Origin: Naegleria gruberi
Lineage: Eukaryota
Strand: one strand, 5' to 3'
NCBI GenBank assembly: GCA_000004985.1
Contig: GG738845.1
DNA length: 64,000 nt
In this document: piece after piece, positions 1 through 64,000 of the stretch
How the letters are laid out: each line of letters opens with the position of its first letter
How positions within the stretch are numbered: position 1 is the first letter of the stretch
Made by a program: the position numbers and the translations under genes
The notes under the pieces: model-generated
Told to the model about the DNA's origin: nothing
Databases searched by the model: none
What the model saw: the letters and a program-made list of their open reading frames with translations, nothing else

Positions 1-666
1 ACTCTAATTAAACATCCTTCATTTAATTTGTTTGCTGAAGATTTCTTTTTGATTCCACTTGAACTCTTTTTTAAACTATCAAAATGTTGTTGTTTTTCAG
101 ATTTTGGCTTTTGTTCCTTTGGTGTGACTGTTTAATATGTGCATTTATAAATTTCATCAATTCGATCAAAATTATTGGTTTAATAATTGTATCATGTTGA
201 ATTCCAATATAATATAATAATCCAAGTAATTGTCCATTGTTATGCATAAATAATTTCCATCCATCATGTAAATTTTAAATAAAAAGACGTACACTTTTTA
301 AAAGTCATCCATACAGAATGTTTATCCTTATTTTCACTATACAATTGCGAAACTTTTGTAATAAATTCGTGTTTGTTATTAATATAAACCATTTGTTCCG
401 ATCAAAAAAGTATTATTATTCTTATTGTGCTTTGGTGCAATTTCCTCGTCTCAATTTTTTTTATTTTTAAATATTTTATTTGATTACATCATCAAGGCAA
501 ACTTGCAAGCCAAATTAATTTCATCACACACATAAATATTAATATTACTAGATTTCGGAATTCATGTTTTGCTGCTTAATAGACAGATAAAACGTGATTC
601 ACAAAATTTGATGAACAAGAGAATTACCTGACCACATCTAATAATAGATAATAAAAATTGAAAAAA

Positions 667-1730
667 ATGAATTGGTATTTTACTGATCAAGAATTGGCTT
701 TGCTTCCATCACTTCAGGGAGAGAATAAAATAACGAGGGAGAGTGAAGCTGAATATAGAAGATCAACAGCATCGTTTATTCAACAAGCTGGTATTCATTT
801 GAAAGTGTAGGTTGAAAATAGTAGAATAGTAATTTTAAATTTCCGAAGTCCACAATTAACCATCGCAACTAGTCTAGTATTCTTTCATAGATTTTATGCT
901 AAATATGAATTTCAAAAACATGATAGATTTGTATGTAGTAGTTGGTAGTTTTTTCGGATAGAATTAATATTTTGGAAATTAATTTGTTTGTGGATTATTG
1001 GATGTTGTTGTATTTATAATAATTTATTCATAATTATAATAATAATTATTGGAAATGATTGCAGACGGTTGCTATTGCTTGTCTGTTTTTAGCAGGTAAA
1101 GTGGAAGAAACACCAAAGAAATTAAAGAATATTATCGATTCTAGTGATGCTGTACGAAAGAGTAAACAATCAACTAAGGAAATGGAAAAATTAATTGAGG
1201 ATGTTATTGAAAAGGAAAAATTATTATTGAAATTATTGAATTTTGATTTTAAAATTGAACATCCATATAAATCAGTCATGCATTATATTTACAATTTAAA
1301 GAAAGATGACAAGTATAAAGATAAGGTTAAAGAGTTGGCACAATATGCTTGGAATTTTGTGAACGATAGTTTCCAAACTCTCTTGTGTTTGCAATATCCT
1401 CCAAGAAAGATTGCTGCTGCCTGTATTTACTTATCAACAAATCAATATATCAATATACAATTACCTGATGGATGGGAACAATCAGATGTCTTTAAAACTA
1501 CACACGCCGAAAATGAAAAGATTTCAAAAATAATTTCAGCTCTCTACCCTCAACAACCAAAGAAGAAATTACCATTTGAGGTTATTGACAACAACACAAG
1601 TGGATCAGCTAGTAGTTCAAGCAATGTTCAAGAACAACCAAGCACAACAGAAAATCCTTCCTCCTCAACATTACAAGACACTCAGGACTCGATAATGAAA
1701 GGAAATTCAGAATCTGCCACTGAGTTTTAA
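667..1730 (+). CDS. Cyclin of the cyclin C/K/L/T-like family. Three exons: 667..806, 849..930 and 1065..1730.
   Basis: The cyclin-box reading 'PQLTIATSLVFFHRFYAKYEFQKHDRF' and 'TVAIACLFLAGKVEETPKK' is only contiguous after removing two introns. Intron 1 is 807..848 (GTAGGT...AG) and intron 2 is 931..1064 (GTATGT...AG). Phases are consistent across both junctions, and the ATG sits in an A-run context. Confidence 0.7.
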
Positions 1731-2027
1731 AGCACAAACAATGTCAATAAATAATTTAACCTCTTACAATTATGAATCTGATTAATAAGCCTCCCATTCA
1801 AGGTGTATCAGTAATGAAGAAGATAATCTGCTATTAACATTCGATTGGTTTTGTTAGAAAATCAACAAGAATTCTTCTTCACCTTCAAAGAATATTTTTT
1901 ACATTTAAAAAAAATACAAAAACAAATATTTTGTGATCCGATCAATCTTCATCACGAATATTTTTCATCATCATTATTGGCCATCATCGCAAAGAATAAT
2001 ATTTATTGGAAAAAACAACTTGTACAA

Positions 2028-2756
2028 ATGGTAAAACTTTCACCGGAATTAGTAGCATCATCAGCACAATTTTTCAATCCAATCAAGGAGAGAGAATTAG
2101 ATTTGAGAGGAAATAAAATTGTAACTATTGAAAATCTTGGTACTACGAGGGATAGTTTTGATGTGATTGATTTTTCGGATAATGAAATTGCTAGAATGGA
2201 GAACTTTCCATTGCTAAGAAGATTACATACACTCTTTTTTAACAATAATAGACTAAATTATATTGATGAAAAGCTAGGAGAAAAGAATTTACAAAACTTG
2301 GAAACTTTAATATTGACTAATAATTATTTCAAGGAACTTTACGAGTTGAACGGATTAAAGACATTTAAAAAGTTGAAATCGATATCATTGCTGGACAATT
2401 TGGTAAATAAGAAGGAAAACTATAGGTTATATTTGATATTCCTCTTACCAACTTTAAAGTACTTGGATTTCATCAAGGTAAAGAAAATTGAAAGAGATAG
2501 ATCTAAACACATCTATGGAACACTTGCCAAGCCAACAGAGGAAGCTCAAAAAATTCTAGGAATTACAAAGACAGCAGCTGTCATTAGTACAGAAACTAGT
2601 AACAAACAAGCATCTGCTTTAACAGAAAAGCCAGCCCTCTCTCCCGAGGAAATTATGAAAATCAAAAAAGCAATCATACAAGCCAAAACGCTTCAGGAAG
2701 TTGAATATTACAAACAAGCTCTCAAACAAGGTATTCTTCCAAAGGAGCTTCATTAG
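2028..2756 (+). CDS. U2 snRNP protein A' (SNRPA1/Lea1), a leucine-rich-repeat protein.
   Basis: Translation from the ATG at 2028 reads 'MVKLSPELVASSAQFFNPIKERELDLRGNKIVTIENLGTTRDSFDVIDFSDNEI...LRRLHTLFFNNNRL', which is near-collinear with U2A' proteins. The six-frame track's ORF at 1845 uses an upstream non-ATG start. Confidence 0.75.
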   Translation: MVKLSPELVASSAQFFNPIKERELDLRGNKIVTIENLGTTRDSFDVIDFSDNEIARMENFPLLRRLHTLFFNNNRLNYIDEKLGEKNLQNLETLILTNNYFKELYELNGLKTFKKLKSISLLDNLVNKKENYRLYLIFLLPTLKYLDFIKVKKIERDRSKHIYGTLAKPTEEAQKILGITKTAAVISTETSNKQASALTEKPALSPEEIMKIKKAIIQAKTLQEVEYYKQALKQGILPKELH

Positions 2757-2860
2757 ATTATGTAACATTACAAATTGTTGTTATTAATAAATATTTCAAT
2801 TTCACTCTCCAAATTTCAATTTCACTTTGAAGCTCAATATCAAATTTTAACAAATAAAAA

Positions 2861-4090
2861 ATGTCCCAAGATCACTCAACTTCATTACAATTAACTACTG
2901 ATCAGACAAATTTAAAAAGTATTATTTGTAGAGCTCTCGAAAAAAGTGAGATATTCAGACAGCGTTTCGCTGAGAAATTCCATCAAACAACTCTGGAAAA
3001 TTTGTGTATTAAAAGTTCTGCCATCGATAATGGCATTAGTAACAAGATTTTCACAATTGAATTATCCTCATCTTCTCCCTCATTAGTAGAAACAGCAATC
3101 GAGAAAAATTCGATCTGGAGCTGCATGGAAGTGATCCTTAAAATTACTTCTGACAAGTCCACAAATATTCCTTCATTATTTAACAAGACACTGAATGAGG
3201 CATGTATTATGAAATTCCTACATGCCAATCTTGCTCATCAATTTAAATCTCCAACAATTTATGATCATACAGATGGGAATGGGAAGGGAGAAAGTGAAAT
3301 GGATTACATTCTGATGGAGAAATGTGAAGGAATGGCCTTGAATTTGATTTATGATGAATTGAGTGATGAGGAGAGAAGATTGCTCATTTCACATATAAGT
3401 GAGATGAGAGGTAAATTATGTGAATTTGCATTCATTCCAGAGGATTCTCATGGAAACTTAAAGGAAACTCTATTTGGATCAGTGCTAGATATTAAGGTAG
3501 TTAATGATAAGGTTGCTCATGTCACTGTTGGAAGAAATAGTGATGGAGATGGACCATTTGAATCATTTTCAGACTTTTTAATTGCTAATTTTGAAAAAAG
3601 GATTGAAGAAATGCTCAAAGATGAAAGAGTTTCGTCTCTAGTTTACAATTTTCAACAATTAGTGAAGTATCTGAAAGAGAAACCTCTTTCTATTTCTTCA
3701 GATTTATATCAATTATGTCACATTGATTTGACCCCAAATAATGTTATTGTCAATCCTTCCACCAATCACATTACTGGCATAATTGACTGGGAATGGGGAG
3801 TAATGACTCTCTTAGATATGGACATTAATGAATTAATGACATGGACAAGAAATGATCAAGAAATATCCTTCCTCAAAGAATGTCTCCACCAGCACATTCC
3901 CCAAATTGGTAAAAACTCGAATTTTTGGGAGGAATTTGAAGGGAGAAGAAAATTATTTCTAGCACTGGATTGGGCCATTCGATTATCAAGTTACAAGAAT
4001 TGGTTTAGAAATGATGAAACAGAGGCAGAATCATTCATTGTGAAGGCATTGGAAAATACCAAGCAGTTTTTTATGGAAAATTCATTCTAA
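2861..4090 (+). CDS. Protein-kinase-like phosphotransferase of the APH/choline-kinase fold family.
   Basis: The Brenner/APH motif 'HIDLTPNNVIV...ITGIIDWEWG' is present. The ATG has an A-run context. Confidence 0.5.
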   Translation: MSQDHSTSLQLTTDQTNLKSIICRALEKSEIFRQRFAEKFHQTTLENLCIKSSAIDNGISNKIFTIELSSSSPSLVETAIEKNSIWSCMEVILKITSDKSTNIPSLFNKTLNEACIMKFLHANLAHQFKSPTIYDHTDGNGKGESEMDYILMEKCEGMALNLIYDELSDEERRLLISHISEMRGKLCEFAFIPEDSHGNLKETLFGSVLDIKVVNDKVAHVTVGRNSDGDGPFESFSDFLIANFEKRIEEMLKDERVSSLVYNFQQLVKYLKEKPLSISSDLYQLCHIDLTPNNVIVNPSTNHITGIIDWEWGVMTLLDMDINELMTWTRNDQEISFLKECLHQHIPQIGKNSNFWEEFEGRRKLFLALDWAIRLSSYKNWFRNDETEAESFIVKALENTKQFFMENSF

Positions 4091-4156
4091 ATTCTGCATT
4101 TTTCTTAATTTGGACTTGGGAATTGCAAAATTGAATTAAAACACAATAAAATTACA

Positions 4157-5764
4157 ATGGTGTTGCTCTTTACAATCATAAAACAAATGAATACCAGACA
4201 CACAGTTTTCAGAAAATCCAATGTGATGGATTTAGCAACATGTTTGCGTACCTCAACACTCAGAACCAATAATGCTCAGAAAGTTAAGGAAAAACCTCTC
4301 GAACCACTCATTCTCTCACCTATTAATCACTTGTGGGAAATATGTGTCAAGATAAATTCCTACTTGAGACCAAAAGATTTATTCAAAATAATGTTGACTT
4401 GTTCACAGTATTATGAATGGGTTGTCAAATATAATTTAGAAAAACATGTTCCAATTGGAGTTTCTTCATGTCTAGCAGTTTATTTTAAGTTTTCAGCAGA
4501 TCGATTTAGAAAATATGAAAAAAGTTTATTGTTCATGATGGATAGGTTTGGGCACGTCATTTCAGAAAGTCAATTATTACAGATTTTACAACAGAGCTGT
4601 ACCAGTGGATTGGACAGATTAATGTATTCAGCAATAGATTTGATGGATTCTATTAGGTTTGAATCAATCTTGGAATTGTATTTTAGAGATCAAAACTTAT
4701 TCGATATGTTCTTTAGACATCCCAAGCTCATTGAAAGAGTGGAAGAATTTCAAGATTCTTTTATTGCTCATTTAGAATCAACTGATAGAGAGTTTAGAAT
4801 GGTATACAAATTCTTCTTCAATTCTGAATTATTTAACTGCTTGATAGAAAATTCATTACCTTGGATTGAGAAGAATAGCCAAGTACTGAGAGAAATTAAG
4901 GATTTGGATGTCAAGATGAGACAAATCCCAAAACTCAAACAATTGGTAATTAAGCATTTTGAATCAGTAACGGATTGTAATACTGAACAATTGAGTAAGA
5001 TAGTTTTGCAACTGTCAAAGAAAGAAAGAGAAACTGTGGAGAGTAAGCTGAATGATGAAGATGATTTAAACATGGAACACATGAAAAGTTATGAGGTCTG
5101 CAAAGTATTTGGTAAATCCATTCTCGAAAAAGCAAACTCTCAAGACAAAAAAAGCCACAATTTGATAGCTCTCTGCTTGAGAACAAATCCAGAGTTGGCC
5201 AAGGATTTTGATTTGAGAACATTTGGGTATGATCTTATTGTGAATCGTCAATTTGCAATCATTTCTGGTCTAGTCTCAACTTTTTCATTGAAATTCATTG
5301 AGCAATTAGCTCCCTCTCCAAGATCTTTCCTTGTAATGGTATTGAGAAGTGCTAATCCGCTTGGATCAAATTCCAATTACATTGGGCTTAGGAGTACTGA
5401 AACGTCTTCAAGAATAACTAGACACAAAGTAGAGCTGATCTACTTGATTGAAAACATGTTCCACAAATTCCCAGATATGAAAATTCGTAGGTTCAATGAT
5501 AAGGTATTGAGAGAGGCCAAAAATCTCCATTCCAAAGAGATTGAAGCATCAATTTTGAAACACAAGGATTATTCAACTGAATGTGATAGCGAAAGTGATT
5601 GTAGCAGCAGTGAGGATGAATATTCTTTGGAAAGCGGTAAAAAAATTATGGATGAAATTAATAAGAAACGAATTGAGAGAAATCAAAAAAATAGAAAAGT
5701 AAGAAGGAGCTATAGAAATTACTTTGATGAAGATGATTATGATTCCATGTATGGGTATTATTGA
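4157..5764 (+). CDS. Hypothetical protein with an acidic/Ser-rich C-terminus.
   Basis: A 535-aa intact ORF with no recognisable domain. Confidence 0.5.
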   Translation: MVLLFTIIKQMNTRHTVFRKSNVMDLATCLRTSTLRTNNAQKVKEKPLEPLILSPINHLWEICVKINSYLRPKDLFKIMLTCSQYYEWVVKYNLEKHVPIGVSSCLAVYFKFSADRFRKYEKSLLFMMDRFGHVISESQLLQILQQSCTSGLDRLMYSAIDLMDSIRFESILELYFRDQNLFDMFFRHPKLIERVEEFQDSFIAHLESTDREFRMVYKFFFNSELFNCLIENSLPWIEKNSQVLREIKDLDVKMRQIPKLKQLVIKHFESVTDCNTEQLSKIVLQLSKKERETVESKLNDEDDLNMEHMKSYEVCKVFGKSILEKANSQDKKSHNLIALCLRTNPELAKDFDLRTFGYDLIVNRQFAIISGLVSTFSLKFIEQLAPSPRSFLVMVLRSANPLGSNSNYIGLRSTETSSRITRHKVELIYLIENMFHKFPDMKIRRFNDKVLREAKNLHSKEIEASILKHKDYSTECDSESDCSSSEDEYSLESGKKIMDEINKKRIERNQKNRKVRRSYRNYFDEDDYDSMYGYY

Positions 5765-5834
5765 TCAATTTCTGATATCTGATGATGAATAAATAATCGA
5801 GTTTCCATTGTAACATTGAAAGTACTTTTTCCTT

Positions 5835-7441
5835 TCATTCTTTCTCATTGTCATCACTTTGAATTTCCAAATTTTGCAATATTTCCTTAATTACTTTTCT
5901 CTCTTCGTTTGAACATTTTTCAGATTCTAAAATTTCACATAGTTTCCAATCTTCAATTTGTGGACTTACAATATCCTTATCAGTTTTTACAAGCTCTAAC
6001 AGACTTTTCAAACAGTGCCATCTACATGGCTCAAGACCCACTCCTTCATTAAGAACTGTTATTGCACCTTGTCCTATTAAATATTTGACGGATTCTTCGT
6101 CATTGCAGTAGCAAATGTTCATAATGGATATAAAAGCTTCTGATTTGATTTGAATTTCGTTACTTTTGGCAGAATCAATGATGAGAGGAACCAAACCAGC
6201 GTCTATCACATGTTTAATTTGAGTATCGCCTCCCAGTATATTAGCAATAGTTAAAAGAGCATCTTTTCTTATTGATATTCTTGGGCTATTGATCAGTGTT
6301 GGCATTTCTCGTAGTAATCCAGCATTCAACATATACTCTGTCTCCATATCATTCCCACTAGATATGATTGCAAAAATACGAAGTACAGGGCTATTGTTAT
6401 TGGAATATTCCAGCTCAATTGATTTAAATCAATATTCAACTTACGTTACAATGGAATTGCTTTTTGATCTGAGAAAAGGGATTATTCTTGTTATAAAACC
6501 ACTTTCAATAAATAATGAAATGCCCTCATCTTGAAAAAACATAATTTTTTCAAGAGCCCAACAAGCATCACAAAGAATTTGATCATCATCAGCAAACAGC
6601 AATATGTGAAGTGCTGACATGACCATTTTAGCATGATTCAATGAAACACATGGTTTACCTTTTGTTAAATTCAAAAGACATGAGGAGACTGAAAGCTGGT
6701 CTCAGAATTATTATCAGCTCACTGCAACTTACCAGATCTCATAAAAGTAATAGAATTGGAATTCTGTTCTAACTGTTTCAGTATTGTTGGTAGCACGTCC
6801 TCATCCAAAATCAAGTCTCTAAACGAAACCAATTCTTCAGCAATATCCCCAAGTACGTAATTACATTGTTCTTTCAAATCCAAACAATCGCAAGTTTTCA
6901 ATAAATGTACAATGTGTGGAATGCATCCTAGTGAAACCATATTGGATGCTGAACTTCCAAAACTGAAAACTCTTTCAATAGTAGACATTACTTCATAATA
7001 AAGAATTTCCAACTTTTCTCTTGAAATTGTTTCAATTTTCTTTGTATTGTTGTGTCTTCCATTTTCAATATTGTAATAGATTGAAATAAAATCTTCATTG
7101 ATAAATAATGCCATTCGCTCAACTAATTCAGTGACACGAGAAAGTCTTCTACTAGAGGCAGTAATGATCTTTCGTATTTTCACAACAGTTTCCAACACTT
7201 TTTTAAAACTGTTATATTCCATATCAAGATAATAGTGAAAAATCTTGAAAGTATCATCCGAGAGTGGAGCATCCTTTCGTTTCGAATAAAAATTGCCAAG
7301 TTTAGATCGTGATTTTGCTTCAATTACATTCCGATAGTTTTGTTTTTTAATCCATTCATAGCCTGGCGATAATTTCACTTGTTGATCGGTGATGTCGTGA
7401 TGATTAACAAGGATGCTTTCTTCGGTTTCTTGTTGGTTCAT
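5835..7441 (-). CDS. Importin-alpha-like armadillo-repeat protein. Three exons: 7441..6733, 6688..6445 and 6357..5835.
   Basis: The reading contains 'FRDLILDEDVLPTILKQL', 'NLTKGKPCVSLNHAKMVMSALHILLFADDDQILCDACWALEKI' and 'IVTGNDMETEYMLNAGLLREMPTLINSPRISIRKDALLTIANILGG', which match the importin-alpha ARM core 'NIVTGDD.QTQ'. Three minus-strand ORFs are joined by two introns. Intron 1 (+ coordinates 6689..6732) has donor GTAAGT and acceptor TTTCAG. Intron 2 (6358..6444) has donor GTAAGT and acceptor ATCTAG. Phases are consistent at both junctions. Confidence 0.7.
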
Positions 7442-7488
7442 TTTTTTTTGCAATTCTATTGTAAACTGTCTTGTTATTAATACATCAT

Positions 7489-9453
7489 TTACAAAAATTC
7501 CATATGATCATCATCATTGGAAGGACGATGAACAAACCTATAAAGAGCTACCAGATATCTTGGATCCATTCTACTATAATTCTCAAAATTTTGATCCATA
7601 AAATCAGAATAATCCTCCCCTGATAGTATTTTCTCGGTATGTTCAGAAAGTAGCAAATTCTCATTGATCATTGTCAAATGGTAGAGAGTGAGTCGTTCCT
7701 CTGTATTAAATACAGTGTGAATCGTGTTTTCCAACAAGTCCAAATCAAAAATATTTGGCTTGAAACAATTTCTGAGCCAATGCAAATTAGTTTCACAATC
7801 AGTCCAACCAATGCAGTGATGCACTATGGAGAGAATATTTTCCTTGATTATATCCTCATCTCCCTTAATTTCACTCAATTTCTTCCATTCCACAATTAAG
7901 CTTGGAAATATTATGTCAATATGTGATTTCATATCAACAATATATTTAAATGAAGTCAATAAGTTGGATAAAAATCCAGTACGTTCCTGAATCTCAAAAA
8001 TATCTAAATTGAAAGTGTCCATTATATATCTGATAGTGAAAGAGCTGCTCTGTGAGTAGTGTCGCCAAAAAAGTGCTTCCTCAATACGCTCTAGAGGAAA
8101 ATTAATTCCTCTCTTATTTGCAATTTTTAGAAACTTGTCAGTAATTTTCAATTTGGCACAATCTAGAAAGGAAACTGCCTCAAGATCTATTGGATACAAT
8201 TTCAAGAGCTCATCAATATAGACATCAGATAGTTTGCAAATCGAATCTAGGAGAAAACTATGCAAGTATCTGGAAATAATCGATTCACGACTTGTAAATT
8301 TCTCCAAGTGCTTGAAAAATCGCACCACTGTATGAGCGAGAGACAATTCTTCCTCCTCAGAGTCAACATTTCTCAAACATTGATACAGACCACTTTCTGG
8401 AAGCCCTTTCTCCATTCCATTTCTTTCGAATATTCCAATTACCAATGGTAAAATATCTTCAAAATATTCAATGTTCTGTAACAAGATACTTTCAAACCAT
8501 GTACTGCTGAGTGGAGTTTTAAATTTAAGTCCAACAAAGTGTTGTAGAACGGTTCCACAATCCTCTACTGGAACATGTGAATGTAAATAATTGATACATG
8601 CACGAAATATTGAGAGCCAACACCTTTCAGAATAGTCCAACTCTAAATGATGCTTGTAAAAGAATGAAAATGCTTTCATTCCAAATTGAAAATCCTCTTT
8701 TGGACATGAACTACTTGGATGGTGTTCCCTTCCTGTAAAAACTGTCAACATTGGATAAAGGAAGGCCTCACTATGTTCACTGTAATTATACCAATAAAAG
8801 AATGTAGAAATTGCAATAGATCCTATAGATAATAATTGTTTTTCCATCAAGTATTTGTATCTTTTCCCATTCACAAACGAATTATTCTCATTTGATATCT
8901 CACTAATTGAATCATCATTCACTTGAGGTTTTTCCACAAATTTCTGAAAGGATTTTCTCTTTGCTGTTGAATCCTTCAATATGTGAGCAGAATACGAATT
9001 GATAAATGTATTCATCAATGCTCTATTCAACATGCAATATTTCGATTCACCTTTCCATTTGATTCTTTTCAATGATGAAATTAATACTTGTTTCTCCTTA
9101 ATATTTTCTTCAGTATAGAGATCTGAACTGGAAAGTATACTTCCTATCATCCTAACCACCTCATCATTCCAAGTATTTCTATCACCATTATTAATTACGT
9201 TATTATTAATCTTTGCAATATTATGAAATTTAATTCCTCTCCCTATTGCTGCAGCTGAATGAACATTCATTAATTTATGAAATTGCAATTTAATATTAGA
9301 CGAAAGAAAGTGTTGCAGAATAGTTCGCCAGAATGGTTCAAATCGATTCAAGTGTTTCGTCCACTCGGAACAAACCAGCATTGCATTGGCCAAATTACGA
9401 ATTGGAAGAAATTCCAACACACAAAATAAATCATCCAGTGATAAATGTTTCAT
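7489..9453 (-). CDS. F-box-like protein, otherwise hypothetical.
   Basis: The N-terminus reads 'LSLDDLFCVLEFLPIRNLANAMLVCSEWTKHL'. A 654-aa intact ORF with an A-run ATG. Confidence 0.55.
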   Translation of the reverse strand: MKHLSLDDLFCVLEFLPIRNLANAMLVCSEWTKHLNRFEPFWRTILQHFLSSNIKLQFHKLMNVHSAAAIGRGIKFHNIAKINNNVINNGDRNTWNDEVVRMIGSILSSSDLYTEENIKEKQVLISSLKRIKWKGESKYCMLNRALMNTFINSYSAHILKDSTAKRKSFQKFVEKPQVNDDSISEISNENNSFVNGKRYKYLMEKQLLSIGSIAISTFFYWYNYSEHSEAFLYPMLTVFTGREHHPSSSCPKEDFQFGMKAFSFFYKHHLELDYSERCWLSIFRACINYLHSHVPVEDCGTVLQHFVGLKFKTPLSSTWFESILLQNIEYFEDILPLVIGIFERNGMEKGLPESGLYQCLRNVDSEEEELSLAHTVVRFFKHLEKFTSRESIISRYLHSFLLDSICKLSDVYIDELLKLYPIDLEAVSFLDCAKLKITDKFLKIANKRGINFPLERIEEALFWRHYSQSSSFTIRYIMDTFNLDIFEIQERTGFLSNLLTSFKYIVDMKSHIDIIFPSLIVEWKKLSEIKGDEDIIKENILSIVHHCIGWTDCETNLHWLRNCFKPNIFDLDLLENTIHTVFNTEERLTLYHLTMINENLLLSEHTEKILSGEDYSDFMDQNFENYSRMDPRYLVALYRFVHRPSNDDDHMEFL

Positions 9454-9580
9454 TTTTTTACTCTAAACTGGAGTCGATCAAAGGAATAATGGTTCAGAAA
9501 TGAACCTGTAACAGGTTCAATAATTTAAAAACTATTTACAATAATATTAAAAAATAGTAAAAATTATTATTAATAAAAAA

Positions 9581-10282
9581 ATGAGTAAAGTGATGATGGA
9601 AAAGAATGTTGAGGAAGATGATCGGGATGAAGAATTAAATTCGGATGATGATCAACACGAAGAACAACAACAACAAACTAATTTGGAGGATGCGTTTAGT
9701 TCTCTTGATAAACGATTAATTAATACATTAAAAAGTCAATACGGAGATGAAATTGTAGGAGATTTAGAATATAAACTAGGAAGTAAAATGATGATTGAAG
9801 ATGATGATGATGAAATTGTTGAAATTATAGATGATGACGACGATCAAATGGAGGATGAGCAAGAAGTAAATGGTGATTCTGCAATTCCTTCACGATATGT
9901 ATTTAGAAATTACGAACCAACAGATTATAAATTAAAAAGATACAAAAAGAGAAATTATGCCACTCTCAATACTAGTGAGAAAACATCCAAGTATTTCGCT
10001 ACTCCAATAGAATCGACTGAAGTCATTTTACGTGATACACTTGCTCCACTGTTGGAAATTGCTGCAAAACAACAAAGCTTGGCAGGATTGGATAAACTTT
10101 TGGTTGGTGAAGATGATAGTGCAGAAATAGCTCTGCTGAAACCTAAAAAGCTCAATGAGGATTTAAAGAGACAGATAAAAACCGAATTGGAATATTTAGA
10201 GAAGCAAACTAATGTTGCTCTCAAGGATATGCTCCAAGAAAGAATTGAAGAGGAGGAAGAGGACTCTGAAGAAGAAGATTAA
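9581..10282 (+). CDS. Cwf18/CCDC12-like spliceosome-associated acidic protein (tentative).
   Basis: The 'VFRNYEPTD' motif and the C-terminal 'PKKLNEDLKRQIKTELEYLEKQTNVALKDMLQERI' resemble the Cwf18 family. I am relying on memory of that family and have not aligned it. Confidence 0.4.
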   Translation: MSKVMMEKNVEEDDRDEELNSDDDQHEEQQQQTNLEDAFSSLDKRLINTLKSQYGDEIVGDLEYKLGSKMMIEDDDDEIVEIIDDDDDQMEDEQEVNGDSAIPSRYVFRNYEPTDYKLKRYKKRNYATLNTSEKTSKYFATPIESTEVILRDTLAPLLEIAAKQQSLAGLDKLLVGEDDSAEIALLKPKKLNEDLKRQIKTELEYLEKQTNVALKDMLQERIEEEEEDSEEED

Positions 10283-10410
10283 TTATTGTAACAATACTAA
10301 ATTATTTCACTTTTTAAATATTTATACTTGAGTTCTAGATAAAGAGTACATCAACCTATTTGTATTGAATTTTGATTTTACAAATTCTGAATATTTTCAA
10401 CTTGAAAAAA

Positions 10411-11759
10411 ATGTCATCATTGCGTTCATTAAAAACAATTTGTTCGGGGAATACTAGTCGAGGAATATTTTCTTTATACAGCAGCAGCAGTAGTAATTTG
10501 TCTACTCTTTCATTATCGAATAAATTCCACTCCTCATCATCATCATTTAATAATAATGCAATAATAGGAATGAATAATCAATGTGCCTTTTATGCAAGAT
10601 TGGTGACTTCAAAGAAAATGGAAATACCATCGGAAGCCTCTACTCTCTCGGAGAAGAGGAAAATAATTCCAAAGGAAGTTATTTCAGAGGAAGATTTGGA
10701 AGAAACAAGTTTTAATCTTTCCTTGTATGTATATTCTTCTTCAACAACAATTAAATTATAAATAATTAATAGACCAAATTCAAAGAGAAATCACATATTA
10801 AAGGAATTGGAAAAATTACCACCAACTCTCGGAGAGGAAGATTTAGTAAAGAGAGAACAAGTGGAAAGAGTTTCTAAATTTTTGGCTCGTGTTGGAGTTT
10901 GTTCTAAACAGCAAGGAGTTGATTTGATAAAGGCAGGTCAAGTGAAAGTGAATGGTATTCTTATTACAGAGAGTGGACAGAAAATGAATCCATTCTATGA
11001 TGTGGTGACTGTTAAAGGTGTAAATGTAAGGTCTTCTTTTTCAATTATTATGAAATATGCTTTAATTTATTCAAATAGATTACAAAGAAGGATGTAGAAA
11101 GTAATTTGGAAAATGTTAAATTATATGCCTATCACAAACCAAGAGGGGTTTTGTGTAGTCGTGTGGATAATGGAGGAAATAGAGAAACAATTTATCAGCG
11201 ATTGGAAAGAATGGGTTTTGGTCATTTGATTTCTGTTGGAAGATTGGATTATAACTCTGAAGGATTAATTCTTTTAACAAATGATGGAAATTTATCGAGA
11301 CATTTGGAATTGCCACAAACAGGACTTGAAAGACAGTATCTTGTCAGAGTTCATGGCCAAGTTTCACAACCTCTATTGGATTCTCTTCAAAAAGGTTCTA
11401 CCATTGAAGGAGTTCACTATGCAGGTATGAAGGCCACTCTTCATAGAGAAGGAGAAAAAACTAGTTGGATTAAAGTAATTCTCCATGAAGGAAAGAACAG
11501 AGAAATCAGAAAAATATTCCAACAATTGAATCTTCCAGTGAGCCGAATTATGAGAATTCAATATGGACCTTACAAATTGGAAAATATTCAAAAAGGACAA
11601 ATCAAAGTTCTAGAACTCAAAGAAGAATTTAAACAAAAATGTTCTAACATTTACAAAACAGCAGTCAGGAGTAAAGAGAAGGAACTGGAAAGAGATTTCA
11701 AAAACAACAGGGCTGGCAATCCTAAGTCAAACAACTCTAAAAGGATACCTGAATTCTAA
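10411..11759 (+). CDS. RluB/RsuA-family pseudouridine synthase with an S4 domain and a presequence-like N-terminus. Three exons: 10411..10724, 10788..11025 and 11079..11759.
   Basis: The S4 domain reads 'VSKFLARVGVCSKQQGVDLIKAGQVKVNGI' and the catalytic region reads 'LYAYHKPRGVLCSRVD...ISVGRLDYNSEGLILLTNDG'. The introns are 10725..10787 (GTATGT...AG) and 11026..11078 (GTAAGG...AG), and phases check at both. Confidence 0.65.
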
Positions 11760-12006
11760 AATATACTGTTCCAATTTAAGAGGCATTAAATGCATTTACT
11801 CTCGTACATGAAATCCTATTCTAAATCTTATTTTCATCAAGAATAAATTTTGATAAAGAGCAAAATGCACAATGTTTTTTCATACTAATAACTTTCTTGA
11901 ATTTGACAAACCGATATTTCTACAACAAGTTCCCAAAAACTCATCAACCCTCAAAACCGAAAACTCTCATTCCGCACCATCTCTCTCAATACCTTAGATA
12001 AAAAAA

Positions 12007-12909
12007 ATGAGCAACAACAACAATAATACATCGAATCAGTCGACGGTCTCACTCTCGGTGAATAACAATAGCAGCTCTTTGAATTTAACTACACCAACGA
12101 ATCGGATTGGAAGATCACGTTCTGTTCTTTCAAAGAAGGCAGGAGTGGCGGGAATTGTGGGCTTGGTGGCAAATAATACGAGTGCCAATAGTAGCATTAC
12201 CAGTAATACAAGTACTAACTTGAAAATTCCTGTTCAACGATTAAATCAATCAAAGGATGAAAGTAATACGAGTGGTATAAAGGATGATATAAATAATACG
12301 AGTAGTTTTAGTTATACTAAAGAATTTGAGGAAGAAAAATTGGGAGAGATGAATGATGATGAACTGTTTCAGAAACTCCGAGATATAATTAAGGGAGAAC
12401 AATCGGAGGAATCAATATTACAAGCAAAAGTGGTTAATCGAATTGCTAGTTCAATCAATGAAAAGTATACAACTGAATACATTCAAGAATGGAAACAATT
12501 GAATTTATTTCATTATAAAAAGCTTAATCAACTTGGAAGTGATGCAAAGGATAACATGACAGATTTAAGTACTCTTGTCTATGATCTAATGGCTTTTAAG
12601 GATATTATTCTGGAATATTATACAGTATTACCATACAAATTGTTACAAGATATTGTACTGATTTCATCAAAGTTTTATAGAAAACAAAGTGATTTATTTT
12701 GGAATCTTAGCGAGTTTATGACATATATATTTTATTTTGAAAATGGAAATCCCAAACAAGCAGCAGATATTACGGATTCAGATATTAATTATGATTTTTT
12801 CTCAATGAGGCAGCTCATGTTTCAATACCACCAACAAGAAAAGTTATTAAAAAAATCATCATCTCAGCTGGAAGACTTGAAAAAACATGCAGAAACAAGT
12901 AAGTCATGA
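12007..12909 (+). CDS. Asn/Ser-rich hypothetical protein. It may be the 5' exon of the following gene.
   Basis: The ORF has an A-run ATG and ends 55 nt before the next ORF. A canonical GTAAGT donor lies at 12899, three codons before the stop. Confidence 0.45.
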   Translation: MSNNNNNTSNQSTVSLSVNNNSSSLNLTTPTNRIGRSRSVLSKKAGVAGIVGLVANNTSANSSITSNTSTNLKIPVQRLNQSKDESNTSGIKDDINNTSSFSYTKEFEEEKLGEMNDDELFQKLRDIIKGEQSEESILQAKVVNRIASSINEKYTTEYIQEWKQLNLFHYKKLNQLGSDAKDNMTDLSTLVYDLMAFKDIILEYYTVLPYKLLQDIVLISSKFYRKQSDLFWNLSEFMTYIFYFENGNPKQAADITDSDINYDFFSMRQLMFQYHQQEKLLKKSSSQLEDLKKHAETSKS

Positions 12910-12964
12910 CTATTAAGATTTCAATTGTAACATTCATCAAGTTATTTCAAAGAGATATCTGCAA

Positions 12965-15451
12965 ATGGAAAAGGAGGTTGAATTTTTGAGAGGAGAAAAT
13001 AAATTTCTGAAAGAAAATACAGCCAACGTGGAAAAACAAACTTTGAAATTGTATAACGAGTTGACAGATGCTTTTTTAAGAAATCAAGAATCGGCTGTTT
13101 CAGAAATTGAAACAGATAGAAGTTCTTCAGATGAAGGAGAAAATATCAAGAATAGCAAATATAATGAAGAATTGAGAGAGTTGGGATACAAGTTGGATTC
13201 TGAATTGAGAGGAGCTTTCCAAAAAATCAATGCACTCAAAGAAGTTTTAGACAATTCACTCACTCAATCCAACACTCTCAAGTCAACAGAGGCCAAAGTT
13301 TTCCAACAATTGCAATCAGTCTCAGTTCAATTGATAACACTCTCCAAAAAGTTTGATGGCAAGCTTCAAGATTCTGTTCAAAACATTTCCAAAGAAATTG
13401 ATAAAGCTCTCGAGAAGAAACTCAAAGCTTCCAAGAGAGATATGGTCCAGTGGAGATTGTTCAACAAGGATGTAGTCTCAAAGAGTCAAATGAAGGAATT
13501 GTTAATGAAGGCGAGGGAGGATTTACTCTCCATAAAGGATGATAATGATGCAAAGGAAGAGAGTAGGGATGAAAAAATGGCTGAAAAGATATTGCAAGTT
13601 GATGAATCTCTCAAATCACTTATCCTTCAAGTTGCTCCAAACGAGTTTTCGAGAGTGCCAGAGGAGAACCAATTGAGAGGTAACAATACAGACACAAAGA
13701 GACCTATCAAATTACTCCAACAAACTCTCAATGAGATTAGGTACGAAAAGAATGCAGAGAAAGCTGCAAAGCAGTCATACCTTAAAAAGTTCACATCTAC
13801 TGTTGCATTGGCAGTTGAGCAAAAAGATGCTGGAAGAAGTGCTCCCGTAAAGAAAATGTCTGCTTCAATATTTGACGAGCAAGCTCCCCAAACGCCAACT
13901 GAAGAGGACGCTGCCAACAATAATAGTCACTGTACTAGTGTAAACAATAGTAACACTGAGGAAAAGGAAGAACCATCCTCAATTAACGTTCAACAACCAT
14001 TTAAGGTGGATCAAATGTTGAAACACATCGAAAAAATTACAACCAACATTCAAGAAGATAACAAATCGTTCCAAGTCTATCAGAAGAAACTGCAAGAAAC
14101 GGAGAAGAAGTATGTTTCTAAAATTAAGGACCTCGAACGACAAGTTCTCATTCTACAAGAAGAGTTAGTTAAAAAGAATACAAAACCACAAGGAAAATCT
14201 CCAATCAACAAGGTGACAAATGCTGTAACTGCTGTAAATAGAATGAAGAGTGCAGCTGAGGAATCGTCGTCCAATCTACTCAGTACTGACTTTTCTACAA
14301 ATCCAATCCTTTCACCATCTCCAACTCCTAATAATCTTCAAAATCTATTTGCAACACCCAAATCGGCTTCTACCTTAGATGATCAAAGATCATTTTCAAA
14401 TAGTCCACAGCCTAAAGCTGTGGACAAGTCATTCCAAAATACTAACAGTAATTCTGGAATACTCAAGAGCCATGGCTCAAAAACGAATGTGCAACAACAA
14501 CAACTGCAGCAGCAACAACAATCTTTTGTTGACACACCTTCAAAAAGTGTGACCTTCCAACTTCCAGCCAATGGAAGTATCAATCCAAATAATCAAACAA
14601 TTCAGAATTCTGTTGACGTAAGGCAGAGTGTTGATTCTAAAGTTGGAAATCTTAGTATTTCTGTCACAGATAGCAGAGTCAAATTCCCTAATTCCAACTC
14701 TCAAAACACAACACCATCGAAATCATATGACCATAATACTGACAATCTAGTTACTCCTAACATTAATACCAACACTAGAAATGAAACAGAAACTATCATA
14801 ATACCTTCTCCTCTAACTCAAGTTGTCATCTCTTCAAATGAGACCTATAATGGAGAAGTTTCCAGTCCAACATCTTTCCACACAGAAAATAATCCTCTAG
14901 TTCTTCAAATTTCATCCTATGGAGGATATCCTCAGAAATATGCCTATGGTAGTGGCATATCTACTAGCAACACTGCTAATAATTATGTTGGTATTGATAT
15001 GTTACAACAACAGCAACCACAATACAATTACTATGACAGTGAAAATGAAATGGACTATCGAAGAGACATTTCTCAAAACCCTGATGCTGTTAAGGAGTGT
15101 CTCACTGCCCAGTCAATTGGTCCACTAGGCACAGCATCAGGCAGAAGAAGACCAGAGGAAATTAATATTGTTACCTATAACAGATCTAGCTCACCAGTTT
15201 CTAGATCAGAATCAGTATCACCAACAATGAGAAAGACTAGGAGAACTAATTCCAGAAGGAAAGAACTTGAGGACGAACAAATTGTTGTAGCTCCAAATGA
15301 ATACGGTATTACAACAGATGAAGTACATGCTCTCCCACTTATTACATCCTTACTTTTAGAAGATCCTCAACTTCATGAAAAGGTTATGAGGAAGAAGAAA
15401 TCAAGTCTTCCTTATCTTTTCAATAACAATAATGAAGAGGTAATAAATTAA
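12965..15451 (+). CDS. Coiled-coil protein with a long Ser/Thr/Asn/Gln-rich low-complexity C-terminus. It may be joined to 12007..12909.
   Basis: An 828-aa ORF. The ATG at 12965 lacks the A-run context seen at most other starts, which suggests the sequence is internal to a larger gene. Confidence 0.45.
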   Translation: MEKEVEFLRGENKFLKENTANVEKQTLKLYNELTDAFLRNQESAVSEIETDRSSSDEGENIKNSKYNEELRELGYKLDSELRGAFQKINALKEVLDNSLTQSNTLKSTEAKVFQQLQSVSVQLITLSKKFDGKLQDSVQNISKEIDKALEKKLKASKRDMVQWRLFNKDVVSKSQMKELLMKAREDLLSIKDDNDAKEESRDEKMAEKILQVDESLKSLILQVAPNEFSRVPEENQLRGNNTDTKRPIKLLQQTLNEIRYEKNAEKAAKQSYLKKFTSTVALAVEQKDAGRSAPVKKMSASIFDEQAPQTPTEEDAANNNSHCTSVNNSNTEEKEEPSSINVQQPFKVDQMLKHIEKITTNIQEDNKSFQVYQKKLQETEKKYVSKIKDLERQVLILQEELVKKNTKPQGKSPINKVTNAVTAVNRMKSAAEESSSNLLSTDFSTNPILSPSPTPNNLQNLFATPKSASTLDDQRSFSNSPQPKAVDKSFQNTNSNSGILKSHGSKTNVQQQQLQQQQQSFVDTPSKSVTFQLPANGSINPNNQTIQNSVDVRQSVDSKVGNLSISVTDSRVKFPNSNSQNTTPSKSYDHNTDNLVTPNINTNTRNETETIIIPSPLTQVVISSNETYNGEVSSPTSFHTENNPLVLQISSYGGYPQKYAYGSGISTSNTANNYVGIDMLQQQQPQYNYYDSENEMDYRRDISQNPDAVKECLTAQSIGPLGTASGRRRPEEINIVTYNRSSSPVSRSESVSPTMRKTRRTNSRRKELEDEQIVVAPNEYGITTDEVHALPLITSLLLEDPQLHEKVMRKKKSSLPYLFNNNNEEVIN

Positions 15452-15639
15452 TGTGTGAAGTTTACTGCATTCATACATTACACTCGAGTGTAATTCGAAT
15501 CAGATTATATTGGTTGGATAATCTAGGGTTGGCTTAGATGTATTTTTCTTAGTGCGATGCTGTTTAATCCTAGAATCCAATCTTGTGTTGAGAATTTCGA
15601 AATGTGCTAAACAAGTCTGTTTAGACTTTTGGTGATTGT

Positions 15640-16764
15640 TTACACGCTCGAAAAACCCTTTTCATAAAGACCAGAAGATTTGGTGGTATTATATACTGGT
15701 TTTTGGATAAATTCTGTGAATGAATTATCTCTGAAAGGGTCATAATAGTCAGAAACGACAATTGGTTCTTCAAAAATATGACCATCATAAATCATTCTCT
15801 TTACAATTTCAGAGATTGTCAAACAATCACACAATCCACTGTGGTGTTGGCCAACAAAAGACAAACCACTTTGATCAACCATAGATTTCAAACCACGAAC
15901 AAAGGCATATGGATAGCATTTGGAATATTCCTTTCTCAAATCATAAAAAGTTCTGAAATATGAGTCGAATGAAATACCCTTTGTTGTTGCTTCCTTGATG
16001 AGTAATCCCTTGATATCCCATTCACTATCAGTTAGAATGCAAAAAGTTTTACCATCTGTAAAAGTTTTCTTGACATAGTTATGGAAGTTTTGAATGGCAT
16101 TACTGAGAGAAATTCCTTCCTTTTCTAAAATCTCATCAGTAATACCTGTTAGTTGAGTGCAGAATGGTGTCAATTTATCACTCCAAGTTGGTTTTACATA
16201 GTATCGTTCCTTATGAATTACCTCCATTGATGCAAGGTCAAAAACAACAAATGGAAATTCAATCATTTCCTGATTGTCACGAGTAATAACTGGATTTACT
16301 CCATTATCACAAGTAGCTTCAAAATCAATAATAACTAAATAATCATATCTATGACGTCCATTATGAATTTCATAGAATTGATTTTGTTGTTGGAATTGAT
16401 CAAAATCAATATAGGATTTTGACTTGTGTTTTCTAGCATTATTTGGAGGAGAGGAAGAATAATATGACTTGTTCTTTTGATGACGAGAAGGGAATCGGTT
16501 AGGAGTGTATGTTGATTGATTAAAGTTAGTAGTATTATTATTCTTTGGTGACTTGTTTTGATTACGGTTATTTCTATATTGATGATTAGGTGATCGTTTG
16601 AATGGTGACGATTGTACTTCTTCATTGACTTCTATAGGAAATATACAAGCATCTTCATAATCACTATTCTGAATAGCATTGGAATTTTGATCAAGAGTTG
16701 ATGATGATGATGATGGACTGGTTGGAGTGTCCAATCTCATATTTGTAGTGCTTTGATAAAACAT
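15640..16764 (-). CDS. DEDDh 3'-5' exonuclease of the ERI-1/3'hExo family.
   Basis: Exonuclease motif I 'VIIDFEATC' is present, followed by 'EMIEFPFVVF' and '...GQHHSGLCD' (the H of DEDDh). Confidence 0.6.
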   Translation of the reverse strand: MFYQSTTNMRLDTPTSPSSSSSTLDQNSNAIQNSDYEDACIFPIEVNEEVQSSPFKRSPNHQYRNNRNQNKSPKNNNTTNFNQSTYTPNRFPSRHQKNKSYYSSSPPNNARKHKSKSYIDFDQFQQQNQFYEIHNGRHRYDYLVIIDFEATCDNGVNPVITRDNQEMIEFPFVVFDLASMEVIHKERYYVKPTWSDKLTPFCTQLTGITDEILEKEGISLSNAIQNFHNYVKKTFTDGKTFCILTDSEWDIKGLLIKEATTKGISFDSYFRTFYDLRKEYSKCYPYAFVRGLKSMVDQSGLSFVGQHHSGLCDCLTISEIVKRMIYDGHIFEEPIVVSDYYDPFRDNSFTEFIQKPVYNTTKSSGLYEKGFSSV

Positions 16765-17869
16765 GATGACAGAGTAGTATACTGATTATATAATAACAAT
16801 GATAGTAGTGGTTGATTAATTTGATGATGACAATAATTATTAATAATTAAATAACTTTGATGACTATTCAATAAGTAAAGCATAAAAAAAACCGTTAAAT
16901 AAATAGTAAACTAATAAAAGTGATGTGATGTGTAAATGAGATTGTAGACACTCTTTTTCTTATTGTAACAACTTGATATTATTATTCTCTCGATATCAAC
17001 CGACAATTTTTGACGTCTATTATCCTAGCAGTAGTGATAGTAGTAGTAGTTCAATGATGTGAATGTGATCAATAGTGAATTCCAATATTTTTGTAGGAAT
17101 CCAATAAGTGTGTGATGATCAGCGCTTAGAGTTTTTATACTTGAGTATTCTAAACTCTCAACAACCAAAGAAGATGAAGTGAAATAGAATTTCTAATGTG
17201 ATGATGAACAGTTATTTTGAACTGTCGATTGAGTGGATTGTTTTTTTGCGTTGAGGAGCGTCATCTCCCGCGTTTTTAAAAACCCTTTATATACTAAGCT
17301 CTAAAAATATTTTGATGTGGCTTGATGGCACAGGATTTGAACTATTAATATTTTGCTCATGATGGAGCAATGCAATGCTCTGATTGCACAATCAAATGCC
17401 AACTTCATGATTTGTTGGTTGACTAAGAAGGATTGATACGGAAGGAAGAAACCGAGATTGTTACAATACATCATCATGTCTTGTTGTATGATGGGTCTTA
17501 AAGAAGAGTTTAGAGTTTTTCCAAAAATGTTCATAGTATTTTCCAATATAAATGTACCATTCAACCAAAAATACTGTCAATGCTTTTACAAAAGATACTT
17601 ATAACTACTACACTTTAAGTGAGTTTTTGGTTCTTTGAAATATGTATCAGTTTCGAACAAATAGAGTTTCATCAATTTGCATGTCCTTAATAAAAGTCAT
17701 CAAACGTTCCGACGTATCTAGTGTTTTATTGAGGTAAAATTCATCGTTTGTTAAGTTATCATATTTCAACTAGAAATCATCCTTTTTTCTGAAATGTCAA
17801 GTTGTGTAATGTTGTGACATCTTATTGCCCCAATGACCTGTCTATGTCACCATTCCAAAAGTCAAAAAA

Positions 17870-18349
17870 ATGAAAATTATTCTCGTCTTGTCTCTATTGT
17901 TGGTTATCCTATGCATTTCTTCCTTTTCTCATGCGCAAACTTGTGCTGACACTAAGACAGCCCCTTTTTCTTGTCCTACTTGTAAGACTTGTACAGGTCC
18001 TTCATCAACTTGTTGTGATGTTGTCAAAGATGCCGCTTCGGGTGCCTTTATGGACTTGGTGAAATTAAGAAAGGCCTCACAAGATTGCATCGACCAAGCT
18101 AAAGAGTTTACATGTGCTAGATGTGACCCTAAAAATCAAGGCCTTCCTACCGACATCAATGGTATTGTCTTGTGCAAGTCTAAATGTTTGACCATGCAAA
18201 AAGTTTGTTCGGGTGTGCTTACTTTCAGATGTGATGACGCACCAGAATCAAATTGTTGGAGTAGCGCCGAGAGTATTCGTCTTGTTGATTTAAAGTTTGT
18301 CGTGGCACTTGTGATTTCAATTTATTTGTTTATTTGTCATTTGATTTAA
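17870..18349 (+). CDS. Small secreted cysteine-rich protein with a C-terminal hydrophobic tail, possibly a GPI signal.
   Basis: A signal peptide 'MKIILVLSLLLVILCISSFSHA' is followed by more than 14 Cys and a C-terminal 'VVALVISIYLFICHLI'. Confidence 0.5.
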   Translation: MKIILVLSLLLVILCISSFSHAQTCADTKTAPFSCPTCKTCTGPSSTCCDVVKDAASGAFMDLVKLRKASQDCIDQAKEFTCARCDPKNQGLPTDINGIVLCKSKCLTMQKVCSGVLTFRCDDAPESNCWSSAESIRLVDLKFVVALVISIYLFICHLI

Positions 18350-18646
18350 AGAATAAAATTAAATTTGCAAGCTATAGTCAACCTGGTGATAAGAACAATT
18401 AGATGATTTTATTTTTACCTATTCCCATATTAAGTGGTTTGATGTCTCGAATATCAGTGTGAGTAATATCGAAGTTCCAATATATAATTGCAATGTTGTT
18501 TATGTGAAGATTGCTCCTCTTCCATTTAAATAATATTCTTCTTCCTTTTTATTCCTCCTTGAGAAGAATCATAGCTCTCCGATTTGTAGTAATTGAGAAG
18601 AATAAAGAAACTACGAGCAGTAATTATCATAATTTAAAGAATGTTG

Positions 18647-19060
18647 TTATTTCATTGAGGGATTAACACCATCCTTTGAGAAACAGGCGTGCTCAGCTCT
18701 AGGCATGACATTTTGTCCTTCAAATCCATTCTGTTGCAATACTTCATGGTAGAAACGTCTGTCTTGATTTTCGGAATCACCATTTGGATTCAATCTGCAG
18801 TAATCCCATTCCTTAACATTTTCATTCAAAGTGAGACCATCCTTATAGATATAAGTCCTATCAACTAGTTTCCCTAAATGCCATAATCCCTCCACTTTGG
18901 CTCCTGAGCTGAAATATATAGTTCCTCTTCCATGAAATTGACCATCCTTCATCTCTCCTTCATATCTCATTCCTTCGGTAATGTAGGAAAATCTACAATT
19001 TTCTCCCTCCATTCTTCCATTATTTTCATCTCCCGAATATTTAGCATTAATAAATTCCAT
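18647..19060 (-). CDS. MORN-repeat protein.
   Basis: MORN units are visible, for example 'YEGEMKDGQFHGRGTIYFSSGAKVEGLWHLGKL'. Confidence 0.5.
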   Translation of the reverse strand: MEFINAKYSGDENNGRMEGENCRFSYITEGMRYEGEMKDGQFHGRGTIYFSSGAKVEGLWHLGKLVDRTYIYKDGLTLNENVKEWDYCRLNPNGDSENQDRRFYHEVLQQNGFEGQNVMPRAEHACFSKDGVNPSMK

Positions 19061-19170
19061 TCTATTTTACTCTTTTCGATATTGGCAATCAATGTGCTAG
19101 TGGTGTGCACCTATTTGAATTATTTACAGTTTTTTTTGTAGTTTGAATTTATAAAAATAGCGCGTTAACT

Positions 19171-21093
19171 TCAATTCTTCGTCTTTGAAAGTAAGAGAAC
19201 TTGGAGGGTGAGGTCAGAATCAATAAACTCTTTCAAACGATTGTTTGGAGAGAGGTGATTGGAAATTTCAGACCATCTTGTTGTTTCAGTGCTGTAGTGA
19301 AGATATTCTGAGAGAAGCTTGATGGATGGATAGGAGGATTTGTTGAGAAGTGCCTCATTAAAATAGGTTGGGCCAACCAAAACAACCTGATCATGGTTTT
19401 CAAGCTCTCTTTGTAAATGTTCATTGAAGAGAGTGGAATTGTCAATACCTTCTAATCCTAAAACTGTAATATTTGGATGATAGTATGAAAGTAAGTAACC
19501 AGGAGGACTGTAAGTATTGTGATAAATTACTCTGGTATTGCTGCTGCTGCTGGATTGTGATTTGTTGATTAATTGAGGGATGGAAATCAAGCTCTTAACA
19601 ACACCTGCTTGGTGAACAAACAGATAGAATAATGAAACCAAAATTCCATGTAAAATGCACAGGGACAAGAAGGTTTTGGATTGATATTTCCATTTTGATT
19701 CGTTTTGGTGATTAGCACTTGCATTGTCATTCTTTTTACCTTGACTCTGAGTTTCAAAATCATATCCCAACATGATAATCCATGGACAATAGGAAGGAAG
19801 AATAAATCTTGGTTCTTGGTGAGGAGCTATACTCAAAATAGCAATACCAGCCAACCAAGAGAAGAATGAAAGCCAAATAATATATGGTACTTGTGTAATT
19901 GGAACAGCATTAGAATTCCAATTATTGGTACCAAAGTTTCTGGTTATCAACTTGAAAATCCACATTATCATTTTGAAAATAATTACAAAGAAGGTACATC
20001 CAAATAAAAGAGGCATATTTACAAAGAAGTGAAGTCCTCTGAAATGGAGTGTGTGAAGTGCCAAATTTTCCACATATGAATTGTAAATGATATTATTGAT
20101 TGGTGTAATGTAAATTGGAAAATTGAAAAAACTTGGGAGGGATTTCGAGTTCCAATCATCAATCAATTCCAACTTGTAGAAAATGTATCTAAAAGAGTTT
20201 TGATAGTTGCTTGAAAGTACATTGCTATAAAATAAAGTATCCAATCCAATCATTAAACTAAAGAAGAAGAGTGTTGAAAATCCAAATACCAACAAATTCT
20301 TAAATAATTGTGACAATCCAGAAGAAAATGAAGGTGATTCAAAAAGTGGAAGTGTTATAACCATAAGAATAACAGTAACTGAATAAAAGGCATAAATAAA
20401 GTTGCTGAAAAATCCCAATGTAAAAATAAATCCATAAATTATCAAATAGTAATTATTTCTTCCACTTTCTCTCCTTTTAATTTCCAACATGAATAGCAAA
20501 GCCAATAGGGCACTTGAAATAGTATTCGAAAATGTTCTAGTATGAAACACTAGAGAAGTGAAAAAGAAGGAATAAATCAAGAATAGGAAATTAGACTTGG
20601 ATAAGAGAGTGCTCTTGGTTGAATTTTCAAAATTATGAGCCTGTCTACATTCTCTAGATTTTAAAATATTCCAAACAATTCTATCTGTAAAGAAGGAAAA
20701 AATAAATAATAATATTTTCGGAGCATAGAGTAAAAAGTAAGGAGAGAGATTTAACAAACTTGCTCTAATATTTGTATCAAATTCTTGTCCATATTGCATT
20801 AATAATTTTATAATATAAATTGGAAGGCCAGTCATTGTGAGAGGAATCAGAGTATTTCTCTGTGGAAAATCAAAAGTAAATTCCCACCTCAGGAAACTTT
20901 CATCCAACACTGTTCCGTTCAATGTTTTTACAAGATGATGATTACTATTTGGATGAATATCTTTCAAAATAATAGATGATGAAAATGATGGTGATTGAAA
21001 GAATTCATCTGGAAATATATATCCCATCGGAAAGATGAAGAATAATCGCAAAATCAAGCTAATCCATAACAGTAAAGAATATGATTTTTGCAT
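19171..21093 (-). CDS. GT22-family mannosyltransferase, probably a GPI mannosyltransferase of the PIG-Z/SMP3 or PIG-B type.
   Basis: The protein is polytopic and carries the GT22 N-terminal signature 'YIFPDEFFQSPS' with a 'WEF' shortly after. Confidence 0.55.
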   Translation of the reverse strand: MQKSYSLLLWISLILRLFFIFPMGYIFPDEFFQSPSFSSSIILKDIHPNSNHHLVKTLNGTVLDESFLRWEFTFDFPQRNTLIPLTMTGLPIYIIKLLMQYGQEFDTNIRASLLNLSPYFLLYAPKILLFIFSFFTDRIVWNILKSRECRQAHNFENSTKSTLLSKSNFLFLIYSFFFTSLVFHTRTFSNTISSALLALLFMLEIKRRESGRNNYYLIIYGFIFTLGFFSNFIYAFYSVTVILMVITLPLFESPSFSSGLSQLFKNLLVFGFSTLFFFSLMIGLDTLFYSNVLSSNYQNSFRYIFYKLELIDDWNSKSLPSFFNFPIYITPINNIIYNSYVENLALHTLHFRGLHFFVNMPLLFGCTFFVIIFKMIMWIFKLITRNFGTNNWNSNAVPITQVPYIIWLSFFSWLAGIAILSIAPHQEPRFILPSYCPWIIMLGYDFETQSQGKKNDNASANHQNESKWKYQSKTFLSLCILHGILVSLFYLFVHQAGVVKSLISIPQLINKSQSSSSSNTRVIYHNTYSPPGYLLSYYHPNITVLGLEGIDNSTLFNEHLQRELENHDQVVLVGPTYFNEALLNKSSYPSIKLLSEYLHYSTETTRWSEISNHLSPNNRLKEFIDSDLTLQVLLLSKTKN

Positions 21094-21189
21094 TTTTTTT
21101 AAAATAAAAATAATTAAATGGAATATTCTAGTTTATGATCAACTCAGTGTATTCTCAAAATGAAATTTCTGTAATGTTAAATTTATAAA

Positions 21190-22749
21190 TTACTTTTCCA
21201 TGATAACATCTTGACCACTCAACATGAAAGGAACAAGTGGCTTTGGAATTTTAACACCTAATTTACCGTTTTCATCATAAAATTGATTATTCTCTAAAAT
21301 AGTAATGATGGCTCTAGGAACAGCCATTGCAGTACCATTTAACGTATGTGGATAAACAGTAGTATTGTTAGATCTGTATCTGATATTCAATTTACGAGAT
21401 TGGTAATCAGTACAGTTGGAAGCAGAAGAAACTTCACCATAACCTAAACGGCTTGGAATAAATGCTTCCATATCAATCTTTCTGAAAGCAGGATTTCCCA
21501 AATCATTACAAGGCATGTCAAGAATTTGGAAATGGAATCCCAATTCACTAAATATTTCTTCTTGAATGGAAACAATTTCATCTAAGAGAGCTTCACTTTG
21601 TTCAGGTTCACAATAGACAAACATTTCAACTTTGGTAAATTGATGTACACGATAGAGTCCTCGATCCTTGCTTCCTGCAGCTCCTGCTTCAGTTCTGAAG
21701 CAATGAGAAAGACCAGCATACTTCAATGGTCCCTTGAAATTAGGCATGAATTCATTACAATGGAGAGCAGCCAAACCTATTTCACTTGTACCAATCAAGC
21801 ATAAAGAATCATTACAAGTTTCACCATTCTTAGTGGTGGTTGGTTCTTGATTTGAATTTTCAATTCTATAGATTTGAGAGTGTTCACCTCTTGGTTGGAA
21901 ACCACATCCTTCAACAATTGATTGCTTCATCAATTCTGGTGGCATGATGATTTTAAAGCCACGTTTTAACAATTTGGAGATGGCAAAATTTTGCAAGGCA
22001 ACTTCCAATAAGACACCTTCATTCTTCAAGAAGAAAAATTTGGAACCGGAACATTCATTGGCAGGTTCAAACAAGTCCAACTTTTCACAAATTTCATAAT
22101 GTGATAATTTTGGAATTGTTTCCTTCTTTTCTCCAACATACTTGACAAGATTTGGTTGATTGGAATTTTCTTTAGAGAACTTCATGACACCTTCTTCGGT
22201 AAAGTTTGGTAATTTAACTGTCTTTTCACACAATTCTTGATACACTTCGTTTTTAATCTTTTCTAAATTTTGAATTTTAGTTTTAAATTCCTTTCCGATA
22301 ACTTTCCAACTATCTGCTTTTTTGTTTTCCAAATCTTCTTTGATTAAATTTTTAATTTCAATAGGAACTTGTTCCGATGTTCTTTTACCTGCCAAGTATT
22401 CAGCAATTTCCTTTCTAAGATATTGCACTTGTTCATATTCTTGATCAATTTGAATATATTGTTCATAATTTTTCAACACTTGGTCTAAATCAATATTTAA
22501 TTCTCTCAATTTAATATTTTCCTTCATTTCATCTTGTTTTTCAATCATCTTTTCAAAATTATAATTGTATGGTAAATTCTTGGCCTTGTGTTCTTGTTGT
22601 TGGCTTGCTGCTACATTATTGGTATGGAATGTTCTAGCAGTGTTATTATTACTAGTCATACGAATTAACCATGATCTACAACTAGCCCGTGCTGATGATG
22701 CGCACGAGCGTAAAAGTGATGAAGGAAGGCTTTTATGATGATGAAACAT
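21190..22749 (-). CDS. Seryl-tRNA synthetase of the eukaryotic cytosolic type, with a roughly 70-aa presequence-like N-terminal extension.
   Basis: Class II motifs are present: 'FRTEAGAAGSKDRGLYRVHQFTKVE', 'SSASNCTDYQSRKLNIRYRS', and the eukaryotic C-terminal 'PFMLSG'. The first ATG has an A-run context. Confidence 0.8.
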   Translation of the reverse strand: MFHHHKSLPSSLLRSCASSARASCRSWLIRMTSNNNTARTFHTNNVAASQQQEHKAKNLPYNYNFEKMIEKQDEMKENIKLRELNIDLDQVLKNYEQYIQIDQEYEQVQYLRKEIAEYLAGKRTSEQVPIEIKNLIKEDLENKKADSWKVIGKEFKTKIQNLEKIKNEVYQELCEKTVKLPNFTEEGVMKFSKENSNQPNLVKYVGEKKETIPKLSHYEICEKLDLFEPANECSGSKFFFLKNEGVLLEVALQNFAISKLLKRGFKIIMPPELMKQSIVEGCGFQPRGEHSQIYRIENSNQEPTTTKNGETCNDSLCLIGTSEIGLAALHCNEFMPNFKGPLKYAGLSHCFRTEAGAAGSKDRGLYRVHQFTKVEMFVYCEPEQSEALLDEIVSIQEEIFSELGFHFQILDMPCNDLGNPAFRKIDMEAFIPSRLGYGEVSSASNCTDYQSRKLNIRYRSNNTTVYPHTLNGTAMAVPRAIITILENNQFYDENGKLGVKIPKPLVPFMLSGQDVIMEK

Positions 22750-22854
22750 TTTTTAAAATAAATTTAAATAATTATTTTATTTAACCTATCAATTTTCGTT
22801 GTTATTCACAAGCGAAACAAGAAGTTTAACTGAGAGAATATTTGGAACATATAT

Positions 22855-24291
22855 TTATTTGACCTCTTTGACCTTTAAACCAAAATTCAAGTGAATATTA
22901 ACTTTGTAAATTCTATGTAAATCGGCCAAGGCATAGGTGTGAATATATTTTAAGGATTGTTGAATGATTTTGAGTTGACTGTTTGTTCTCGCAATTAAGT
23001 CAGCATCAATGATTAAATGTTCACCAGATTTTGACAATTCCAATTTGGTAATATTAATTACAGTTTGATATGGAATTTCCTTATTACATCTTCTATAGAG
23101 CTTCTCTCTAATAATTTCCTTAATAGTGTCCATGGTTGTGATTCCAGGAGTAACTTGATCCTTATCGAAAAACCATTTTCTGTCACGGGTCTTTTCACAC
23201 AAGTATTTGATAACACTTTCCATACCATACCCAGTCTTGGCACTGATAATAAAGGCCTGATTGAAAACCCCTGAACGAACCAATTCAAATCTATATTCTT
23301 CACATCTATCCATTTCAACCATATCAGATTTGTTAATGAGGGCACACAAGTGGAATTGCTTATCTTTCTTTGCATAATTGGCAATTAAATCCAAAATATG
23401 ATCAATTTCTCTCAATGGTTTAGTAACATCAATTAAAAGTAAAACAACATCTGCCAAATCCAATGTTAAGCATGATTCCTCTTGTAATCCTTCAATGGTT
23501 TCTCTGGCAGTTTTATCTGTTTTCAATCTAGAATATTCCATATTCAATATACCTGGTGTATCAAAAAATACAATTTGATTCTCCTCATTATTTAACACAG
23601 CCAATGATCTAGAACGTGTTGTTTGAGTTTTTGGTGAAACTGCCGAAACCTTTCTTGAAACAAATCGATTCAAAATTGTCGATTTACCAGCATTAGGATT
23701 ACCAACAATTGTTACCTTCACTACTTTAGAATTCTTTGGTGAATGTTCAGCTGTACGTTTAAAGATTTTATGTAAATTCTCCAAAGTGAGTTCAATCTTT
23801 TCCTCCTTAGTTAACATATCCTTGAATGAAACTCTTTCCTGAACAGTGTTTTTAGCCTTCTTGTTATTTGTATCTATTTTCGACAGCTCATTGGAAGTTT
23901 GTTGTTCCTCTTGTTCAATAGGCTCATCAACAATATTCAATAATTCCTCACGTTTTTTCAAATCTTTATAATCATTCGGAAATTGTTTTTCAATGAATTG
24001 GTCCACTTTTTCACTAGTAAATAATTGATTAATTTTACTTTTAAATTGATCCTTTGGAATTTGTTGTTTTACTTGATTAATCTTTTGTTCAATTTTCTTA
24101 CGTTTAGATAAAATTGAATAATTGGCAGTGTTGTTATTAGTTGTTAATATTCCTCCTCCGATAATCCTTGATAATAAATTATGACCAGTATTATTATTAA
24201 ATATTGTTCTTCCTCCTATCAAAAAGCCACCTCCTCGTGATGTTGTTGTTGTTGTGGCTGTTGTTGAATAATTTATCAAATGTTTTCTCAT
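22855..24291 (-). CDS. Era-family GTPase with a C-terminal KH domain and an N-terminal extension.
   Basis: G1 'GNPNAGKST', G3 'DTPG' and G4 'NKSD' are present, with a KH-like C-terminus. The N-terminus reads 'MRKHLINYSTTATTTTTSRGGGFLIGGR'. Confidence 0.6.
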   Translation of the reverse strand: MRKHLINYSTTATTTTTSRGGGFLIGGRTIFNNNTGHNLLSRIIGGGILTTNNNTANYSILSKRKKIEQKINQVKQQIPKDQFKSKINQLFTSEKVDQFIEKQFPNDYKDLKKREELLNIVDEPIEQEEQQTSNELSKIDTNNKKAKNTVQERVSFKDMLTKEEKIELTLENLHKIFKRTAEHSPKNSKVVKVTIVGNPNAGKSTILNRFVSRKVSAVSPKTQTTRSRSLAVLNNEENQIVFFDTPGILNMEYSRLKTDKTARETIEGLQEESCLTLDLADVVLLLIDVTKPLREIDHILDLIANYAKKDKQFHLCALINKSDMVEMDRCEEYRFELVRSGVFNQAFIISAKTGYGMESVIKYLCEKTRDRKWFFDKDQVTPGITTMDTIKEIIREKLYRRCNKEIPYQTVINITKLELSKSGEHLIIDADLIARTNSQLKIIQQSLKYIHTYALADLHRIYKVNIHLNFGLKVKEVK

Positions 24292-24556
24292 TGTTTTTGC
24301 TTTTTTTCAAAAAAATTAAAATCAAAATTTTTGATGATTTAAAAATGTAAATTCAATCAAAAATTAAAGAACACAGGAAAATATTTTGAAACATGTTAAG
24401 AAAGAGTACTAATTAGAGGATTTTTTATGTAATTTGTAAATGTCCCCTCTCGCCTTGGTATTGTCCTAATGTGGCTTTTACGATTGTGATGTGAGAATCA
24501 GTTTCGAATACAGCAATATAAGAAGGATAAAAAACTATCAAAACATCTCTCAGAAA

Positions 24557-25999
24557 ATGCGTCCATTATTACTTGGCAAACACTCTACCCATTCTAATAG
24601 TGTAGGAACGTTTCAACAACAGGATAATCATCACCAATATATATATCCCAATAATAATAATGGCCTTTCGAATAATAATCAACTAAAATCCAATAGTCCT
24701 AATTCGTCTCATGATAACATGACGCCTCTCCTTTTAAAAAATAGAATGACAGCTCCTAAAGCAATTGATAAAGAAATTAGTAAATGGTCTTGTCAAGATG
24801 TTGGTATTTGGTTAGATTGGATGAAACTATCACACTTGAAACCGATATTTATTCAAAATCAGATAAGTGGAGATGAATTATTGGAATTAACGGATGCTGA
24901 AATAATTAATGATTTGAAAGTTAGGGACGAATATGAACGAAAGTTAATTAAAGAATTAATTGATAATAGGGAAGTTTGGATGAAACGAGGAAGTAAAAAA
25001 CTTTCAAATGATAGTTTGGATTCTTTGGAAGAATATCCGAAACCAATTTCACCCATTAACATGAGTCCACAAGCAGTGAAATATCAAGTTTTGAATCAAA
25101 AACCTATATTTCCCAATACAAAAAGTTCATTAGAATTGGATGAATTTTCAGATTGTGATGATTTGACAAGTGTTGGAGGAATATTTCTTGACAGATCAAC
25201 TATTGCTTCTCAAAAATTGGAAGTATTATTAGAAACTCTCTATAAGGATGTAGGAAATGTAAAATTCAAAGTTTACAGAGGTAGTGATATTTATCTGATA
25301 ACTCAAAAACGTTCTCAACTCTCATTCACCTCACTCAAATTGGAAATTATTGAGAGATATCAATGTGTCAAACCAACAATACTTTACAAGACGAGAGACG
25401 GTGATTTTATTATAATTAATAGGGACGAGGATTTGGCAAGAGTTATTTCTTCCTATCATCAGAATGGAGGCGATGTTTCTCAGCCAATCAAGTTACAAAT
25501 TGAAACTAATGATTTGCCAATTGGATTGATTACTGCAACATCAACAGGTACGAATAGCAACACAAATTCCAATGCCACAAATCAGATGAGCAATAATCAT
25601 CATAGTTTGCATAGTCCTCGGGAGTGGACTTATTCATCAGATCAATCTCAAAGCTCAACCAACAGCCTACCTCCAAATAATCAACTAGCTCAAAAATTAA
25701 TTGAATTGGAATTGGAAAATATTGAGAAAAATAATTCAATAAGAGAACTGGAAATCAGATTACATAATCAACAGGTTGAACATGAAAAGCAAACAACCTA
25801 TTCAAAATCTTTGCAGGACGATATTTCTACTCTCAAAATGCAACTCTATTCCTATAAGAATGGTACAGTGTTTAACCCATCGGGCTCTTTGAGCAAACAG
25901 GAAGAAATTAGTGAATATATCAAATTATGCAAGTCCTTACAATCATCACTCGCAACTGCTCAGAATAAGCTATTCGAATTACTTGGAAATCAATTGTAA
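24557..25999 (+). CDS. SAM-domain plus PB1-domain protein with a coiled-coil C-terminus.
   Basis: The SAM domain reads 'WSCQDVGIWLDWMKLSHLKPIFIQNQISGDELLELTDAEI'. A PB1-like region reads 'VKFKVYRGSDIYLITQKRSQLSFTSLKLEIIERY...ILYKTRDGDFIIINRDEDL'. The first ATG is at 24557. Confidence 0.5.
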   Translation: MRPLLLGKHSTHSNSVGTFQQQDNHHQYIYPNNNNGLSNNNQLKSNSPNSSHDNMTPLLLKNRMTAPKAIDKEISKWSCQDVGIWLDWMKLSHLKPIFIQNQISGDELLELTDAEIINDLKVRDEYERKLIKELIDNREVWMKRGSKKLSNDSLDSLEEYPKPISPINMSPQAVKYQVLNQKPIFPNTKSSLELDEFSDCDDLTSVGGIFLDRSTIASQKLEVLLETLYKDVGNVKFKVYRGSDIYLITQKRSQLSFTSLKLEIIERYQCVKPTILYKTRDGDFIIINRDEDLARVISSYHQNGGDVSQPIKLQIETNDLPIGLITATSTGTNSNTNSNATNQMSNNHHSLHSPREWTYSSDQSQSSTNSLPPNNQLAQKLIELELENIEKNNSIRELEIRLHNQQVEHEKQTTYSKSLQDDISTLKMQLYSYKNGTVFNPSGSLSKQEEISEYIKLCKSLQSSLATAQNKLFELLGNQL

Positions 26000-26017
26000 T
26001 TTATACATTTTGTACAC

Positions 26018-27196
26018 TTAATAACAAATAAATGACTTTTCAGGATCAAAAGCATTTTGAGCACTAATTGCCTTTGGTTGCCACTCATCCTCCACAAAAC
26101 TTCCTTCAACCTTAATTTGCTTTTTTTCTCCTTTTCCATTCTTTGATGCAAAGAGGAAAGATCCAGAACTGTTTGCTGGTGTTTGGTTAAAGTTCTTAGA
26201 TTCATAGGTAGTCCCACCAGGCATCACCCAAGTACCAGTCTTGATTTGACCATTCTCCCAATGTGCTGCCTTATATGTACTATTATTTGAAGCAAAGTAA
26301 TAGTCACCCACTCCATGTTTTTGGTTATTCTTCCATTCTCCATTGTAAATGTCACCATTTGCATAGTACATAATACCCTTTCCGTGCTTTTTACCATCAA
26401 AGAATTGGCCAATATACAGAGAACAATCCTTATACCTCATGATTGATTTATCATTGAGTTCAATTGATGGATGTTCTGTATTTTCAGGCACATGTTTTGG
26501 TTCAAGTACAGTTTGTTTCTTGTCCTTACAATAGGATCCTTCATAGAATGGATAAGGCCCATATTTAAGAACATAAAAAACTCTATTTGGTCCAAGTTTC
26601 TTGAATGGTTCCAATGTTGAAATGTAATCTGAAGCTTCTTGTAACTTCAAGTCATCATTTAATTCCTTAGCAAGTATTTCTTTAACTTTTTCATCTTCCT
26701 TCATTTTGACAATTTCCAAATCAACTGGTGGTATCGATTTTTGGGAGTTGTGTTGAGAGTAGTAAATATAGAGACAATCCTTTCCATGTTTCAAGTTTTG
26801 TTCGTAACCTCCCTTGTATTCATCAAAGTTGGAATAGATTGAACAACCCAATCCTTCTCTTTCATTAAATTCATTTACTCCACCCGAATATAATCCAAGT
26901 CTCAAAACCATTTTAATTCTGTTCTCATCTAATTGTTTTGATTCAACAGTAGATGCAATAAATCCTTCCTTATCAAAATCATCCTCAGCTGGCTCATCTT
27001 CTTTTTCACCATCTTCCTTATCCTTTTCTTTTTGATGGGCCTCCCTAGCACTAATATACAAATCCCAAATCATTTTATCAACTTTTTTAAATCCAGTCTC
27101 TTCATCAACCTCATCATAATTGTATGTTGGGGCTTTTACTTCTTCTTCCTCTTGTTCAGAGTTGTTTTCATCATCGTCATCTACGTCTCTTGGCAT
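26018..27196 (-). CDS. MORN-repeat protein with an acidic N-terminus.
   Basis: The reading contains 'YIGQFFDGKKHGKGIMYYANGDIYNGEWKNNQKHGVGDYYF'. Confidence 0.5.
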   Translation of the reverse strand: MPRDVDDDDENNSEQEEEEVKAPTYNYDEVDEETGFKKVDKMIWDLYISAREAHQKEKDKEDGEKEDEPAEDDFDKEGFIASTVESKQLDENRIKMVLRLGLYSGGVNEFNEREGLGCSIYSNFDEYKGGYEQNLKHGKDCLYIYYSQHNSQKSIPPVDLEIVKMKEDEKVKEILAKELNDDLKLQEASDYISTLEPFKKLGPNRVFYVLKYGPYPFYEGSYCKDKKQTVLEPKHVPENTEHPSIELNDKSIMRYKDCSLYIGQFFDGKKHGKGIMYYANGDIYNGEWKNNQKHGVGDYYFASNNSTYKAAHWENGQIKTGTWVMPGGTTYESKNFNQTPANSSGSFLFASKNGKGEKKQIKVEGSFVEDEWQPKAISAQNAFDPEKSFICY

Positions 27197-27223
27197 TTTT
27201 TTTGAATAGATGTTGTAAATTTA

Positions 27224-27267
27224 TTTGGCGCCAAACATTTTAAAATCATTTCAGCGCCAAAAAAAAA
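27224..27267. promoter_or_regulatory. A 70-bp bidirectional promoter carrying a palindromic E2F/DP-like site TTTGGCGCCAAA (27224..27235) and a second GCGCCAAA half-site (27252..27261).
   Basis: The site lies between the divergent ATGs of the MORN gene (27196, minus strand) and APC1 (27267, plus strand). The same motif is found upstream of other cell-cycle genes in the window. Confidence 0.5.
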
Positions 27268-30200
27268 TGAAAAATCATCATCACAATCCTGTTCTCACGC
27301 TCATCAACAAGGAACCTCTATCACTTTCGAATAGTAAATACACACTAACGAAGATATTCACATTTATAAACAAGGGAAGAGAGGAGAGGATCGTAATTCA
27401 AATACCTACGGAATTAAATAACAAGGAATTAGAGCCTCCACAAGTTATTTGGTATTATGGAAGTTCGGATGCTCTCCGAGTACACAGAAAATATAAATTT
27501 AGCAGTCATCAACATCATCCGAATATTCCTATTATTCCAAATGATGTTTGCTTGTGTACTTTCTCATCAAATGAAAAAATGTTGTGTATATTATTGGATA
27601 ATTCAAGGATTGAAATTTATGGCGAGTCTGGAAGATCTTTTATTGTTTCTTTGCCATGTAAAATGAGCAAAATTTGGAGCTTAAATGATGAATATTTATT
27701 AGTGGAACGGAAAATAGTCAACCCAGATCCATCTAGCACTATTCCTATTATTTATTATTTAACACATCCATTGGAAGATTTAAAAGCTCTTGCATCTGTT
27801 GTTGATAATCAATCAAATGATATGGAAGATGATATATTAATGACTGAGCCAATATATGATTACTTGAAAAGTGAAGAGGAAGTCATTGCTTACATATTTT
27901 TGAACTTGTTCATGATTACCTTCAATACTAACACCAAAATATTGTCAATATATTCAATAATGGAAGAAGGTTTTGTTCAAAGAATACCATATGCTGATAA
28001 TAATGATTTCTCAGACTATTTGAAATGCAATTTGGAAACAGTTCAAATTTCAATCTTTCCACAAAATAATTTTGGTACTGAGTATACCCTCTTTTTGATT
28101 AATAACAATAGCCTATTTGCTTTCACCATCTTCAGAAATGATCTAGAAGAGGCATTCATTCTTAAACCAAAATTTTTCAAAGAAGGTGTTGTATCCATTT
28201 CTGAATTTAACTACCCTCTAGCAAATGAAACACTTTTTAATGGAAATATAGAGGGATTCTTACATTTGATGATCTTGGCAGAAAATTCCAATTACTCTTT
28301 AATATTAGTTTTGGATGGTGAGTTCATCATGTGGGAACAAGCCCTTGACAGTCAATATTCAAAGATTGAACATCTTGTGGACAATAGACTCTCCCTTAAA
28401 ACAGCCGACTACTCTCTAAGATATAGACTTGATATTTGCCCTAATTCGAAACTAGTACAAGATTGTCTCTCAGTCTTTCAATCAGTCCTAACAAAGGACT
28501 TATTTTCGAGTATTTTCTACGACTTTCAAACATCTAGGATTGGAAATGCTAATGACTGGGATATTTTCATTAACCTGTTAAATTATTTAACATTTGGAGT
28601 TGAACCAAATAGTCCCACCACTCAGGAATCTGATCCATGGAAATTAATGGAACTTATCCATACAAAAAATAGTGCCACATCAAGTCAAATATTCAATACA
28701 TCCAAACTGAGAACAAACAAACAGGTACTTATCCAAAACTTGCCTTTGATTCTGATTTCAATACACTTACTCTACGAAAATTACAAATTACACACCTCAG
28801 AGTGGAACAATGTAGAAACTCTTGTCAGATACCTTTTCAATCTTTCAAACAAATTGAAATGGAAAGCATTTAGTGAAGTTTACCAAAGGGACTTTAATTA
28901 CACCTTGACTTTGACAGTGCCATCTAATCCAGTTGACATTGAGTTCCCGGTTGTTGAAAAGATTAAATTCCTCAACAATTACTACACAACTGGTATAATT
29001 GCACCAACCATTTTAGGATGGATTGAAGAAATATTTATCAATAAGAGTTTAAATGTTGATCTAATGTATCCTTCAATCACTAATTGCTCGGCAACAAGTC
29101 TTTCAAGAAAGATTTGCAGGTTTTTCTCTTTACTTGTTACCAATAAGGAAGATCTTTACAATGTTGAGAGCAATAATAACAGTGTTTCAATGGATATCAA
29201 CGGTTTACAAACAGGGCTACTTGATTTACCTCCACACGAACGTGTAGCAATAGCTTTATTACAAGAGGGCTTCTCTAGTGTTGATGGATTGAGTTTTTTA
29301 CCATTTAGTGTCTCACTTCCAATAAGAGAGGCTTTAGTACAATGTAGAAACAGCATTCAACCTGTAACCAGAACCCCTGAATACTGTAAGCTCATAGAAA
29401 GAGAGGATTTGGCTGTCAATAATCAAGCCCAATCTGAATCCGAAGTTCTACTGGATGGAAATCAAATCGTTTCAGAATTTACAAAAACGCTGGGAACAGG
29501 AGTCCCTTCTATTGCCAGTAATCAAGATTCTGAGGATGATATAGGTCATATGATTTGGAGTGAAGATAGGAGACTTGAGCAAGTGAGTAAAATGCTAGAT
29601 AGTAGTATACCTACTCAGATTCAAAAGCATACACTTCAACTTAGCGAGGATGATTTGGATGGTTTTGATCCTAACGATGCACCAGAATTACAACGTAAAA
29701 TCCTACTCAACATGAAGCAACAAGTTCTTTCATTCTGTATTGGAAGAGGAATGCTTTCCATTGCCAGCAAGAAGAATAATAATTCAGGATCTGTTTCTAA
29801 TGATACCACGAGTAATATTTTGACAATACCTCCAATAGTTTTATCATCCAAACTTAAAAGAAATAGAGCTATTATGACCATAGATGTATCAAAAATAGTA
29901 CCAGAAAATGAAATTTCTGCCTCGTGCAGCACTCAATGGGCTGAATTCCATAATGGGGTGGCCTCTGGATTAACAATTGGAAGAGACTCTAAAATAACGA
30001 AAGAGTGGATAATGTTCCACAAGCCAAACAAGAGGGCTGGACAGTTTATGAACAAGACTTCAAACGATAGTGTCTCTCATGCTGGCCTCTTATTAGCCTT
30101 AGGTCTACAAGGTCATTTGACATGTCTTGGACCAACTGATATTTATGGCTATCTTCAACAGAGACACGAAGCAACCACTATTGGAATTTTACTAGGATTA

Positions 30201-32462
30201 TCATGCTCATATATTGGAACACAAGACCAATATATTACAAGATCACTTTCACTCTATGTTCCTTCCCTTGTTGTTGGAATGAGCGATATGGAAATGCCAA
30301 TGGAAGTAAGTGGTGCTGCACTTGTTGGCATTGGTTTATTATATATGGGAAGTGGTCATAGATTTATGACTGAAGTACTATTGGGCGAATTGGCAAGACC
30401 ACCAAACGATAATTCCACCAATTCAAGAGAAAGTTATTCACTTTCAGCAGGTTTTGCACTTGGATATGTCCACTTGGCCAAGGGTGCCAATGGAAGCAGT
30501 CATGAACTCAAAATGGATCAAAGACTTCTTTCCTACATGACTGGAGGAAGTAAACGACCAGAGTTTGACACATTTGCAATGATGGCATCCAAATCAAAGT
30601 CTCAAATGATACAAAAAGGAGGAAAAGGTCAAAATACTAGTGAGTTTGTTAACACCTCTTGTTCAAGAATTAAGGAAAATGAAAAGTTTGTCAATGTGGA
30701 TGTGACTGGACAAGGTGCTTGTATTGCTTTAACTTTGAAATACTTGAAAACACACGACCTTACAATTGCCTCTGAAATGAAAGTTCCAGACACCAAATAC
30801 ATGTTGGACTATGTCAGACCAGATATGATCATTTTGAGAATCGTTGGATCGTCTCTAATTATGTGGGATCATATTAAGAATACTGATGAATGGATCAAAT
30901 CCAAACTTCCAGGTGTACTGAATAATACTGCACCAATATCTATTGTTGAGAGCAGTGAACTCTCAAAGATATATGCCTATTCTGTTAGTGGATGTTGTAT
31001 GGCAATTGGATTGAAATATGCTGGATCCCACGACACGAAAGCATACAATCTCTTACTTGGACTGTTACAACAAGTCATCAAATCAAAACTCAAAATATTC
31101 TTGAATAATGAACAAATGCAAATACCATACTCTGTCAATCTAGACAAATACACAACTGATAGAGCTACAACTGTTATTCTATTGAGTATTTGTTGTGTGA
31201 TGGCTGGCAGTGGTAACATTGAAGTTATACGTATCATCAAATCATTAAGACAGAAATATGTAGCATCACCAGCTACTCAACAGGGAGGATATGGCATACA
31301 TATGGCTTTGTCTATGTCTTTGGGTTTACTCTTCTTGGGAGGTGGACGTTGTTCACTGAGTACAAATGATAGATCTATTGCTGCTCTTCTTTGTTCTATT
31401 TACCCAATTTTCCCTCAAACTACAACTGACAATAGATACCATTCACAAGCCCTTAGACACATGTATATTCTTTCCACAGAAAATAGACTTATAGAAACTG
31501 TCGATATTGACACCAAAGAAAGATGTCACGTACCAATTCAAATAGAAACTACTCATGGCGATGTTCTACACAAACTTTCTCCTTGTTTGATTCCAGAGGC
31601 TCATCTTCTTAAAAAGATTACAACCATGAATGAGAGGTACTATCCTCTAACTATTAGTGAATTCCCACTTAAGAGCCATATTATTAATGTAAAGAAGAAA
31701 TCAGGATATTTGACTTACAAGGATGATCCTAAAGGAATAAGATCAACTGTACATTCTAACTTTATATCAAACCTGGTTGATCAAGATCCTGAATCTCTTG
31801 TTAAATTATTCGAAAAAATGTCCTATCACACTCATATTGGACCATATGTGAAATATAGAATCTTTACTCAGAATAACATCTCATCGGATGATAGAAATAT
31901 TGCCAACGCCATCAATTCCCTCTCACTTAATGAGCATACCTATGGAAATGTTGCCCTCATGCTCTATCACGCTCTAACTGAGTCGCTGACAAATGATTGC
32001 CCAGATGTTTTGTACCTATTTGAGTGTATCCTTAATTCTCTAAAGATCATCACAGACTCTAAGAATTGCACTCTTTCCAAATCAATTTATACCTCATGTT
32101 TTAAACAACTGTTCTCGTACTATAGTTCGAGGGATCATTTATTACAATCGAGAAATTCTACAATTGAACCAATCAAGCCCCTTATTTCTATTCACTTTAT
32201 AGAATGCGTAAAATCGTATTTGGATAATTATTTCTCTTCACTTTCAATAGATTGGACAAAATTGTCAAACAAGGAACTAGGATTGGGAGCCTATTGCTTA
32301 TTCTACAACCTTCCTTACCTTCACCTCTTGAAAGATTGTATCAAACAAAATCAAAAAGTCATGAACAGAGAGGCCCTTATTATTTACCTTCTTTCAATCC
32401 TTTCTCATTCCTCCATCACTCTCCCACACATTGAAAATATTATTTCATACTTGTCATCATAA
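27267..32462 (+). CDS. Anaphase-promoting complex subunit 1 (APC1).
   Basis: A 1730-aa protein with PC repeats: 'HAGLLLALGLQGHL', 'IGILLGLSCSYIGT', 'GAALVGIGLLYMGSGH' and 'SAGFALGYVHLAKG'. Confidence 0.6.
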   Translation: MKNHHHNPVLTLINKEPLSLSNSKYTLTKIFTFINKGREERIVIQIPTELNNKELEPPQVIWYYGSSDALRVHRKYKFSSHQHHPNIPIIPNDVCLCTFSSNEKMLCILLDNSRIEIYGESGRSFIVSLPCKMSKIWSLNDEYLLVERKIVNPDPSSTIPIIYYLTHPLEDLKALASVVDNQSNDMEDDILMTEPIYDYLKSEEEVIAYIFLNLFMITFNTNTKILSIYSIMEEGFVQRIPYADNNDFSDYLKCNLETVQISIFPQNNFGTEYTLFLINNNSLFAFTIFRNDLEEAFILKPKFFKEGVVSISEFNYPLANETLFNGNIEGFLHLMILAENSNYSLILVLDGEFIMWEQALDSQYSKIEHLVDNRLSLKTADYSLRYRLDICPNSKLVQDCLSVFQSVLTKDLFSSIFYDFQTSRIGNANDWDIFINLLNYLTFGVEPNSPTTQESDPWKLMELIHTKNSATSSQIFNTSKLRTNKQVLIQNLPLILISIHLLYENYKLHTSEWNNVETLVRYLFNLSNKLKWKAFSEVYQRDFNYTLTLTVPSNPVDIEFPVVEKIKFLNNYYTTGIIAPTILGWIEEIFINKSLNVDLMYPSITNCSATSLSRKICRFFSLLVTNKEDLYNVESNNNSVSMDINGLQTGLLDLPPHERVAIALLQEGFSSVDGLSFLPFSVSLPIREALVQCRNSIQPVTRTPEYCKLIEREDLAVNNQAQSESEVLLDGNQIVSEFTKTLGTGVPSIASNQDSEDDIGHMIWSEDRRLEQVSKMLDSSIPTQIQKHTLQLSEDDLDGFDPNDAPELQRKILLNMKQQVLSFCIGRGMLSIASKKNNNSGSVSNDTTSNILTIPPIVLSSKLKRNRAIMTIDVSKIVPENEISASCSTQWAEFHNGVASGLTIGRDSKITKEWIMFHKPNKRAGQFMNKTSNDSVSHAGLLLALGLQGHLTCLGPTDIYGYLQQRHEATTIGILLGLSCSYIGTQDQYITRSLSLYVPSLVVGMSDMEMPMEVSGAALVGIGLLYMGSGHRFMTEVLLGELARPPNDNSTNSRESYSLSAGFALGYVHLAKGANGSSHELKMDQRLLSYMTGGSKRPEFDTFAMMASKSKSQMIQKGGKGQNTSEFVNTSCSRIKENEKFVNVDVTGQGACIALTLKYLKTHDLTIASEMKVPDTKYMLDYVRPDMIILRIVGSSLIMWDHIKNTDEWIKSKLPGVLNNTAPISIVESSELSKIYAYSVSGCCMAIGLKYAGSHDTKAYNLLLGLLQQVIKSKLKIFLNNEQMQIPYSVNLDKYTTDRATTVILLSICCVMAGSGNIEVIRIIKSLRQKYVASPATQQGGYGIHMALSMSLGLLFLGGGRCSLSTNDRSIAALLCSIYPIFPQTTTDNRYHSQALRHMYILSTENRLIETVDIDTKERCHVPIQIETTHGDVLHKLSPCLIPEAHLLKKITTMNERYYPLTISEFPLKSHIINVKKKSGYLTYKDDPKGIRSTVHSNFISNLVDQDPESLVKLFEKMSYHTHIGPYVKYRIFTQNNISSDDRNIANAINSLSLNEHTYGNVALMLYHALTESLTNDCPDVLYLFECILNSLKIITDSKNCTLSKSIYTSCFKQLFSYYSSRDHLLQSRNSTIEPIKPLISIHFIECVKSYLDNYFSSLSIDWTKLSNKELGLGAYCLFYNLPYLHLLKDCIKQNQKVMNREALIIYLLSILSHSSITLPHIENIISYLSS

Positions 32463-32936
32463 TGTTTATTTTGTTGCTAAGGAGGAATAAATAGTACTAG
32501 AAATTAATATAAGAATAACTTTAATGATTCAGATAGAATGTTAATTGCTTTTTTTCAATTAGTCACCTTTTTATAACATCCTTTTTACCAAAATCATACT
32601 AAAACAAATATGAAAATGTTGGATTCTTTTAAGGACATGGAGATGCAGGGTGTCACCAACACTGTAACAGTTTGCAAAATAAATCATCTTAAAAAAACTG
32701 TTCGTTTCAAAAAGACCTCTCAATTTCTTCTACAATCCGATTAACCTCAATAACACAATAAAACAACAACAGAAAGTAATCTTTAATAGTATATTAAATC
32801 AACACAAGAAGGAATAGTTTCAACAGGCATTGGCAATATAGAAATAGTTACTCTCAAAAACACAAAAGGAATCAAATTACTTATCAAAATATCATCATCA
32901 ATTAATTAAGCAAAAGCTCATCAAATAATACAAAAT

Positions 32937-33158
32937 ATGGAAACTCAACAAATGACTCCTGAGGTTTACCTCTCACTCTCAAGAAGAAGATGCTCCACAG
33001 TACATGCTCTTCCACAAGATCCACAATTAGGTGAAGCTATGTTTACCTCATTCACATTTCCTCCAAGAAAACCAGGTCATGATGTGGTTGATGAGGTCTT
33101 AGAGGAGATGGAAGAGATGAATCTCAATGAAGAAGAACAAGACTCGACGGATCAATAA
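32937..33158 (+). CDS. Small acidic hypothetical protein of 73 aa.
   Basis: It is the only ORF in a 1.1-kb gap. It has an acidic C-terminus and no recognisable family. Confidence 0.25.
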   Translation: METQQMTPEVYLSLSRRRCSTVHALPQDPQLGEAMFTSFTFPPRKPGHDVVDEVLEEMEEMNLNEEEQDSTDQ

Positions 33159-33516
33159 GTTTTGTTCCATCATTTAAGAAGTGATAATCATCACCACTAT
33201 ATTTATCATCAATGTAAACGAGGTAAAATATGTACAAAGACTTTCTCAAGCAAAAAGAAAACAAGAGTTTCTTGTTATCAGAATTGGGTTTAAAAACCCT
33301 TGTCAAAATATTTCGTTTATGCCTTCCTCATCCTTGATTCAATCCCTAGTACTTTAACTTAATTTATTATTACTCTTTATATATTATAATATTAATAAAT
33401 TTATTAATATTTGCTTTCAAAAAGCTCACATTTGCAGTATTCAAACATATTCAAATTTCGTTTTGATTTGAATTTATTGAAATCTAATATCGATTACCCT
33501 AAACTTGACCATAAAA

Positions 33517-33533
33517 ATTTTGGCGCCAAAAAA
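33517..33533. promoter_or_regulatory. E2F/DP-like site TTTTGGCGCCAAAAAAG.
   Basis: It lies 32 bp upstream of the ATG of the BUB1-like gene. Confidence 0.45.
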
Positions 33534-33564
33534 GTTGTTAAAATGAAAATTTAAAATAAAAAAA

Positions 33565-36099
33565 ATGAGTTCTCAACTGCACTTGAAACGTCAACAAAAA
33601 CAAATTCAAGATGCAATCGATAAATACTACTCTGGAATATCTAATGACAATGCTATGGATATAAAAAAGGATACACAATTATTATCTGGTCTTGTTGGAT
33701 ATCTTTCCGGATTTCAAGAGAGTGATTTGGCCTTTGAAACAAGAGGTGATGTCATTGAGAGATTTTTCGAAAAGTATTATAACAGTTTTATGAATGGTGG
33801 TAATTATCCACCTGAATTATATTCCGATAAAACAATTTGGGATTTGTGGCTTTTATATGCAGAGGCTCATACCAATGATCCTATTCCACACATTCAAACT
33901 CTACTTGAATTTGCTCCTAAATATCCAAAGTTATTTGAGGTCTGGGCCACTTGGTCGAGAAGAACAGGACGTATTGATGATGAATTAACAGCATATGAGG
34001 AGGCTGAAACGAGAGGTGTTGTATCCGAATTGTTATCGAGCATGAAACAAGACAGATCCGAATATTTCCAACCTCCACCATCACAACAACAAACAATTCC
34101 TGAACCTAAGATTAAAACCACCACCACCGTAACTAATACTGTAATCAAACAACCTGTTGCACATCAATCTGTGGAAACATTGGTTAACAATCCAAGACCA
34201 CCTTCACCAACCCCACAAAATTATTTGATTGGATATGACAAGAATCTAATCTTTACTCCAGGTGCAGAGTTTACTTTTGAGGAATTGAGAGCAATGCACT
34301 ATTTAAATACCACTGATTTAATGATTAATCACAAACAAACAATACCTAGTTCATCATCAATTTCACACAACCAATCTTTAATTGAACAACCTAAGCATCA
34401 TGATTCCTCTATTCTTATGAATAAGAATTTTGAAAAACCATCAAGCAAACCTCAACAAAAAGACGACGACTTTGAATTTGATTTTTCAAGTGATATTACC
34501 ACAGTACATGCAAGAAAATCAATGGCTGCAACTCCTACTTCTTACGCTCAACATACTATTGCCAGCTTTTTTGAGGGAACCATTGATACTGAAATTGAAA
34601 ACAATTACTTTGAACAACGAAAGTTCCGTAAAGTGCAAGAACAAGAGAAAAAGAGAAAACTTGATGAAATTTCACAATCAACAAATAATAATTTTGCCAT
34701 ACATGAAGATACAACAGCTGAAATTAAGAAATCTAGGCTGACAGCTCAACCATCCAGTAGTACCTTTAAAATACCATCTCAGACATCTTCTGGCTTTCAA
34801 AATACAAGTCTTCAACAAGAACGTTCATTCTCTCAAAGAAATAGATCCCTAAGTGCATTCCATCAGTTTAATGATACAGGAGATGAATCAGGTCTCTATT
34901 TTGGAGATGAATCTAACATTTCAAAAACTTTCATTGTTGATAGACAGCAAGAAAGTGCGATATCATTGGAAGGAATATCAGCCCTTATTTCAAAATACAC
35001 AAATAATGGAGTAATCAATCCGTACATGGAAGATATACGAAAAGTGTATACTAATATTGTTAACATAACTAATTGCTTTAAAGACAGTCGTATTACTGAC
35101 TGTAAAGGAGTTGAATCTATAGATTTAAAAACTATTCTGCTGGAGCTAAGTAAAAAGAAGAAAGGTATCGACTATAATACTCAAACATTAAGCTTGAAGT
35201 TGAGTACAAAGACATACCTTGCCGAAGAAGCACTATCTGAACATGTGATCAAAATACAGGATGTAAGAAGTAACAATGGAATTAATACCAAATCATTTGC
35301 CTTGAAATTTAAGCCACCAAATGATTTCTATGAGTACTATGTGATCGATCAGCTGTATAGAAGAATACCAGAGAAGGAAAATCATAGATTCCCAAATATT
35401 CAAAGAGTTTATGTTATGGATAATGATATTCTATTGATGGAAAACCTTGTAAATAACATTACTCTCACACAGGCAATATCACAAGCAAAAATTGAGGAAA
35501 CAATTGCTTTGTACTATACTTTAGAACTTCTCAATATTTTGCAAACTCTGCATAATAAGGCAAACATTACACACAATAATATTTCTCCATCTAATTTATT
35601 GCTTTTAAATGAAGATACTGATCTATCTGATTGGAGTATAGATGGAAAGGGTTGGAGTAATAAGGGTCTACTGCTCACCAACTTTTCCAGGTCTATTGAT
35701 TTAGAACTATTTCCAAACCGTGTTGTTTTCCAAAGTGAACCCAAAACATTACCAGAAGTTTTCAAATCATCAATACAATATCCAAACAAGTGGAAATATG
35801 CATCAGATACTTGGAGTGTTTGTAACATCATCCACCAAATGCTTTTTAAGAAGGACATGGAGGTAACAACGAACGCTCAAGACAAGTATCTAATTAAGGA
35901 ATCCATAAGGAGATTCTGGAAATTTAGAGATGTTTGGCAAACCATTTTCGATACTTTACTAAATCTTGACCAGACAAAGAGTCCAGATTATTACCAATTA
36001 ATAGAAATGTGTCAACAGGCGTTAGGAACAAATGGAGACACAGTTAAAGCTCTTTTCTTGAGATTCATTGTCTCACTTTCTACTCAATTAAAACACTAA
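33565..36099 (+). CDS. BUB1/Mad3(BubR1)-like spindle-checkpoint protein with a degenerate C-terminal kinase-like domain.
   Basis: The N-terminal Mad3/BUB1 homology region 'LYSDKTIWDLWLLYAEAH...LFEVWATWSRRTGRIDDELTAYEEAETRGV' matches the 'YSDPRFLNLWL...FYISWA' pattern. The C-terminal kinase-like region carries 'HNNISPSNLLL' in place of HRDLKPEN, so it is probably a pseudokinase. Confidence 0.5.
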   Translation: MSSQLHLKRQQKQIQDAIDKYYSGISNDNAMDIKKDTQLLSGLVGYLSGFQESDLAFETRGDVIERFFEKYYNSFMNGGNYPPELYSDKTIWDLWLLYAEAHTNDPIPHIQTLLEFAPKYPKLFEVWATWSRRTGRIDDELTAYEEAETRGVVSELLSSMKQDRSEYFQPPPSQQQTIPEPKIKTTTTVTNTVIKQPVAHQSVETLVNNPRPPSPTPQNYLIGYDKNLIFTPGAEFTFEELRAMHYLNTTDLMINHKQTIPSSSSISHNQSLIEQPKHHDSSILMNKNFEKPSSKPQQKDDDFEFDFSSDITTVHARKSMAATPTSYAQHTIASFFEGTIDTEIENNYFEQRKFRKVQEQEKKRKLDEISQSTNNNFAIHEDTTAEIKKSRLTAQPSSSTFKIPSQTSSGFQNTSLQQERSFSQRNRSLSAFHQFNDTGDESGLYFGDESNISKTFIVDRQQESAISLEGISALISKYTNNGVINPYMEDIRKVYTNIVNITNCFKDSRITDCKGVESIDLKTILLELSKKKKGIDYNTQTLSLKLSTKTYLAEEALSEHVIKIQDVRSNNGINTKSFALKFKPPNDFYEYYVIDQLYRRIPEKENHRFPNIQRVYVMDNDILLMENLVNNITLTQAISQAKIEETIALYYTLELLNILQTLHNKANITHNNISPSNLLLLNEDTDLSDWSIDGKGWSNKGLLLTNFSRSIDLELFPNRVVFQSEPKTLPEVFKSSIQYPNKWKYASDTWSVCNIIHQMLFKKDMEVTTNAQDKYLIKESIRRFWKFRDVWQTIFDTLLNLDQTKSPDYYQLIEMCQQALGTNGDTVKALFLRFIVSLSTQLKH

Positions 36100-36254
36100 T
36101 GTACAAATTAACTTAATTTATTAAAATATAAAGTTATCTAAACTTTTTTACCTTCCTTTAGCTGTTGTTAGTATTTAATTTGTGCAGATTATTAACTGAA
36201 AAGTTTGCCAATCTGATATTCTAAACACGGTTGATTTTCACCCACTTTTCTAGC

Positions 36255-37499
36255 TCAATTGAATATTTCCCAAATACCTCTTAAAGTCTTGTGATGAACA
36301 GCATAGGGTATTTCTAATCCTCCTCTCAATAATTTGAGTACATCAATTCCCATCATCATACCCACCATTCCTGAAATTTCTCCCAAAAGACCTTCAATGC
36401 TAGAGGTTAACACTTCTGTAATTCTGTTCTCATTGAGAGAGGAGTAAGCAAACGAAATGACAACTACATCTTTTTCAACCTCAGTCAATTTGACGATAGA
36501 GAGTTTTGATTCCCACCGAACTGAAACAAGAGACGGATCTTCAATTGTTGGCTTCAATCGAGTAGTGACATATTTTGTAAGGACGAAATAATTATCAACC
36601 TTGGAGATTGCAAAATTTGTTTCTGCAAACACTGGTGGGACTGTACCAGGTTCGTGGAAAGAAACTTGCAACCCGAATCTAGCATCTCGTTCCACTGGAG
36701 CTAGTGGTACTCTAAAGAATAAACTAATGGTGCCTCCATAACCAGTTGCATTGGCTGCCAATAGGTTCTGAGTATCATTATTAAATACTACAATTTCCAA
36801 AATGAAAATAATGGTTAGCTTTTCATTGATTCAACCAAACCTACCGTAACAAGTAAAATATTGGCCATTTTGTTCAATCTCTGTTATGGTGTGAGGAAGT
36901 TCAAACTGCTCAATAGTTCCATACTCTTGATTGACTGTTGTTGAATACATTAGTGTAAGATTACAATAATCACAATCCAAAGCAGCATTCCAATTACAAA
37001 CCGTAATAGCAGGATAGTAGAGAGGTAAAGACTCCACATACGCCAATGAGGTTGTTGGATTACCCAAAGAAGTGACATAATTACTAATGGAATTACTGAT
37101 ATACCAAGCTACAAACACAATGACCATAATCCATGCCACAAATGTAATGGCTTCTCCTATTGTAAAATTGAATCTTAATCTTCCTTTTTTTGCCTTTACA
37201 ACCACCAGATCTTCATCCTTTTCCATCTCTACTGGTTTCTTATCATTCTGTAAAGGTATGTGAATAGGAGAAGCATTCTCTTTAAATTCACCACTCGAAT
37301 CAGCTAATTGCAATCCAGAAACTATTGAAATAGAGAGTGGTATTTGTGTTTTCGTCTCATATTCCGATAAGCTCTGTTGCTTAATCAATGGTGACTCACT
37401 ATTTACACTACTAGCTGTTGAAAATTCCCTACTATTTTGTCTTCCGTTTATTGTTGATGATGAGAGAGTGGAGAGATTCCCCCTACTTTGTTCATTCAT
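36255..37499 (-). CDS. Two-TM membrane protein, a candidate ENaC/degenerin-like channel. Two exons: 37499..36845 and 36787..36255.
   Basis: TM1 is 'FVAWIMVIVFVAWYI', followed by a post-TM1 'LPLYYPAITVCNWN' motif (compare ENaC 'FPAVTIC'). A 'GLQVSFHEPGTVPP' palm-like segment precedes TM2, which is Gly-rich: 'GLLGEISGMVGMMMGIDVL'. The intron (+ coordinates 36788..36844) has donor GTAGGT and acceptor TTGTAG, and phase checks. Confidence 0.4.
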
Positions 37500-37544
37500 T
37501 TTTTTCTGTTTAAAAATGGCTATGATTCAAAAAATTCGTAAAAC

Positions 37545-37556
37545 TTTTGGCGGAAC
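37545..37556. promoter_or_regulatory. E2F-like site TTTTGGCGGAAC.
   Basis: It lies 46 bp upstream (higher coordinates) of the ATG at 37499 of the minus-strand channel-like gene. Confidence 0.35.
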
Positions 37557-37702
37557 AACTTTTTGGAAGTTCATCTCTGCAACTCTTAATGTTCCAATGA
37601 TGGATTTTGAATCATTGTGATGTTGAGGATCTTTATTGTAATAACAATGAGATCTAGTGAAAATTTAAACCTAATACAGTTGATTGAGATAATCTTACTA
37701 AT

Positions 37703-38545
37703 TTATACAAGTTTTGAAATGTTTTTGTGTAAATTGTCTTCCGAGAAGGATGAGATGAGAGAACAGTTGAATTCATCATAATTAATAACTCTATTTGTTT
37801 GGCCCATTAACATGAGCAAGTCGCCATTCCTTATAACACTCTCCTTAATGATGGTTTTTCCATCATAGTCATACTTAAGATTTGAATCATTACACAGTAC
37901 TTTCATATGATTGACTCGAGCAAAATCTTGAAGTGAATCAAGGAGAGGACTTAACTCTCTCGAATGTAGATAAAGAGTTCGTTCTCTTTGCAAGATGGTC
38001 AGTAATTCGTCCTTTTGGAGTGCTTTCAGTTCTCCACCATTGAGTAGACGATCCGATAGATCAATTTGTATCAGTTCTCGAGTGGAATTATCTCTCAAAT
38101 CTCTTTGGAAAATGAAATCCAATGGCTTTTTGAAAAGTAAATATTCCACCAATACTTGATTGGAAAACATGGATTCCTTCTCAACACGATAATGAAGAGC
38201 AACAATGTCTCTATCACTCCTACTACTTGTTGGTTGCTTCATTTCTTTCAAATTGGGAGCACAGAATTGTGGCTTTTCCAGTATGATATCATTATCTAAA
38301 CTTGATGTCTTGATGAATCCATATATCTTGGTCTTTCTTCCATCGAGTAAAAGCTCATCCCGTGGCAGCGTTTTATATTCATCCTTTATTTGAGTGAGAA
38401 GTTGATCTACATATCGTGATCGGAAGAGTGAAAAATTTCTTGTTGAGTTATGACGACCATGAAATATTATGGATGACGATGATGATCCATGTAAGATGTT
38501 GTATTTAATAATTAAATTGTTGCTTCCAGTTGTTAGTCTTTTCAT
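37703..38545 (-). CDS. Hypothetical protein.
   Basis: A 280-aa ORF with an A-run ATG. It is divergent from the F-box gene and the two share an E2F-like site. Confidence 0.45.
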   Translation of the reverse strand: MKRLTTGSNNLIIKYNILHGSSSSSIIFHGRHNSTRNFSLFRSRYVDQLLTQIKDEYKTLPRDELLLDGRKTKIYGFIKTSSLDNDIILEKPQFCAPNLKEMKQPTSSRSDRDIVALHYRVEKESMFSNQVLVEYLLFKKPLDFIFQRDLRDNSTRELIQIDLSDRLLNGGELKALQKDELLTILQRERTLYLHSRELSPLLDSLQDFARVNHMKVLCNDSNLKYDYDGKTIIKESVIRNGDLLMLMGQTNRVINYDEFNCSLISSFSEDNLHKNISKLV

Positions 38546-38600
38546 TTTTTTGAATTTGATTTATTTCATTCTAAATATTTTTTAAAACTCAACGATTTGT

Positions 38601-38613
38601 ATTGGCGCCAAAC
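38601..38613. promoter_or_regulatory. E2F/DP-like site ATTGGCGCCAAAC in a divergent promoter.
   Basis: It lies between the ATGs at 38545 (minus strand) and 38769 (plus strand). Confidence 0.45.
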
Positions 38614-38768
38614 ATGAGTTCAAGTGTTATAGGCAGCAATTTCAACTACATTCATGTTGCAATGGCCAATATAAATTTAAGAAAACCTAATTTAAATATT
38701 GATAATGATTTAGGGGAATGTCCAAATGTTCTTAATGTTCTCTAAGGTTGGAGTTTTTTAAAAAAAAA

Positions 38769-39911
38769 ATGCTTACAAATCTCCCTCAAGAAATTCATCA
38801 CGAAATTTTCACCTATCTAGACTATGTGGGTGAATTGTGTCGATATAAGAAACTCATGATTCCTCGATTTAATCTCTCGGAGTGGACAAGAGAGGAATTT
38901 GAGAGTAAAATTATGGATTCTAATGATGAAATTTGCACCGATCAACTCGATGTTAACTTTGATAAGAAACCACTCTTTTTAACTTGTAAGGCATTCTACC
39001 ATTCCGTACAGAGTTTTAAACCACTCTCTTTACATTTTAAAATTTTAGGAAGAAGTCAGAGTCCAAAACATGAATTTGATTTTTATAAATCGTTTTTGAT
39101 ATCTTTGTTTTCAAGTCATGATGATAAGAAACCTAAGAAGACTAATAGAGGTGATTATTCAGAGATGATATATGAATTTATTCAGAATATTGAAAAATTC
39201 ACAAATTCATCTTTTACCTTTGAAAATGTTGAACATGTAGAATTTTGGAGCAGTGAATTGAAATTCTTTTCAAATTGCGATTTAAGCAAATTGATTTTGA
39301 GTAATTTTTACAATGTAAAAGTTGTAAATGTTAACTTTAGCGGAAATTACAGTAAAACTTTGCATTTTAGAGTTATAGAATGTCAAAGATTGAACAAATC
39401 ATTTGTTGGACCTAAAATACACTCTAATTTCAATAGTACAAGAATTAATGTGGACGATTTAGATAGAATCTTCTCTCCAGGCTATATTTTGAATATAGAG
39501 GCGTACTTATTGAGTGCTATTGAAACAAACTTTCAAATAGTATTCGATTACATATTGAGTAGATATAGGATTGACATTGAATATTTCATTTATCTGTGTA
39601 ATGTACAACCGAATTTTCTGTTTGGTGAAGACAAGAGTTTAGAATCAGTTTTGCAAATGCTACAAAAACTTCATAACAAGTATCCAAAATTTAAATTGTT
39701 TCACTTGCCAATTTATTCAGTGAATTATTTCAAATTGCTTCCAAGGTATTCATTTGTGGATTTGGATTTATCAAGAAATTTATCATTGAAGTTTGTTAAA
39801 ACAATTTGGAGCAACCCTCAATTGAAAGAAATGACCATTACAAGGAGTGGAAATGACCTTTCGGATTGGGGAGAGTTAATTAATTCGCTAGAATTCAATC
39901 GTGGTTGTTGA
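38769..39911 (+). CDS. F-box-like protein, otherwise hypothetical.
   Basis: The N-terminus reads 'MLTNLPQEIHHEIFTYLDYVGELCRY', and the ATG has an A-run context. Confidence 0.5.
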   Translation: MLTNLPQEIHHEIFTYLDYVGELCRYKKLMIPRFNLSEWTREEFESKIMDSNDEICTDQLDVNFDKKPLFLTCKAFYHSVQSFKPLSLHFKILGRSQSPKHEFDFYKSFLISLFSSHDDKKPKKTNRGDYSEMIYEFIQNIEKFTNSSFTFENVEHVEFWSSELKFFSNCDLSKLILSNFYNVKVVNVNFSGNYSKTLHFRVIECQRLNKSFVGPKIHSNFNSTRINVDDLDRIFSPGYILNIEAYLLSAIETNFQIVFDYILSRYRIDIEYFIYLCNVQPNFLFGEDKSLESVLQMLQKLHNKYPKFKLFHLPIYSVNYFKLLPRYSFVDLDLSRNLSLKFVKTIWSNPQLKEMTITRSGNDLSDWGELINSLEFNRGC

Positions 39912-40046
39912 AACTTGGTTTGTTATTAAATAAACGTTTCAGAGATTTTCATTTCCCTTTTCTTCCATGTCACATTTTACTTCTTTCCCGCGTTAAAAAT
40001 CATCTCTCCTTTCTTTATAATAACATGCTTAGAGGTCATCAATAGA

Positions 40047-40138
40047 TGGTGAGTTGGTCGAGTGGTCTAAGACGACACGTTAAGGTATGATTAATACCGT
40101 GTTCCGCAAGGGCGTGGGTTCAAATCCCACACTCATCA
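40047..40138 (+). tRNA. tRNA-Leu(AAG) with an 11-nt intron, roughly 40084..40094, after position 37.
   Basis: The acceptor stem is GGTGAGT/ACTCATC. The D-arm GTCGAGTGGTCTAAGAC is characteristic of Leu. The anticodon stem ACACG/CGTGT flanks the loop TTAAGG plus the intron. A long variable arm and the T-arm GTGGGTTCAAATCCCAC complete the cloverleaf. Confidence 0.75.
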
Positions 40139-40607
40139 AATTTTGTGACCATCAATTGTGAGAAACTTTAAATACTGATCGATAACACTCTCAGATATCT
40201 CTAAAGTGGTATCGATAGTCATTTCAAATTTATTTATCCATTAAATGATTATAAATTAATTTTATTATTAATTATCAAATTATTTATTGATAATTTAAAT
40301 GGATTAAAATCATTAATTGAATTAAATATTTCACATTTTGATTTTAACATCTTAAATTCTAATAGTATATTAAATAATTCTTGTGCTTTAACTAGTATAC
40401 AAAAACAACACATTATCCCTAGCATTATCCACCCGATTATAAATTATATTAAGATAATATAAAACCAAATAAATCATTTACAAAAGCACATTATATGTAT
40501 TCATTATCTATTGCAATGATTCAATATATTAATATTTTCATCCAATTAGTTTGTAAAAAATCCAAGTTACTAAAAGAGTTAATTGTAAACAAAGTGGATA
40601 GAAAAAA

Positions 40608-42152
40608 ATGGCGACAAGGCAACCACAGCCCTCATCACATCAACCCCTGAATAATATTTCGCTGTCGTTTTTTGATATTTTGGCAGTTGTAGGTGTGATA
40701 TATATCGTGTTCCGAGTCTTACGTTGGTTATTGAAGAGTTACATCATGAGTGGCGTTGATAAAAAGTTAAATCACGACTCTTCTGTTCAGAAGAGAATGA
40801 TGAAGGAATATGCAAGTGGCGTGCTACCAACCTTGTCAAAATTTGAATTTATTACCACTGATGAGAATATTAGAGATGATGATGAAGATGCTCCTCTCTA
40901 TAAATTCCCTTTGAAAAAGATTGTTATTAGTGATCAATCTAAAATTGTTGATGGTATTGAAGTTGAGTACATGTGCAAGATGAGCGCACCAAATTTCAAG
41001 AGTGATGACGCAAGAAACTTTCACAATTACACTCCATCATGTAACATTTTCAATTCGCAATCAATTGAAAAAGACGAAAAATTGAGTAGTGTGGAGGAAA
41101 TTTATGTCTTTGTGCCTGGAAACCCTGGAAATTGCCTCATCTATCACGAGTTCTTGGAACGTTTATGTGAAAGATTAGACAATCAGGAAGAAGAAAAAAA
41201 CAGATTGGTAATTGCTGTTAGTTTGAGAGGTCATTCCTATTACTATCCTTCCCAATTTTGGCAAGGTTTGACCTTGTTTAAATCCAACTCTTCCTCCTCC
41301 TCATTATACCATTCGTTAGAGGCATACAATTTAAATGATCAGGTCGATTATTTTACATTAATTGTGCAAAAGTTGCATAGACAATTTCCAAATGCCAAAC
41401 TTATCTTACAGGGCCACTCCGTTGGGTGTTTTTTGATTTCCAAAGTTATGGAGCGATTGAATGTTTGCAAAAAGAAATCTCACCACCCAATAGTTCAGCC
41501 TCTTACACAAACAATTGTAGATAATGCAGTTGACAAATTAATATTCTTTTATCCGACTGTTCAAAACATGCACAGTGAAACTCCTAATGGACAATCTTTG
41601 CTTCAGTATGCAATCAAAGCTCCTCTTAGAGTTTATCTTGCCAATTTACTCTACAATTTAGCTTCACCAATTCTTCCAACATTTGTGATTAGATTGTCAA
41701 GAAGATCGTCACCAATTCTTGTTCCATGGATTCCTTACTATGTTGATAGTATGAGAATTATTAAGAATGTTACAACCTTAGCTAGTCATGAGTTTGAAGA
41801 AATTTTGGATTCTTTTGGAAATGATTCATCTCAAAATACTTTCAAAGATGCTATGAGAGATCACAAAGATAAGTTGAGGGTTATCTTCTCTACGGCTGAT
41901 CTTTGGGTTCCAAGAAAACACGTTCTCTCATTCTTAGATCATGTATTTGATGTAAACTCATATGAAGGAAAAACCATCCTTGAATTGGAAAACTCAACAG
42001 TTGTGGACGAACAAGAATTTTGTAAGATTCTTGACAAGGCATGTTTGAATGTTGGAATATCAAATCAAGTAACATTTAGCCACACAACGCAACATGCCTT
42101 TGTTATCCATCAAGATAATTTGGAAATCACTAGTAAATTGCCTCTAAGATAG
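40608..42152 (+). CDS. Alpha/beta hydrolase, lipid-droplet-associated-hydrolase-like, with an N-terminal TM helix.
   Basis: The nucleophile elbow 'GHSVGCF' is present. 'YVFVPGNPGNCLIYHEFLERL' resembles the LDAH family. The N-terminal helix is 'FFDILAVVGVIYIVF'. Confidence 0.45.
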   Translation: MATRQPQPSSHQPLNNISLSFFDILAVVGVIYIVFRVLRWLLKSYIMSGVDKKLNHDSSVQKRMMKEYASGVLPTLSKFEFITTDENIRDDDEDAPLYKFPLKKIVISDQSKIVDGIEVEYMCKMSAPNFKSDDARNFHNYTPSCNIFNSQSIEKDEKLSSVEEIYVFVPGNPGNCLIYHEFLERLCERLDNQEEEKNRLVIAVSLRGHSYYYPSQFWQGLTLFKSNSSSSSLYHSLEAYNLNDQVDYFTLIVQKLHRQFPNAKLILQGHSVGCFLISKVMERLNVCKKKSHHPIVQPLTQTIVDNAVDKLIFFYPTVQNMHSETPNGQSLLQYAIKAPLRVYLANLLYNLASPILPTFVIRLSRRSSPILVPWIPYYVDSMRIIKNVTTLASHEFEEILDSFGNDSSQNTFKDAMRDHKDKLRVIFSTADLWVPRKHVLSFLDHVFDVNSYEGKTILELENSTVVDEQEFCKILDKACLNVGISNQVTFSHTTQHAFVIHQDNLEITSKLPLR

Positions 42153-42384
42153 ATCACAACAATTAAGGTATTAATTTATTGGAATTTTCAAATCATATCA
42201 GAAACGAAGTATCGAAATAATTTTAAAATTTTAAAATTCGAAATTATTTTTCGAATCAGTAAAGGTTTATTCACCAGTGTGTGAATCTTTTTATTCTGAT
42301 GTGATTGATATCTACCACCTCTTGACAAGTCGTGGGTTCTTGTTGAAGCATACAAACTATTGGATCCATACCATTGGAGAGGGA

Positions 42385-42398
42385 AATTGCGCCAATTA
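42385..42398. promoter_or_regulatory. E2F-like site AAATTGCGCCAATT.
   Basis: It lies about 205 bp upstream of the CHD ATG at 42603. Confidence 0.3.
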
Positions 42399-42602
42399 CT
42401 TTTGTAACGATTCTAAAAAAAATAACTCTTTAACTTGCCATAGTATTTTTTGAAGAAAAAATTCATAGCAAAAGTTTTGCGAGTATTTTTATCTATCACC
42501 ACAACCATCATCGGCACAGCCAATTTGAAAACTTTACAACAACTAAAGTATAATCCTTAAAGGATCTAACACTCGTATAATAGTCTACTACTACTAAATA
42601 CA

Positions 42603-45600
42603 ATGTCTGATAGCGAGGAAGAAGTTTTGAAAAACGAATCATCCTCTGAGGCAGCATCAGAAGAGGAAGAAGTTCAAAATCAAGACGATGTCATGGAAGA
42701 ATCAGAAGAAGAGGTTATTACCACTCGTAAAACTAGGGCATCACGAAATGTACGTTAGTAATATTCAAATAATTTAAATTAATATTTCATCGTGATGATG
42801 GTTTCGCTTATTCACAAAATTCCATAATTAAATAGAACTATAAGGAGCCAAGTTCTGAAAGTGAGGAAGAAGAAGTAATACGAGCACCTGTTCGTTCACG
42901 AAGAGGCAGTGCAAGAAAGGTATGTATTGTTGATTATGGGTTTATAACATTGGATCTTTGACCTCTTGTCAACACAACATTAGAATTATAATGAAGACGA
43001 AGCTTACAAAGCATTGGATGATGATGATATGGACGATTCTAACGAAGTAGTTGTCAATAACGACGATGACGAAGAAGCAGAAGTAGAAGCACCAAAAAGA
43101 CAACGTAAAATCAGAAGAAATGTTGATCGGGGCTCAAGAACAAAACAATCAAGCACAATTGGTGCAGGAGACTATGAAATCCCAAAGAGAGACCTCAGAA
43201 CAAGATCCAAGAAGATTGACTACTCTGAGGAAACACAAACCGTTGAAGAACAAGAAGATGAAGTTGTTCCAGAAGAACCTCAAGAAGAGGAGGAACCTTC
43301 TGAAGAGGAAGAAGAAGTTAAACCAAAACGTACAGTCAGAAGAAGAGCAACAACAACAACAAAACCTAAAGCAAGAACTACACGTGGTGGACGTCGTGGT
43401 GCAAAATCCAAAAAGGTTGATTCGGATGATGATGATGTTGTTGTTATGGATGATGATTCTGATGAAGAAGAGAGCTCTTCATCCGAAGAGGAAGGTGAAA
43501 CAACAGAAGAACTCGGTGCTGATGAAGGACCTACCGTTTTTATGGATCAAGATAAAGACGATGTAATAGAATTAATTTTAGCTTGTCGAGTAAAGAAAGA
43601 AGAAGAAGAAATACAAGATGACGAAGAAGAAGGTTCCGAAGAAAAGAAAACTAATAGTGGCGAGGAAACAATAGAATATTTGTGTAAATATAAGAACAAA
43701 TCTTACTTGCACTGCGAGTGGATACCTAGGTACGAGCTGGATGATGATATTCAAACCAGAAACAAAATCAATAGATTCAACAAGCAATATGATGTCAAGT
43801 ATTTTGAAGGATTGGAAGAATATTTCAATCCTGAATTTACAGAAGTAGAGCGTATCATTGATCGTGGTGTTTGGGATGACTCTGAAGTTTATTGTGTAAA
43901 ATGGAAAGGTCTTACATATAGTGAATCAACTTGGGAATTTGAAAATAAGATTGAAGACAAGGAAAAGATTGAGCAATACAAGAGGATTAATAAATTGCCA
44001 ACACCAGAAGATAGAAGAATACCTGCAAGACCAGCTCCTCACAAATTCAAAAAGTTAGAAGAATCACCATCATTTAGAGATGGTAATCAATTGAGAGAAT
44101 ACCAATTAGAAGGTTTGAATTGGTTGGTATTTTGTTGGTATCAGAGAAGAAATTCAATTCTTGCCGACGAAATGGGTCTCGGTAAAACTGTTCAAACAGT
44201 TGCAACACTTGAATATTTGAGAGCTTTTGAACATATTAGAGGTCCATTCATAGTTATTGCACCTCTTTCCACTGTTGAACACTGGAAGAGAGAGTTTGAA
44301 AATTGGACAGATATGAATGTTCTTGTATTCCATGGTAATACTCAATCAAGAGAGGTAATGAAGAATCATGAATTCTTCTTCAAACATCCAAAGACTGGTA
44401 ACTTAATTTATCATCAAAAGACATACAAGTTTAATGTACTCATTACAACTTATGAAATTGTCATGGCTGAATCATCTTACCTTTCAAAGATACCTTGGCA
44501 ATATTTGGTTGTTGATGAAGGTCATAGATTGAAAAATCACAACTCAAAATTGGCACAAATTCTTAAGAATTTTAACGCTGTACACAAACTTTTGCTGACT
44601 GGTACTCCTATTCAAAACAATCTAACAGAATTGTTCTCATTGCTACAATTCTTAGATCCTGAGACTTTTTATGATCTTGATGTTTTCTCAGAGGAATATG
44701 GAAATTTGGGTGAGTCTGGTTCTGAGAAATTGGAAGGACTACATAAGTTAATTTCTCCATACATTCTTAGAAGATTGAAGGAAGATGTAGAAAAGAGTAT
44801 TCCTCCAAAGGAAGAAATTGTCGTTGAAGTTGTCCCAACCTCAATTCAAAAAGCATACGAACAGGCTATTTTCAAGAGAAATAGAGAATTTTTAATGAAG
44901 GGTGTCTCCAAATCACAAAATGTTCCAAAGTTAAACAATGTTCTTATGGAATTGAGAAAAGTTTGTAACCATCCATTCTTGATTAGTGGTGCTGAAGAAA
45001 ACATTACCAGAGGTATGAGTGACGTGGAAGTTAATGAGGCTCTTATTAAATCAAGTAGTAAGATGATTCTTGTAGACAAGCTCTTGAGAAAATTGAGAGA
45101 AGGTGGCCATAAGGTTCTTATTTTCAGTCAAATGGTTCTCGTATTGAACATTCTTGAAGATTACATGAGGTATAGAAACTTTACCTATGTAAGACTCGAT
45201 GGTACCATTAAGGGATCAATCAGACAACAAGCTATTGATAGATTTAATGATCCTAACATTGATACATTTGTATTTTTAGTTTCCACCAAAGCAGGAGGCG
45301 TAGGTATTAACTTGACTTCTGCTGACACTGTCATTATTTATGACAGTGATTGGAATCCTCAAAATGACTTGCAAGCCCAAGCTAGATGTCACAGAATTGG
45401 TCAAACCAAGGAAGTCAAGATTTATCGTCTTCTTACCAAGAATACAAAGGAAAAGGAAATCTTTGAAAGGGCTTCAATGAAGTTAGGTTTAGATAGAGCT
45501 GTTTTGTCATCAAATAATGAATTTGTCCAATCCACTTCCAAGTCTAGTACGCAAAACAAACCAGCACTTGAAAAAGAAGAAATTGAACTTTTACTAAGAC

Positions 45601-48431
45601 ATGGTGCTTATTCTGCTTTCAAGATTGATGATACAGAAGAACAAAAATTGTTGATGGACGAAGATATTGATACCATCATGGAAAGAACAGCAACTATTGT
45701 CAGATATGATCAAGCTAAACCATCAGAATCTAATGGATTTTCTAACTTTTCTAAAGCTACATTCTGCTTCTCTGAAGACATGGAATGGGAAAATTTACTT
45801 CCACGTGAAAAGACAGCTTCAGGTTTGATGAAATTATTGAGTGAAGATTCTTCTTTGGATACTGAAGAACAAAAAAAGGAATATCTCAATGACGTAAAGG
45901 CACTTGTAGATATCAAGATTCATGAAATTGAAAAGTTCAAATATAAGCCAGATGATGAATTGGCAACTCTTCTTACTCAAATGATGTATGCCAGATTGTT
46001 AGATGAAGATCACAAACAACAAGCAAAGGCATGGTTATCAATTCTTGAACAACCAAGGTTGAGAAATGGTTCAACTCGTAATGAAGAGTCTGATCAATCA
46101 GATGACGACTCTAAAGAGACTGTCTCAAAGAAAAAGGCTGGAGGTTGGTATAAGGCTGAAAGACAAAGATTCCAAAAGTCTTTATTGGAAGTTGGTTGGG
46201 GTAAATGGGGAACTATTAGAGAGAACAAACTTCATGCTCATACTATTGAAGATATTCATTCTCTTGCTGAAAGTTTTGTCAGTCAACTTATTACTATGTG
46301 TGATGGCGAAAATGATGTCGACTTCCTCAAGATTTTGTTGCAATCCTCAACAGTGCCTGAAGATAATGACGATTTACCAAGTTCTTCCTTAAAGATTGAG
46401 CTCAAAAACACACCAGCAAGAGCTGGTGATATCTTGAAGGTTCATTTACCTAAAGATGCTGATCTTTCCACTTCAAGTATTGAAATTATTAAGATTGCTC
46501 AACAAGAAGCAAGAGTCTCCAAGAAGAAGAAAGCCAAATCTCAAGCAAGCAGTTCCAAGAGTTCCGGTAAGAACCTTTGCGTTAGATTCTACGAATTGAA
46601 GGAAAAGGATAAGGAAGGTGATGTTTGTGAATTATATGCTCCTGGTGTTGGTGGTGAATATTTTGTAAGGTTGAATTATAACGGACTTTCCAAGGCAAGT
46701 AAATCATTCGAAGTCCAAGGTGTTCATCCAGTATTAGAAGATAAGGAGTGGATTGAACAAGCCAAAAGAGCTGTAAAGACTTGGGTCAAAAAGCTCAAGT
46801 TTAATTTGCGTCTCACAAAGATTCTTGAAGCTTTTACAAAGTTGACCACTGATAATATTCCAAAGGTGGGCATTAAGGCTCCTACAGACTGGTGGGATAG
46901 GGAATGCGATAGGGACTTATTAGTTGGTTTTGATTTATATGGCTATGGTCGCTTTGATGAAATGAAAGAAGACACCTCTCTTTGCTTTAAGGAAAAACAT
47001 GAAGAGCACATGAAAAAGGCAAAGAGTAGAAAGGAAAAGAAGGATGCTGGCTCTTGGCCAACTATTGCTGTGGTTAACAAACGTGCTAACAAACTCATGG
47101 AATTATTAGTTAAGGAAAAGGATATTTCTATTCTTGCAGAACTTAAATCTAATGAAAATGATAATGATGATTTGGCTTTTGAAGAAACTGAAATTTCTGA
47201 ACCAAAAACAATTGTTGACTCTTGGAGTAAGAGAGAAAAGGCAGATATCCAAAGGACACTTATCAACTTTGGTTTATGTCCAGCTGAATCATCTGGTGAG
47301 CCTAACTATGCCAAAATTATTTCATTGGCCAATTTGAGAAAAACTGAAAGTGCTGTAAAGACCTACGTTACTCACTTGGTAAAAGCAGCAAAAATACTTA
47401 ACAATGAAGAAGAAGAGAAGGATACTAAAGAATCCAAGAAGAAAGATTCAAACAAGCCAACAACTGATGATTTGGCTCCAGGTACTGCAAAGAAATTAAT
47501 TCAAAGAATTGATATAATGAATAGTCTTTATACACTTGTTTATCCAAACTGGGATGAATATAAGAGCAAGATGAAATACTTGAAACCAACAGGTTCAGGT
47601 TTACCTAAATGGTGGAAGTCAGAAGCACACGACAAGGAACTTATCAGAGGTATCAAGAAACACGGGTTTGATTTTAAGAAGTTGTTTGAAGATAAGGAGT
47701 TCAAGTTTGGATCAAAGGATTCACCAAGAGAGGGTCTACTCCTTTCACGTATTGAAGAAATTATTTCTTTATTAAGAAAGATTGATGTTCAAGGATCACC
47801 TTCAAAAGCTAAATCGGCTTGGAACTTTACTCCAAAGAAGAAACATGTACTTCTTAAATCACCACCACTCAAGGAAAAGTCTGCTCCAAAAAGAAAAGTC
47901 AAGCGTCAAACAACTCTTGATTTCAAGAATACTGAAGATACAAGCGATCCAATTGAAGATTCAAGTGACAGAGATGAGGACAAGATGCAAGATGATGATG
48001 TTAAGCTATCTAAATCTGAATCCTCAGAACCATCTTCATCACAATCTGACGTGCCAACCATTGTTGAGGATGTTTTGAAGAAGAAGATTCCAAAGAAGAT
48101 CCCAAAGAAGGAAGAATCACAACCAGAAGCCTCCAGCAGTTCTAGCAGTGGAAATGGTACACCACTTAAAAGAAAGAAAGAAGATCATCACGAAGATGAG
48201 GATCATCATACCCCAAGAAGAGGTGAGTATGAGCCAAATGATAAGAAGAGAAAGATGGGTTCCTCTCCAGCAGATCACAAATATTCTCCATCTCACCATA
48301 GAGAAAACAGAGACTACAGAGACCGTGATGATAGAAGAGACAGTAGAGATAGAGAGAGCTATCGTGATGATAGAAGAGACAGTAGAGAGTACAGAAGAGA
48401 CAGGGATGGCAGAGACTATCACAGAAGGTAA
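42603..48431 (+). CDS. CHD1-type chromodomain-helicase-DNA-binding ATPase. Three exons: 42603..42749, 42836..42919 and 42984..48431.
   Basis: Tandem chromodomains are present ('EYLCKYKNKSYLHCEWIP' and 'VYCVKWKGLTYSESTWE'). SNF2 motifs 'LADEMGLGKTVQT' and 'VVDEGHRLKN' and helicase C motifs follow. The C-terminus has SANT/SLIDE-like regions and an RD/RS-rich tail. Two acidic 5' micro-exons are joined by introns 42750..42835 (GTACGT...AG) and 42920..42983 (GTATGT...AG), both in phase 0. Confidence 0.75.
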
Positions 48432-48470
48432 TAAATTTGAGAATAACTTTTTGAAATTATCAACTAGAAT

Positions 48471-48479
48471 TTTTGGCGG
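48471..48479. promoter_or_regulatory. E2F-like half-site TTTTGGCGG.
   Basis: It lies 37 bp upstream of the LRR gene ATG at 48516 and 40 bp after the CHD stop. Confidence 0.3.
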
Positions 48480-48515
48480 TAACTAAATTTACAAATTTAA
48501 AGCCCATCAAATAAA

Positions 48516-50591
48516 ATGAGTCAAAATAGAAACGAGAGGAGCCTCAATATGACTGGAGGAACAGACAATGTTTATGAAGATATGGAGGAAGGTCATACAG
48601 TATTTGAAGAGGAACATAAATCAAACATTAGCCCTCTTCTAAAAACTCCAATTGCTGAGTACGATGAGGATGAATACAATAAATCACCACCTTCCGAGGC
48701 AGGAACTGAGGATTCGGACTTGATGGACCCACCAAGTGGAAGAAGCTCTCTCAGGGAATTGGATGAAGTGAGGAGTGAGGTTCTTTCCGAATTAGCTGGT
48801 CTTATTAACGCTCGCTTATCATCAAATCAGAGCTTTTCTGCTGAGTTGGAAAAGAGATTAGAATTTGCAAGTAATTCAAAATCTGTTTCTCTACTTCAAC
48901 AAATTAAACAAGAAGAGGAGGAACGACAAAGGAGAAGAAGGAAACAAAATTTACTATTGGAAGATACTGCAAATATTGATGATTTAATTGATAGGGAATT
49001 AGAGGAAGAATTAGCTGCCTTAAATGATCTTTCCAATGAATTGTCAAATACACGTTTGTTTGCAGAATCAATTACTGAGCAAGAAGCTTTCAATTATGAG
49101 ACCCTTCTTGGGAAAACTGATAAAGTTTTTGAGGAAAATTCTCCTGTTTCAAGCGTCAGATCTTCAACGAATGGAGTGGAGACTCCATTTGATCAACAGG
49201 CAGAAGAAAAAGCGGAAGAAGAATATGAGGTCAAAAGAAAGATTGGATCTTCTCATATGAATTCCAGAAGAAAGCAAAGAGACAAATTTCAGACAATTAA
49301 TGGTATTGAGGCATTTTTAGAAAAGTGTGATAATTTTTCATTCTTCAATTTTCCAGTTCTTTCAATTATTGAAAAGTTCAATAATCCTTCACTAGATTTG
49401 AGCCATTTAACTCTTGGAGACAAGGGTGCTCAGGCTATATCCTCCATGTTGAGACTTAATAACGTCATTCAGTCCCTCAACATTTCAGATAACAATATCA
49501 CATCTCAAGGTCTTTATGATTTGGTAAACTCTTTAAAGAGAAACTCTACAATCAAACATCTTGACTTGTCTGACAATAAGCTAGGATTTGTAAATACTTC
49601 ATCTATTGATTTGGATGAACCTCAACCACTCGAGCAGAACGCCTATGTCAATCCATACGAATTAAAAGATTGTGGACAATTACTATTACATTTAATTAGA
49701 AAGAATGAACATTTAGACACAATTAATTTGAATAACTGTCACTTGAATGATAGCCATCTAAAATTACTGACTGAAGGCGTATGTGACAACATCACATTGA
49801 AAGGATTGGATATTTCCTCTAACGATTTTACTGATAGTGCTGGTCCAACTCTGGCAAGTCTCATCATTGGTACAAGAGTTCAAATGTTCAATCTTTCATG
49901 GACTTCGCTTAGACGACAAGGATTGACTCATGTGGCTTCCAGTTTGAGACAAAACAGTTCAATTGTTGATTTGAACTTGGAATGGATTGGATTGAGCAAC
50001 GATCACTGTAAAATGTTAGCTCAATATATAGCAGAGAGTGATATTATTGCTCGTTTCAATATTTCACATAACAGAATAAGTGAGGAGGGATTTTTAGCTA
50101 TTTGCAAGGCTATGGAAATCAATACTTCTCTTATCAAGTTTGAAATTGGTTATAATACGTTGGGTAACACTGCCATGATGGCACTATTCAAGAGTTTGCA
50201 CAAAAATCAAAACAATGTACTAAAACAACTTGATGCAAGGGAAACCCAAATATTTGTAATTGTAAACAAGGAGGCCCTCGAAGCAGAACCTCTAATTGAA
50301 CCAGTTTACAAGATACCAGATAAAGTACCAGAGAAACCTGGTCAATCCAAGCAAAAACCTTCTAATAACAAGAAAGACCAACTGAATACAACAATTCCAC
50401 CTCCAGAACCAGCACAACCTGAACCAACAGGGCCAGTGGAAACACTAAATCAAAGATTGGGAAGAGAAATGTTTGTGGCCTTGAGATATTTGAAAGTAAT
50501 GCACCAGAGAGGAGAGTCTTCACTAGATATCAAACTCAGTAATGACATCGAAAAAGTGTTGGTAAGAGGAAAAAAGACTCAAAACGAATAA
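48516..50591 (+). CDS. Leucine-rich-repeat protein of the ribonuclease-inhibitor type.
   Basis: RI-type LRRs recur, for example 'LSHLTLGDKGAQAISSMLRLNNVIQSLNISDNNITSQGLYDLVNSL...LDLSDNKLG'. The C-terminus is Pro/Glu-rich. Confidence 0.5.
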   Translation: MSQNRNERSLNMTGGTDNVYEDMEEGHTVFEEEHKSNISPLLKTPIAEYDEDEYNKSPPSEAGTEDSDLMDPPSGRSSLRELDEVRSEVLSELAGLINARLSSNQSFSAELEKRLEFASNSKSVSLLQQIKQEEEERQRRRRKQNLLLEDTANIDDLIDRELEEELAALNDLSNELSNTRLFAESITEQEAFNYETLLGKTDKVFEENSPVSSVRSSTNGVETPFDQQAEEKAEEEYEVKRKIGSSHMNSRRKQRDKFQTINGIEAFLEKCDNFSFFNFPVLSIIEKFNNPSLDLSHLTLGDKGAQAISSMLRLNNVIQSLNISDNNITSQGLYDLVNSLKRNSTIKHLDLSDNKLGFVNTSSIDLDEPQPLEQNAYVNPYELKDCGQLLLHLIRKNEHLDTINLNNCHLNDSHLKLLTEGVCDNITLKGLDISSNDFTDSAGPTLASLIIGTRVQMFNLSWTSLRRQGLTHVASSLRQNSSIVDLNLEWIGLSNDHCKMLAQYIAESDIIARFNISHNRISEEGFLAICKAMEINTSLIKFEIGYNTLGNTAMMALFKSLHKNQNNVLKQLDARETQIFVIVNKEALEAEPLIEPVYKIPDKVPEKPGQSKQKPSNNKKDQLNTTIPPPEPAQPEPTGPVETLNQRLGREMFVALRYLKVMHQRGESSLDIKLSNDIEKVLVRGKKTQNE

Positions 50592-50609
50592 ACTAAATTT
50601 GTTGTTTAA

Positions 50610-53600
50610 TCAGACTAACATTGAACCTCCACATAAATGCATAATTTCATATAGATCGCAAAGGACTGACTCAAAGTTTGGTCTTTCTTGAGGAATTTGA
50701 TGCCAACATTTTTGCATTAAATTCATATAATTGATAATTCCTTGAAGGGAATACTCGTCCAAGATTCGCTTTTCGTTTGGCTGTATAAACTCTCTTGACC
50801 AATGTTCCAATTGAGCATCATTTATAAATGGAATAGTTGGTCTTTTGCCTTTCACAATTTGAGTAATGACGTTGAAAGCGCTTCCTTCCTCAGTTTCCCT
50901 GAAAAAGTTCATCTTTTTGTGATTGTAAACTGTATATGGGTCTTCCTCAAAGAAGAGTGACCACATTATAATGCCGAAAGAGTAAACATCAAACTTGGAT
51001 GCATTTTTAAATCTATCCTCCCTTGCAAGAGATGACGACATGGAAACTTCTGATTGGATCGAACCTGCAAATGACTCATATGAAAAACCAGACATGTTAC
51101 CAACAAAATCAAAACTAGGTCTGTTATCAACAAAGTTCTCAGGCGGACAATAAAGAAGCGTACCTTTGTTGTAATAAATTAATTGTTTGAATTGTCAATA
51201 ATTGAAACCTACCAATATTAAGGGTCATACTTGTTTGTAAAGTATTATATCCAACCAACTTGGATAATCCAAAGTCGCATATTTTTACAGATCTGTGCTC
51301 ATCCAGGAGAATATTTTGTGGTTTTAAATCTCTGTGAGCAATAATATTTGGTTTCAATGTATGCAGATAATTCATTCCTCTACTCACTTCAACTAGAATA
51401 TTCAGCTTTTCCTTCAAGGTAAGTGTATTCTTTCCAAGTTTACACTCAGAAATAAGTTTATCCAAACTTCCACCTTTCATATATTCAATTACCATATACT
51501 TTTGGTTTGGATTTGGCACACAAAACCCAAATAATGTAACTATGCAGAATGAGGATACTATTTAAAATGTGATTCACTTACCAATATTTGGATGAGATAA
51601 ACTCATTAACAATGTTGCTTCCTTTTCAAATTCGTCATCATCATCTATTCCATCCTTCTTAATACTTTTAATAGCTACTTCCTTATTATTCCATTTGGCT
51701 TGATAGACCGTTCCCTGGCCTCCTTCACCAATCTTTTTAATAATCTTTATATCATCTGTTGAAATAATGAAAGTTTTTGGAGTTCTTGGGGACTCATCAT
51801 TTTCAAATATGATTCTCTTATCAAGAAGAACTTGTTCCATTTCCTTATCAGCTTGTTTTCTTCTTTTAAGCAATTGAGATTTATACCTTGCAAAGCATAT
51901 AAAAATAACTGCTATTAATGAAATTCCAGCAATAAAAGAGGAAAGAACTGAAGCAATCGGTATCCAATACCAAATATTGACGCACCCTGCTGCATCAAAT
52001 ATATACAAAGAAGGGCAATCAGTAACAATGACTTGAATTTTAGAATTAGCTCTCTGAAATTTTAAGGAAAGGGTGAATTTTTCAAAAGATTCTAACTTTT
52101 CATGAGAAAATATTGTAAACTCCATTCTTATTCCAGATTCACTTGCTTTTCCAGTTCGTAGCAAGTATTTAGAATTATCTGTTGAAATGGAGAGTAATCC
52201 ATTTGGTCCTTTAATTTTCTTACCATACACGTCGAGTGGATCTATGACTATGACCAAAGTTTGACCCAAATATGGAGATATCATCTTTTTTTCATCCATT
52301 TTCTCACCTGATATGGCGTCAAAGACTTGAAAATCAAATTTGAAACAAGGAGAAGAAACATCCTCATTCTCAAATAATGTGTCAGACCTGTTGGAATTTT
52401 TGAATATTGACTTGGGATTGGGAGACTCAGTGTATCCAATATTTCCCAATAATGCACTGTTATTGATAAACTCACAAGAATCCAGAAATGCAACAATAGC
52501 AAATTTTGCACCTTCACCCACATATACCACACCTCCTCTTTCTGCCACATTGTTCTCGAATATACTAGCAGTAAAACTTGCACCACCAACAATAAAAGCA
52601 ACACCTCCATAAGTGGTTGGGCTACCATTACCTATGAATTTGCTATTTTTCACATCCAAGAAGCTCTTTGTTTGATCTTGTTTAAACAATATTGCACTTC
52701 CTTCAGGTGCATTATTATAGTAAAAGTTACAATTTCTTATGCTAACCTTGTTATTGGTGAGGAAATTCAGCGCACCACCTTTACAATTTTCAAAAGTAGT
52801 GTTTAAAATGGCATGGTATTGTGATCCACTAAATGGCTTTAATGAACTTGAGGAAGCATCGTTATAATTAATGGCTCCAAGATTTGAAACAATATTTGAA
52901 AATATCGAATTTGATATCTCAAAATCGAAAATATCTCCAATTTTTAAGCAGTTTGCAGAAATATTGTAAAAATAACAATTTTTAACCTGTAGAGATTTTA
53001 CAGAAATAGCCATAATAAGAGTATCTGAAATTGATTCATGGAAGGTAAGACTATCAAGTGAAATACCCATCAATGAAGATGTGTATAAAAAAGGTGAATC
53101 AATCTTTAGACTGCAATTTTTGATGCTAACATAAACTGAAAATGAAATATGAAAAAGTGGATAAGGGATTAAGGAATTTTCTCTATCAGATCCCACATTA
53201 TCCATAGCTATATTTCTTGCTTGAGTAATGGAAATAAATGAATTATCAAGAGTAACCGTATTATGAAATACAATTTCATCTATCAATTCAATATATAAAA
53301 TGAATCGAATATCGGAATCTTCCCAAACAAGACTTCTAGAATTGGTAAAAAGGCATTCATTATAAGGGTAATAAATTCTATCAAATTTAAAACCAGTAAG
53401 GAAAATGGTATCGTATTGTGAAATCATAATTAGATTAGGAATCATATGAGATATATTTTTCATGTAAAAAGAAGTTGATTTACGAGGTTTCACTGGATCT
53501 GTCCTTTTTTCATCAGTAAATTCACCAAATATTAAAGAGGAAGCACTGTTGAATATACAATTTTCCATAATAACATTTGGTGAGTGAGATAGTTGAATTT

Positions 53601-54063
53601 TTGCATTTGTAAAGATTATATTCCTTGCCTCAAATGATGCAATACTTGGAGAATCAGGCAGTATGGAGGTCGTATAATCCTCACAACCAATCAGTCCATT
53701 AGGGTTTAGAGAATTTTCCAAAACAATTATATACGACAGATTGTCATTTTCAAATAAATTGGGAGGTGCACATTGAGAAACACTTTGTACTCTTAATATT
53801 ATCGTAAGTGTTGTAGTTTCATTGAAATATGTCGCATTAAGACTTTGATACAAATGATCCATAGCAGAAGGAATGCTTGGGCATAAATATAACGAATTTA
53901 ACCCATCTGAGCATTGATTGTAGTTTGAATCCAAATTATAAGAAAATGTTATTTTCTGCAATGCCGATATTCGACTGGCTACATTCAACATCATCCATAC
54001 CATGACTATTATCATGTACTGCAGCTGTTGCTGACTATATCGTGTTGTAGTAGCCTTAATCAT
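50610..54063 (-). CDS. Receptor-like Ser/Thr protein kinase: signal peptide, beta-helix (pectate-lyase-like) ectodomain, TM helix and kinase domain. Three exons: 54063..51582, 51539..51213 and 51163..50610.
   Basis: Parallel beta-helix repeats are present, for example 'NCNFYYNNAPEGSAILF' and 'FENNVAERGGVVYVGEGAKF'. The TM helix is 'SVLSSFIAGISLIAVIFICF'. The kinase domain reads 'IGEGGQGTVYQAKW...VAIK' and 'HPNIVTLFGFCVPNPNQKYMVIEYMKGGSL' across intron 1, then 'HRDLKPQNILL' and 'DFGLSKL', then 'GTLLYCPPE' across intron 2, then 'DVYSFGIIMW'. Intron 1 (+ coordinates 51540..51581) has donor GTAAGT. Intron 2 (51164..51212) has donor GTAGGT. Both are phase 1. Confidence 0.7.
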
Positions 54064-54614
54064 TCTAACAATAACAATAATTTAAATAATAATATAATTA
54101 TAATATATACAACGGTTGATTTGATGAGAGTATACACAAGATAATGATTGGAATTGTATCAATTTGAGAGGGTTTGATGAAGGTTGAATTTTGAGGTTTC
54201 TTCCCTCAATTTGCCTCAAAGAATCTTAAGATTTTTTTAAGATGATGAAAAATGAGGGTTCCTTTTTTACTACCAACTCGTTATCCACACCTTCACTACC
54301 TTATTGTGCATAACAGTAATAACTTTGGAGAAATGGAGCAGTGTAAGGATTGATAGTATTCAAGTTGAGTGGTTTGGTATGAATGGTTTAAGTTAGTGAA
54401 AGAGTTGATTTCAAAAAGGATGACCTTAATATGGTGCTTATTTCCTATAGATTTGAACTGAAACTTCAATCGCTGAATTGAAAATTTCAATTCTTCGATT
54501 CTGAAGGTACCCCCTATGCACAAAACAGAATCTTTTTGGAAGATAGATTTTGTAGATGTTGGTGTGACCAATTATTTTAATTTATAATATTATGAAGAAT
54601 GGACCTCCTAAAAT

Positions 54615-55733
54615 TTATGACGCAGTGGTGGTTGAAGATAAATAGGCTTGTTGGGTTTTTTGTAGGTTTTGGGAATGATAGAACCCTCCTCCCATATACA
54701 TGTTAATTTTACCTTGCACATCTATTCCAATATAGATATTTCTTGCTAACAAGTCCAATAATTGAATAAAATTTGGATTATTTCCAATGTAGATTTGTGT
54801 TTGGAATGAGAATGAATCGAATCCACATAGGTCTTGCTTACAAATCAATCCACTTATCATTGTTTGATTTTCAAATGTGTAGGATATGGGTGTTTCTATA
54901 TCATATTTTAAATGTTTAATACTGTCGAATAGCTTGATGTTTAACAATATTGAACTAATTTGGGTTGGAATCAAACTAGGGTTAAATCCTGATAGTACAA
55001 TGTTAAATCCAACAGTTCTATCTATGAATGGTAATTGATAAATTTGAATCTCTTCAATATAAATATAAGGTTGTAAAAATAATAAATTATACAGTAATGT
55101 TGTAATGAATAGTAATATTAAAATAATAACACTGGTGCTTGTCAAACAAAAAGACCATTTCCACTTTCGTATTTGTGAAACTTGTTTTAAAAGTGTATTT
55201 GTAGAATGTGATTCGTATTGTTTTCCTTCATATTCATCAGCCAGTGTCGTAATATGTCTATTAGTAATACGTTGCAACAAGGCTTGATTATCAAAATCAA
55301 TATTGCCATAATTATTCGGAATTTGATAATAATATTCTTGCTCCTGATCATTGTTATTAGGTGATAGAGGTCTAGTATTTGGTTCACTTGAATGTGTTGA
55401 TGAGGAATTTTGTTGTTGCTGTGGAGATTTAGATCTCATCATATTGGACAACATACTCGCTGATGATGATGCAATATTATTTTGATTCATCACTCCTCCT
55501 AAAGATGATCCACCTCCACTAACAACCTGTTGTTGTTGTTGTGTATTATTATGAGCAAAATAGAGAAAATCTTCATTGTCGGAATCATTAGAGTCATTAT
55601 CTTGATCGACAATATTGGCCAATGATTGCCGATTTATTGTTGTTTGTGTAGTGTTTAAAGATTGTTGATAGGATGATAGTGATGGCTGAAAGGAATTAAT
55701 TGATGATGCCATCGGGTTGTGTTGTTGATTCAT
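54615..55733 (-). CDS. Single-pass membrane protein with an N/Q/S-rich cytoplasmic N-terminus. The ectodomain is loosely LEA-2/NDR1-like.
   Basis: The TM helix is 'VIILILLFITTLLYNLLFL'. The A-run ATG at 55733 is the likely start, since the six-frame track's start at 55790 is non-ATG. Confidence 0.4.
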   Translation of the reverse strand: MNQQHNPMASSINSFQPSLSSYQQSLNTTQTTINRQSLANIVDQDNDSNDSDNEDFLYFAHNNTQQQQQVVSGGGSSLGGVMNQNNIASSSASMLSNMMRSKSPQQQQNSSSTHSSEPNTRPLSPNNNDQEQEYYYQIPNNYGNIDFDNQALLQRITNRHITTLADEYEGKQYESHSTNTLLKQVSQIRKWKWSFCLTSTSVIILILLFITTLLYNLLFLQPYIYIEEIQIYQLPFIDRTVGFNIVLSGFNPSLIPTQISSILLNIKLFDSIKHLKYDIETPISYTFENQTMISGLICKQDLCGFDSFSFQTQIYIGNNPNFIQLLDLLARNIYIGIDVQGKINMYMGGGFYHSQNLQKTQQAYLSSTTTAS

Positions 55734-55807
55734 TTTTTGTTTCTTTTTGATTTTTAAATGAAAGATATTTAAAGGAGAACTAAATAACAAAATGAATAAT
55801 CAAATGA

Positions 55808-56386
55808 TTAATCTTTTTTTACTTTAAAATTATTATCCAAAGTAGAAAGGATAATCGTAAATAATATCACAATAAGAGTCGTAAGGAGATTTAATTTAAT
55901 CACGTATGGAAGAATTGAAATTAATTTAATATTAATTTCAAATAAAATAATAAGAACAATTAATTTTTCCAAAATTGAAATTGATATATGTAATGCAATA
56001 CAAGTAAATCCAATATAGGGTCTATTAATATTGAATTTGGTCCAAAAAATTGTCAATAACATGGTAATAAACGGCACAGTGAATAATACATTAAAAATTG
56101 TTATGATAATATGGTAAAATATCTGTTCCGAAGTTAATTGTTTTGAAATAAATTCATAAATATCATTTGATGTATTCATTAAATTAAATTCTATTGGAAT
56201 TTGATTATTCAATTTGGTAGTAATAATAAAATATTCAATTAACACTATTGTCATTAATATTATTCCGAACATGACCATTGTTGCTAATCCACTCGAAGAA
56301 TTGGTATTAGTACTAGCATTGTGAATTGTTGTTGTTGTTGATGGTGTTGAAGAAGTAATTGTCTTGTTGGTATCTGATGAAGACAT
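55808..56386 (-). CDS. Small polytopic membrane protein with about four TM helices.
   Basis: Four hydrophobic helices are visible, and the ATG has an A-run context. Confidence 0.4.
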   Translation of the reverse strand: MSSSDTNKTITSSTPSTTTTIHNASTNTNSSSGLATMVMFGIILMTIVLIEYFIITTKLNNQIPIEFNLMNTSNDIYEFISKQLTSEQIFYHIIITIFNVLFTVPFITMLLTIFWTKFNINRPYIGFTCIALHISISILEKLIVLIILFEINIKLISILPYVIKLNLLTTLIVILFTIILSTLDNNFKVKKD

Positions 56387-56581
56387 TTTTTAATTTTAAA
56401 TTAAAATTGAAATCTTGAACTTTTTCATAAAGAAAAAAATACCATAATAATTAACGGGCATCAATTTCTGCTAAAATCTTTTATTGAATTATGGGAATGT
56501 GCAATGTGCAGTACTGAAGAATAATATATACAAAGTATTTAACCATATATTATACAGATACGATTGCTAGATTTTATTATG

Positions 56582-56908
56582 GATGCCAATCATTATTTAT
56601 TATTTGAATATTTCAAATTGCAAATATCCAAACAAGTTTATATAAATGTTGAAACTTTTAATCGAGATACCATTAGTGGAAATTTAGTAAATATTGATAA
56701 ATCATTGAATATGGAATTAAATAATGTAAATTATGTAAAATATAAACCTAAAATATTTACAAACAAACAAGTGATTGATAATTCAAAAACATTACAATTT
56801 AATCAAATGTATATTAAAGGAATTCATGTAAAATATATTTATTTAAATAATGAACCAGTAAAAACAGTGGAATATGTATTTGATTATAGTGTACGTATTA
56901 ATATTTGA
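56582..56908 (+). CDS. Sm-like protein of the LSm2/SmD1 type.
   Basis: The reading 'LLFEYFKLQISKQVYINVETFNRDTISGNLVNIDKSLNMELNNV...IKGIHVKYIYL' follows the Sm1/Sm2 motif pattern. The ATG is at 56582. Confidence 0.5.
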   Translation, partial: DANHYLLFEYFKLQISKQVYINVETFNRDTISGNLVNIDKSLNMELNNVNYVKYKPKIFTNKQVIDNSKTLQFNQMYIKGIHVKYIYLNNEPVKTVEYVFDYSVRINI

Positions 56909-57106
56909 ATTTAAATAATTTAATTTTTTCAATTGAAAAGAAACAAATTAAAATTTATTTTGATAATCAACACAAGAGAAAAAAGAAACAAACTGTCCAT
57001 CGACCCAAGCCAAGAACCATAATTTCTGACAAGATGATCATTCGAGATTATTAAAATTTATCCTTTTTTATATTCCTCAAGTCACAAAATTTCCTATTAT
57101 AAAAAA

Positions 57107-58027
57107 ATGTTCAAACAATCATCAAGCAAAATTCTACCATCACTCACATCGGTGAGCAAGAGATCATCATGGAATTTAATAATTAAAAAGAATTACTCTG
57201 CTCGTTTTTTTCAAACTAGACAATCAAAATCATTGCACGTTGCTTCTACCAACACTTCTGTTGCAACAAATTCATCATCACCATCATCCGTTGATATTCA
57301 TGAAGTGAACAAGTTTTCATTACTTGCAAGAACTAATGAATGGTGGAATCCTAATGGAGCTTTAAAAACTCTTCATCACATTAATCCAACACGTATGGAA
57401 TATATCCGATCACAAATTGTTAAACATTTTAATATCAGTGATAATACACATGAACCATTGAAGGGACTGAATATATTGGATGTTGGTTGTGGAGGCGGTC
57501 TTGTTTCTGAATGTTTGGCAAGATTAGGTGCTAATGTAACTGGATTGGATGCTTCTCTGGATAATATTAATATTGCCAGAACACATAATACTTCATTGAA
57601 TAATTTAAATTATATTCACTCTACAGTTGAAAATTTACTTTATAATAATGAAAGTACAAAATTCGATTGTATTGTATCAGTGGAAGTTATTGAACACGTA
57701 GCTCATGCTCAATCATTTGTTCATAATTTATCAAAATTGTTAAAACCTAATGGATTTCTCATTCTCAGTACAATGAACAGAACTCCAAAATCATACTTGT
57801 ATACCATTGTGATGGCAGAATATGTTTTAAATTTGGTACCTAGAGGAACACACGAATGGAGAAAATATGTTACTCCACAAGAAATGGTCATTTTCATGAA
57901 TCAAGCCAATGTCAAACTATATGATGTTCAAGGAATGGAATATAATCCACTCTTGAATAAGGCATTCATTGAAAAGAATACTGAAATTGATGTTAATTAT
58001 TTCATTACAGGTGTCAAGCAAGAATAA
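57107..58027 (+). CDS. Ubiquinone-biosynthesis O-methyltransferase COQ3/UbiG with a presequence-like N-terminus.
   Basis: The SAM-binding motif 'LNILDVGCGGGLVSECLARLGANVTGLDAS' is present, followed by 'DCIVSVEVIEHV'. The N-terminus reads 'MFKQSSSKILPSLTSVSKRSSWNLIIKK'. Confidence 0.65.
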   Translation: MFKQSSSKILPSLTSVSKRSSWNLIIKKNYSARFFQTRQSKSLHVASTNTSVATNSSSPSSVDIHEVNKFSLLARTNEWWNPNGALKTLHHINPTRMEYIRSQIVKHFNISDNTHEPLKGLNILDVGCGGGLVSECLARLGANVTGLDASLDNINIARTHNTSLNNLNYIHSTVENLLYNNESTKFDCIVSVEVIEHVAHAQSFVHNLSKLLKPNGFLILSTMNRTPKSYLYTIVMAEYVLNLVPRGTHEWRKYVTPQEMVIFMNQANVKLYDVQGMEYNPLLNKAFIEKNTEIDVNYFITGVKQE

Positions 58028-58054
58028 ATTTCAGGGTTCAACTCAATTGTAAAC

Positions 58055-59626
58055 ATGCAAATCTTTTTTGATAACTACGAGCAGTTGGTAGAATTGTTTT
58101 CCCGCCATTTTAAAAAGTTAAATATAAAAAAAATGCCTCAACTTCAATTAAATGTGTTGTTCAGCAATGGAAAGGCAATTTGCTTTTTCCCAACCACATC
58201 ACTACAAACAAGAGAAGAGTTTGAATTGTTCTTGGAAAGAGAGTATGAAAAATTCTATCCTACCGATAGTGTTGCTATAAAAAATGTACAATATCTTTAT
58301 GTAGATAAGAACAATACTCCGATCAAGTTTGAATTGCCAACAAATTGGGATGATATCATTTCAAAGTCTCCAGCTAGGTCTAATATTGTAGAAATAATAT
58401 TTGGCAAAAATCCAATGATTTTTGTGGAATTGGACAATCAACCAAAGCAAAACATTCAATACGAAATTGTTTCACCAATACCAGCATCATCTAGAAAAAA
58501 GCAAGTAGAACGTTCTACTATCAGCAATGTAGCAACTTCACTTGAATTCTCTACAAGTAGTGCAACAAGTAATGATGATGAAAAAGTTGTAATATTTGAA
58601 GAGGATGACGATTCAATTTTTGATAAGTTTATTGAAACTAAAGAATTGGAAAAGAAACAAACTATTTCCCCAGAAATTCCACAATCATCAGCAGTTGTCG
58701 ATAAAAAAGAGAATGAAACACCAGCCACCACCACTACAATTACATCAAACCAAAATTCTCAACCAAGTCAAGATTCTCCAGAAATTGATTTTGATGAAGA
58801 TATTATCTTTTCAGACAATGAGGAACAACATGTGGAAAAACAACTCTTCCCTGAGGAATCTGCACAAAAGAGTCAAGAATCTGACTCTATGGTTATTGAC
58901 GACCTATCTCCTCTTATGGATGACATATTGAGCCAATCAAATGAAGAACCTGTAAAAATGACTGATGAGCTTAATGAAGCACTCTGTACACAAGCTGTAG
59001 ATACACTCCTCACTCGTGATGAATCATCTCAAAAAGAAGAGGTTACCAAGAAGGTTGACCAACCAGAACAATCAAAGCAAAGTCAACCTCTATCAACACC
59101 TCAAAAATCATCATCTCAACCAAAATCTTCACAAGAGAAGAAGGTGGCACCAGTTTTTACTCCAAAATCCTCACAAGAGAGGAAACAGGAACAAAAAGCT
59201 ACTCCAAAATCCTCAACACAAGAGAAGAAAGTAATTACAACACCAAAATCTTCACAAGAAAAGGTAACAACTCCAAAAGCCTCTCAAGAACAAAAAGCCT
59301 CACAAGAGAAGAAACAAATTACAACCCCAAAAGCATCTTCACAAGAAAAGGCAATAACACCAAAATCCTCACAAGAGAAGAAACCAGCAACAAATGAAAA
59401 TAACTCAACCAACAAGCCAGTCAAACAATTAACACCAAAAACTCCTATCTCAATATTATCAAAGGTGAAGAATTACAAAACACCTAACCCTTCACAAAAT
59501 CCTAGAGAGCAAGTTGCAGAAAAATCAAAGAGCACAACCAAAAAGAGGAAGAGAGATCAACTTTCTTCTATCATTGCTAAAAAGGCCATCGACTCATTGT
59601 CTTCCAGTAAGAAGAAAAATAAATAG
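58055..59626 (+). CDS. Hypothetical protein with a Lys/Ser/Gln-rich tandem-repeat C-terminus, probably nuclear. The true start may be the A-run ATG at 58133.
   Basis: The ORF starts 27 nt after the COQ3 stop. The in-frame ATG at 58133 has the typical AAAAAAATG context. The C-terminus carries 'TPKSSQEKK' repeats and a 'KKRKRD' NLS-like element. Confidence 0.45.
   Translation: MQIFFDNYEQLVELFSRHFKKLNIKKMPQLQLNVLFSNGKAICFFPTTSLQTREEFELFLEREYEKFYPTDSVAIKNVQYLYVDKNNTPIKFELPTNWDDIISKSPARSNIVEIIFGKNPMIFVELDNQPKQNIQYEIVSPIPASSRKKQVERSTISNVATSLEFSTSSATSNDDEKVVIFEEDDDSIFDKFIETKELEKKQTISPEIPQSSAVVDKKENETPATTTTITSNQNSQPSQDSPEIDFDEDIIFSDNEEQHVEKQLFPEESAQKSQESDSMVIDDLSPLMDDILSQSNEEPVKMTDELNEALCTQAVDTLLTRDESSQKEEVTKKVDQPEQSKQSQPLSTPQKSSSQPKSSQEKKVAPVFTPKSSQERKQEQKATPKSSTQEKKVITTPKSSQEKVTTPKASQEQKASQEKKQITTPKASSQEKAITPKSSQEKKPATNENNSTNKPVKQLTPKTPISILSKVKNYKTPNPSQNPREQVAEKSKSTTKKRKRDQLSSIIAKKAIDSLSSSKKKNK
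59111..59390 (+). repeat. Degenerate in-frame tandem coding repeat of roughly 36-45 nt, CCAAAATCYTCACAAGAGAAGAAA and variants, in seven or eight copies.
   Basis: The DNA unit is visibly reiterated and encodes repeated 'TPKSSQEKK'/'TPKASQE' peptide units. Confidence 0.6.
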
Positions 59627-59833
59627 GTTTTCAGCATTACAACATTTATTGAAATACCTGGAGAACAATGATTAAGAGAGAACTTCACATGAACGATTTC
59701 TCAAAGTTTCCAACAGTTTAGGAGAGGTGATGCAAAATAGCCTAGGATTCTTATTGTTCAGGCAGATTCTATGAGATCCAAACATCGTGCAAAGAACAAA
59801 TTCAGGACACAATTACACATGACAAGAATGAAT

Positions 59834-61349
59834 TTAATCATCTTCATAATCACTATCACTATCCTCAATAGCACTGGTTTTCTTCTTTTTGGTTGGTGGT
59901 TTTGTAGGTCTCTTCTTCTTTTGGTTGGGTGTAACTTGTTTCTTTTCAAAAACAACTTTTTCATCATCTTCAGGAAGTGAAGGGACTGTTGGTATGTAAA
60001 AATTTTCGTCTTGAAACGTGTTCATATCACTAGGTTTGGCAAAAATGTCTATTATTTGGGATTCGTCTTCTAAATTCGAAGGATACAGAGCTGTTTTGAA
60101 TTCATTTTCACAATCGTTATCGTATTCATTTTCTCTTTCAATATACATTTCATTACAATCTATTTCATCAAAATCTGGAGAGAATGCACTCCAATTTTCC
60201 ACAACGTGTTTAGTCCAAAATAAAATATTAGCTCCAATGGTTGCCGTTACAACAACAGGTCTTATATATTTGAAATTTTGAGGATGACACGTTAATGCAG
60301 TTATATTTTCATTATATGGACATTCTAGAATTTTTACAAGCTCACCATAAATAATATATTCATAAATTAGTACTTTGCTTCCATTAGTTGCTAATAAATA
60401 ACTTGAATCATTGTGTACTGTTGTAGAATTCAAGAAGGAGCAGAGTGTATAATTTTCATGCATAATTGCATTCTTAAACTCCTTAATTTTTGTAAAGTTC
60501 ACAAACTCTCCATTTCTTGTCTTTTCAAACTCGACTTTAAAAACATGAATGGCCATTCTAGTATTCACTGCAATATACCCACCATTCTTTGAAAATTCTA
60601 ACTGTACAATAAAGTAAAACTTATTAGTTACTACTTGCTTTGATTTCAAATCAATATTGACATCTTCGGAAATGTGAAATGGTGTATCAACTGGATGTGA
60701 TTGAAATGGAACAACTCTTAATGTTTCTGTATTTACAACTACTATTTGTCCAACAGTGTTTCCGATGAATATATATTTTCCACAAGGTGTGAAAAGTCCT
60801 CCGACACAATCCTTTCTCTTTACCTTGTATTCATGAAGTTTGATTGGAAGTTGTCTCCTCTCATCAGTTTGCCAATTTACAAGAAAAGGTGGATTATCAA
60901 CTGTGCAACAAAGTACTAAACTCCTATTAAAACACATTAAAAATTATTGTAGTACTAAATAATACCTACTCATTAGATGGACAAAGGTAGGTTCTTATCA
61001 GTGGAGTTGGCATTTCAATTTTCTTTATACATCTACGTTCAATTATATCACAAATAAAAACCTTTGTAGAACAAGCCACCAGAATATATCTATAATCTTT
61101 AAACCATTCTATTGCAGAAATGGGATAAGATTCAATCATTGTTATATGTGAAATTAGCGAGAGAGTATCATAGTCATACACTCGCAAGGCTCCATCAACA
61201 CATCCGATGGCAATTAAATTTCCTCTATGATTAAATTTTACAGCAGTTCCCATCTTTTCTGCCTCGCTAAGACTAAAACCCTCTCCCAAGTCTTCCGGAT
61301 AGGCATCAATTAGCTTATCCAGCGAGGAACCCATCATTAAAATATTCAT
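59834..61349 (-). CDS. RbBP5/Swd1 WD40 subunit of the COMPASS/Set1 histone-methyltransferase complex. Two exons: 61349..60970 and 60923..59834.
   Basis: The N-terminus 'MNILMMGSSLDKLIDAYPEDLGEG...NHRGNLIAIGCVDGALRVYDYDTLSLISHI' parallels RbBP5. 'FWTKHVVENWSAFSPDFDEIDCNEMYIERENEYD' matches RbBP5 '[34 protein letters not shown]'. The intron (+ coordinates 60924..60969) has donor GTAGGT and acceptor TTAATAG, and phase checks. Confidence 0.75.
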
Positions 61350-61384
61350 TTTTTTTTAATAATAAATATTATTGTGTGATGTAG

Positions 61385-61398
61385 ATTTGGCGCCAAAT
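61385..61398. promoter_or_regulatory. E2F/DP-like site TTTGGCGCCAAATT.
   Basis: It lies 36 bp upstream of the RbBP5 ATG at 61349 on the minus strand. Confidence 0.45.
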
Positions 61399-62383
61399 TG
61401 TATTTGAGCAGATTCAATTCAATTTTGCGTATTATGGTTCAAATGCTGATATAACACTGTCTCTTCAAATAAATATCAAAACAATTACATTGATCACAAA
61501 CTAACACACTGCAATAATTACCTATAGAATTAGAACAGTTTAGAATGTTGGTAAATGGTTCACTCTGATCTTATTATAAAATGTTATGATCCCCACATTC
61601 TTCAACCTCAATATTTGTTGGCGTTTAATGTTGGCAATCATTCATGCTTGATTTCTATTGTTGTTAAGGATCGGTACAATACACTAAACAGCAGTATCTC
61701 CCTTATTTTCAACCTACTAAACCAATGCTGCAATATGCATACCATTGTTTGAAACAATCAACACACCACATGAACCATTGAAATACTGTGGCATAATCGA
61801 TTCATTCGATAAAGACCAAAATTAAGAGTACAAATGTTGACAGTAAACTCCAGTAAGCGCGAGATTTGTATTAAAATTACACGCTCTGTTTAATCCCTAT
61901 AATCGCTCGTAAAAATCTCTGGTGGTCCATACCTTAGGAACCTTGATAGAAAATCTCCTCTATAACAAGGAATGCATTGTTATCTTTAGCTGAAATTACA
62001 CTAGTGAGCGCGATGTGAAACTTCTTAGTAAACCTTCGCCCTGATCCGAAAGGTACAGTTTGAATGTGCCCCTCATATTATAGAGAGAAGTAACCATCCA
62101 TTTTCACAACAACTCAATGTGGTATCCCTTCCACACACAACCAACACAACACCCCAATCTCAGCCAAAACATATATAGTGGTGTTAGAGAAATGGAGAGA
62201 GCATTATTCAAAAAAACAACTTTAATCCCCTCCCAAAGCTTGGCTACGTGTCTGTAGACTGGTTGTGTACATTCAATCCATCACTCCATTACCAATCCCT
62301 ATTTATCAACACCACCATCACTAATCTTCCCTAACTCATTTTTCATTTTCCTCAATTCTTAACAATACACTGACATTTTGAAC

Positions 62384-63031
62384 ATGTTTGCCTTAACTTC
62401 ATCACCAATACCAACTAGTAATGGAACGATCTCACACTTGGTTAACTTAACCAATGTAAAAACTTCCACTCATATATTATGTGTTCCTGACTATACGTCC
62501 TCATCAACCACTAGTCAAAACTCTGATGAGTATGTTTCAATTCTGAAAAGAAGTAACAACCGTACTCGTAAATCTCTCATTCTTGATGAAGATTCCACTT
62601 CAAGTTCCAATGAAGACGAAGGCAAGTCAAGAATGAGATCAGTAGACTTGAAAAACACGTTTACCACCTCACACCAATCTCAAATCATTCGGTGCAATAG
62701 AACAAGTGCCAATCAAAAGAGTTACATTTGCTATGATGATATTAAGAAGCATTTCTTTCTTCCAGAAGGAGAAGCTGCAAAACGTTTGGGGTGCTCCAAG
62801 AGTAAGCTCAAAAGAATCAAGACAAGACTCAATATTGAACGTTGGCCATACAGAAGAATCCAATCTCTGTTAAACCAAAAGTCAAGTTCCAACAAGGAAA
62901 ATTCAAGGTTGATTGACTTGGCTGTTGATTTTGTTTTGAATTATCCAAACTTAATTACCAAATATTCCAATGATGATATTTCTCTTATTGCCAAACGTTT
63001 TGATAGAGTCAAGATTAGTAACCTTTTGTAA
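62384..63031 (+). CDS. RWP-RK-domain protein, a putative transcription factor.
   Basis: The C-terminal domain 'YICYDDIKKHFFLPEGEAAKRLGCSKSKLKRIKTRLNIERWPYRRI' matches the RWP-RK consensus, including the RWPYRR signature. The first ATG is at 62384. Confidence 0.6.
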   Translation: MFALTSSPIPTSNGTISHLVNLTNVKTSTHILCVPDYTSSSTTSQNSDEYVSILKRSNNRTRKSLILDEDSTSSSNEDEGKSRMRSVDLKNTFTTSHQSQIIRCNRTSANQKSYICYDDIKKHFFLPEGEAAKRLGCSKSKLKRIKTRLNIERWPYRRIQSLLNQKSSSNKENSRLIDLAVDFVLNYPNLITKYSNDDISLIAKRFDRVKISNLL

Positions 63032-63272
63032 TAGGACATGTTGTCCGATGATTTTACCCTTATTGCATTGTTAATATCAAGTCTGTATATAGAGTCCCCC
63101 AATTTTGCTTTCACTTATTGAACAATAAACATCAGTAACTGTTCCCACCAGATGTGCCAATAATGAACTCTGGTTCGATACCACACAAACCATTCATTGT
63201 AATTTGTTGGTTTGGGAGTGGGTTGCTGAAAATGTAAGAAAATACTATAACAGCTCATTGAGTTCAAAGAAG

Positions 63273-64000
63273 TTAATTGTTGTTGTTATTATTGTTGGCA
63301 GGAATCGACATTAAAGTTGGATTAATAGTAATACTCTTGGTCACATCATTTGTCTTGTAGATTCCAACAAGAGTATTTGCTAATTCAAACATATTGTTTC
63401 TTAAACTAATAATGATAAATTGAGCATCATTTCTTGTTCTCTCCTTTACATAATTTGCTACTATCGAAACATTTCTAAAATCCAAGGCAGCATCAATTTC
63501 ATCCATAACATATATTGGTGTTGGCTTATAGTAATGCAAGGCAAAAACTAAAGCAAGAGAAGAAAGAGTCTTCTCACCACCAGATAGATTAGAAATATTC
63601 TTCCAACTCTTCTTTGGTGGTCTTACTGAGAAAACAATACCCTCAGAAAAAGGATCTAAACTGTCTACTAATTCTAATTCAGCATCACCACCAAGGGTAA
63701 TGGTTTGGTAAATTTCTTTCAGTTTCATTGTAATATTAGTAAATCCTTTCATGAACTCATCAAGTCTTCTCTTTCTGAGATCTTCGTATTCCTTTTGTGC
63801 CTTATTTCTTGATTGGGTTACCGTTTCAAATTCCTTGTTTTTCATTTGATAATCATCTTCCTTCTTTTTAAATTCATCAATAGCTGACATATTTGGCTTC
63901 ATCTTTTCCAGTTCGGATTCAATAACTGTAATATCATAATTGAGTGTATCAAAACCAATTTCGGAAAGTTCTAAATCAGTTTTTCTTTTCAATTTCTTTG
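63273..64000 (-). CDS. SMC4 (condensin) C-terminal ATPase head, partial. The gene continues beyond the window end.
   Basis: 'LSGGEKTLSSLALVFALHYYKPTPIYVMDEIDAALDFRNVSIVANYV...AQFIIISLRNNMFELANTLVGIYKT' is near-identical in pattern to the SMC4 signature, Walker B and D-loop. The ORF is still open at 64000. Confidence 0.75.
   Translation of the reverse strand, partial: KKLKRKTDLELSEIGFDTLNYDITVIESELEKMKPNMSAIDEFKKKEDDYQMKNKEFETVTQSRNKAQKEYEDLRKRRLDEFMKGFTNITMKLKEIYQTITLGGDAELELVDSLDPFSEGIVFSVRPPKKSWKNISNLSGGEKTLSSLALVFALHYYKPTPIYVMDEIDAALDFRNVSIVANYVKERTRNDAQFIIISLRNNMFELANTLVGIYKTNDVTKSITINPTLMSIPANNNNNNN

Follow-up and report, generated by a model that had tools for sequence, protein, structure and literature searches.

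The stretch of DNA that was analysed (the window; 64,000 nucleotides) is nuclear DNA of Naegleria gruberi, and its plus strand carries, at exactly 10411-11759, a gene of three exons. The original prediction had placed a spliced gene here, encoding an S4 domain followed by an RsuA/RluB catalytic domain with the sequence VGRLD, and this was borne out by the gene model and by matches to Pfam, TIGR00093 and the PDB. Translation started at the ATG at 10411 gives the N-terminal peptide that it quoted. Residues 54-415 of the encoded protein (362 aa) are 100% identical to N. gruberi XP_002683299.1 (NAEGRDRAFT_61621, 'predicted protein'). The features of the gene are as follows.

10411..11759, + strand: whole gene, ATG to TAA stop; RluB-like pseudouridine synthase of 415 aa, equal to NAEGRDRAFT_61621 plus 53 aa at the N-terminus
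10411..10724, + strand: exon 1; residues 1-104 and 2 nt of codon 105
10411..10620, + strand: presequence-like segment, residues 1-70; no Asp/Glu, 3 Arg, 4 Lys
10570..10572, + strand: Met54, start codon of the RefSeq/GenBank model (362 aa); absent from the related Naegleria-like orthologue
10585..10593, + strand: aromatic-Ala motif F59-Y60-A61; candidate processing-peptidase site
10621..10866, + strand, broken by intron 1: charged acidic linker, residues 71-136; partly conserved
10725..10772, + strand: intron 1; 48 nt, GTATGT...TAG, phase 2; its retention leads to an in-frame stop; position common to contig L001
10773..11025, + strand: exon 2; the donor after 11025 agrees with the RefSeq protein and with Willaertia colinearity
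10777-10812, + strand: clade-conserved helix, residues 107-118, just before the S4 domain; pLDDT 83-91 for blocks 101-120
10867..10980, + strand: S4 RNA-binding domain, residues 137-174; PF01479, E 2.9e-7; pLDDT 86-97 per 10-residue block
11026..11078, + strand: intron 2; 53 nt, GTAAGG...TAG, phase 0; position common to contig L001
11079..11759, + strand: exon 3; residues 190-415 and stop
11121..11615, + strand: pseudouridine synthase catalytic domain, residues 204-368; PF00849, TIGR00093, Foldseek
11235..11249, + strand: V242-G-R-L-D246, the RsuA-family xxGRLD motif; catalytic Asp D246 (11247-11249), conserved Arg R244
11337..11339, + strand: Y276 in 'ERQY', the invariant active-site Tyr; aligns with the Tyr of 'EREY' in E. 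coli RluB
11616..11756, + strand: Lys-rich helical C-terminal tail, residues 369-415; Cys377 is invariant among heterolobosean orthologues

The donor after 11025 was preferred because it keeps the protein colinear with the intronless orthologue of Willaertia magna, and an alternative in-frame exon 2 donor at 11019/11020 was rejected since it breaks colinearity with both Willaertia and the RefSeq protein. There was no synteny with Willaertia magna, where the neighbours differ and the gene is free of introns. The upstream neighbour in N. gruberi is a cwf18-like gene with its stop at 10282, eukaryotic genes lie on both sides, and the GC content of the gene (32%) is similar to that of its neighbours. 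Bacterial contamination was thus ruled out by the two spliceosomal introns also present in a related species, the matching GC content and the eukaryotic neighbours.

The protein is a member of the RsuA family by profile thresholds, motif, domain order and fold. In Pfam, PseudoU_synth_2 (PF00849) matched residues 204-338 (E 1.4e-19, 71.3 bits vs a cutoff of 26.8), and TIGR00093 scored 140.8 bits vs a cutoff of 109.3. The order of an N-terminal S4-like domain, a linker and a catalytic core is the architecture of the family (PMC12710931), and its xxGRLD motif is defined by the Asp nucleophile and an Arg two residues ahead of it (PMC8910892). In an alignment of 102 sequences, G243, R244, L245, D246 and Y276 were invariant; R244, D246 and Y276 were strictly kept, together with a GKNREIR motif, in every heterolobosean and ciliate orthologue. 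The active-site Tyr of RluB makes a covalent adduct with 5-FU RNA (PMC12710931), and judging from the alignment Y276 would be this residue. The predicted model was of high confidence over the S4 domain and the core, with a pLDDT > 90 across the catalytic domain, and its top Foldseek match in the PDB was the RluB-RNA complex 4lgt (E 1.4e-20, target TM 0.77), followed by RluF (3dh3, E 2.8e-19), RsuA (1vio, E 1e-16) and RluE (2oml, E 5e-16), with RluA, RluC and RluD far weaker.

Several comparisons within the family point to RluB. E. coli RluB, the 23S rRNA pseudouridine-2605 synthase, was the best PDB sequence match (E 2.4e-34), and a phmmer search of the PDB gave it 122 bits vs 70, 66 and 61 for RluF, RluE and RsuA. 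The NCBIfam paralogue models ranked in the same order, with RluB at 135.7 bits, RluF at 77.8, RluE at 68.1 and RsuA at 61.2. The RluB score is below the 290-bit cutoff of the RluB equivalog NF007976, and so are those of proteins annotated as alphaproteobacterial RluB (146-173 bits), which indicates that this model is narrow.

The public gene model starts at Met54, and an upstream start at 10411 is better supported by the sequence. The ATG at 10411 is the first past the stop at 10282, with none in between, and would therefore be the one used by a scanning ribosome. Contig L001 of a Naegleria-like relative has the identical three-exon layout and the identical 'TTGAAAAAAATGTC' start context, and its first exon encodes 108 residues with no Met at the RefSeq start position, so that Met54 is probably an internal Met rather than a start. 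Furthermore, the region 10414-10569 is kept as coding exon in this related species, and only 1.8% of its mononucleotide shuffles were stop-free in frame. XP_002683299.1 thus appears to be without its first 53 residues, the putative mitochondrial targeting part, and localisation predictions run on the public model would therefore miss targeting. Read in this way, the result corrects the public gene model.

The original prediction had described an extension of about 100 residues, rich in Ser, Arg and hydroxylated residues and free of acidic ones. The richness in Ser/Thr (22 of the first 60 residues) and the absence of acidic residues held for residues 1-70, which carry a net charge of +7, whereas the extension ahead of the S4 domain is 136 residues long, is poor in Arg and has acidic residues from E71 onwards (9 among the first 100). 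Residues 1-70 are predicted to be disordered (mean pLDDT 33-54 per 10-residue block), and the maximum hydrophobic moment of the N-terminus is an unremarkable 0.52 (11-residue window). As a presequence this segment is atypical, being long, Ser-rich and Arg-poor. An N-terminal extension was present in all inspected heterolobosean and all ciliate orthologues, and in nearly all of them it ends in aromatic-Ala: R-N-Y-A, R-M-Y-A, S-Y-A and P-F-A in heterolobosean proteins, Y-F-A-R and F-F-A-R in ciliates. Arg stands at -3 of this motif in Willaertia, P0005 and Euplotes; in the N. gruberi copy neither position -2 nor -3 of the putative cleavage motif is an Arg.

The gene had been taken, along with others in the window, to imply an organelle with its own ribosomes and to rule out a mitosome-only lineage. 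Indeed, the N. gruberi mitochondrial genome (49,843 bp) devotes 11.9% of its length to rRNA and tRNA genes (PMC4202320), and the inference therefore holds. The companion genes that had been named were also confirmed: Era at 22855..24291 (TIGR00436, 118.6 bits vs a cutoff of 116.25) with ~190 extra N-terminal residues, an N-extended SerRS (TIGR00414, 348 bits vs 301.65) with ~70 extra residues, and COQ3 (UbiG/COQ3; TIGR01983, 267 bits vs 102.95). In these three and in the RluB-like protein the N-terminus is basic and the first 52-70 positions are free of acidic residues, whereas most other ORFs of the window have an acidic residue within the first 30. Naegleria is not known to have a plastid. 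Bacterial-type rRNA is the known substrate of RsuA-family enzymes, of which a single eukaryotic member has been characterised, SVR1 of plant chloroplasts (PMC8910892). For an organellar enzyme of this type the mitochondrion thus remains as the compartment, and the RluB-like protein very probably works there. Neither 61621 nor XP_002683299 nor D2UX35 was found among the entries listed in the accessible part of the N. gruberi mitochondrial proteome table (PMC8134430), which does list an RluA-family synthase. The gene supports the use of organelle-translation genes as markers of the organism, here a protist with aerobic mitochondria, Naegleria gruberi.

Taken together, these observations make it likely that this intron-containing nuclear gene of N. 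gruberi encodes an imported RluB-like synthase for the mitochondrial large-subunit rRNA. The protein would be made in the cytosol with its long N-terminal extension, of which the first ~60-70 residues (acid-free, basic and hydroxyl-rich) would form a presequence for mitochondrial import, with the cleavage site probably close to the conserved motif F59-Y60-A61. The mature enzyme would retain the conserved charged helix, the S4 RNA-binding domain and the full catalytic domain with R244, D246 and Y276, and, as ribosomes are assembled, would bind the mitochondrial large-subunit rRNA and isomerise a uridine to pseudouridine. By analogy with the bacterial enzyme, the likeliest target is the RluB site in helix 93, with the uridine probably corresponding to E. 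coli U2605. An origin of the gene in the alphaproteobacterial ancestor of mitochondria is probable. Nothing in this mechanism is unexpected: the enzyme family is known, and the eukaryotic member is one hitherto uncharacterised.

An imported protein might instead owe its essential role to structure, as a chaperone of rRNA folding or ribosome assembly, with pseudouridine formation dispensable or absent. The catalytic Asp is dispensable in plant SVR1, which still complements the mutant when this residue is mutated (PMC8910892), the D211A variant of T. brucei mt-LAF3 is functional (bioRxiv 10.1101/2023.02.23.529727), and E. coli RluB has been caught on a pre-50S intermediate (PDB 9cl9); in the Naegleria protein, the clade-specific helix 107-118 may contact the ribosome, as may the long Lys-rich tail. 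However, the catalytic residues are intact in the heterolobosean and ciliate orthologues, whereas the motifs of mt-LAF3 and RPUSD3 are degenerate, and structural and catalytic roles can coexist. We consider a purely structural role unlikely.

The named closest bacterial matches were, among the matches listed, all Alphaproteobacteria, at ~190-195 bits vs 122 for E. coli RluB. These relatives came from a contig scan restricted to the patterns [YH]EGKNREI and KLY..KP, and because the candidate set was defined by patterns, the alphaproteobacterial dominance is suggestive but biased. In a small neighbour-joining tree, whose bacterial sampling was biased and in which long branches may have caused an artefact, Heterolobosea and ciliates grouped together (72% bootstrap) and adjoined an alpha-like cluster. 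Besides Naegleria and Willaertia, three relatives at a greater distance carry the gene, which is therefore old within the group. An RluB-type synthase may have been an ancestral tool of mitochondrial ribosome maturation, inherited from the alphaproteobacterial endosymbiont and kept in Heterolobosea and ciliates, perhaps also in other protists; opisthokonts and kinetoplastids would have lost it, their mitochondrial large-subunit rRNA being served by RluA-type enzymes. We put this forward tentatively, as about as probable as its negation or slightly less so. If this is true, the mitochondrial ribosomes of Heterolobosea and ciliates would carry a pseudouridine in helix 93, at the U2605 equivalent, and recent review claims that the RsuA family is absent from eukaryotes would be contradicted. 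Horizontal acquisition of the gene from a bacterium in this lineage alone, or contamination, would account for the patchy occurrence among eukaryotes (it was seen in Heterolobosea, ciliates and plants; in opisthokonts and trypanosomes, RluA-type enzymes are in use) and for the bacterial next-best matches of the heterolobosean clade. We judge it improbable, given that contamination is excluded by introns, GC content and eukaryotic flanks, that the gene is old within the group, and that Heterolobosea and ciliates group together (72%), with alphaproteobacterial nearest neighbours of both among the matches listed.

Least probable, and in our view very much so, is that the protein is not imported and serves cytosolic or nuclear RNAs, either because the Met54 start of the public model is right or because the N-terminus is a Ser/Asn low-complexity tract typical of Naegleria: Ser/Asn-rich, acid-free N-termini with no mitochondrial signature do exist, an example being the ORF at 12007, where acidic residues begin at position 84, and the protein is not among the entries listed in the accessible part of the proteome table (PMC8134430), but 10411 is the first ATG past the upstream gene, the first-exon ORF and start context are kept in a related species that has no internal Met, the N-terminus is basic whereas residues 1-30 of the ORF at 12007 include no Arg/Lys, an extension was present in every eukaryotic orthologue inspected at its N-terminus, and RsuA-family substrates are bacterial-type rRNA only, with the sole localised eukaryotic member organellar (PMC8910892, PMC12710931).

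Compared with bacterial RluB (4LAB, 4LGT, 9CL9), the Naegleria protein has the same order of S4 domain, linker and RsuA-type catalytic domain, and shares xxGRLD, the active-site Tyr and GKNREIR; its identity is 42-47% to alphaproteobacterial proteins and 33-37% to E. coli RluB. It differs in ~136 extra N-terminal residues, a ~45-residue Lys-rich tail and a nuclear, spliced gene. The RluB-like proteins of ciliates (Tetrahymena thermophila 'tRNA rRNA pseudouridine synthase, putative', Paramecium and Euplotes) have the same domain order, an N-terminal extension closing in aromatic-Ala-Arg/Lys and, among the matches listed, alphaproteobacterial nearest neighbours; they are likewise uncharacterised, with only 37-41% identity to the Naegleria protein in the core and unrelated linkers. 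Yeast Pus5, human RPUSD4/RPUSD3 and T. brucei mt-LAF3 are also encoded in the nucleus and act on the mitochondrial large-subunit rRNA, as pseudouridine synthases or as assembly factors resembling them (bioRxiv 10.1101/2023.02.23.529727). In contrast to the RsuA-family Naegleria protein, they are of the RluA type, with an HRLD motif and other target sites; RluA-type mitochondrial proteins were only distant fold matches in Foldseek (5uba, E 3.8e-6; 6yxx, E 6.2e-6), and mt-LAF3, an RluA-family protein, was rejected as a relative.

The RsuA/RluB family is rarely recognised in eukaryotes, and recent literature describes RsuA-type synthases as confined to bacteria (bioRxiv 10.1101/2023.02.23.529727; PMC12710931). 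A literature search on RluB and mitochondria gave almost only unrelated work, the review PMC12710931 being the relevant exception, and the Andalucia godoyi mitoproteome paper names pseudouridine synthases only generically. A parallel by description is plant SVR1/AtRSUA1 (At2g39140), which is likewise nuclear-encoded and N-extended, carries xxGRLD and serves an organelle with bacterial-type ribosomes (PMC8910892), in its case the chloroplast rather than, as for the Naegleria protein, the mitochondrion. Being probably mitochondrial, the heterolobosean and ciliate proteins supply an rRNA-modifying enzyme for reconstructions of the ancestral mitochondrial proteome; they also join SVR1 in showing that the RsuA family does occur in eukaryotes.

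The gene resides in nuclear DNA of Naegleria gruberi, because residues 54-415 of its product are 100% identical to XP_002683299.1 (EFC50555.1, D2UX35; NAEGRDRAFT_61621), a 362-aa "predicted protein" of this species on a 1.56-Mb scaffold. GC content in the window is ~32%, genes are closely spaced and introns are short. The original prediction of a spliced gene at 10411-11759, with an S4 domain followed by an RsuA/RluB catalytic domain, was borne out: both domains and the VGRLD sequence (11235-11249) were recovered, and three plus-strand exons yield a 415-aa product.

Gene structure and neighbours (window positions)
9581-10282, plus strand, cwf18-like splicing factor gene, immediately upstream
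10411-10724, plus strand, exon 1
10725-10772, plus strand, intron 1 (48 nt, GTATGT...TAG; retention gives an in-frame stop)
10773-11025, plus strand, exon 2
11026-11078, plus strand, intron 2 (53 nt, GTAAGG...TAG)
11079-11759, plus strand, exon 3, terminating in TAA
15640-16764, minus strand, RNase T/DEDD exonuclease-domain protein gene, downstream

At 11019-11026, GT donors occur in frame at two sites separated by 6 nt (GTAAAT at 11020, GTAAGG at 11026). The donor after 11019 was disfavoured, since splicing after 11025 yields a product colinear with the deposited N. gruberi entry and with the Willaertia magna orthologue, whose gene is intronless; alternative use of both would gain or lose Val-Asn. 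The W. magna orthologue is placed after an Fe-ADH gene, and comparison of neighbouring genes found no synteny with its locus.

The public model starts at Met54 (10570-10572), the original prediction at 10411-10413. The upstream start is most likely correct, and the RefSeq model short by 53 residues, for three reasons. The 128-nt spacer between the stop of the cwf18-like gene (10282) and 10411 contains no ATG in any frame, so that a scanning ribosome on a transcript begun there would encounter 10411 first. The reading frame is open from 10372, and mononucleotide shuffles of 10414-10569 were stop-free in only 1.8% of trials. Finally, the orthologue on L001, a contig of a related Naegleria-like organism (ENA ERZ2098899; 78% identity in the core), has a first exon of 108 residues with no Met where N. 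gruberi has Met54. Its introns match those of N. gruberi in position and phase, and its start context, TTGAAAAAAATGTC, is identical to window 10401-10414; the gene is also present on L002 (Logan assembly). XP_002683299.1 thus omits a presequence-like leader, and similar truncation may affect further N. gruberi models of organelle-targeted proteins.

In Pfam, residues 137-174 matched S4 (E 2.9e-7) and residues 204-338 matched PseudoU_synth_2 (E 1.4e-19). RsuA-family membership was examined by profile thresholds, GRLD motif, S4-plus-core architecture and fold, and all agreed with it. The protein scored 140.8 bits with TIGR00093, the NCBIfam RsuA-type subfamily model, whose cutoff is 109.3. The best solved relatives by sequence were E. 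coli RluB 4LAB and 9CL9 (E ~2.5e-34, residues 135-367). In an AlphaFold2 model built from a 102-sequence alignment, mean pLDDT exceeded 90 for the greater part of the S4 domain and the catalytic domain; its top PDB match was 4LGT, RluB in complex with RNA (Foldseek E 1.4e-20, target TM 0.77), followed by RluF, RsuA and RluE, with RluA-type enzymes far weaker. Among paralogue models, RluB scored best (135.7 bits; RluF 77.8, RluE 68.1, RsuA 61.2), which supports RluB orthology, yet the NCBIfam RluB equivalog cutoff of 290 bits was not reached; the label "RluB-like, RsuA family" is used for this reason. That model is narrow, since proteins annotated as alphaproteobacterial RluB also fall below it (146-173 bits).

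G243, R244, L245, D246 and Y276 were invariant in 102/102 aligned sequences; Y276, the Tyr of "ERQY", aligns with that of RluB "EREY". The spliced nuclear gene encodes a complete RluB-like enzyme, apparently competent in catalysis, with a conserved N-terminal leader. A catalysis-independent, chaperone-like contribution is possible by analogy with plant SVR1 (PMC8910892) and T. brucei mt-LAF3 (bioRxiv 10.1101/2023.02.23.529727), for which one has been reported; however, the catalytic residues are strictly conserved, which argues for retained catalysis.

The S4 domain follows within a few residues of the start in bacterial RluB proteins; by comparison, the Naegleria protein is extended by 136 residues. 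The extension had been described as ~100 residues, Ser/Arg-rich and acid-free; it is longer, and freedom from Asp/Glu holds only for residues 1-70, which contain just 3 Arg (and 4 Lys), with Ser/Thr at 22 of the first 60 positions. Nine acidic residues occur among the first 100. Residues 1-100 are predicted disordered (block pLDDT 33-56), and 71-136 are strongly charged. Residues 107-118 (10777-10812), between leader and S4 domain, form a confidently predicted helix (block pLDDT 83-91), with the pattern R-x-x-[IV]-x-K-E-[LI]-x-x-L-P kept in all heterolobosean orthologues. The extension thus divides into a presequence-like leader and, behind it, a conserved module that would form the N-terminus of the mature protein. 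An aromatic-Ala motif at their boundary is conserved across lineages.

Aromatic-Ala motif (P0003 and P0005, environmental orthologues)
N. gruberi, AFYARLVTSKK
L001, HSYATVISK
Willaertia, RNYAEVINKK
P0005, RMYAKLVTKK
P0003, APFATRIS
Tetrahymena, QYFARR
Euplotes, RFFARK

The classic "R-3" site of MPP/Icp55 reads R-x-[FYL]-[AS]. It is matched in full by three orthologues, whereas N. gruberi lacks the Arg, so we only infer cleavage here. The C-terminal tail (residues 369-415; 11616-11756) is Lys-rich and helical; it includes C377, flanked as "[HKY]-C-[SN]", which every heterolobosean member of the clade has and the bacterial relatives lack.

The original prediction also invoked an organelle with its own ribosomes, excluding mitosome-only lineages, and this is correct for N. 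gruberi, which has a 49,843-bp mitochondrial genome, 11.9% of it rRNA and tRNA genes (PMC4202320). The accompanying genes it named each passed their TIGR cutoffs.

Accompanying genes (score against cutoff)
22855-24291, minus strand, Era (TIGR00436, 118.6 against 116.25 bits; ~190 extra N-terminal residues)
21190-22749, minus strand, seryl-tRNA synthetase (TIGR00414, 348 against 301.65 bits; ~70 extra N-terminal residues)
57107-58027, plus strand, UbiG/COQ3 (TIGR01983, 267 against 102.95 bits)

N-termini like that of the RluB-like protein occur in all three: acidic residues first appear at position 68 in Era, 53 in SerRS and 63 in UbiG/COQ3, and 4-6 of the initial 30 residues are basic. In most other window ORFs an acidic residue comes before position 31. 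The Era and seryl-tRNA synthetase genes adjoin, both with presequence-like N-termini, as has UbiG/COQ3. A 280-aa ORF (37703-38545, minus strand) without a Pfam or NCBIfam match begins in a similar way (MKRLTTGSNNLIIKYNILHGSSSSS...), basic and free of acidic residues up to position 46, and may encode another mitochondrial protein.

N. gruberi, the L001 species, W. magna (KAL9652863.1, 65% identity) and three environmental sequences form a tight N-extended clade; presequence-like N-termini occur in P0003 and P0005, not in P0004, which may be incomplete. Outside it, scores fall to proteins of bacterial length. Named bacterial matches in the best 120 were all alphaproteobacterial (Granulibacter, Rhodospirillales, Rhodobacterales, Bradyrhizobium), at ~190-195 bits versus 122 for E. 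coli RluB. A one-genome-per-GTDB-species scan, confined to sequences with two shared motifs and therefore biased, gave almost only Alphaproteobacteria among the matches listed (42-47% identity). N-extended RluB-like proteins also occur in ciliates (three Tetrahymena species, Paramecium, Euplotes), with alphaproteobacterial nearest neighbours. Their extensions before the S4 domain (P0133, P0205, P0209, P0223) span 36 to ~240 residues; [YFG]-F-A-R-[RK], akin to the heterolobosean motif, closes a short basic leader except in Paramecium, which has the shortest extension. A small neighbour-joining tree (226 columns, 100 bootstraps), with E. coli RluB for its outgroup, showed Heterolobosea and ciliates (100% each) to be sister groups (72%) beside an alpha-like cluster, a placement that is indicative only because sampling was biased and long-branch attraction is possible.

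We propose that the leader would direct import into the mitochondrial matrix and be cut off near residue 60. While the mitochondrial LSU is being assembled, the S4 domain and core of the mature enzyme would then bind its rRNA around helix 93, and Asp246 would turn the U2605 equivalent into pseudouridine. The helix at 107-118, which bacterial RluB lacks, may contact the mitoribosome.

The gene has been public since the N. gruberi genome release as a predicted protein without a name, and the enzyme family is well understood; new here are an uncharacterised RsuA-family member and a gene-model correction, of value for mitochondrial-proteome reconstruction and no surprise to a specialist. The literature searched yielded no characterised mitochondrial RsuA-family member. 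Two recent texts call RsuA-type enzymes unknown in eukaryotes (bioRxiv 10.1101/2023.02.23.529727; PMC12710931); contrary to both, plant chloroplast SVR1 is a eukaryotic RsuA-type enzyme (PMC8910892).

Follow-up and report, generated by a model that had tools for sequence, protein, structure and literature searches.

The 70 bp that separate the start codons of two divergent genes in Naegleria gruberi, one encoding a MORN-repeat protein and the other subunit 1 of the anaphase-promoting complex (APC1), appear to form a real and extremely compact head-to-head promoter region, in which two promoters abut and each carries its own predicted site for the E2F family. We put the probability of this reading at about 60%. 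It comes from the analysis of a 64-kb stretch of DNA (64,000 nucleotides; the window), which is AT-rich, with about 33% G+C, and gene-dense. The two genes and the elements between them are as follows.

26018-27196, minus strand: MORN-repeat gene NAEGRDRAFT_56558, probably RSP1-like; open reading frame, Pfam MORN with E=1.9e-13
27197-27266, no strand: intergenic gap between both start codons, 70 bp
27201-27206, minus strand: TTCAAA (TTTGAA on the plus strand), weak candidate element 4-9 nt upstream of the MORN ATG
27213-27218, minus strand: TTACAA box, candidate initiator-like element on the MORN side of the GC core and 8 nt away from it
27224-27235, no strand: palindrome TTTGGCGCCAAA, in which two TTTSSCGC matches overlap; equivalent in position to the MORN-proximal site of the other species
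27254-27261, minus strand: second E2F consensus GCGCCAAA, reading TTTGGCGC on the minus strand; equivalent in position to the APC1-proximal site
27259-27266, plus strand: run of eight A directly ahead of the APC1 ATG, the genome's general start-codon context
27267-32462, plus strand: APC1, 1731 aa, a single uninterrupted open reading frame

Both start codons can be read directly from the sequence, that of MORN as the reverse complement CAT at 27194-27196 and that of APC1 as ATG at 27267-27269, and both are supported by orthologues. The MORN product is 100% identical to the N. gruberi predicted protein XP_002683613 and opens with a Met-Pro (MPR or MPK) common to four species, N. fowleri, N. lovaniensis and Willaertia among them; in a metagenomic Naegleria, the protein has the same initial Met (M only). 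It matches the PDB chain 9e5c_2a, 'RSP1', nearly end to end (E=4.7e-35), including the non-MORN N-terminal NYDEVDEETGFK, and is probably a radial-spoke, therefore flagellar, rather than a cell-cycle protein. The APC1 frame contains the Pfam domains Apc1_MidN, APC1_3rd, ANAPC1 and APC1_C. Its NCBI model (NAEGRDRAFT_45282, XP_002683303, 1410 aa) begins at Met105 of the 1731-aa frame and has some 260 C-terminal residues, in which the APC1_C domain lies, swapped for a short spliced tail at about 32937-33158. Because residues 1-104 are conserved in three other Naegleria, this model looks truncated at its N terminus and the ATG at 27267 looks the better start, and the 70-bp figure thus stands; orthologues also back the long 1731-aa frame. 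At the other end of the MORN gene, just 18 bp lie between its stop codon (26018) and a convergent SAM/PB1 gene (24557-25999), and the two 3' ends therefore overlap or are extremely short; the synteny of this SAM-domain neighbour extends to N. fowleri and N. lovaniensis.

With their starts 70 bp apart, MORN and APC1 fall within the <1 kb by which bidirectional promoters are defined, and the gap must house both promoters and both 5' UTRs, unless initiation takes place inside the neighbouring gene. There is no RNA gene in the gap; the sole tRNA/Rfam match of the window, at 40047-40139, is an intron-containing tRNA (Rfam tRNA, 47 bits; anticodon not named by ARAGORN) with a TTTCCCGCG element about 55 bp upstream. 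The distance from the palindrome to the ATG is 27 bp for MORN and 31 bp for APC1. Together with the second site, the palindrome brings the TTTSSCGC matches in the gap to three, on both strands of 27224-27235 and on the minus strand of 27254-27261, and the two copies of GCGCCAAA start 26 bp apart. The GCGCC core of the second site ends 8 nt ahead of the APC1 ATG; either the APC1 5' UTR is under about 8 nt, or this APC1-proximal site lies within the transcript. Most open reading frames in the window have 5-9 A directly ahead of the ATG, often as TCAAAAAA-ATG (27259-27266, 33556-33564, 61350-61358), and such A-runs suggest a general start-codon or initiation context of this genome, together with very short 5' leaders. 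Between the TTACAR box and the MORN ATG, an alignment by eye places a TTCRAA block in four of four Naegleria sequences; we hold this element with low confidence, the word being frequent in AT-rich DNA.

The original prediction, which had set a perfect E2F/DP palindrome between a MORN-repeat gene and APC1 with 70 bp from ATG to ATG, is borne out as to the spacing, the palindrome and the identity of both genes, the latter through Pfam MORN and the four APC1 domains. It had also described a half-site 16 bp downstream of the palindrome. The distance between the two elements is in fact 18 bp (27236-27253), and the second is no half-site, TTTGGCGC on the minus strand being a full TTTSSCGC match. That essentially nothing else lies in the gap was slightly overstated, given the conserved TTACAA box, the recurring TTCAAA/TTCRAA and the A-runs.

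Across the window, these sites are far from random in number and in place. The 12-mer TTTGGCGCCAAA has three copies in 64 kb and none in dinucleotide shuffles. The consensus TTTSSCGC is matched 10 times, against 0.92 expected, a count reached by 0 of 100 shuffles, and GGCGCC occurs 4 times, against 0.37 expected. All four GGCGCC are non-coding, in a window of which 20% is non-coding, and all stand 30-58 bp upstream of an ATG; by our own estimate, the chance of four in four coming so near to a start (60 bp or less) is about 1e-6. When 5-mers were counted over the 70 bp ahead of 36 open reading frames in the window, GGCGC/GCGCC came out as the top-enriched one (25-fold), and TTACA is enriched just 2-fold. 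The E2F-type sites all lie 5-60 bp upstream of an ATG, a distance counted to the start codon. The flanks of the four palindromes are unrelated, with 28-45% identity, and the palindromes thus represent a discrete 10-12-bp element and not a repeat family. The sites outside the MORN/APC1 gap are as follows.

33519-33530, no strand: palindrome TTTGGCGCCAAA, 34 bp upstream of a BUB1-like kinase gene (33565-36099)
38602-38612, no strand: TTGGCGCCAAA, one base shorter, in a 223-bp divergent gap
58098-58106, plus strand: TTTCCCGCC, with the likely true ATG (58133) of an uncharacterised gene 26 bp downstream
61386-61397, no strand: palindrome TTTGGCGCCAAA, 36 bp upstream of an RBBP5/Swd1-like WD40 gene

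In the PDB, every one of the top matches to the 844-aa BUB1-like protein is a BUB1 kinase domain (E=2e-16, over the C-terminal kinase domain), and Pfam detected no Mad3/BUB1 N-terminal domain in it. It is probably the Naegleria BUB1/MadBub checkpoint kinase, an assignment made via the kinase domain. By eye, its N-terminal region bears a resemblance to the Mad3/BUB1 TPR. The RBBP5/Swd1 (COMPASS) WD40 homologue runs on the minus strand from 61349 down to 59834 in two open reading frames, with a short intron (GTAGGT...AATAG) at about 60924-60967. Of the two genes beside the site at 38602-38612, an uncharacterised one on the minus strand (37703-38545) has its ATG 58 bp away, and a weakly F-box-like one (38769-39911) is at a distance of 159 bp. 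The site at 58098 is the only TTTSSCGC match that is apparently coding, the mechanical start of its frame being at 58055; the A-run context and the TTTCCCGCC site make 58133 the likely true ATG. A promoter for this gene could then be accommodated in the roughly 105 bp that follow the stop codon of the methyltransferase gene upstream.

Weaker forms of the motif, GGCGG/CCGCC, stand 36-49 bp upstream of three further open reading frames, and with these variants counted, about a quarter of the genes in the window are motif-bearing; an LRR gene at 48516 has GGCGG-N9-TTACAA upstream. In its strict form, the motif is absent from the tRNA synthetase, glycosyltransferase, GTPase, methyltransferase, pseudouridine synthase, cwf18 splicing factor and CHD-type remodeller genes of the window, and neither a putative RWP-RK transcription factor (62384-63031) nor the CHD-type chromodomain helicase (43029-48431, 1800 aa) has it within 70 bp of the ATG. 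Among the genes recognised in the window, two are clear mitotic regulators, namely APC1 and the BUB1-like kinase, and both have the perfect palindrome. The motif-bearing set is otherwise mixed, with RSP1-like, RBBP5/Swd1-like, weakly F-box-like and uncharacterised genes, and the association with gene function is one drawn from a handful of genes in a single 64-kb window.

Conservation was followed in loci of 13-25 kb from N. lovaniensis (L001), N. fowleri (L002 and L006), Willaertia magna (L003) and a metagenomic Naegleria (L005). The head-to-head arrangement of MORN and APC1 is kept in N. fowleri (two assemblies), in N. lovaniensis, where a LINE has come in, and in the metagenomic Naegleria; in Willaertia magna, MORN does not adjoin APC1. 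E2F-like cores in these orthologous loci are nearly confined to the MORN/APC1 gap, strict TTTSSCGC is matched only there across L001-L005, and the sites have been kept in N. fowleri, N. lovaniensis, the metagenomic Naegleria and Willaertia while their flanks diverged. In N. fowleri, the gap measures 213 bp; on its MORN side, TTTTCGCGCC stands 46 bp ahead of the gene, and on its APC1 side, GGCGGG stands 9 bp from the ATG. This gap contains two of the three E2F-like cores in 25 kb, and our own Poisson estimate of finding at least two there by chance is about 4e-5. In N. lovaniensis, all three cores in 13 kb are within the gap, with CCCGCC 37 bp upstream of MORN. The LINE of this species (L001, 1022-5811; endonuclease and reverse transcriptase, 1526 aa) sits between APC1 and MORN, flanked by a target-site duplication of 18 bp, TTTTTTGCATGGCGCCTT, through which the APC1-proximal E2F-like site is present twice, and without the LINE the gap measures about 208 bp. 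In N. fowleri and in pre-LINE N. lovaniensis, each gene thus arranged has a site near its own ATG, and the two sites are about 150 bp apart. The metagenomic Naegleria has GGCGCC and CCCGCC in a gap of 81 bp, and Willaertia magna has GGCGCC 22 bp upstream of the MORN ATG, with APC1 not a neighbour. The gaps of N. gruberi and of the metagenomic Naegleria look like compressed forms of a two-promoter region of about 210 bp.

The surroundings of each site are also conserved. On the MORN side, a core followed by N7-9 and TTACAR is found in N. gruberi, N. fowleri, N. lovaniensis, Willaertia and the metagenomic Naegleria, in an alignment made by eye, the automatic one having misplaced N. fowleri. On the APC1 side, CGCCA, 0-3 nt, A6-8 and ATG follow one another invariantly in N. 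gruberi, N. fowleri and N. lovaniensis; this comparison is one of Naegleria species, and that of the MORN side also takes in Willaertia. In N. lovaniensis, an out-of-frame ATG lies between the APC1-side core and the A-run, which hints that APC1 transcription in this species may start downstream of that ATG. Two further sites were seen in the compared loci. One, at 1614-1625 of the N. fowleri locus L006, is TTTCGCGCGAAA, a perfect palindrome of the E2F type but of another sequence, about 500 bp ahead of an uncharacterised gene (2120-3274), whose real start may lie nearer to it. The other, in Willaertia (L003, 5517-5560), is a GGGCGCCGG placed 24 bp ahead of the ATG of a 165-aa gene that diverges from MORN, and the motif is therefore also present in Willaertia promoters beyond that of MORN.

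Two abutting promoters fit these data better than a single shared one, because the sites lie per gene in the gaps of about 210 bp and because Willaertia MORN keeps its site without APC1. The original prediction of a minimal cell-cycle promoter shared by two genes stands as far as a compact head-to-head region with a non-random E2F/DP consensus is concerned, but is not supported as regards a single shared palindrome; its cell-cycle label is plausible for APC1 and BUB1, the mitotic regulators among the carriers, but less evident for the RSP1-like MORN protein and the other, mixed carriers. One minimal bidirectional promoter, with the central palindrome shared and driving both genes through the cell cycle, would agree with the symmetry of the palindrome and its nearly equal distance from the two ATGs (27 and 31 bp), with the head-to-head pairing kept in four Naegleria lineages and with the enrichment of E2F4 sites in human bidirectional promoters (PMC3089461). 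We nevertheless regard it as unlikely: besides the separate sites some 150 bp apart in N. fowleri and pre-LINE N. lovaniensis and the site retained by Willaertia MORN alone, a radial-spoke-like protein and APC1 have no obvious common timing.

In the preferred arrangement of two abutting promoters, the palindrome TTTGGCGCCAAA and the TTACAA box 8 nt on would constitute the promoter of MORN, and TTTGGCGC on the minus strand, abutting the pre-ATG A-run, would constitute that of APC1. A Naegleria E2F-DP heterodimer, or the two-domain DEL/E2F7-8 protein, would bind the GC cores, and the bound factor would promote or position the start of transcription by RNA polymerase II at a distance of a few to about 15 bp. 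Initiation so near to the site would yield very short 5' UTRs, and an RB homologue could add repression. The palindrome, symmetric and about 30 bp from both ATGs, may also serve APC1, a role that the comparative data do not need.

The factors that such a mechanism calls for are encoded and conserved. The presence of E2F, DP and RB in Naegleria is already known from gene content, and Medina et al. 2016 (PMC4862756) list N. gruberi sequences for E2F, DP, DEL (E2F7/8-type) and RB in their supplement. An N. gruberi protein at NCBI with the Pfam domains E2F_TDP (PF02319) and E2F_CC-MB is 100% identical to NgruE2F, and orthologues occur in N. lovaniensis, N. fowleri, Willaertia and Acrasis. The DNA-binding domain of NgruE2F matches human E2F4 in the E2F4-DP2-DNA crystal 1CF7 with E=7e-25, and the 24 letters of its recognition helix are identical to those of E2F4 in that structure; NgruDP matches the DP2 of 1CF7 with E=1e-28, NIRRRVYDALNVLMA being identical. 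The winged-helix domains of E2F and DP are intact, and the DNA-contact motif RRXYD reads RRIYD in NgruE2F, RRVYD in NgruDP and RRIYD in NgruDEL. In 1CF7, RRXYD of both subunits touches the CGCGCG-type core, and the optimal E2F/DP site is the palindromic TTTSGCGCSAAA. Because the recognition helices of E2F and DP match the human ones and RRXYD makes the core contact, it is a reasonable inference that the TTTSGCGC specificity is conserved in Naegleria. Upstream of the N. lovaniensis E2F gene (L004), there is no E2F-like core, and we thus see no sign of the E2F autoregulation that is typical of animal E2F1.

Other readings of the motif itself have to be weighed against an E2F-family site in each of two promoters. 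GGCGCC/TTTSSCGC might be a general heterolobosean core-promoter or start-positioning element, bound by E2F or not, and with no cell-cycle periodicity. No other upstream word of the window is as enriched, its distance from the ATG varies little, the genes behind it are functionally mixed, and about a quarter of all genes in the window bear it once the GGCGG/CCGCC variants are counted; moreover, in Cryptosporidium parvum, E2F-like motifs stand upstream in 163 of 200 expression clusters with no particular pattern (PMC3734150), and a consensus match is thus no proof of cell-cycle control. However, most promoters in the window, those of housekeeping genes included, do without it, it is rare outside the focal gap in the 13-25 kb of the related loci, and both clear mitotic regulators in the window have it in perfect form, all of which leaves a general element a possible but somewhat doubtful reading. 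That the element is bound by a factor other than E2F, the match to the E2F consensus being coincidental, we consider quite improbable, since the match covers the full 12-bp optimal palindromic E2F site and extends beyond the GC core, since the orthologous variants (TTTCGCGCC, GGCGGG, CCCGCC) are all permitted by the E2F consensus, and since the recognition helices of E2F and DP match those of the human proteins; what speaks for it is that N. gruberi promoters and transcription-factor specificities appear uncharacterised in the literature searched. Chance occurrence or a dispersed repeat, to which only the small size of the element would lend itself, is scarcely credible in view of counts unmatched by shuffles, unrelated flanks and conservation across species. 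A dispersed repeat or transposon end was considered separately and is ruled out by the unrelated flanks of the palindromes.

A further reading concerns the MORN gene. That an E2F-family site, present from Naegleria to Willaertia, controls a radial-spoke (RSP1-like) flagellar gene is a very improbable proposition, but one with consequences. If true, E2F/DP or DEL would be part of the programme that activates flagellar and basal-body genes in the amoeba-to-flagellate transformation, and the pairing with APC1 would tie mitotic exit to the building of a flagellum. E2F4/5-MCIDAS acts in animal multiciliated cells, a role that such control of an RSP1-like gene would echo. Naegleria is without RFX, FOXJ1 and XAP5, and the factors that control its cilia genes are unknown according to a 2025 review (PMC12183034); the E2F family would thereby become a candidate regulator of cilia genes in Naegleria.

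More generally, the literature searched holds no description of a cis-regulatory element of any Naegleria protein-coding gene and none of an E2F site in Heterolobosea. Should the sites prove functional, both the recognition code of E2F and its tie to regulators of mitosis (APC1, BUB1) would reach Discoba, which would lend support to an E2F-controlled cell-cycle regulon in the last eukaryotic common ancestor. A first testable promoter grammar for Naegleria would also be at hand, namely GC core, N8-9, TTACAR, A-run and ATG. N. fowleri transfection vectors now use upstream fragments of about 1 kb, chosen blind (PMC12845041), and for these a defined 70-bp two-way promoter would be of use. E2F consensus sites in a compact protist promoter are a useful finding, not a surprising one, and overturn nothing.

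Several known systems resemble the one described here. The mammalian DHFR promoter has an overlapping inverted E2F site, TTTCGCGCCAAA, at its major start site; the promoter is TATA-less, and the E2F site lies directly at the initiation region. Its double E2F site is palindrome-like and 12 bp long, as is that of Naegleria, and the two differ at a single base. On the other hand, DHFR is a G1/S gene with a CpG-island promoter and Sp1 sites, whereas the Naegleria region is 70 bp of AT-rich DNA between coding regions. In the animal G2/M promoters of the CDE/CHR type (DREAM), a CHR (TTYGAA) stands 4 nt downstream of a GC-rich CDE. The likeness to Naegleria consists in mitotic genes of the APC/C and BUB1 class and in a GC-rich element with a TTTGAA-type element near the start. 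A canonical CDE/CHR is, however, ruled out in the gap, TTTGAA (27201-27206) being 20 nt, and not 4 nt, from the GGCGCC at 27227.

Among protists, the closest parallel drawn here is C. parvum, whose E2F-like motif 5'-TGGCGCCA-3' (DTTGSCGCCH, TTTGGCGGGAAV) was described by Oberstaller et al. 2013 (PMC3734150) and is the most over-represented and commonest upstream motif, with no particular expression pattern. Both organisms have the same core and variants, and both are protists whose compact, AT-rich genomes leave very little space between genes and encode E2F and DP. They are set apart by lineage, C. parvum belonging to Alveolata and Naegleria to Discoba/Heterolobosea, and by the reach of the motif, which is near-ubiquitous in C. 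parvum but confined in Naegleria to a minority of promoters, with the perfect palindrome at APC1 and the BUB1-like gene. Human bidirectional promoters, which are enriched for E2F4 binding (Lee et al. 2011, PMC3089461, citing Lin et al. 2007), likewise have E2F sites between divergent gene pairs. They are CpG islands with start sites <1-2 kb apart, whereas the Naegleria ATGs are 70 bp apart, and the comparison among Naegleria species suggests one site per gene and not a shared one.

What the first reader, a model, noticed from the sequence alone, without database searches (positions are those of the whole stretch)
33517..33533. The same GGCGCCAAA/TTTGGCGG motif sits upstream of a coherent set of cell-cycle and chromatin genes
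Close variants of the motif occur 30-200 bp upstream of APC1 (27224), the BUB1/Mad3-like gene (33517), the divergent 37703/F-box pair (38601), the ENaC-like gene (37545), CHD1 (42385), the LRR gene (48471) and RbBP5 (61385). A GCGGGAGA-type site is also present at 17262..17275. I could not find the motif in other intergenic regions I scanned by eye, including those upstream of seryl-tRNA synthetase, Era, the hydrolase, COQ3 and the GPI mannosyltransferase. The window also holds a cyclin and SMC4. Together these look like a mitotic/G1-S regulon marked by one element.
Basis: partly seen in the sequence, partly recalled or inferred. Interest (0 to 1): 0.55.

Follow-up and report, generated by a model that had tools for sequence, protein, structure and literature searches.

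The report
E2F binding sites in Naegleria promoters
The repeated TTTGGCGCCAAA motif is real and is the classic binding site of the cell-cycle transcription factor E2F, placed just upstream of a subset of Naegleria gruberi genes and conserved in related amoebae; this is an expected but apparently unreported case of a very old regulatory system.

Summary
The window is Naegleria gruberi DNA. The 12-bp palindrome TTTGGCGCCAAA occurs three times exactly (27224, 33519, 61386) and once with one mismatch (38601), against 0.002 expected. All eight TTGGCG[C/G] sites lie outside ORFs. Seven sit 10-63 bp upstream of a start codon.

The motif is identical to the human E2F1 HT-SELEX consensus. N. gruberi encodes E2F, DP, DEL and RB. 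Its E2F recognition helix is essentially identical to that of human E2F4.

Orthologous promoters keep E2F-type sites at the same position for the BUB1-like kinase (N. fowleri and one metagenomic relative) and for the MORN/APC1 divergent pair (N. fowleri and one relative). For RbBP5 the site is kept only in Willaertia, plus one relaxed match, and is absent from three other relatives.

The "coherent cell-cycle/chromatin regulon" reading is only partly supported. APC1, BUB1 and RbBP5 fit, and CHD1 fits weakly through a distal site. The other carriers are a channel-like gene, an axonemal-type LRR gene and two unknowns. The window's cyclin is a transcriptional cyclin K/L type without the motif. The SMC4 promoter lies outside the window.

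Verdict: a new member of a known kind, of moderate interest.

The parts
33519..33530 (.). Perfect palindromic E2F-type site TTTGGCGCCAAA, centre 41 bp upstream of the ATG of the BUB1-like kinase gene
   Evidence: Conserved as TTTGGCGCCAAA at the same distance in N. fowleri and as two E2F-type half-sites in a metagenomic relative. Alignment.
27224..27235 (.). Perfect palindromic E2F-type site in the middle of the 70-bp divergent intergenic region between the MORN gene (ATG 27196, minus strand) and APC1 (ATG 27267, plus strand)
   Evidence: E2F-type sites are also present in the orthologous intergenic region of N. fowleri (L003) and of metagenomic locus L004.
27254..27261 (-). Second E2F-type half-site (TTTGGCGC on the minus strand), 6-13 bp upstream of the APC1 ATG
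   Evidence: N. fowleri and L004 have a CCCGCCATT site in the equivalent ATG-proximal position.
61386..61397 (.). Perfect palindromic E2F-type site, centre 42 bp upstream of the RbBP5/Swd1 ATG (61349, minus strand)
   Evidence: Gene identity. Willaertia magna keeps GGCGCGCCAAAA near its ATG, and L011 keeps a relaxed core. It is absent in N. lovaniensis, L007 and L008/9.
38601..38612 (.). One-mismatch palindrome ATTGGCGCCAAA, 56 bp upstream of the ATG of the unknown gene g37703 (38545, minus strand; NAEGRDRAFT_45285) and 157 bp upstream of the F-box gene ATG (38769)
   Evidence: The variant ATTGGCGCCAAA is itself listed as a human E2F1 consensus. No orthologue could be fetched.
37546..37553 (+). 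Half-site TTTGGCGG, centre 51 bp upstream of the ASC/ENaC-like gene ATG (37499, minus strand)
   Evidence: Gene Pfam ASC is weak. Conservation not tested.
48472..48479 (+). Half-site TTTGGCGG, centre 40 bp upstream of the LRR gene ATG (48516), inside the 84-bp gap after the CHD1 stop codon
   Evidence: LRR gene matches. Conservation not tested.
58098..58106 (+). TTTCCCGCC, 27-35 bp upstream of the in-frame ATG at 58133, which has the usual A-run context. Probably the promoter site of unknown gene g58133; if the ATG at 58055 is the true start, the site is coding.
   Evidence: Neither start matches the public gene model exactly.
42389..42395 (-). Weak, distal site TTGGCGC, 212 bp upstream of the CHD1 first-exon ATG (42603)
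   Evidence: Assignment to CHD1 is uncertain.
39984..39992 (+). TTTCCCGCG, which fits the E2F consensus but is unassigned: 73 bp after the F-box stop codon, about 60 bp upstream of an intron-containing tRNA gene, and 620 bp from the hydrolase ATG
17262..17270 (+). It lies in a 1.1-kb stretch without a gene, about 500-600 bp from both flanking ATGs.
33565..36099 (+). BUB1-like kinase gene (probable target)
   Evidence: 100% identical to an N. gruberi predicted protein. (BUB1 kinase domain, E 2.3e-16).
27267..32462 (+). APC1 gene (probable target)
   Evidence: Apc1_MidN, APC1_3rd, ANAPC1, APC1_C..
59834..61349 (-). RbBP5/Swd1 gene, two exons (probable target in N. gruberi)

Best explanation

Proposed mechanism: E2F and DP each place an RRxYD recognition helix on one half of the GGCGCC/CGCGCC core. 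The T/A runs on either side strengthen binding, and the full palindrome TTTGGCGCCAAA is the optimal site. The sites sit 10-63 bp upstream of the start codons of a subset of genes, in very short promoters, and in two cases between divergent genes. When the cell is not proliferating, the RB homologue would bind the C-terminal transactivation motif of E2F and repress these genes. CDK phosphorylation of RB would release them. This would give co-ordinated expression of mitotic-checkpoint and APC/C genes (BUB1-like, APC1), some chromatin genes (RbBP5, perhaps CHD1) and others.

Shown here: the non-random occurrence, promoter placement and cross-species conservation of the sites; identity with the human E2F consensus; and the presence of E2F, DP, DEL and RB in N. 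gruberi with a conserved E2F DNA-binding helix.

Inferred: actual binding, RB dependence and cell-cycle periodicity.
For: (1) Motif statistics and promoter restriction.

(2) Identity with the human E2F1 HT-SELEX consensus. Both TTTGGCGCCAAA and ATTGGCGCCAAA are listed for E2F1 in PMC5449588. The motif also fits TTTSSCGC.

(3) The source data of Medina et al. 2016 (PMC4862756) contain NgruE2F, NgruDP, NgruDEL and NgruRB.
- NgruE2F has Pfam E2F_TDP and E2F_CC-MB; NgruDP has E2F_TDP and DP.
- The NgruE2F DNA-binding domain aligns to human E2F4 (PDB 1cf7) at E 7e-25. The stretch [23 protein letters not shown] is identical.
- Its C-terminus, ESGEGVSDLF, resembles the RB-binding motif of human E2Fs. 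That comparison is from my own knowledge.

(4) Phylogenetic footprints.
- In the BUB1 promoter, the 16-nt block TTTTGGCGCCAAAAAA is the only long block shared by N. gruberi and N. fowleri, and it lies at the same distance from the ATG.
- A more distant relative has CCCGCCAAAA and TTCCCGCC at that place.
- The MORN/APC1 intergenic region carries E2F-type sites in all three species, although the rest does not align.
- Willaertia RbBP5 has GGCGCGCCAAAA near its ATG.
- Strict sites occur in 5 of 9 orthologous promoters against 3 of 35 neighbouring non-target promoters (Fisher P = 0.005).

(5) The flanks of the four palindromes share nothing, so this is a discrete site and not a repeat family.

(6) Precedent: the Dictyostelium RB orthologue represses bub1, bub3, mad2, cdc20, smc2/4, five APC subunits and chromatin genes (PMC3386910).
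Against: - There are no binding or expression data for Naegleria.
- Roughly half of the motif-bearing genes have no recognisable cell-cycle or chromatin role.
- The RbBP5 site is absent in N. lovaniensis and in two further relatives.
- 8 of about 29 promoters is a high fraction for a pure cell-cycle regulon. In the other species' loci it is only about 3 of 35, so this window may simply have been noticed because it is rich in sites.
- Transcription start sites are unknown, so the position relative to the core promoter is inferred from the ATG only.
Confidence: 0.78

Rival explanations
1. The sites are bound by E2F-family proteins but serve as a broad, general promoter element used by many unrelated genes, as suggested for Cryptosporidium parvum, and not as the mark of a cell-cycle regulon.
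For: 8 of about 29 promoters in the window carry a site. The carriers include a channel-like gene, an axonemal-type LRR gene and unknown genes. In C. parvum, E2F-like motifs (DTTGSCGCCH, TTTGGCGGGAAV) are over-represented upstream of many functional classes and of expression clusters that peak at any time point (PMC3734150).
Against: 20 housekeeping-type promoters in the window lack any such core. Only 3 of 35 neighbouring genes in the other species' loci carry a site. The best-conserved sites belong to BUB1 and APC1, which are classic RB/E2F-regulated mitotic genes elsewhere. Unlike C. parvum, N. gruberi has RB (absence in C. parvum).
Confidence: 0.14
2. A different, non-E2F factor that recognises a GGCGCC palindrome binds the sites, and the likeness to the E2F consensus is coincidental.
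For: No binding data exist. Half-sites such as TTTGGCGG and TTTCCCGCC were grouped with the palindrome by similarity only.
Against: The 12-mer is identical to the optimal human E2F1 site. The N. gruberi E2F recognition helix is identical to that of E2F4. The variants seen in orthologous promoters (TTTCGCGCC, TGGCGGGA, GGCGCGCCAAAA) all stay inside the E2F consensus rather than preserving one arbitrary palindrome.
Confidence: 0.06
3. Chance or compositional artefact: GC-rich words happen to fall in a few intergenic regions, or the sites belong to a dispersed repeat.
Against: Shuffle and composition tests, restriction to the 10-63 bp upstream zone, no flank similarity, and conservation in other species.
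Confidence: 0.01

Closest known systems
Animal and plant E2F-DP binding sites of the RB-E2F pathway (consensus TTTSSCGC; the palindromic optimum TTTGGCGCCAAA seen in human E2F1 HT-SELEX; overlapping inverted sites such as that of the DHFR promoter, recalled from my own knowledge)
   Same: Identical sequence. Promoter-proximal placement. Works in either orientation. The cognate E2F, DP, DEL and RB proteins are encoded, with a conserved DNA-contact helix. The target list includes mitotic-checkpoint and chromatin genes.
   Different: The organism is a heterolobosean amoeboflagellate (Discoba). Promoters are extremely short, with intergenic regions of 70-200 bp, and the sites sit 10-63 bp from the ATG. 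Binding and RB dependence are untested.
RblA (RB orthologue) regulon of Dictyostelium discoideum (PMC3386910)
   Same: In an amoeba, RB represses S-phase and mitotic genes together, including bub1, several APC subunits, smc2/4 and chromatin factors. BUB1 and APC1 are the best-supported targets here.
   Different: The Dictyostelium regulon was defined by expression in a knockout. Here only cis-elements and their conservation are available, and the organism belongs to a different supergroup.
E2F-like upstream motifs of Cryptosporidium parvum (TGGCGCCA; DTTGSCGCCH; TTTGGCGGGAAV) (PMC3734150)
   Same: The same palindromic core and the same GGCGGG variant are over-represented in the short upstream regions of a compact, AT-rich protist genome. 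They were also identified purely by sequence.
   Different: In C. parvum the motif is very widespread, is not limited to cell-cycle genes, and most E2F partners are absent. N. gruberi has RB, and most promoters sampled here lack the motif.

Membership tests
E2F/DP cis-regulatory site (RB-E2F pathway) | Sequence fits the E2F consensus TTTSSCGC or the palindrome TTTGGCGCCAAA | tested here: met
   Consensus quoted from PMC5449588 and PMC3734150.
E2F/DP cis-regulatory site (RB-E2F pathway) | The genome encodes E2F and DP with conserved DNA-contacting residues (RRxYD helix) | tested here: met
   NgruE2F, NgruDP and NgruDEL sequences from the PMC4862756 source data. Pfam E2F_TDP, CC-MB and DP. Alignment to E2F4 in 1cf7, with an identical recognition helix.
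E2F/DP cis-regulatory site (RB-E2F pathway) | A pocket protein (RB) is present to make the sites cell-cycle responsive | tested here: inconclusive
   NgruRB is listed in the PMC4862756 source data. I did not check its pocket domains. The likeness of the E2F C-terminus (ESGEGVSDLF) to the RB-binding motif rests on my own knowledge.
E2F/DP cis-regulatory site (RB-E2F pathway) | Sites are non-randomly placed in proximal promoters | tested here: met
   7 of 8 TTGGCGS sites lie within 100 bp upstream of an ATG and none lies in an ORF. Transcription start sites are not known.
E2F/DP cis-regulatory site (RB-E2F pathway) | Sites are conserved in orthologous promoters | tested here: met
   BUB1 2 of 2, MORN/APC1 2 of 2, RbBP5 1 of 5 strict (plus 1 relaxed), against 3 of 35 background promoters. 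The half-sites at 37546, 48472 and 58098 and the site at 38601 could not be tested.
E2F/DP cis-regulatory site (RB-E2F pathway) | Physical binding of E2F-DP to the sites | not testable with these tools
   Needs EMSA, DAP-seq or ChIP.
E2F/DP cis-regulatory site (RB-E2F pathway) | Target genes are enriched for replication and mitosis functions and are periodically expressed | tested here: inconclusive
   Only about 29 promoters are available. 3-4 of 9 carriers are mitotic or chromatin genes and the rest are unknown or unrelated. No expression data were accessible.
Upstream promoter element of Pol III / tRNA genes (considered only for the CCCGCG sites at 17262 and 39984) | The same element recurs upstream of other tRNA genes | tested here: not met
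   Four tRNA genes in the N. fowleri, N. lovaniensis and Willaertia loci lack it. Two copies of TCCCGCGTT are not significant.

The most novel reading that the evidence does not exclude
In Naegleria's ultra-compact promoters the palindromic E2F site may do more than modulate transcription. It might act as the main promoter-positioning element, bidirectional in the 70-bp MORN/APC1 gap, at a fixed distance of about 30-60 bp from the ATG. The E2F network might also reach well beyond the cell cycle, to a channel gene and an axonemal-type LRR gene. That would link proliferation control to the amoeba-to-flagellate switch, loosely as E2F4/5 drives centriole and cilia genes in animal multiciliated cells.
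Probability: 0.15. Interest if true: 0.55.

Novelty: new member of a known kind. Interest (0 to 1): 0.38.

Why it matters
E2F-DP-RB is inferred to date from the last eukaryotic common ancestor. Its cis-elements and targets, however, have been described almost only in animals, plants, Dictyostelium and a few parasites.

Here a discobid amoeba uses the very same 12-bp optimum as human E2F1, and the site is conserved upstream of BUB1 and APC1 across Naegleria species. This supports an ancestral E2F regulon that already included mitotic-checkpoint genes.

It also gives a simple sequence handle for predicting cell-cycle genes, including lineage-specific unknowns such as g37703 and g58133, in Naegleria. 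That includes the pathogen N. fowleri, where promoter elements are essentially uncharacterised. Two full-text searches of the held library found no paper describing this motif in Naegleria.

Tried and rejected
- **Chimeric protein query.** I tried to fetch orthologues of six genes at once. Only the longest part (APC1) was found, so the half-sites at 37546 and 48472, the site at 58098 and the palindrome at 38601 could not be tested for conservation.
- **Metagenome scans.** Two scans, one with g37703 and one with a BUB1 alignment, found no relatives.
- **Exact look-up of N. gruberi proteins.** The look-up of encoding contigs failed, so no further N. gruberi promoters could be read, such as those of MCM, PCNA or SMC4.
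- **P0004/L010.** This turned out to be a GC-rich unrelated eukaryote and was discarded.
- **Pol III or snRNA-type element at 17262 and 39984.** I considered this because both sites share TCCCGCGTT, an A-run and a TATA-like box, and one lies 60 bp upstream of a tRNA. I rejected it because other tRNAs in related species lack it, and two copies are not significant.
- **Rfam.** It found only the tRNA.
- **F-box gene as target of the 38601 site.** Judged doubtful because the site is 157 bp from its ATG and 56 bp from the g37703 ATG.
- **The cyclin as part of the regulon.** Rejected: it is a cyclin K/L/C type and has no motif.
- **Expression data.** The Naegleria differentiation array paper is not held.

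Full report
**Source and gene map.** The BUB1-like ORF at 33565-36099 is 100% identical to a Naegleria gruberi predicted protein, and its closest relative is from N. fowleri. The window has about 33% G+C. It is densely packed with long, mostly intron-poor ORFs.

- APC1.
- A BUB1-type kinase (PDB BUB1 kinase domain, E 2.3e-16). No Mad3/BUB1 N-terminal domain was detectable by Pfam.
- CHD1.
- RbBP5/Swd1 (E 5e-29).
- A weak ASC/ENaC-like gene.
- An RNI-type LRR gene.
- A COQ3-like methyltransferase.
- SerRS, an Era-like GTPase and an Alg9-family mannosyltransferase.
- A lipid-droplet hydrolase.

The "cyclin" is a cyclin K/L/C/T-type transcriptional cyclin. SMC4 is present only as a C-terminal fragment, and its promoter lies outside the window. 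Nearly every credible start codon is preceded by an A-run. That let me fix 28-29 gene starts, three of which match the public gene models exactly.

**The observation.** The 12-bp palindrome TTTGGCGCCAAA occurs at 27224, 33519 and 61386, and as ATTGGCGCCAAA at 38601.
- Composition predicts 0.0018 copies of the 12-mer (P about 1e-9).
- GGCGCCAAA gives 7 strand-matches against 0.09 in shuffles.
- All four GGCGCC hexamers of the window lie inside this motif.

Half-site variants:
- TTTGGCGC at 27254 (minus strand).
- TTTGGCGG at 37546 and 48472.
- TTGGCGC at 42389 (minus strand).
- TTTCCCGCC at 58098.
- TTTCCCGCG at 39984.
- TCTCCCGCG at 17262.

TTGGCGS gives 12 matches (8 sites) against 1.76 expected. 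None of the 8 sites is in an ORF, although ORFs make up 83% of the window. Seven lie within 100 bp upstream of a start codon (binomial 1.6e-9, or 2.7e-4 against non-ORF DNA alone).

Site centres relative to the ATG:
- APC1: -38 and -10
- MORN: -33
- BUB1: -41
- ASC-like: -51
- g37703: -61
- LRR: -40
- RbBP5: -42
- g58133: -31, if the A-run-preceded, in-frame ATG at 58133 is the real start

The CHD1 site is 212 bp upstream and weaker. I then listed every GCGC, CGCG, CCGCC or CCCGC core in the 150 bp upstream of all 28 starts. Twenty promoters have none at all, including SerRS, Era, GPI-MT, COQ3, the hydrolase, cwf18, the pseudouridine synthase and the exonuclease. Apart from one AACGCGC at -104 (MORN-s, ATG 19060), every core found sits in a T/A-flanked E2F-type context. 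The flanks of the four palindromes share nothing, so this is a discrete element and not a repeat family.

**What it is.** TTTGGCGCCAAA and ATTGGCGCCAAA are the consensus strings listed for human E2F1 from HT-SELEX (PMC5449588). The variants fit the classical TTTSSCGC consensus, with a [C/G]GCGC[G/C] or GGCGGG core (PMC3734150).

The source data of Medina et al. 2016 (PMC4862756) contain N. gruberi E2F, DP, DEL (E2F7/8-type) and RB sequences.
- NgruE2F has the E2F_TDP and CC-MB domains, and NgruDP has E2F_TDP and DP.
- The NgruE2F DNA-binding domain aligns to the crystallised human E2F4 domain (1cf7) at E 7e-25. The recognition helix and wing, [23 protein letters not shown], are identical.
- With the base-contacting residues unchanged, an unchanged DNA specificity is the simplest expectation.
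- The C-terminus of NgruE2F (…ESGEGVSDLFL) resembles the RB-binding transactivation motif of animal E2Fs. That point rests on my own knowledge.

**Comparative test.** There is no synteny around BUB1 between N. gruberi and N. fowleri.

*BUB1.* The N. fowleri orthologue carries TTTGGCGCCAAA about 35 bp upstream of its ATG, as in N. gruberi. It is the only copy in 22.5 kb. In the alignment, the 16-nt block TTTTGGCGCCAAAAAA and the A-run before the ATG are the only conserved stretches. A more distant metagenomic relative (L002, true ATG at 622) has CCCGCCAAAA and TTCCCGCC in the same place.

*MORN/APC1.* The SAM/PB1-MORN-APC1 arrangement is kept in N. fowleri.
- The N. fowleri MORN/APC1 intergenic region has GGCGCGAAAA (TTTCGCGCC) near the MORN side and TCCCGCCATT just before the APC1 ATG.
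- A third species (L004) has TGGCGCCAAA and TCCCGCCATTT.
- Otherwise the three regions do not align.

*RbBP5.*
- Willaertia magna has GGCGCGCCAAAA about 10 bp from its ATG.
- A metagenomic relative (L011) has a relaxed CGCGCCATA core at about -35.
- N. lovaniensis (L005), L007 and L008/L009 have nothing comparable.

*Summary count.* With the strict pattern TT[GC][GC]CG[GC], 5 of 9 orthologous promoters carry a site. Among neighbouring non-target genes in the same loci, 3 of 35 do (Fisher P = 0.005). One of those three is the chromatin gene ADA2 in N. fowleri, with TTTGGCGG at -44.

The BUB1 and APC1 sites are therefore under purifying selection. The RbBP5 site is lineage-variable.

**Mechanism.** The best explanation is that these are E2F-DP (and perhaps DEL) binding sites that couple a set of genes to the RB-E2F proliferation switch. 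Established structural knowledge (Zheng et al. 1999, cited in PMC3734150) says that the E2F and DP winged helices each contact one half of the symmetric CG core, with T/A flanks adding affinity. The perfect palindrome would be a high-affinity, orientation-free site. That suits the two divergent gene pairs. In the 70-bp MORN/APC1 gap the palindrome lies almost exactly midway between the two start codons.

Direct regulation of mitotic genes by RB/E2F has precedent. In Dictyostelium, loss of RblA de-represses bub1, bub3, mad2, cdc20, smc2/4, five APC subunits and chromatin factors (PMC3386910). Binding, RB dependence and periodic expression in Naegleria remain inferred.

The element is real and promoter-specific, and it marks mitotic and chromatin genes, so the core idea stands. 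The set is less coherent than claimed.
- The ASC-like gene has no evident cell-cycle role.
- The LRR gene's best PDB matches are axonemal proteins such as DRC5, LRRC34 and TCTE1.
- The unknowns g37703 and g58133 have no informative homologues.
- The MORN gene shares the APC1 promoter and has no evident cell-cycle role either.
- The F-box gene is probably not the target at 38601.
- The cyclin is not a cell-cycle cyclin.
- The 17262 and 39984 sites are far from protein-gene starts.

A rival reading is that E2F sites are used broadly in Naegleria, as proposed for Cryptosporidium. It cannot be excluded from 29 promoters. The motif-free housekeeping promoters and the low carrier rate in the other species' loci argue against it.

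**Novelty.** The factor family, the motif and the logic are textbook. Full-text searches of the held library for Naegleria with E2F, and for Naegleria with the motif string, found no description of this element in Naegleria or other Heterolobosea. I therefore rate it a new member of a known kind. It is useful for cell-cycle evolution and for annotating Naegleria genes, but not surprising given the conserved DNA-binding domain.

Noticed in passing
window 40047-40139 (+): An intron-containing tRNA gene (Rfam tRNA, 47 bits; ARAGORN could not resolve the anticodon) lies between the F-box gene and the hydrolase gene.
   Followed up: partly
window 17262-17292 and 39984-40029: An identical 9-mer TCCCGCGTT, followed by an A-run and a TTTATA-like box, occurs twice. 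One copy is about 60 bp upstream of the tRNA and the other lies in a stretch without a gene. It could be an E2F-type site or another element. tRNAs in related species lack it, so a Pol III role is not supported.
   Followed up: partly
window 16765-17869: A 1.1-kb stretch has no ORF over 90 aa and no credible Rfam match, which is unusual in this dense window. It may hold an unannotated non-coding RNA or a spliced gene.
   Followed up: partly
window 9491-9519: A near-perfect 19-nt palindrome, TGAACCTGTAACAGGTTCA, with an adjacent GGTTCAGAAATGAACC, lies in the 127-bp divergent intergenic region between an F-box gene (ATG 9453, minus strand) and cwf18 (ATG 9581, plus strand). It is unique in the window and is a candidate binding site for another factor.
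   Followed up: partly
window 24491-32462 versus L003 7187-15352: The gene order SAM/PB1, MORN, APC1 is conserved between N. gruberi and N. fowleri. The neighbourhood of the BUB1-like gene is completely different in the two species (L001).
   Followed up: partly
window, all gene starts (for example 33558-33567, 27259-27269, 61349-61358): Almost every start codon is preceded by a run of 5-9 A residues (AAAAAAATG). This is a strong start-context signal that helps choose the true ATG, for example 58133 over 58055.
   Followed up: partly
L003 24274-24280 (N. fowleri): TTTGGCGG lies 44 bp upstream of the ADA2 (SAGA/ADA chromatin complex) gene in N. fowleri. This is a further candidate E2F target found among the 'background' genes.
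   Followed up: no
L003 1612-1623 (N. fowleri): The palindromic E2F-type site TTTCGCGCGAAA lies in an intergenic gap between a palmitoyl thioesterase gene and an unknown gene, directly followed by ATG. An uncalled gene or exon may start there.
   Followed up: no

Follow-up and report, generated by a model that had tools for sequence, protein, structure and literature searches.

Channels of the DEG/ENaC superfamily are regarded as having arisen in animals. How protons, peptides, force or proteolysis gate them is explained mostly by the finger and thumb domains; selectivity is attributed to the GAS belt, the His-Gly (HG) motif and the glutamate at position 18' (E18'). An ENaC-like gene is said to have been noted in Naegleria gruberi by Studer et al. 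in 2011. DEG/ENaC genes are overwhelmingly metazoan (PMC10507113), and protist examples are rare (PMC10507113, PMC9822975). Non-metazoan homologues have been described in Cafeteria roenbergensis, Symbiodinium and Tunicaraptor unikontum (PMC10507113), and a BLAST survey with human ENaC as query reported that the pathogenic protozoa it covered lacked DEG/ENaC (PMC3681921). Within the pore, Glu at 18' (and an acidic residue at 21') confers Na+ selectivity (PMC5449180), and the HG motif, located in a re-entrant loop, lines the lower pore and touches the GAS belt (PMC7308080). PAC (TMEM206) channels share a 12-stranded core with DEG/ENaC channels; the two families were described as being without discernible sequence homology, and their resemblance was presented as structural convergence (Deng et al. 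2021, PMC7904269).

The locus described here lies in a window of 64 kb, which is the whole stretch of N. gruberi DNA that was analysed. Judged by its sequence, the gene is a real, minimal and uncharacterised variant of the DEG/ENaC superfamily, with the following features:

37499-36255, minus strand: gene, two exons, 395-aa product
36845..37499, minus strand: exon 1 (CDS), aa 1-218 and the first base of codon 219, defined from the ORF list, splice enumeration and translation
36788..36844, minus strand: intron of 57 nt with GTAGGT donor, GCTAAC branch-like box and TAG acceptor
36255..36787, minus strand: exon 2 (CDS including the stop codon), remainder of codon 219 to aa 395
37062..37160, minus strand: TM1, aa 114-146, Kyte-Doolittle values up to 2.27, AlphaFold helix 114-146, aligned to TM1 of ASIC, ASIC5 and PAC
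36987..37019, minus strand: post-TM1 signature Y-Y-P-A-I-T-V-C-N-W-N, aa 161-171, aligned to ASIC LxFPAVTxCN
36399..37061, minus strand: ectodomain, aa 147-348 (about 200 aa), with the intron inside, predicted to be all-β (palm and β-ball)
36291..36398, minus strand: TM2, aa 349-384, placed by AlphaFold helices, alignment to ASIC and other classical TM2 segments, conservation and hydropathy
37546..37553, plus strand: E2F-like half-site TTTGGCGG, within the promoter region of 203 nt and 47-54 nt ahead of the ATG

The start codon ATG lies at 37499 on the minus strand. Exon 1 contains a predicted disordered cytosolic N-terminus (aa 1-113), TM1 and the start of the ectodomain, and exon 2 encodes the remaining β-core ectodomain, TM2 and a short C-terminus ending in W-E-I-F-N. 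Among the GT..AG combinations that keep the frame open, the chosen splice is the one with the GTAGGT donor. Its junction Y218|V219 restores the family motif C-Y-V-F-N-N, whose C217 and N221 do not vary among 45 homologues, and this motif is uninterrupted in the homologues of N. fowleri and N. lovaniensis. A strain variant on metagenome contig L001 carries a 99%-identical exon 1 ORF and also contains the intron. The original prediction had joined two exons through a GTAGGT intron; the coordinates proved right, and every peptide that it quoted is present in the 395-aa product. It had also pointed to an E2F-like site upstream of the gene, and TTTGGCGG is indeed found there as a candidate site by sequence. 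For the corresponding motif class, TTTSGCGS, the window contains 10 matches where 0.89 are expected, and in the same window palindromic copies precede the APC1 gene and the gene for the Bub1-like kinase.

Membership in the superfamily is supported by several searches. The Pfam ASC model (PF00858), proposed as a check together with the original prediction, matched the 395-aa protein significantly, with 45.7 bits (cut-off 23.6; E 6.3e-12), and 44 of the 45 family members were matched as well. When the protein was compared with PDB sequences by phmmer, 22 of the 25 matches (E up to 10) were ASIC, ENaC, FaNaC or related DEG/ENaC chains, including every match with E below 1. The family profile matched DEG/ENaC and PAC chains only, with E-values of 4e-16 for FaNaC, 8e-16 for ASIC5 and 3.5e-15 for ASIC1; the E-values between the short family and classical channels are only about 1e-5 to 1e-10. 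An hhalign comparison of the short family with 17 classical DEG/ENaC proteins reached a probability of 99.7% (E 2.2e-26) over 263 columns, extending from TM1 through TM2.

The nearest relatives are uncharacterised proteins from N. gruberi, N. fowleri and N. lovaniensis with 52-69% identity, consistent with the protist host that had been proposed, and at least seven paralogues of the gene are present in N. gruberi. An identical deposited protein was not found; the best full-length match shows 62% identity and the best partial matches 69-70%. Similar Naegleria sequences are nevertheless already known from public databases, as unnamed predicted proteins. The deposited N. gruberi proteins with PF00858 include XP_002680309, XP_002682191, XP_002680073 and XP_002674860, and the Naegleria PF00858 proteins share with the gene the same short architecture, the GxD-x-x-K pore motif and the C-terminal motif. 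The literature on Naegleria and on ENaC/degenerin/amiloride-sensitive sodium channels yielded no description of these genes. Beyond Naegleria, the short family was detected in a malawimonad (Gefionella), a basal stramenopile (Platysulcus) and metagenomes. A comparison of nine sequences from the three Naegleria species revealed 43 invariant ectodomain and pore positions, and an alignment-based profile search for homologous proteins returned at least 14 matches and added little. A further ASC-like copy was not found within the window by tblastn; at the N. lovaniensis and Logan loci examined, synteny with the window was absent and the intron positions differ.

According to hydropathy and AlphaFold, both termini are cytosolic and the two predicted TM helices enclose an extracellular domain; on its cytosolic side each helix is bordered by basic residues. 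The cytosolic N-terminus and TM1 of the original prediction agree with this topology, TM1 being strongly hydrophobic. The peptide YYPAITVC (aa 161-168), which had been likened to the ENaC/ASIC hallmark, overlaps YPAITVCN (aa 162-169), the equivalent of the DEG/ENaC FPAVTxCN motif. In this signature P163 is conserved in 43 of 45 homologues, C168 in all 45 and N169 in 39. C168, C217 and N221 are invariant in the 45 sequences and align to the ASIC motifs FPAVTxCN and YGKCYxFN; pairing of the two cysteines is predicted. Three N-x-S/T sequons (N180, N222 and N231) are all located in the predicted ectodomain.

A first AlphaFold model based on a 9-sequence alignment was poor (pLDDT 52) and was replaced by a model from the 45-sequence alignment, which has a mean pLDDT of 80 and values mostly above 90 from residue 114 on. 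Foldseek matched this model to ASIC1 and ASIC2 at E about 1e-13. The predicted fold contains the palm and β-ball β-core of ASIC but has no finger, Cys-rich thumb or knuckle at its periphery; the ectodomain in the AlphaFold model is all-β with a single 4-residue helix. Hhalign shows that classical DEG/ENaC proteins carry three large insertions relative to the short family, one of them Cys-rich, which presumably correspond to finger, thumb and knuckle. The ectodomain spans about 200 aa rather than the 230 aa estimated earlier. The peptide FHEPGTVPP (aa 262-270, 36633-36659) lies within it and the palm assignment was upheld, but the Cys content of this region is limited to four residues (168, 176, 179 and 217). 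The His-Gly motif is likewise missing: aa 1-115 contain no HG dipeptide and the family alignment has no conserved HG column, whereas the classical controls do show xHG before TM1. The C-terminal x-F-N motif is retained in about 29 of the 45 homologues.

The TM2 region combines conserved and divergent elements. TM2a (aa 349-364) and TM2b (aa 368-384, with K370 and R373) are separated in the AlphaFold model by an extended break exactly at G365-I366-D367 (36342-36350), as at the GAS belt of ASIC. The Kyte-Doolittle maximum of TM2 is 1.40, which is in the same range as TM2 of chicken ASIC1 (1.2-1.5). TM2b (VLKLLRGGLEIPYAV) is amphipathic and charged and has a lower pLDDT of 75-85. The Gly-rich stretch GLLGEISGMVGMMMGIDVL (aa 351-369) had been recognised earlier as TM2 near the C-terminus, and this part holds; the filter, however, does not follow the G/S-x-S motif, as G-I-D (365-367) aligns to ASIC G-A-S at 10'-12'. 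The "Deg" position G354 is Gly in 41 of 45 sequences and otherwise Ala or Ser, and the 0' position E355 is Asp or Glu in 38 of 45. The spacing from G354/E355 to G365 is identical to that of ASIC, with Gly at 3', 6' and 10'. Further down the helix, G365 is found in 41 of 42 family members, and D367 and K370 each in 33 of 41. Position 18' is occupied by R373 and 21' by L376, whereas the classical alignment has a nearly invariant Glu at 18'. Lys 15', which is conserved, and Arg 18' could render the inner pore favourable to anions, in the manner of PAC, or just anchor the helix at the membrane interface.

Read from these motifs, the outer pore is conserved and the inner pore is rewired (G-I-D, Lys 15', Arg 18'). 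Since the HG motif is missing, G-I-D replaces G-A-S and positions 15' and 18' are Lys and Arg, ENaC-like Na+ selectivity is not expected. The protein is probably not an ENaC-like Na+ channel, and an amiloride-sensitive Na+ current should not be assumed. Neither of the two refutation tests named with the original ENaC/degenerin-like assignment speaks against it. The homology is retained (PF00858, hhalign), but the gene is not a typical ENaC, as it has neither thumb, finger and knuckle nor HG, and carries G-I-D and an Arg at 18'.

Taken together, the data are best explained, with reasonable though far from full confidence, by a subunit of a minimal DEG/ENaC-superfamily channel. Its chain runs from a disordered cytosolic N-terminus through TM1, an all-β palm/β-ball ectodomain of about 200 aa and TM2 to a short cytosolic tail. 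Judging from the homology to ASIC, ENaC and PAC, three such subunits, alone or mixed with paralogues, would surround a central pore lined by TM2. The outer vestibule and the gate are expected to be ASIC-like, because Gly354, E355 at 0' and the Gly residues at 3', 6' and 10' occur with ASIC spacing. The motif substitutions suggest a cation-permeable channel with little discrimination between Na+ and K+, and the Asp ring at 12' implies that divalent cations may permeate or block. As the finger/thumb acidic pocket and the peptide-binding sites of the animal channels are absent, a gating stimulus would act directly on the β-core; the candidates are protons, divalent ions, ionic strength and stretching of the membrane. 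For an amoeboflagellate that lives in freshwater and has at least seven paralogues, a sensory function in detecting ionic or osmotic conditions is plausible.

The relation to PAC raises a different reading, in which the protein would be a trimeric, anion-selective and possibly acid-activated PAC/TMEM206-like channel with K370 and R373 setting anion selectivity; this appears unlikely. The family profile does match PAC sequences at E 3e-9, and hhalign of the short family against a PAC alignment reached a probability of 94.4% (E 8.6e-8) over 253 colinear columns, compared with E 0.1-0.9 for reversed or shuffled PAC controls. D367 and K370 pair in this alignment with E322 and K325 of PAC, the E18' of cation-selective relatives is Arg here, and some paralogues contain KHPVTSVSF where PAC has KHPVMSVSY. 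This signal is, however, confined almost entirely to TM1 and β1 (E 5.6e-6), with the ectodomain alone and TM2 alone not significant, and the similarity to classical cation-selective DEG/ENaC proteins is far stronger (E 2e-26 versus 9e-8). Conservation of the acidic rings at 0' and 12' favours cations. K319 of PAC, its anion-selectivity residue, is a one-residue insertion in the alignment and has no counterpart here, and the position of His98, the pH sensor of PAC, is Asn147 here, with His in only 4 of the 45 members. PAC membership was rejected because PF15122 (TMEM206) gave no match to any of the 45 family proteins, even with the E-value limit raised to 10.

Still less probable is a DEG/ENaC-fold protein that does not conduct by itself and serves as an auxiliary or regulatory subunit of heteromers, as a surface receptor or as an adhesion protein. 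The HG re-entrant loop and Ser12' are parts of the ASIC lower-pore network (PMC7308080); their loss removes stabilising contacts of the lower pore, so that the protein might not conduct on its own, and the charged, amphipathic TM2b and the large paralogue family, which offers scope for heteromers, fit this explanation. The most conserved non-structural positions are nevertheless those of the pore (G354, acidic 0', G358, G361, G365, D367 and K370), as expected of a working pore, and the unusual features are common to the whole short family and therefore represent its normal state, not the decay of one copy. That the gene is an artefact, i.e. a chance ORF, a pseudogene, a contamination by metazoan DNA or a gene recently acquired from an animal by horizontal transfer, is hardly credible, even though DEG/ENaC genes are overwhelmingly metazoan (PMC10507113) and a predicted intron is required for reading the gene. 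The frame is unbroken, and joining the two exons restores an invariant motif; the window has a uniform G+C content of 27-37% and ordinary eukaryotic neighbours, e.g. APC1, a Bub1-like kinase and a CHD/SNF2 helicase; and an independent metagenome contig carries the same locus with 97.7% nucleotide identity. Relatives are present in the genomes of three Naegleria species as well as in a malawimonad and a stramenopile, and the absence of the finger, thumb and knuckle insertions of metazoan channels from the family speaks against a recent acquisition from animals. Chance ORF, pseudogene and contamination were rejected on the grounds of conservation and genomic context and are effectively refuted.

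If the gene encodes a minimal DEG/ENaC-superfamily channel subunit, a conserved multi-copy protist family with only the β-core and the outer pore provides a natural minimal scaffold for questions of sensing and conduction. It would also serve as a test of pore-motif sufficiency, i.e. of whether GAS, HG and E18' are needed for conduction. The family also occurs in the pathogen N. fowleri, for which a predicted surface channel without a close human counterpart could have practical value.

In comparison with ASIC, ENaC, FaNaC and the degenerins, the gene shares the two-TM topology, the FPAVTxCN-type motif after TM1 with its invariant Cys, and the Cys of the CYxFN motif. The GLLG[DE] outer-pore motif, the Gly at the Deg site, the spacing of Gly 3', 6' and 10' and the break of TM2 at 10'-12' are also common to both. 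It differs by an ectodomain of only about 200 aa with 4 Cys residues versus about 14 in classical proteins, by the lack of the His-Gly motif and re-entrant loop, by G-I-D in place of G/S-x-S, and by Lys 15' and Arg 18' instead of the Thr or Ser and the Glu, respectively, of ASIC and ENaC. A conserved C-terminal x-F-N end further distinguishes its family. The homologues in Cafeteria, Symbiodinium and Tunicaraptor are likewise DEG/ENaC-related proteins of unicellular eukaryotes and speak for a family that originated before animals or outside them; they were reported to cluster with the metazoan ASIC and ENaC sub-clusters (PMC10507113), whereas the gene belongs to a separate short-ectodomain group that occurs in Heterolobosea, Gefionella and Platysulcus.

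With PAC, the gene has in common the size range of about 350 aa and two TM helices flanking a β-domain without elaborate peripheral domains, together with profile similarity in TM1 and β1, where PAC reads HPVMSVSY and the gene's family PxxSVSY. PAC differs in being a vertebrate channel that is anion-selective through K319, for which the gene has no counterpart, and in its helix-turn-helix insertion. A direct profile comparison of PAC with classical DEG/ENaC found no match; in the searches performed here, the short family appears as an intermediate that links both by sequence (E 2e-26 to DEG/ENaC and 9e-8 to PAC/TMEM206). It is tentatively proposed, as a possibility that falls short of being the likelier one, that the short family is what survives, in a form with only the core, of an ancient trimeric two-TM channel of eukaryotes. 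DEG/ENaC and PAC would then be divergent homologues rather than products of convergence, the finger, thumb, knuckle and HG loop would be later additions of the animal lineage, and Asp 12' with Lys 15' would constitute a third solution to selectivity beside those of DEG/ENaC and PAC.

The two-exon, minus-strand channel gene at 36255-37499 adds a new member to an uncharacterised branch of the DEG/ENaC superfamily with a short ectodomain and a rewired pore; the original finding of a candidate ENaC/degenerin-like two-TM channel proved real, and its interpretation is supported. Databases already contain similar sequences, listed as unnamed proteins of Naegleria. The product scores 45.7 bits (E 6.3e-12) against the Pfam ASC model (PF00858), which has a curated cut-off of 23.6. 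When used as a single query against PDB sequences (E up to 10), it retrieved ASIC, ENaC, FaNaC or related DEG/ENaC chains in 22 of 25 matches, with the last palm strands and TM2 as the best-matching stretch; the remaining three were two Prp11 chains and a 34-residue peptide, all at E >= 1. Searching 1.8 billion representatives with a profile yielded 242 relatives. The top ~100 are short (about 300-400 aa), and classical-size channels of 450-550 aa start at about E 1e-10 and lie mostly at E 1e-7 to 1e-5. When the short family (45 sequences, alignment A2) was compared with 17 classical DEG/ENaC sequences by hhalign, the match had a probability of 99.7% and E 2.2e-26 over 263 columns, colinear from TM1 to TM2. 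As judged from sequence, the channel protein is thus an ENaC/degenerin relative.

The coding region consists of two open reading frames:

36831..37499, minus strand, ORF of the region 36255-37499
36255..36800, minus strand, ORF of the region 36255-37499

Enumeration of all GT..AG pairs that leave one open frame confirmed the proposed GTAGGT intron, which is 57 nt long (donor at 36844, TAG acceptor at 36788, GCTAAC branch-like box) and whose removal gives a 395-aa product. The restored junction, ...YFTCY|VFNND..., is unbroken in intron-free or differently spliced homologues (e.g., ...YFSCYVFNNN... in N. fowleri), and across 45 sequences C217 and N221 never vary. The gene model is hence correct. 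The peptides originally singled out are all found, namely YYPAITVC (161-168), FHEPGTVPP (262-270) and GLLGEISGMVGMMMGIDVL (351-369). TM1 is strongly hydrophobic, TM2 reaches a Kyte-Doolittle value of 1.40, the same as chicken ASIC1 TM2, and the protein contains only four cysteines. At the very C-terminus, members of the short family carry a conserved W/Y-[DE]-x-F-N motif (here aa 391-395, window 36258-36272); of the sequences reaching it, 27/38 have the F and 29/37 the N. ASIC, ENaC and PAC (TMEM206, the proton-activated chloride channel) are without a counterpart of this motif, which could serve as a signal for trafficking or for binding a partner.

The AlphaFold model, built with the 45-sequence alignment, has a mean pLDDT of 80, mostly >90 from residue 114 on. 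It places TM1 in a helix at 114-146 and TM2 in two helices (349-364 and 368-384) separated by a break at 365-367. The ectodomain, measured at about 200 aa rather than the ~230 aa first estimated, is all-beta apart from one 4-residue helix. Since the model gives two TM helices and an all-beta ectodomain, the expected ASIC topology holds for the palm and beta-ball, while the thumb is absent. In the hhalign alignment, classical channels carry three large insertions relative to the channel protein, which we take to correspond to finger, Cys-rich thumb and knuckle.

The best relatives are Naegleria proteins, in line with the protist assignment: full-length identity to the best N. gruberi, N. fowleri and N. 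lovaniensis relatives is 52-62%, rising to 69% for a partial protein from N. gruberi, which places the source among Naegleria-like heteroloboseans. Exact-sequence look-ups revealed at least seven N. gruberi paralogues (P0001, P0012, P0014, P0019, P0043, P0159 and P0177). Other members occur in N. fowleri, N. lovaniensis, the malawimonad Gefionella okellyi (two) and the basal stramenopile Platysulcus tardus (one), with many more in freshwater and marine metagenomes, TARA included. Two database gene models look chimeric: P0001 (N. gruberi, 492 aa) runs together portions of two tandem channel copies, and in P0017 (1563 aa) a channel copy follows a long N-terminal protein unrelated to it. These models imply that the family has duplicated in tandem in N. 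gruberi and that the deposited proteome contains mis-annotations. Introns vary across the family (compared at loci L002 7001-8155, L003 7001-8294 and L004 7001-8083): the N. lovaniensis P0005 gene has none and the P0006 gene has three, at positions unlike that of the single intron here, and the window shows synteny with neither locus. Studer et al. reportedly noted an ENaC-like gene in N. gruberi in 2011. Surveys place non-metazoan DEG/ENaC channels only in Cafeteria, Symbiodinium and Tunicaraptor, grouping with ASIC and ENaC (PMC10507113, PMC9822975), and our literature search found no paper describing the short-ectodomain family.

The window is gene-dense, with a G+C content of 27-37% throughout and ordinary eukaryotic genes encoding APC1, a Bub1-like kinase, a CHD/SNF2 helicase and an RWP-RK protein. 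The last is encoded by ORF 62378-63031 (plus strand) with a clear RWP-RK domain (E 2e-18), the signature of a family of transcription factors known chiefly from plants and algae. The neighbouring ORFs 37703-38545 (minus strand, 280 aa) and 38748-39911 (plus strand, 387 aa) gave no hit in Pfam. The shorter of the two is also conserved on metagenome contig L001 (ENA ERZ929261, contig k127_469614), of which positions 1-3255 correspond to window 35527-38800. As the DNA is 97.7% identical over 3.2 kb and the gene order is unchanged, that environmental sample contains the same species or a very close one. Gene calling on L001 broke the channel gene at its intron, giving two ORFs.

The predicted E2F-like site was located as TTTGGCGG, 47-54 nt 5' of the channel-gene ATG. 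The TTTSGCGS class occurs 10 times in the window versus 0.89 expected, including:

27224-27235, E2F-like site
27254-27261, E2F-like site
33519-33530, E2F-like site
37546-37553, E2F-like site TTTGGCGG, channel gene
38605-38612, E2F-like site
48472-48479, E2F-like site
61386-61397, E2F-like site

Three of the copies form perfect palindromes, TTTGGCGCCAAA, and two of these lie directly upstream of cell-cycle genes (the APC1 homologue, 27225..32462, and the Bub1-like kinase, 33565..36099); the copy at the channel gene is a single half-site. Several copies lie ~45-60 nt upstream of an ATG, a spacing suggestive of a promoter element at a fixed position. In the source organism the motif is probably a genuine promoter element and possibly a cell-cycle box.

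The pore was read from a residue-by-residue alignment to ASIC and classical TM2, with positions numbered by the prime scheme of Lynagh et al. (PMC5449180).

TM2 pore positions in the channel protein and in ASIC
0': E355 here, D in ASIC
3': G358 here, G in ASIC
6': G361 here, G in ASIC
10'-12': G365-I366-D367 here, G-A-S in ASIC
15': K370 here, T in ASIC
18': R373 here, E in ASIC
21': L376 here, D in ASIC

The outer pore half is conserved and the glycine stripe of TM2 is kept; the Deg-site residue G354 is Gly in 41/45 short-family sequences, and 0' is acidic in 38/45. The inner half is distinctive as a family trait, with Asp 12' and Lys 15' each in 33/41 and Arg 18' in 21/41 sequences. The predicted TM2 helix break falls exactly at G-I-D, like the GAS belt. 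The His-Gly motif, present in classical controls, was found neither before TM1 in the channel protein nor as a conserved column in the 45-sequence alignment. In ASIC1a, the E18' charge is essential to Na+ selectivity (PMC5449180), and the re-entrant loop with the HG motif lines the lower pore, in contact with the GAS belt (PMC7308080). Because E18' is replaced by Arg and the HG loop is missing, we infer that the protein would not be an ENaC-like Na+-selective channel. Three subunits would form a trimeric channel whose pore would pass cations with low Na+/K+ discrimination, the Asp ring might interact with divalent cations, and gating would run through the beta core.

The significance of the gene, graded of moderate interest, rests on its minimal architecture, its non-canonical pore (Asp 12', Lys 15', Arg 18', no HG) and a possible sequence bridge between DEG/ENaC and PAC. 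Against all PDB sequences, the short-family profile retrieved DEG/ENaC and PAC chains only (PAC E 3e-9). By hhalign, the family matched vertebrate PAC (13 sequences, alignment A5) at 94.4% probability and E 8.6e-8 over 253 columns, versus <=0.6% and E 0.1-0.9 for reversed or shuffled PAC; PAC compared directly with classical DEG/ENaC gave no match (1.4%, E 0.036, 19 columns). Dissection placed the signal in TM1 and beta1 (E 5.6e-6; aa 105-160, window 37020-37187); neither the ectodomain alone nor TM2 alone was significant against PAC, and no short-family member matched the TMEM206 model (PF15122). The beta1 motif reads PxTSVSY here versus HPVMSVSY in PAC, and KHPVTSVSF in some paralogues versus KHPVMSVSY in PAC. 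These similarities are suggestive, not proof, of a bridge between the two families, with the channel protein being essentially the shared DEG/ENaC-PAC core alone.

What the first reader, a model, noticed from the sequence alone, without database searches (positions are those of the whole stretch)
50610..54063. Receptor-like kinase with a right-handed beta-helix ectodomain, split by two phase-1 introns at conserved kinase positions
The architecture is signal peptide, about 600 aa of parallel beta-helix repeats (pectate-lyase/PbH1-like), one TM helix and a Ser/Thr kinase. Both introns interrupt the kinase domain. One falls inside 'HPNI|VTLFGFC' and the other just before 'GTLLYCPPE'. Both show the same 'ATT G|GTARGT' donor context. 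Beta-helix ectodomains on eukaryotic receptor kinases are unusual, and this may be a carbohydrate-sensing receptor. Its 3' end lies only 18 bp from the 3' end of the convergent LRR gene.
Basis: partly seen in the sequence, partly recalled or inferred. Interest (0 to 1): 0.55.

Follow-up and report, generated by a model that had tools for sequence, protein, structure and literature searches.

The report
Naegleria beta-helix receptor kinase gene
This is a real three-exon gene of the amoeba Naegleria gruberi for a membrane-spanning protein kinase whose outer part is a long beta-helix like those of bacterial adhesins and sugar-cutting enzymes; the combination is unusual and undescribed, the public database has the gene wrongly assembled, and nothing yet shows what the protein senses.

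Summary
On the minus strand, 54063→50610, three ORFs join through two phase-1 GT-AG introns (42 and 49 nt) into a 1,120-aa protein. The closest relative (locus L001) lacks intron 2, and its uninterrupted DNA encodes exactly the predicted junction (MTLNIGTLLYCPPE). Intron 1 sits at the same codon there.

The window is Naegleria gruberi. The public N. gruberi model is a chimera truncated at intron 1. Only three homologues with this architecture were found: a close relative, N. fowleri XP_044558449.1 and one environmental contig.

- The helix is ~460 aa, not 600.
- Its repeats resemble PMP-type adhesin repeats (FxxN/GG).
- No catalytic-type residue set is conserved.
- The intron positions are not conserved across the family.

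"Carbohydrate sensing" remains untested. This is a modest architectural novelty: a new ectodomain type on a known kind of protist receptor kinase.

The parts
50610..54063 (-). Whole gene, start codon to stop codon: three exons and two introns, 1,120-aa product
   Evidence: Spliced CDS of 3,363 nt with no internal stop. It is 100%/99% identical to database fragments P0001/P0002 of Naegleria gruberi.
51582..54063 (-). Exon 1: signal-like N-terminus, ectodomain, TM, juxtamembrane segment and kinase N-lobe up to HPNI
   Evidence: ORF 51574..54063; donor ATT G|GTAAGT.
51540..51581 (-). Intron 1, 42 nt, phase 1, GTAAGT...TAG
   Evidence: L001 has a 50-nt intron at the same codon position. The intron is identical in environmental contig L004.
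51213..51539 (-). Exon 2: kinase subdomains V-VIII (HRDLKPQN, DFG, activation loop)
51164..51212 (-). Intron 2, 49 nt, phase 1, GTAGGT...AAG; specific to the N. gruberi lineage
   Evidence: It is absent in L001, where continuous DNA reads MTLNIGTLLYCPPE. It is absent in N. fowleri and L003 and present in L004.
50610..51163 (-). Exon 3: kinase C-lobe with two insertions, plus the TGA stop (50610-50612)
53959..54063 (-). N-terminal signal-peptide-like segment (aa 1-35; hydrophobic core aa 17-30; ...ISA|L)
   Evidence: Hydropathy. Equivalent segments occur in L001, L003 and the extended N. fowleri reading frame. No SignalP run was possible.
52429..53814 (-). Right-handed parallel beta-helix (about aa 84-545); the Pfam Beta_helix hit covers aa 355-520 (52504-53001); four FxxN...GG rungs lie at aa 447-540
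51970..52368 (-). Membrane-proximal Ig-like beta-sandwich stalk with the conserved CP...C segment (aa 566-698)
51895..51969 (-). Single transmembrane helix (aa 699-723), followed by a basic stretch, RYKSQLLKRRK
   Evidence: Kyte-Doolittle maximum 2.64; translation check.
51754..51894 (-). Juxtamembrane segment with a motif conserved in all four homologues (A..E.EQ..D....F)
   Evidence: Invariant columns A738, E741, E743, Q744, D748, F753.
50613..51753 (-). TKL-type protein kinase domain (aa 771-1120, interrupted by both introns): GEGGQG 779-784, VAIK 796-799, HRDLKPQN 896-903, DFG 916-918, PPE 943-945
   Evidence: Pkinase 165 bits, PK_Tyr_Ser-Thr 162 bits. Best solved relatives are CTR1, TAK1, RIPK4 and TNNI3K.
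50592..50609 (.). 18-bp spacer between the stop codons of the receptor gene and the convergent LRR gene (48516-50591, +)
   Evidence: The same convergent arrangement, with a 26-bp spacer, occurs in L001.

Best explanation
The locus is one three-exon gene of Naegleria gruberi. It encodes a type-I, single-pass receptor-like kinase of 1,120 aa.

Domain order:
- a cleavable signal-like N-terminus
- a Cys-capped right-handed parallel beta-helix of about 460 aa, whose C-terminal rungs carry the FxxN/GG signature of PMP-type adhesin repeats
- an Ig-like beta-sandwich stalk
- one TM helix
- a conserved juxtamembrane segment
- a TKL-group, RD-type Ser/Thr kinase with all catalytic motifs and two C-lobe insertions

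Shown here: the gene structure, the domain order, the fold, and its conservation in three other heterolobosean loci.

Inferred mechanism: the beta-helix is a non-enzymatic binding surface for an extended extracellular ligand. That ligand would be a glycan or protein polymer on prey bacteria, on other cells or on the substratum. Binding clusters or dimerises the receptor. The kinases then trans-phosphorylate their Ser/Thr-rich activation loops and signal inward, plausibly to adhesion, motility or phagocytosis.

The ectodomain evolves about four times faster than the kinase, as expected for a ligand-facing module.
For: Gene model:
- The CDS closes only when both introns are removed.
- L001 lacks intron 2 and encodes the identical junction. 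It has intron 1 at the same codon.
- The Pkinase and CTR1 alignments are continuous across both junctions.

Fold:
- Pfam Beta_helix is above its cutoff.
- The AF2 ectodomain model has pLDDT 75 and pTM 0.71.
- The stalk is Ig-like.

Topology:
- There is one strong TM segment with basic residues on its C-terminal side and an N-terminal hydrophobic segment.
- All 10 N-glycosylation sequons found by the scan lie in the ectodomain; the cytoplasmic part was not validly scanned because of a script error.
- 14 of 15 ectodomain Cys are conserved with L001.

Kinase competence: GxGxxG, VAIK, HRD, DFG and PPE are all present.

Non-enzymatic reading:
- Across four homologues, the invariant residues in the helix are C, N, F, G and A, with only one acidic residue, D262.
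- The nearest sequence relatives of residues about 390-515 are Chlam_PMP/Beta_helix adhesin-like repeat proteins.

Selection: dN is 0.40 for the ectodomain, 0.10 for the kinase and 0.047 for the neighbouring LRR gene. All values are well below the saturated dS.

Family: the same architecture occurs in N. fowleri XP_044558449.1 and in environmental contig L003.
Against: - No transcript evidence was available, so splicing is inferred from comparison only.
- No signal-peptide predictor was available.
- No ligand, localisation or kinase activity is known.
- The homologue alignment has only four sequences. The absence of conserved catalytic residues is therefore suggestive rather than proof, and the AF2 models rest on a shallow alignment.
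- Pfam Chlam_PMP does not hit this protein.
- The kinase group assignment rests on best PDB hits, not on a phylogeny.
Confidence: 0.72

Rival explanations
1. The ectodomain is an active carbohydrate-degrading enzyme (a glycoside hydrolase, lyase or epimerase of the pectin-lyase fold) tethered to the membrane. The kinase would report or regulate catalysis rather than ligand binding.
Against: Only one acidic residue (D262) is invariant in the helix across four homologues. The other invariant residues are structural: C, N, F, G and A. No enzyme family is hit by Pfam or by PDB sequence search. The nearest sequence relatives are adhesin-like PMP repeat proteins. Identity between close orthologues is uniformly 40-60%, with no hyper-conserved active-site patch.
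Confidence: 0.1
2. The protein is primarily an adhesin for cell-substratum or cell-prey attachment. It would be a eukaryotic counterpart of PMP or autotransporter beta-helix adhesins that bind proteins rather than glycans, with the kinase providing outside-in signalling. This reading differs from the first reader's carbohydrate sensor only in the ligand class.
Against: Pfam Chlam_PMP itself does not match. There is only one canonical GGA[ILV] motif. The similarity is at repeat level, in N-rich sequence, and says nothing about the ligand.
Confidence: 0.3
3. The functional product is the truncated protein that ends at HPNIGK* through intron 1 retention, as in the public model. That product would be a kinase-dead membrane decoy or adhesin, and the downstream kinase exons would be unused or decaying.
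For: The public N. gruberi model and the prokaryote-style gene calls stop there. No transcript data were available.
Against: Exons 2 and 3 are 84% identical in protein to L001, with dN 0.10 against a saturated dS. They retain every catalytic motif. The N. fowleri and L003 homologues have a complete kinase with introns elsewhere. The introns carry canonical GTAAGT/GTAGGT donors and AG acceptors.
Confidence: 0.04
4. The public N. gruberi gene model is correct. In that model the upstream ORF (54714-55712) is spliced through a 1,577-nt intron to the second half of the ectodomain, so the N-terminal 309 codons described here are not coding.
For: It is the deposited annotation (P0002).
Against: The supposed intron contains 309 in-frame stop-free codons. 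Those codons are about 48% identical in protein to L001 and also align to N. fowleri and L003. They fold as the confident N-terminal part of the beta-helix. L001 has a different upstream neighbour. The two introns supported here are 42 and 49 nt.
Confidence: 0.02

Closest known systems
Naegleria fowleri hypothetical protein FDP41_007123 (XP_044558449.1 / KAF0973736.1, UniRef A0A6A5BGF7, 'Protein kinase domain-containing protein')
   Same: It has the same overall architecture: beta-helix ectodomain, Ig-like stalk, TM, conserved juxtamembrane motif, and a TKL kinase with the same C-lobe insertions and the NIGTLLYC.PE and EDRFKNASK motifs. The ectodomain profile E-value is 1e-30 over the full length.
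   Different: Ectodomain identity is only about 24%. The locus is not syntenic. It has three introns at other positions: two in the ectodomain and one at WN|D in the N-lobe. The deposited start codon omits the signal peptide. It is uncharacterised.
Plant receptor-like kinases (RLK/Pelle family, e.g. CERK1, wall-associated and malectin-like RLKs)
   Same: They share the single-pass type-I topology, an extracellular binding domain, and an RD Ser/Thr kinase of the TKL-like type. The CERK1 kinase is among the PDB hits at E 5e-27. As working models they are carbohydrate or cell-surface sensors.
   Different: The ectodomain class differs: beta-helix plus Ig-like, against LRR, LysM, lectin, malectin or EGF. 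The kinase scores better against CTR1 and TAK1 than against CERK1. Membership of the RLK/Pelle clade was not tested by phylogeny. The lineage, Heterolobosea, is unrelated.
Protist transmembrane kinases (Entamoeba TMKs, oomycete LRR-TMKs, amoebozoan TMKs; Yin et al. 2023, PMC10463195)
   Same: They are single-pass S/T/Y kinases with lineage-specific ectodomains. About 40% of protist TMK non-kinase domains are unannotated in Pfam.
   Different: That survey's main text does not mention Naegleria, beta-helix or PMP domains. No CXXC-rich repeats of the kind I recall, from my own knowledge, for Entamoeba TMK ectodomains were noted in the sequence; this was not formally scanned.
Chlamydial polymorphic membrane proteins and archaeal/bacterial adhesin-like proteins (Pfam Chlam_PMP PF02415 + Beta_helix PF13229 ± Big_3_5)
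   Same: They have FxxN...GG(A/V) rungs of a right-handed beta-helix followed by Ig-like domains. They are the best HMMER relatives of ectodomain residues about 390-515.
   Different: Those proteins are secreted or outer-membrane passengers, or cell-wall proteins, with no kinase. None of the listed top hits outside Naegleria has one. PF02415 does not match this protein.
Pectin-lyase-fold enzymes and phage tailspike depolymerases (GH28, GH87, GH110, PL1/PL6/PL9, AlgE/AlgG epimerases)
   Different: Identity is about 10%. There is no sequence-level family match. No conserved catalytic constellation is present.

Membership tests
Eukaryotic protein kinase superfamily (Pfam PF00069 / PF07714) | Profile match above the curated threshold across the whole catalytic core | tested here: met
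   Pkinase scores 165.3 bits (cutoff 31.7) and PK_Tyr_Ser-Thr 162 bits (cutoff 23.1). The best stretch, aa 774-947, spans both exon junctions.
Eukaryotic protein kinase superfamily (Pfam PF00069 / PF07714) | Catalytic motifs: GxGxxG, VAIK Lys, HRD, DFG, APE | tested here: met
   GEGGQG 779-784, VAIK 796-799, HRDLKPQN 896-903, DFG 916-918, and PPE in place of APE at 943-945. All are invariant in the four homologues.
TKL group of kinases (Ser/Thr specificity) | Closest relatives are TKL kinases, and the catalytic loop is of the HRDLKxxN (Ser/Thr) type | tested here: inconclusive
   The best solved relatives are CTR1 (9e-35), TAK1, RIPK4 and TNNI3K, but tyrosine kinases follow closely. The catalytic loop is HRDLKPQN. 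No kinome phylogeny was run.
Plant RLK/Pelle (IRAK) family | The kinase domain falls in the monophyletic RLK/Pelle clade | not tested
   Only PDB ranking is available: CERK1 at 5e-27 ranks below CTR1 and TAK1. A phylogeny is needed.
Right-handed parallel beta-helix / pectin-lyase fold (Pfam PF13229; SCOP SSF51126) | Sequence profile match | tested here: met
   PF13229 scores 28.6 bits against cutoff 25.9, at aa 355-520. The margin is small, and the family is not matched at E<=0.001 by the N. fowleri or L003 homologues.
Right-handed parallel beta-helix / pectin-lyase fold (Pfam PF13229; SCOP SSF51126) | Three-dimensional fold | tested here: met
Chlamydia-type polymorphic membrane protein repeats (Pfam PF02415) | Profile match, and multiple GGA[ILV] + FxxN tetrapeptides | tested here: not met
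   PF02415 gives no hit at E<=1. There are four FxxN...GG rungs at aa 447-540 but only one canonical GGAL. The similarity appears only through the profile search, where the top hits are PF02415 proteins.
Pectate lyase / polygalacturonase-type enzymes | A conserved catalytic constellation: several Asp/Glu plus Arg/Lys in the groove | tested here: not met
   Across four homologues only D262 is an invariant charged residue in the helix. There is no family hit in Pfam or PDB sequence searches. The caveat is that only four sequences were compared and no structural superposition was inspected.
Type-I single-pass membrane receptor | N-terminal signal peptide and one TM helix with the positive-inside orientation | tested here: inconclusive
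   Hydropathy shows segments at aa 17-35 and 699-723, with RYKSQLLKRRK after the TM. Equivalent N-termini occur in all homologues. No SignalP or TMHMM was available.
Ig-like (E-set) domains | A seven- to nine-stranded beta-sandwich fold | tested here: met

The most novel reading that the evidence does not exclude
This would be a heterolobosean-specific receptor family in which a PMP-type beta-helix adhesin module, otherwise known from bacterial and archaeal surface proteins, is wired directly to a eukaryotic TKL kinase. That would give Naegleria, including the pathogen N. fowleri, a contact sensor for prey or host surfaces. It would be the first beta-helix sensor domain described on a eukaryotic protein kinase. 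In addition, intron 2 would be a recent lineage-specific intron gain. It would have inserted at a proto-splice site (AATATTG|G) identical to that of the older intron 1 in the same gene.
Probability: 0.25. Interest if true: 0.55.

Novelty: new variant of a known kind. Interest (0 to 1): 0.36.

Why it matters
Single-pass receptor kinases arose repeatedly in eukaryotes by attaching different sensor domains to TKL-type kinases. A beta-helix/PMP-like sensor is not among the described types. It would therefore add a new input module to that list, and one that points to recognition of extended surface polymers.

The family also has a member in Naegleria fowleri, where surface receptors that trigger adhesion and trogocytosis are poorly known.

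On the practical side, the N. gruberi reference annotation is wrong here: the model is a chimera with the upstream gene and its kinase is truncated. The N. fowleri model lacks its signal peptide. Kinome and surface-protein surveys based on those models would therefore miss or misclassify this receptor.

The presence/absence difference of intron 2 between close relatives is a clean small example of intron turnover in Naegleria.

Tried and rejected
- Word-indexed protein searches with the full protein, the ectodomain and a four-sequence full-length alignment found only self, the L001 orthologue and generic kinases or PMP proteins. They even missed the N. fowleri homologue.
- A PDB sequence search with the ectodomain profile found nothing meaningful.
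The scan with the two-sequence alignment gave no relative.
- The metagenome scan with family-specific kinase C-lobe motifs gave 80 loci. All were generic kinases at no more than about 35% identity apart from short segments, and none matched the ectodomain.
- I tested whether intron 2 arose by copying intron 1 (reverse splicing). Intron sequences are no more similar than shuffled controls, and even the orthologous intron 1 pair is not alignable, so the idea is untestable at this divergence.
- I looked for a paralogue in the window and found none.
- A promoter/terminator scan of the 3' junction is a bacterial-consensus tool and was uninformative.
- Literature searches for Naegleria transmembrane kinases, PMP proteins, beta-helix receptor kinases and the N. 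fowleri locus tag gave nothing specific.
- Pfam found no family for the stalk domain.
Full report
**Source and observation**

The window is Naegleria gruberi nuclear DNA at 33% G+C. The exon-1 ORF is 99-100% identical to a database protein named 'predicted protein [Naegleria gruberi]' and to an environmental contig.

On the minus strand three ORFs lie head to tail: 51574..54063, 51139..51519 and 50610..51095. Two GT-AG introns were removed: 51581..51540 (42 nt, GTAAGT...TAG) and 51212..51164 (49 nt, GTAGGT...AAG). This yields a 3,363-nt CDS with no internal stop, encoding 1,120 aa.

Both introns are phase 1. They lie at HPNI|VTLFGFC and NIG|TLLYCPPE and share the donor context AATATTG|GTARGT. 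ATTGGTARGT occurs nowhere else in the 64 kb. Without splicing, the reading frame stops two codons into intron 1, or about 20 codons past the intron 2 donor. The convergent LRR_6 gene (48516..50591) ends 18 bp from the receptor's TGA.

**Is the splicing real?**

No transcript data could be consulted, so I used comparison with related loci.

- *Closest relative.* An ectodomain search found a 49%-identical protein (P0028) on a 7-kb Logan contig, L001. That contig is syntenic, with the same convergent LRR gene 26 bp downstream.
- *Intron 1.* In L001 a 50-nt GTAAGT...TAG intron sits at exactly the same codon (HPNI|VSLFGFC).
- *Intron 2.* It is absent in L001, and the uninterrupted DNA reads ATG ACG CTT AAT ATT GGA ACC TTG CTG TAT TGC CCT CCA GAA. 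That is MTLNIGTLLYCPPE, identical to my predicted spliced junction.
- *Continuity of alignments.* The Pfam Pkinase match (aa 774-947) and the alignment to the CTR1 kinase run unbroken across both junctions.
- *Selection on the downstream exons.* Exons 2-3 are 84% identical in protein between the two species, while synonymous sites are saturated (pS about 0.68).
- *Second isolate.* A near-identical environmental genomic contig (L004) carries both introns unchanged.

I regard the three-exon model as established short of cDNA.

**The public models are wrong**

The deposited N. gruberi protein (P0002, 853 aa) joins the upstream ORF (55712..54714) through a 1,577-nt 'intron' (54713..53137) to the second half of the ectodomain. 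It then stops at HPNIGK*, which is read-through into intron 1. The skipped stretch holds 309 stop-free codons. They are conserved in three other loci and fold as the N-terminal part of the helix. L001 has a different upstream neighbour.

The N. fowleri homologue's deposited start is also too far 3'. The in-frame upstream extension reads MAVLTVICSLMMAVEA|QLSEMNYRFSIG, which looks like a typical signal peptide.

**Architecture**

- *Topology.* Hydropathy gives one strong TM segment (aa 699-723) followed by RYKSQLLKRRK, and an N-terminal hydrophobic segment (aa 17-35...ISA|L). All ten N-glycosylation sequons found lie in the ectodomain; the cytoplasmic part was not validly scanned because of a script error.
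- *Pfam.* It reports Pkinase (165 bits), PK_Tyr_Ser-Thr (162 bits) and Beta_helix PF13229 (28.6 bits against cutoff 25.9, aa 355-520).
- *Kinase.* All catalytic motifs are present: GEGGQG, VAIK, HRDLKPQN, DFG and PPE. It is of the RD type. CTR1, TAK1, RIPK4 and TNNI3K are its best solved relatives, which points to the TKL group. It carries a Ser-rich insertion between PPE and DVYSFG, where 49 residues separate the two motifs (more than I recall for typical kinases), and a second insertion before CWHQIPQERP.
- *Juxtamembrane segment.* A motif (A..E.EQ..D....F) is invariant in all four homologues.

**Relatives**

An exhaustive HMMER search of 1.84 billion representatives with the ectodomain profile gave 1,286 hits at E<=1e-3. 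Only four aligned over the whole ectodomain:

- the two N. gruberi entries
- N. fowleri FDP41_007123 / XP_044558449.1 (1,103 aa, E 1e-30, same architecture)
- an environmental ENA protein (P0072, contig L003), whose kinase continues after a 40-nt intron

All other hits listed (the best 150) match only profile positions of about 390-515, and do so many times over. The eight that I scanned against Pfam are Chlam_PMP (seven also Beta_helix) repeat proteins, some with Big_3_5 domains. The named ones are Methanobrevibacter adhesin-like proteins.

In the receptor, this region carries four rungs with the pattern F-x-x-N-x-A...G-G, invariant in the four homologues. That is the PMP signature in weakened form. 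PF02415 itself does not match.

Among the 150 best ectodomain relatives, only the Naegleria proteins contain a kinase domain. A third word-indexed search and two metagenome scans found no further members. There is no paralogue in the window.

**Intron evolution**

The introns cut conserved kinase motifs, but their positions are not conserved.

- N. fowleri has two ectodomain introns and one at WN|D in the N-lobe.
- L003 has a single intron three codons upstream of that N. fowleri N-lobe position.
- Intron 1 is shared only by N. gruberi and L001.
- Intron 2 is found only in N. gruberi.

Parsimony favours a gain of intron 2 in the N. gruberi lineage, at a site that reads AATATTG|G in the intron-less relative. 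A test for sequence similarity between the introns, which would indicate intron copying, gave nothing above shuffled controls.

**Evolutionary rates**

Between N. gruberi and L001, protein identity is as follows.

| Region | Identity | dN |
|---|---|---|
| Ectodomain | 48-51% | 0.40 |
| TM / juxtamembrane | 76% | – |
| Kinase | 84% | 0.10 |
| Neighbouring LRR gene | 92% | 0.047 |

Ectodomain identity is evenly spread at 40-60%, with no hyper-conserved patch. 14 of 15 Cys are conserved, but only 2 glycosylation sequons are positionally shared. This pattern fits a conserved scaffold with a fast-changing exposed surface.

**Mechanism**

*Shown:* one gene; the domain order; a beta-helix plus Ig-like ectodomain; an intact RD TKL-type kinase; a small heterolobosean family.

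*Inferred:* type-I surface topology. The helix acts as a non-enzymatic binding platform, because only one acidic residue (D262) is invariant in it. Ligand-driven clustering would lead to trans-phosphorylation of the Thr/Ser-rich activation loop.

The ligand class is open. The nearest sequence relatives are adhesins. I put roughly equal weight on glycan and protein/adhesion ligands, and about 10% on a catalytic ectodomain.

**Novelty and score**

Single-pass TKL-type receptor kinases with lineage-specific ectodomains are a known kind in protists. About 40% of their non-kinase domains are unannotated (PMC10463195). That survey's main text does not mention Naegleria or beta-helix domains, and my other full-text searches found no description.

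I therefore rate it a new variant of a known kind. The sensor module is new and the reference annotation needs correcting, but there is no functional evidence and no long-standing question is resolved. Interest is 0.36.

The main limitation is that I could not survey AFDB or InterPro for other beta-helix-kinase fusions. 'Unusual' therefore rests on the HMMER and literature searches only.

Noticed in passing
window 51577-55712 (-): The deposited N. gruberi protein (P0002, 'predicted protein') is a chimera. It joins the upstream ORF 55712..54714 through a false 1,577-nt intron (54713..53137) to 53136..51577, and it stops by read-through into intron 1.
   Followed up: yes
L002 5917-6001 (N. fowleri VFQX01000058.1): The N. 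fowleri homologue XP_044558449.1 starts at an internal Met. The in-frame upstream extension adds MAVLTVICSLMMAVEA|QLSEMNYRFSIG, a signal-peptide-like N-terminus that aligns with the first strand of the other family members.
   Followed up: partly
window 51164-51212 vs L001 4190-4215: Intron 2 is present in N. gruberi (the window and environmental contig L004). It is absent from the closest relative, from N. fowleri and from L003. The empty site reads AATATTG|GAACC, the same exonic context as intron 1. This is probably a lineage-specific intron gain.
   Followed up: partly
window 48516-50612: The convergent LRR_6 (RNI-like) gene is 92% identical in protein to its L001 orthologue. Its stop codon lies 18 bp from the receptor's stop codon (26 bp in L001). 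The two 3' UTRs must therefore overlap each other's coding sequence.
   Followed up: partly
window 54615-55790 and 55808-56386 (-): Two ORFs lie on the same strand 17 bp apart: a Q/N/S-rich 391-aa ORF and a 192-aa ORF, each with hydrophobic stretches that look like membrane segments. Neither has a Pfam match. They may be one split gene or two genes. L001 has a different gene upstream of the receptor, so synteny breaks here.
   Followed up: no
window 51754-51969 (-): The TM helix and juxtamembrane segment are much better conserved (76%) than the ectodomain (about 50%). The motif A..E.EQ..D....F is invariant in all four homologues, and the TM has small-residue spacing (ASVLSSFIAGIS). This suggests a role in dimerisation or regulation.
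   Followed up: no
window 50988-51134 (-), aa 946-994: A Ser-rich insertion lies between the PPE motif and subdomain IX of the kinase. Its length varies between homologues: it is longer in N. fowleri and shorter in L003. It is probably a disordered or regulatory loop.
   Followed up: no
window 43014-48431 (+) and 57107-58027 (+): The neighbouring genes are a CHD-type chromodomain/SNF2 helicase (1,805-aa ORF) and a class-I SAM-dependent methyltransferase. Both are ordinary housekeeping-type genes.
   Followed up: partly
(method): The word-indexed protein search never returned the N. fowleri homologue, although it shares long identical kinase words with the query. Only the exhaustive HMMER search found it.
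   Followed up: no
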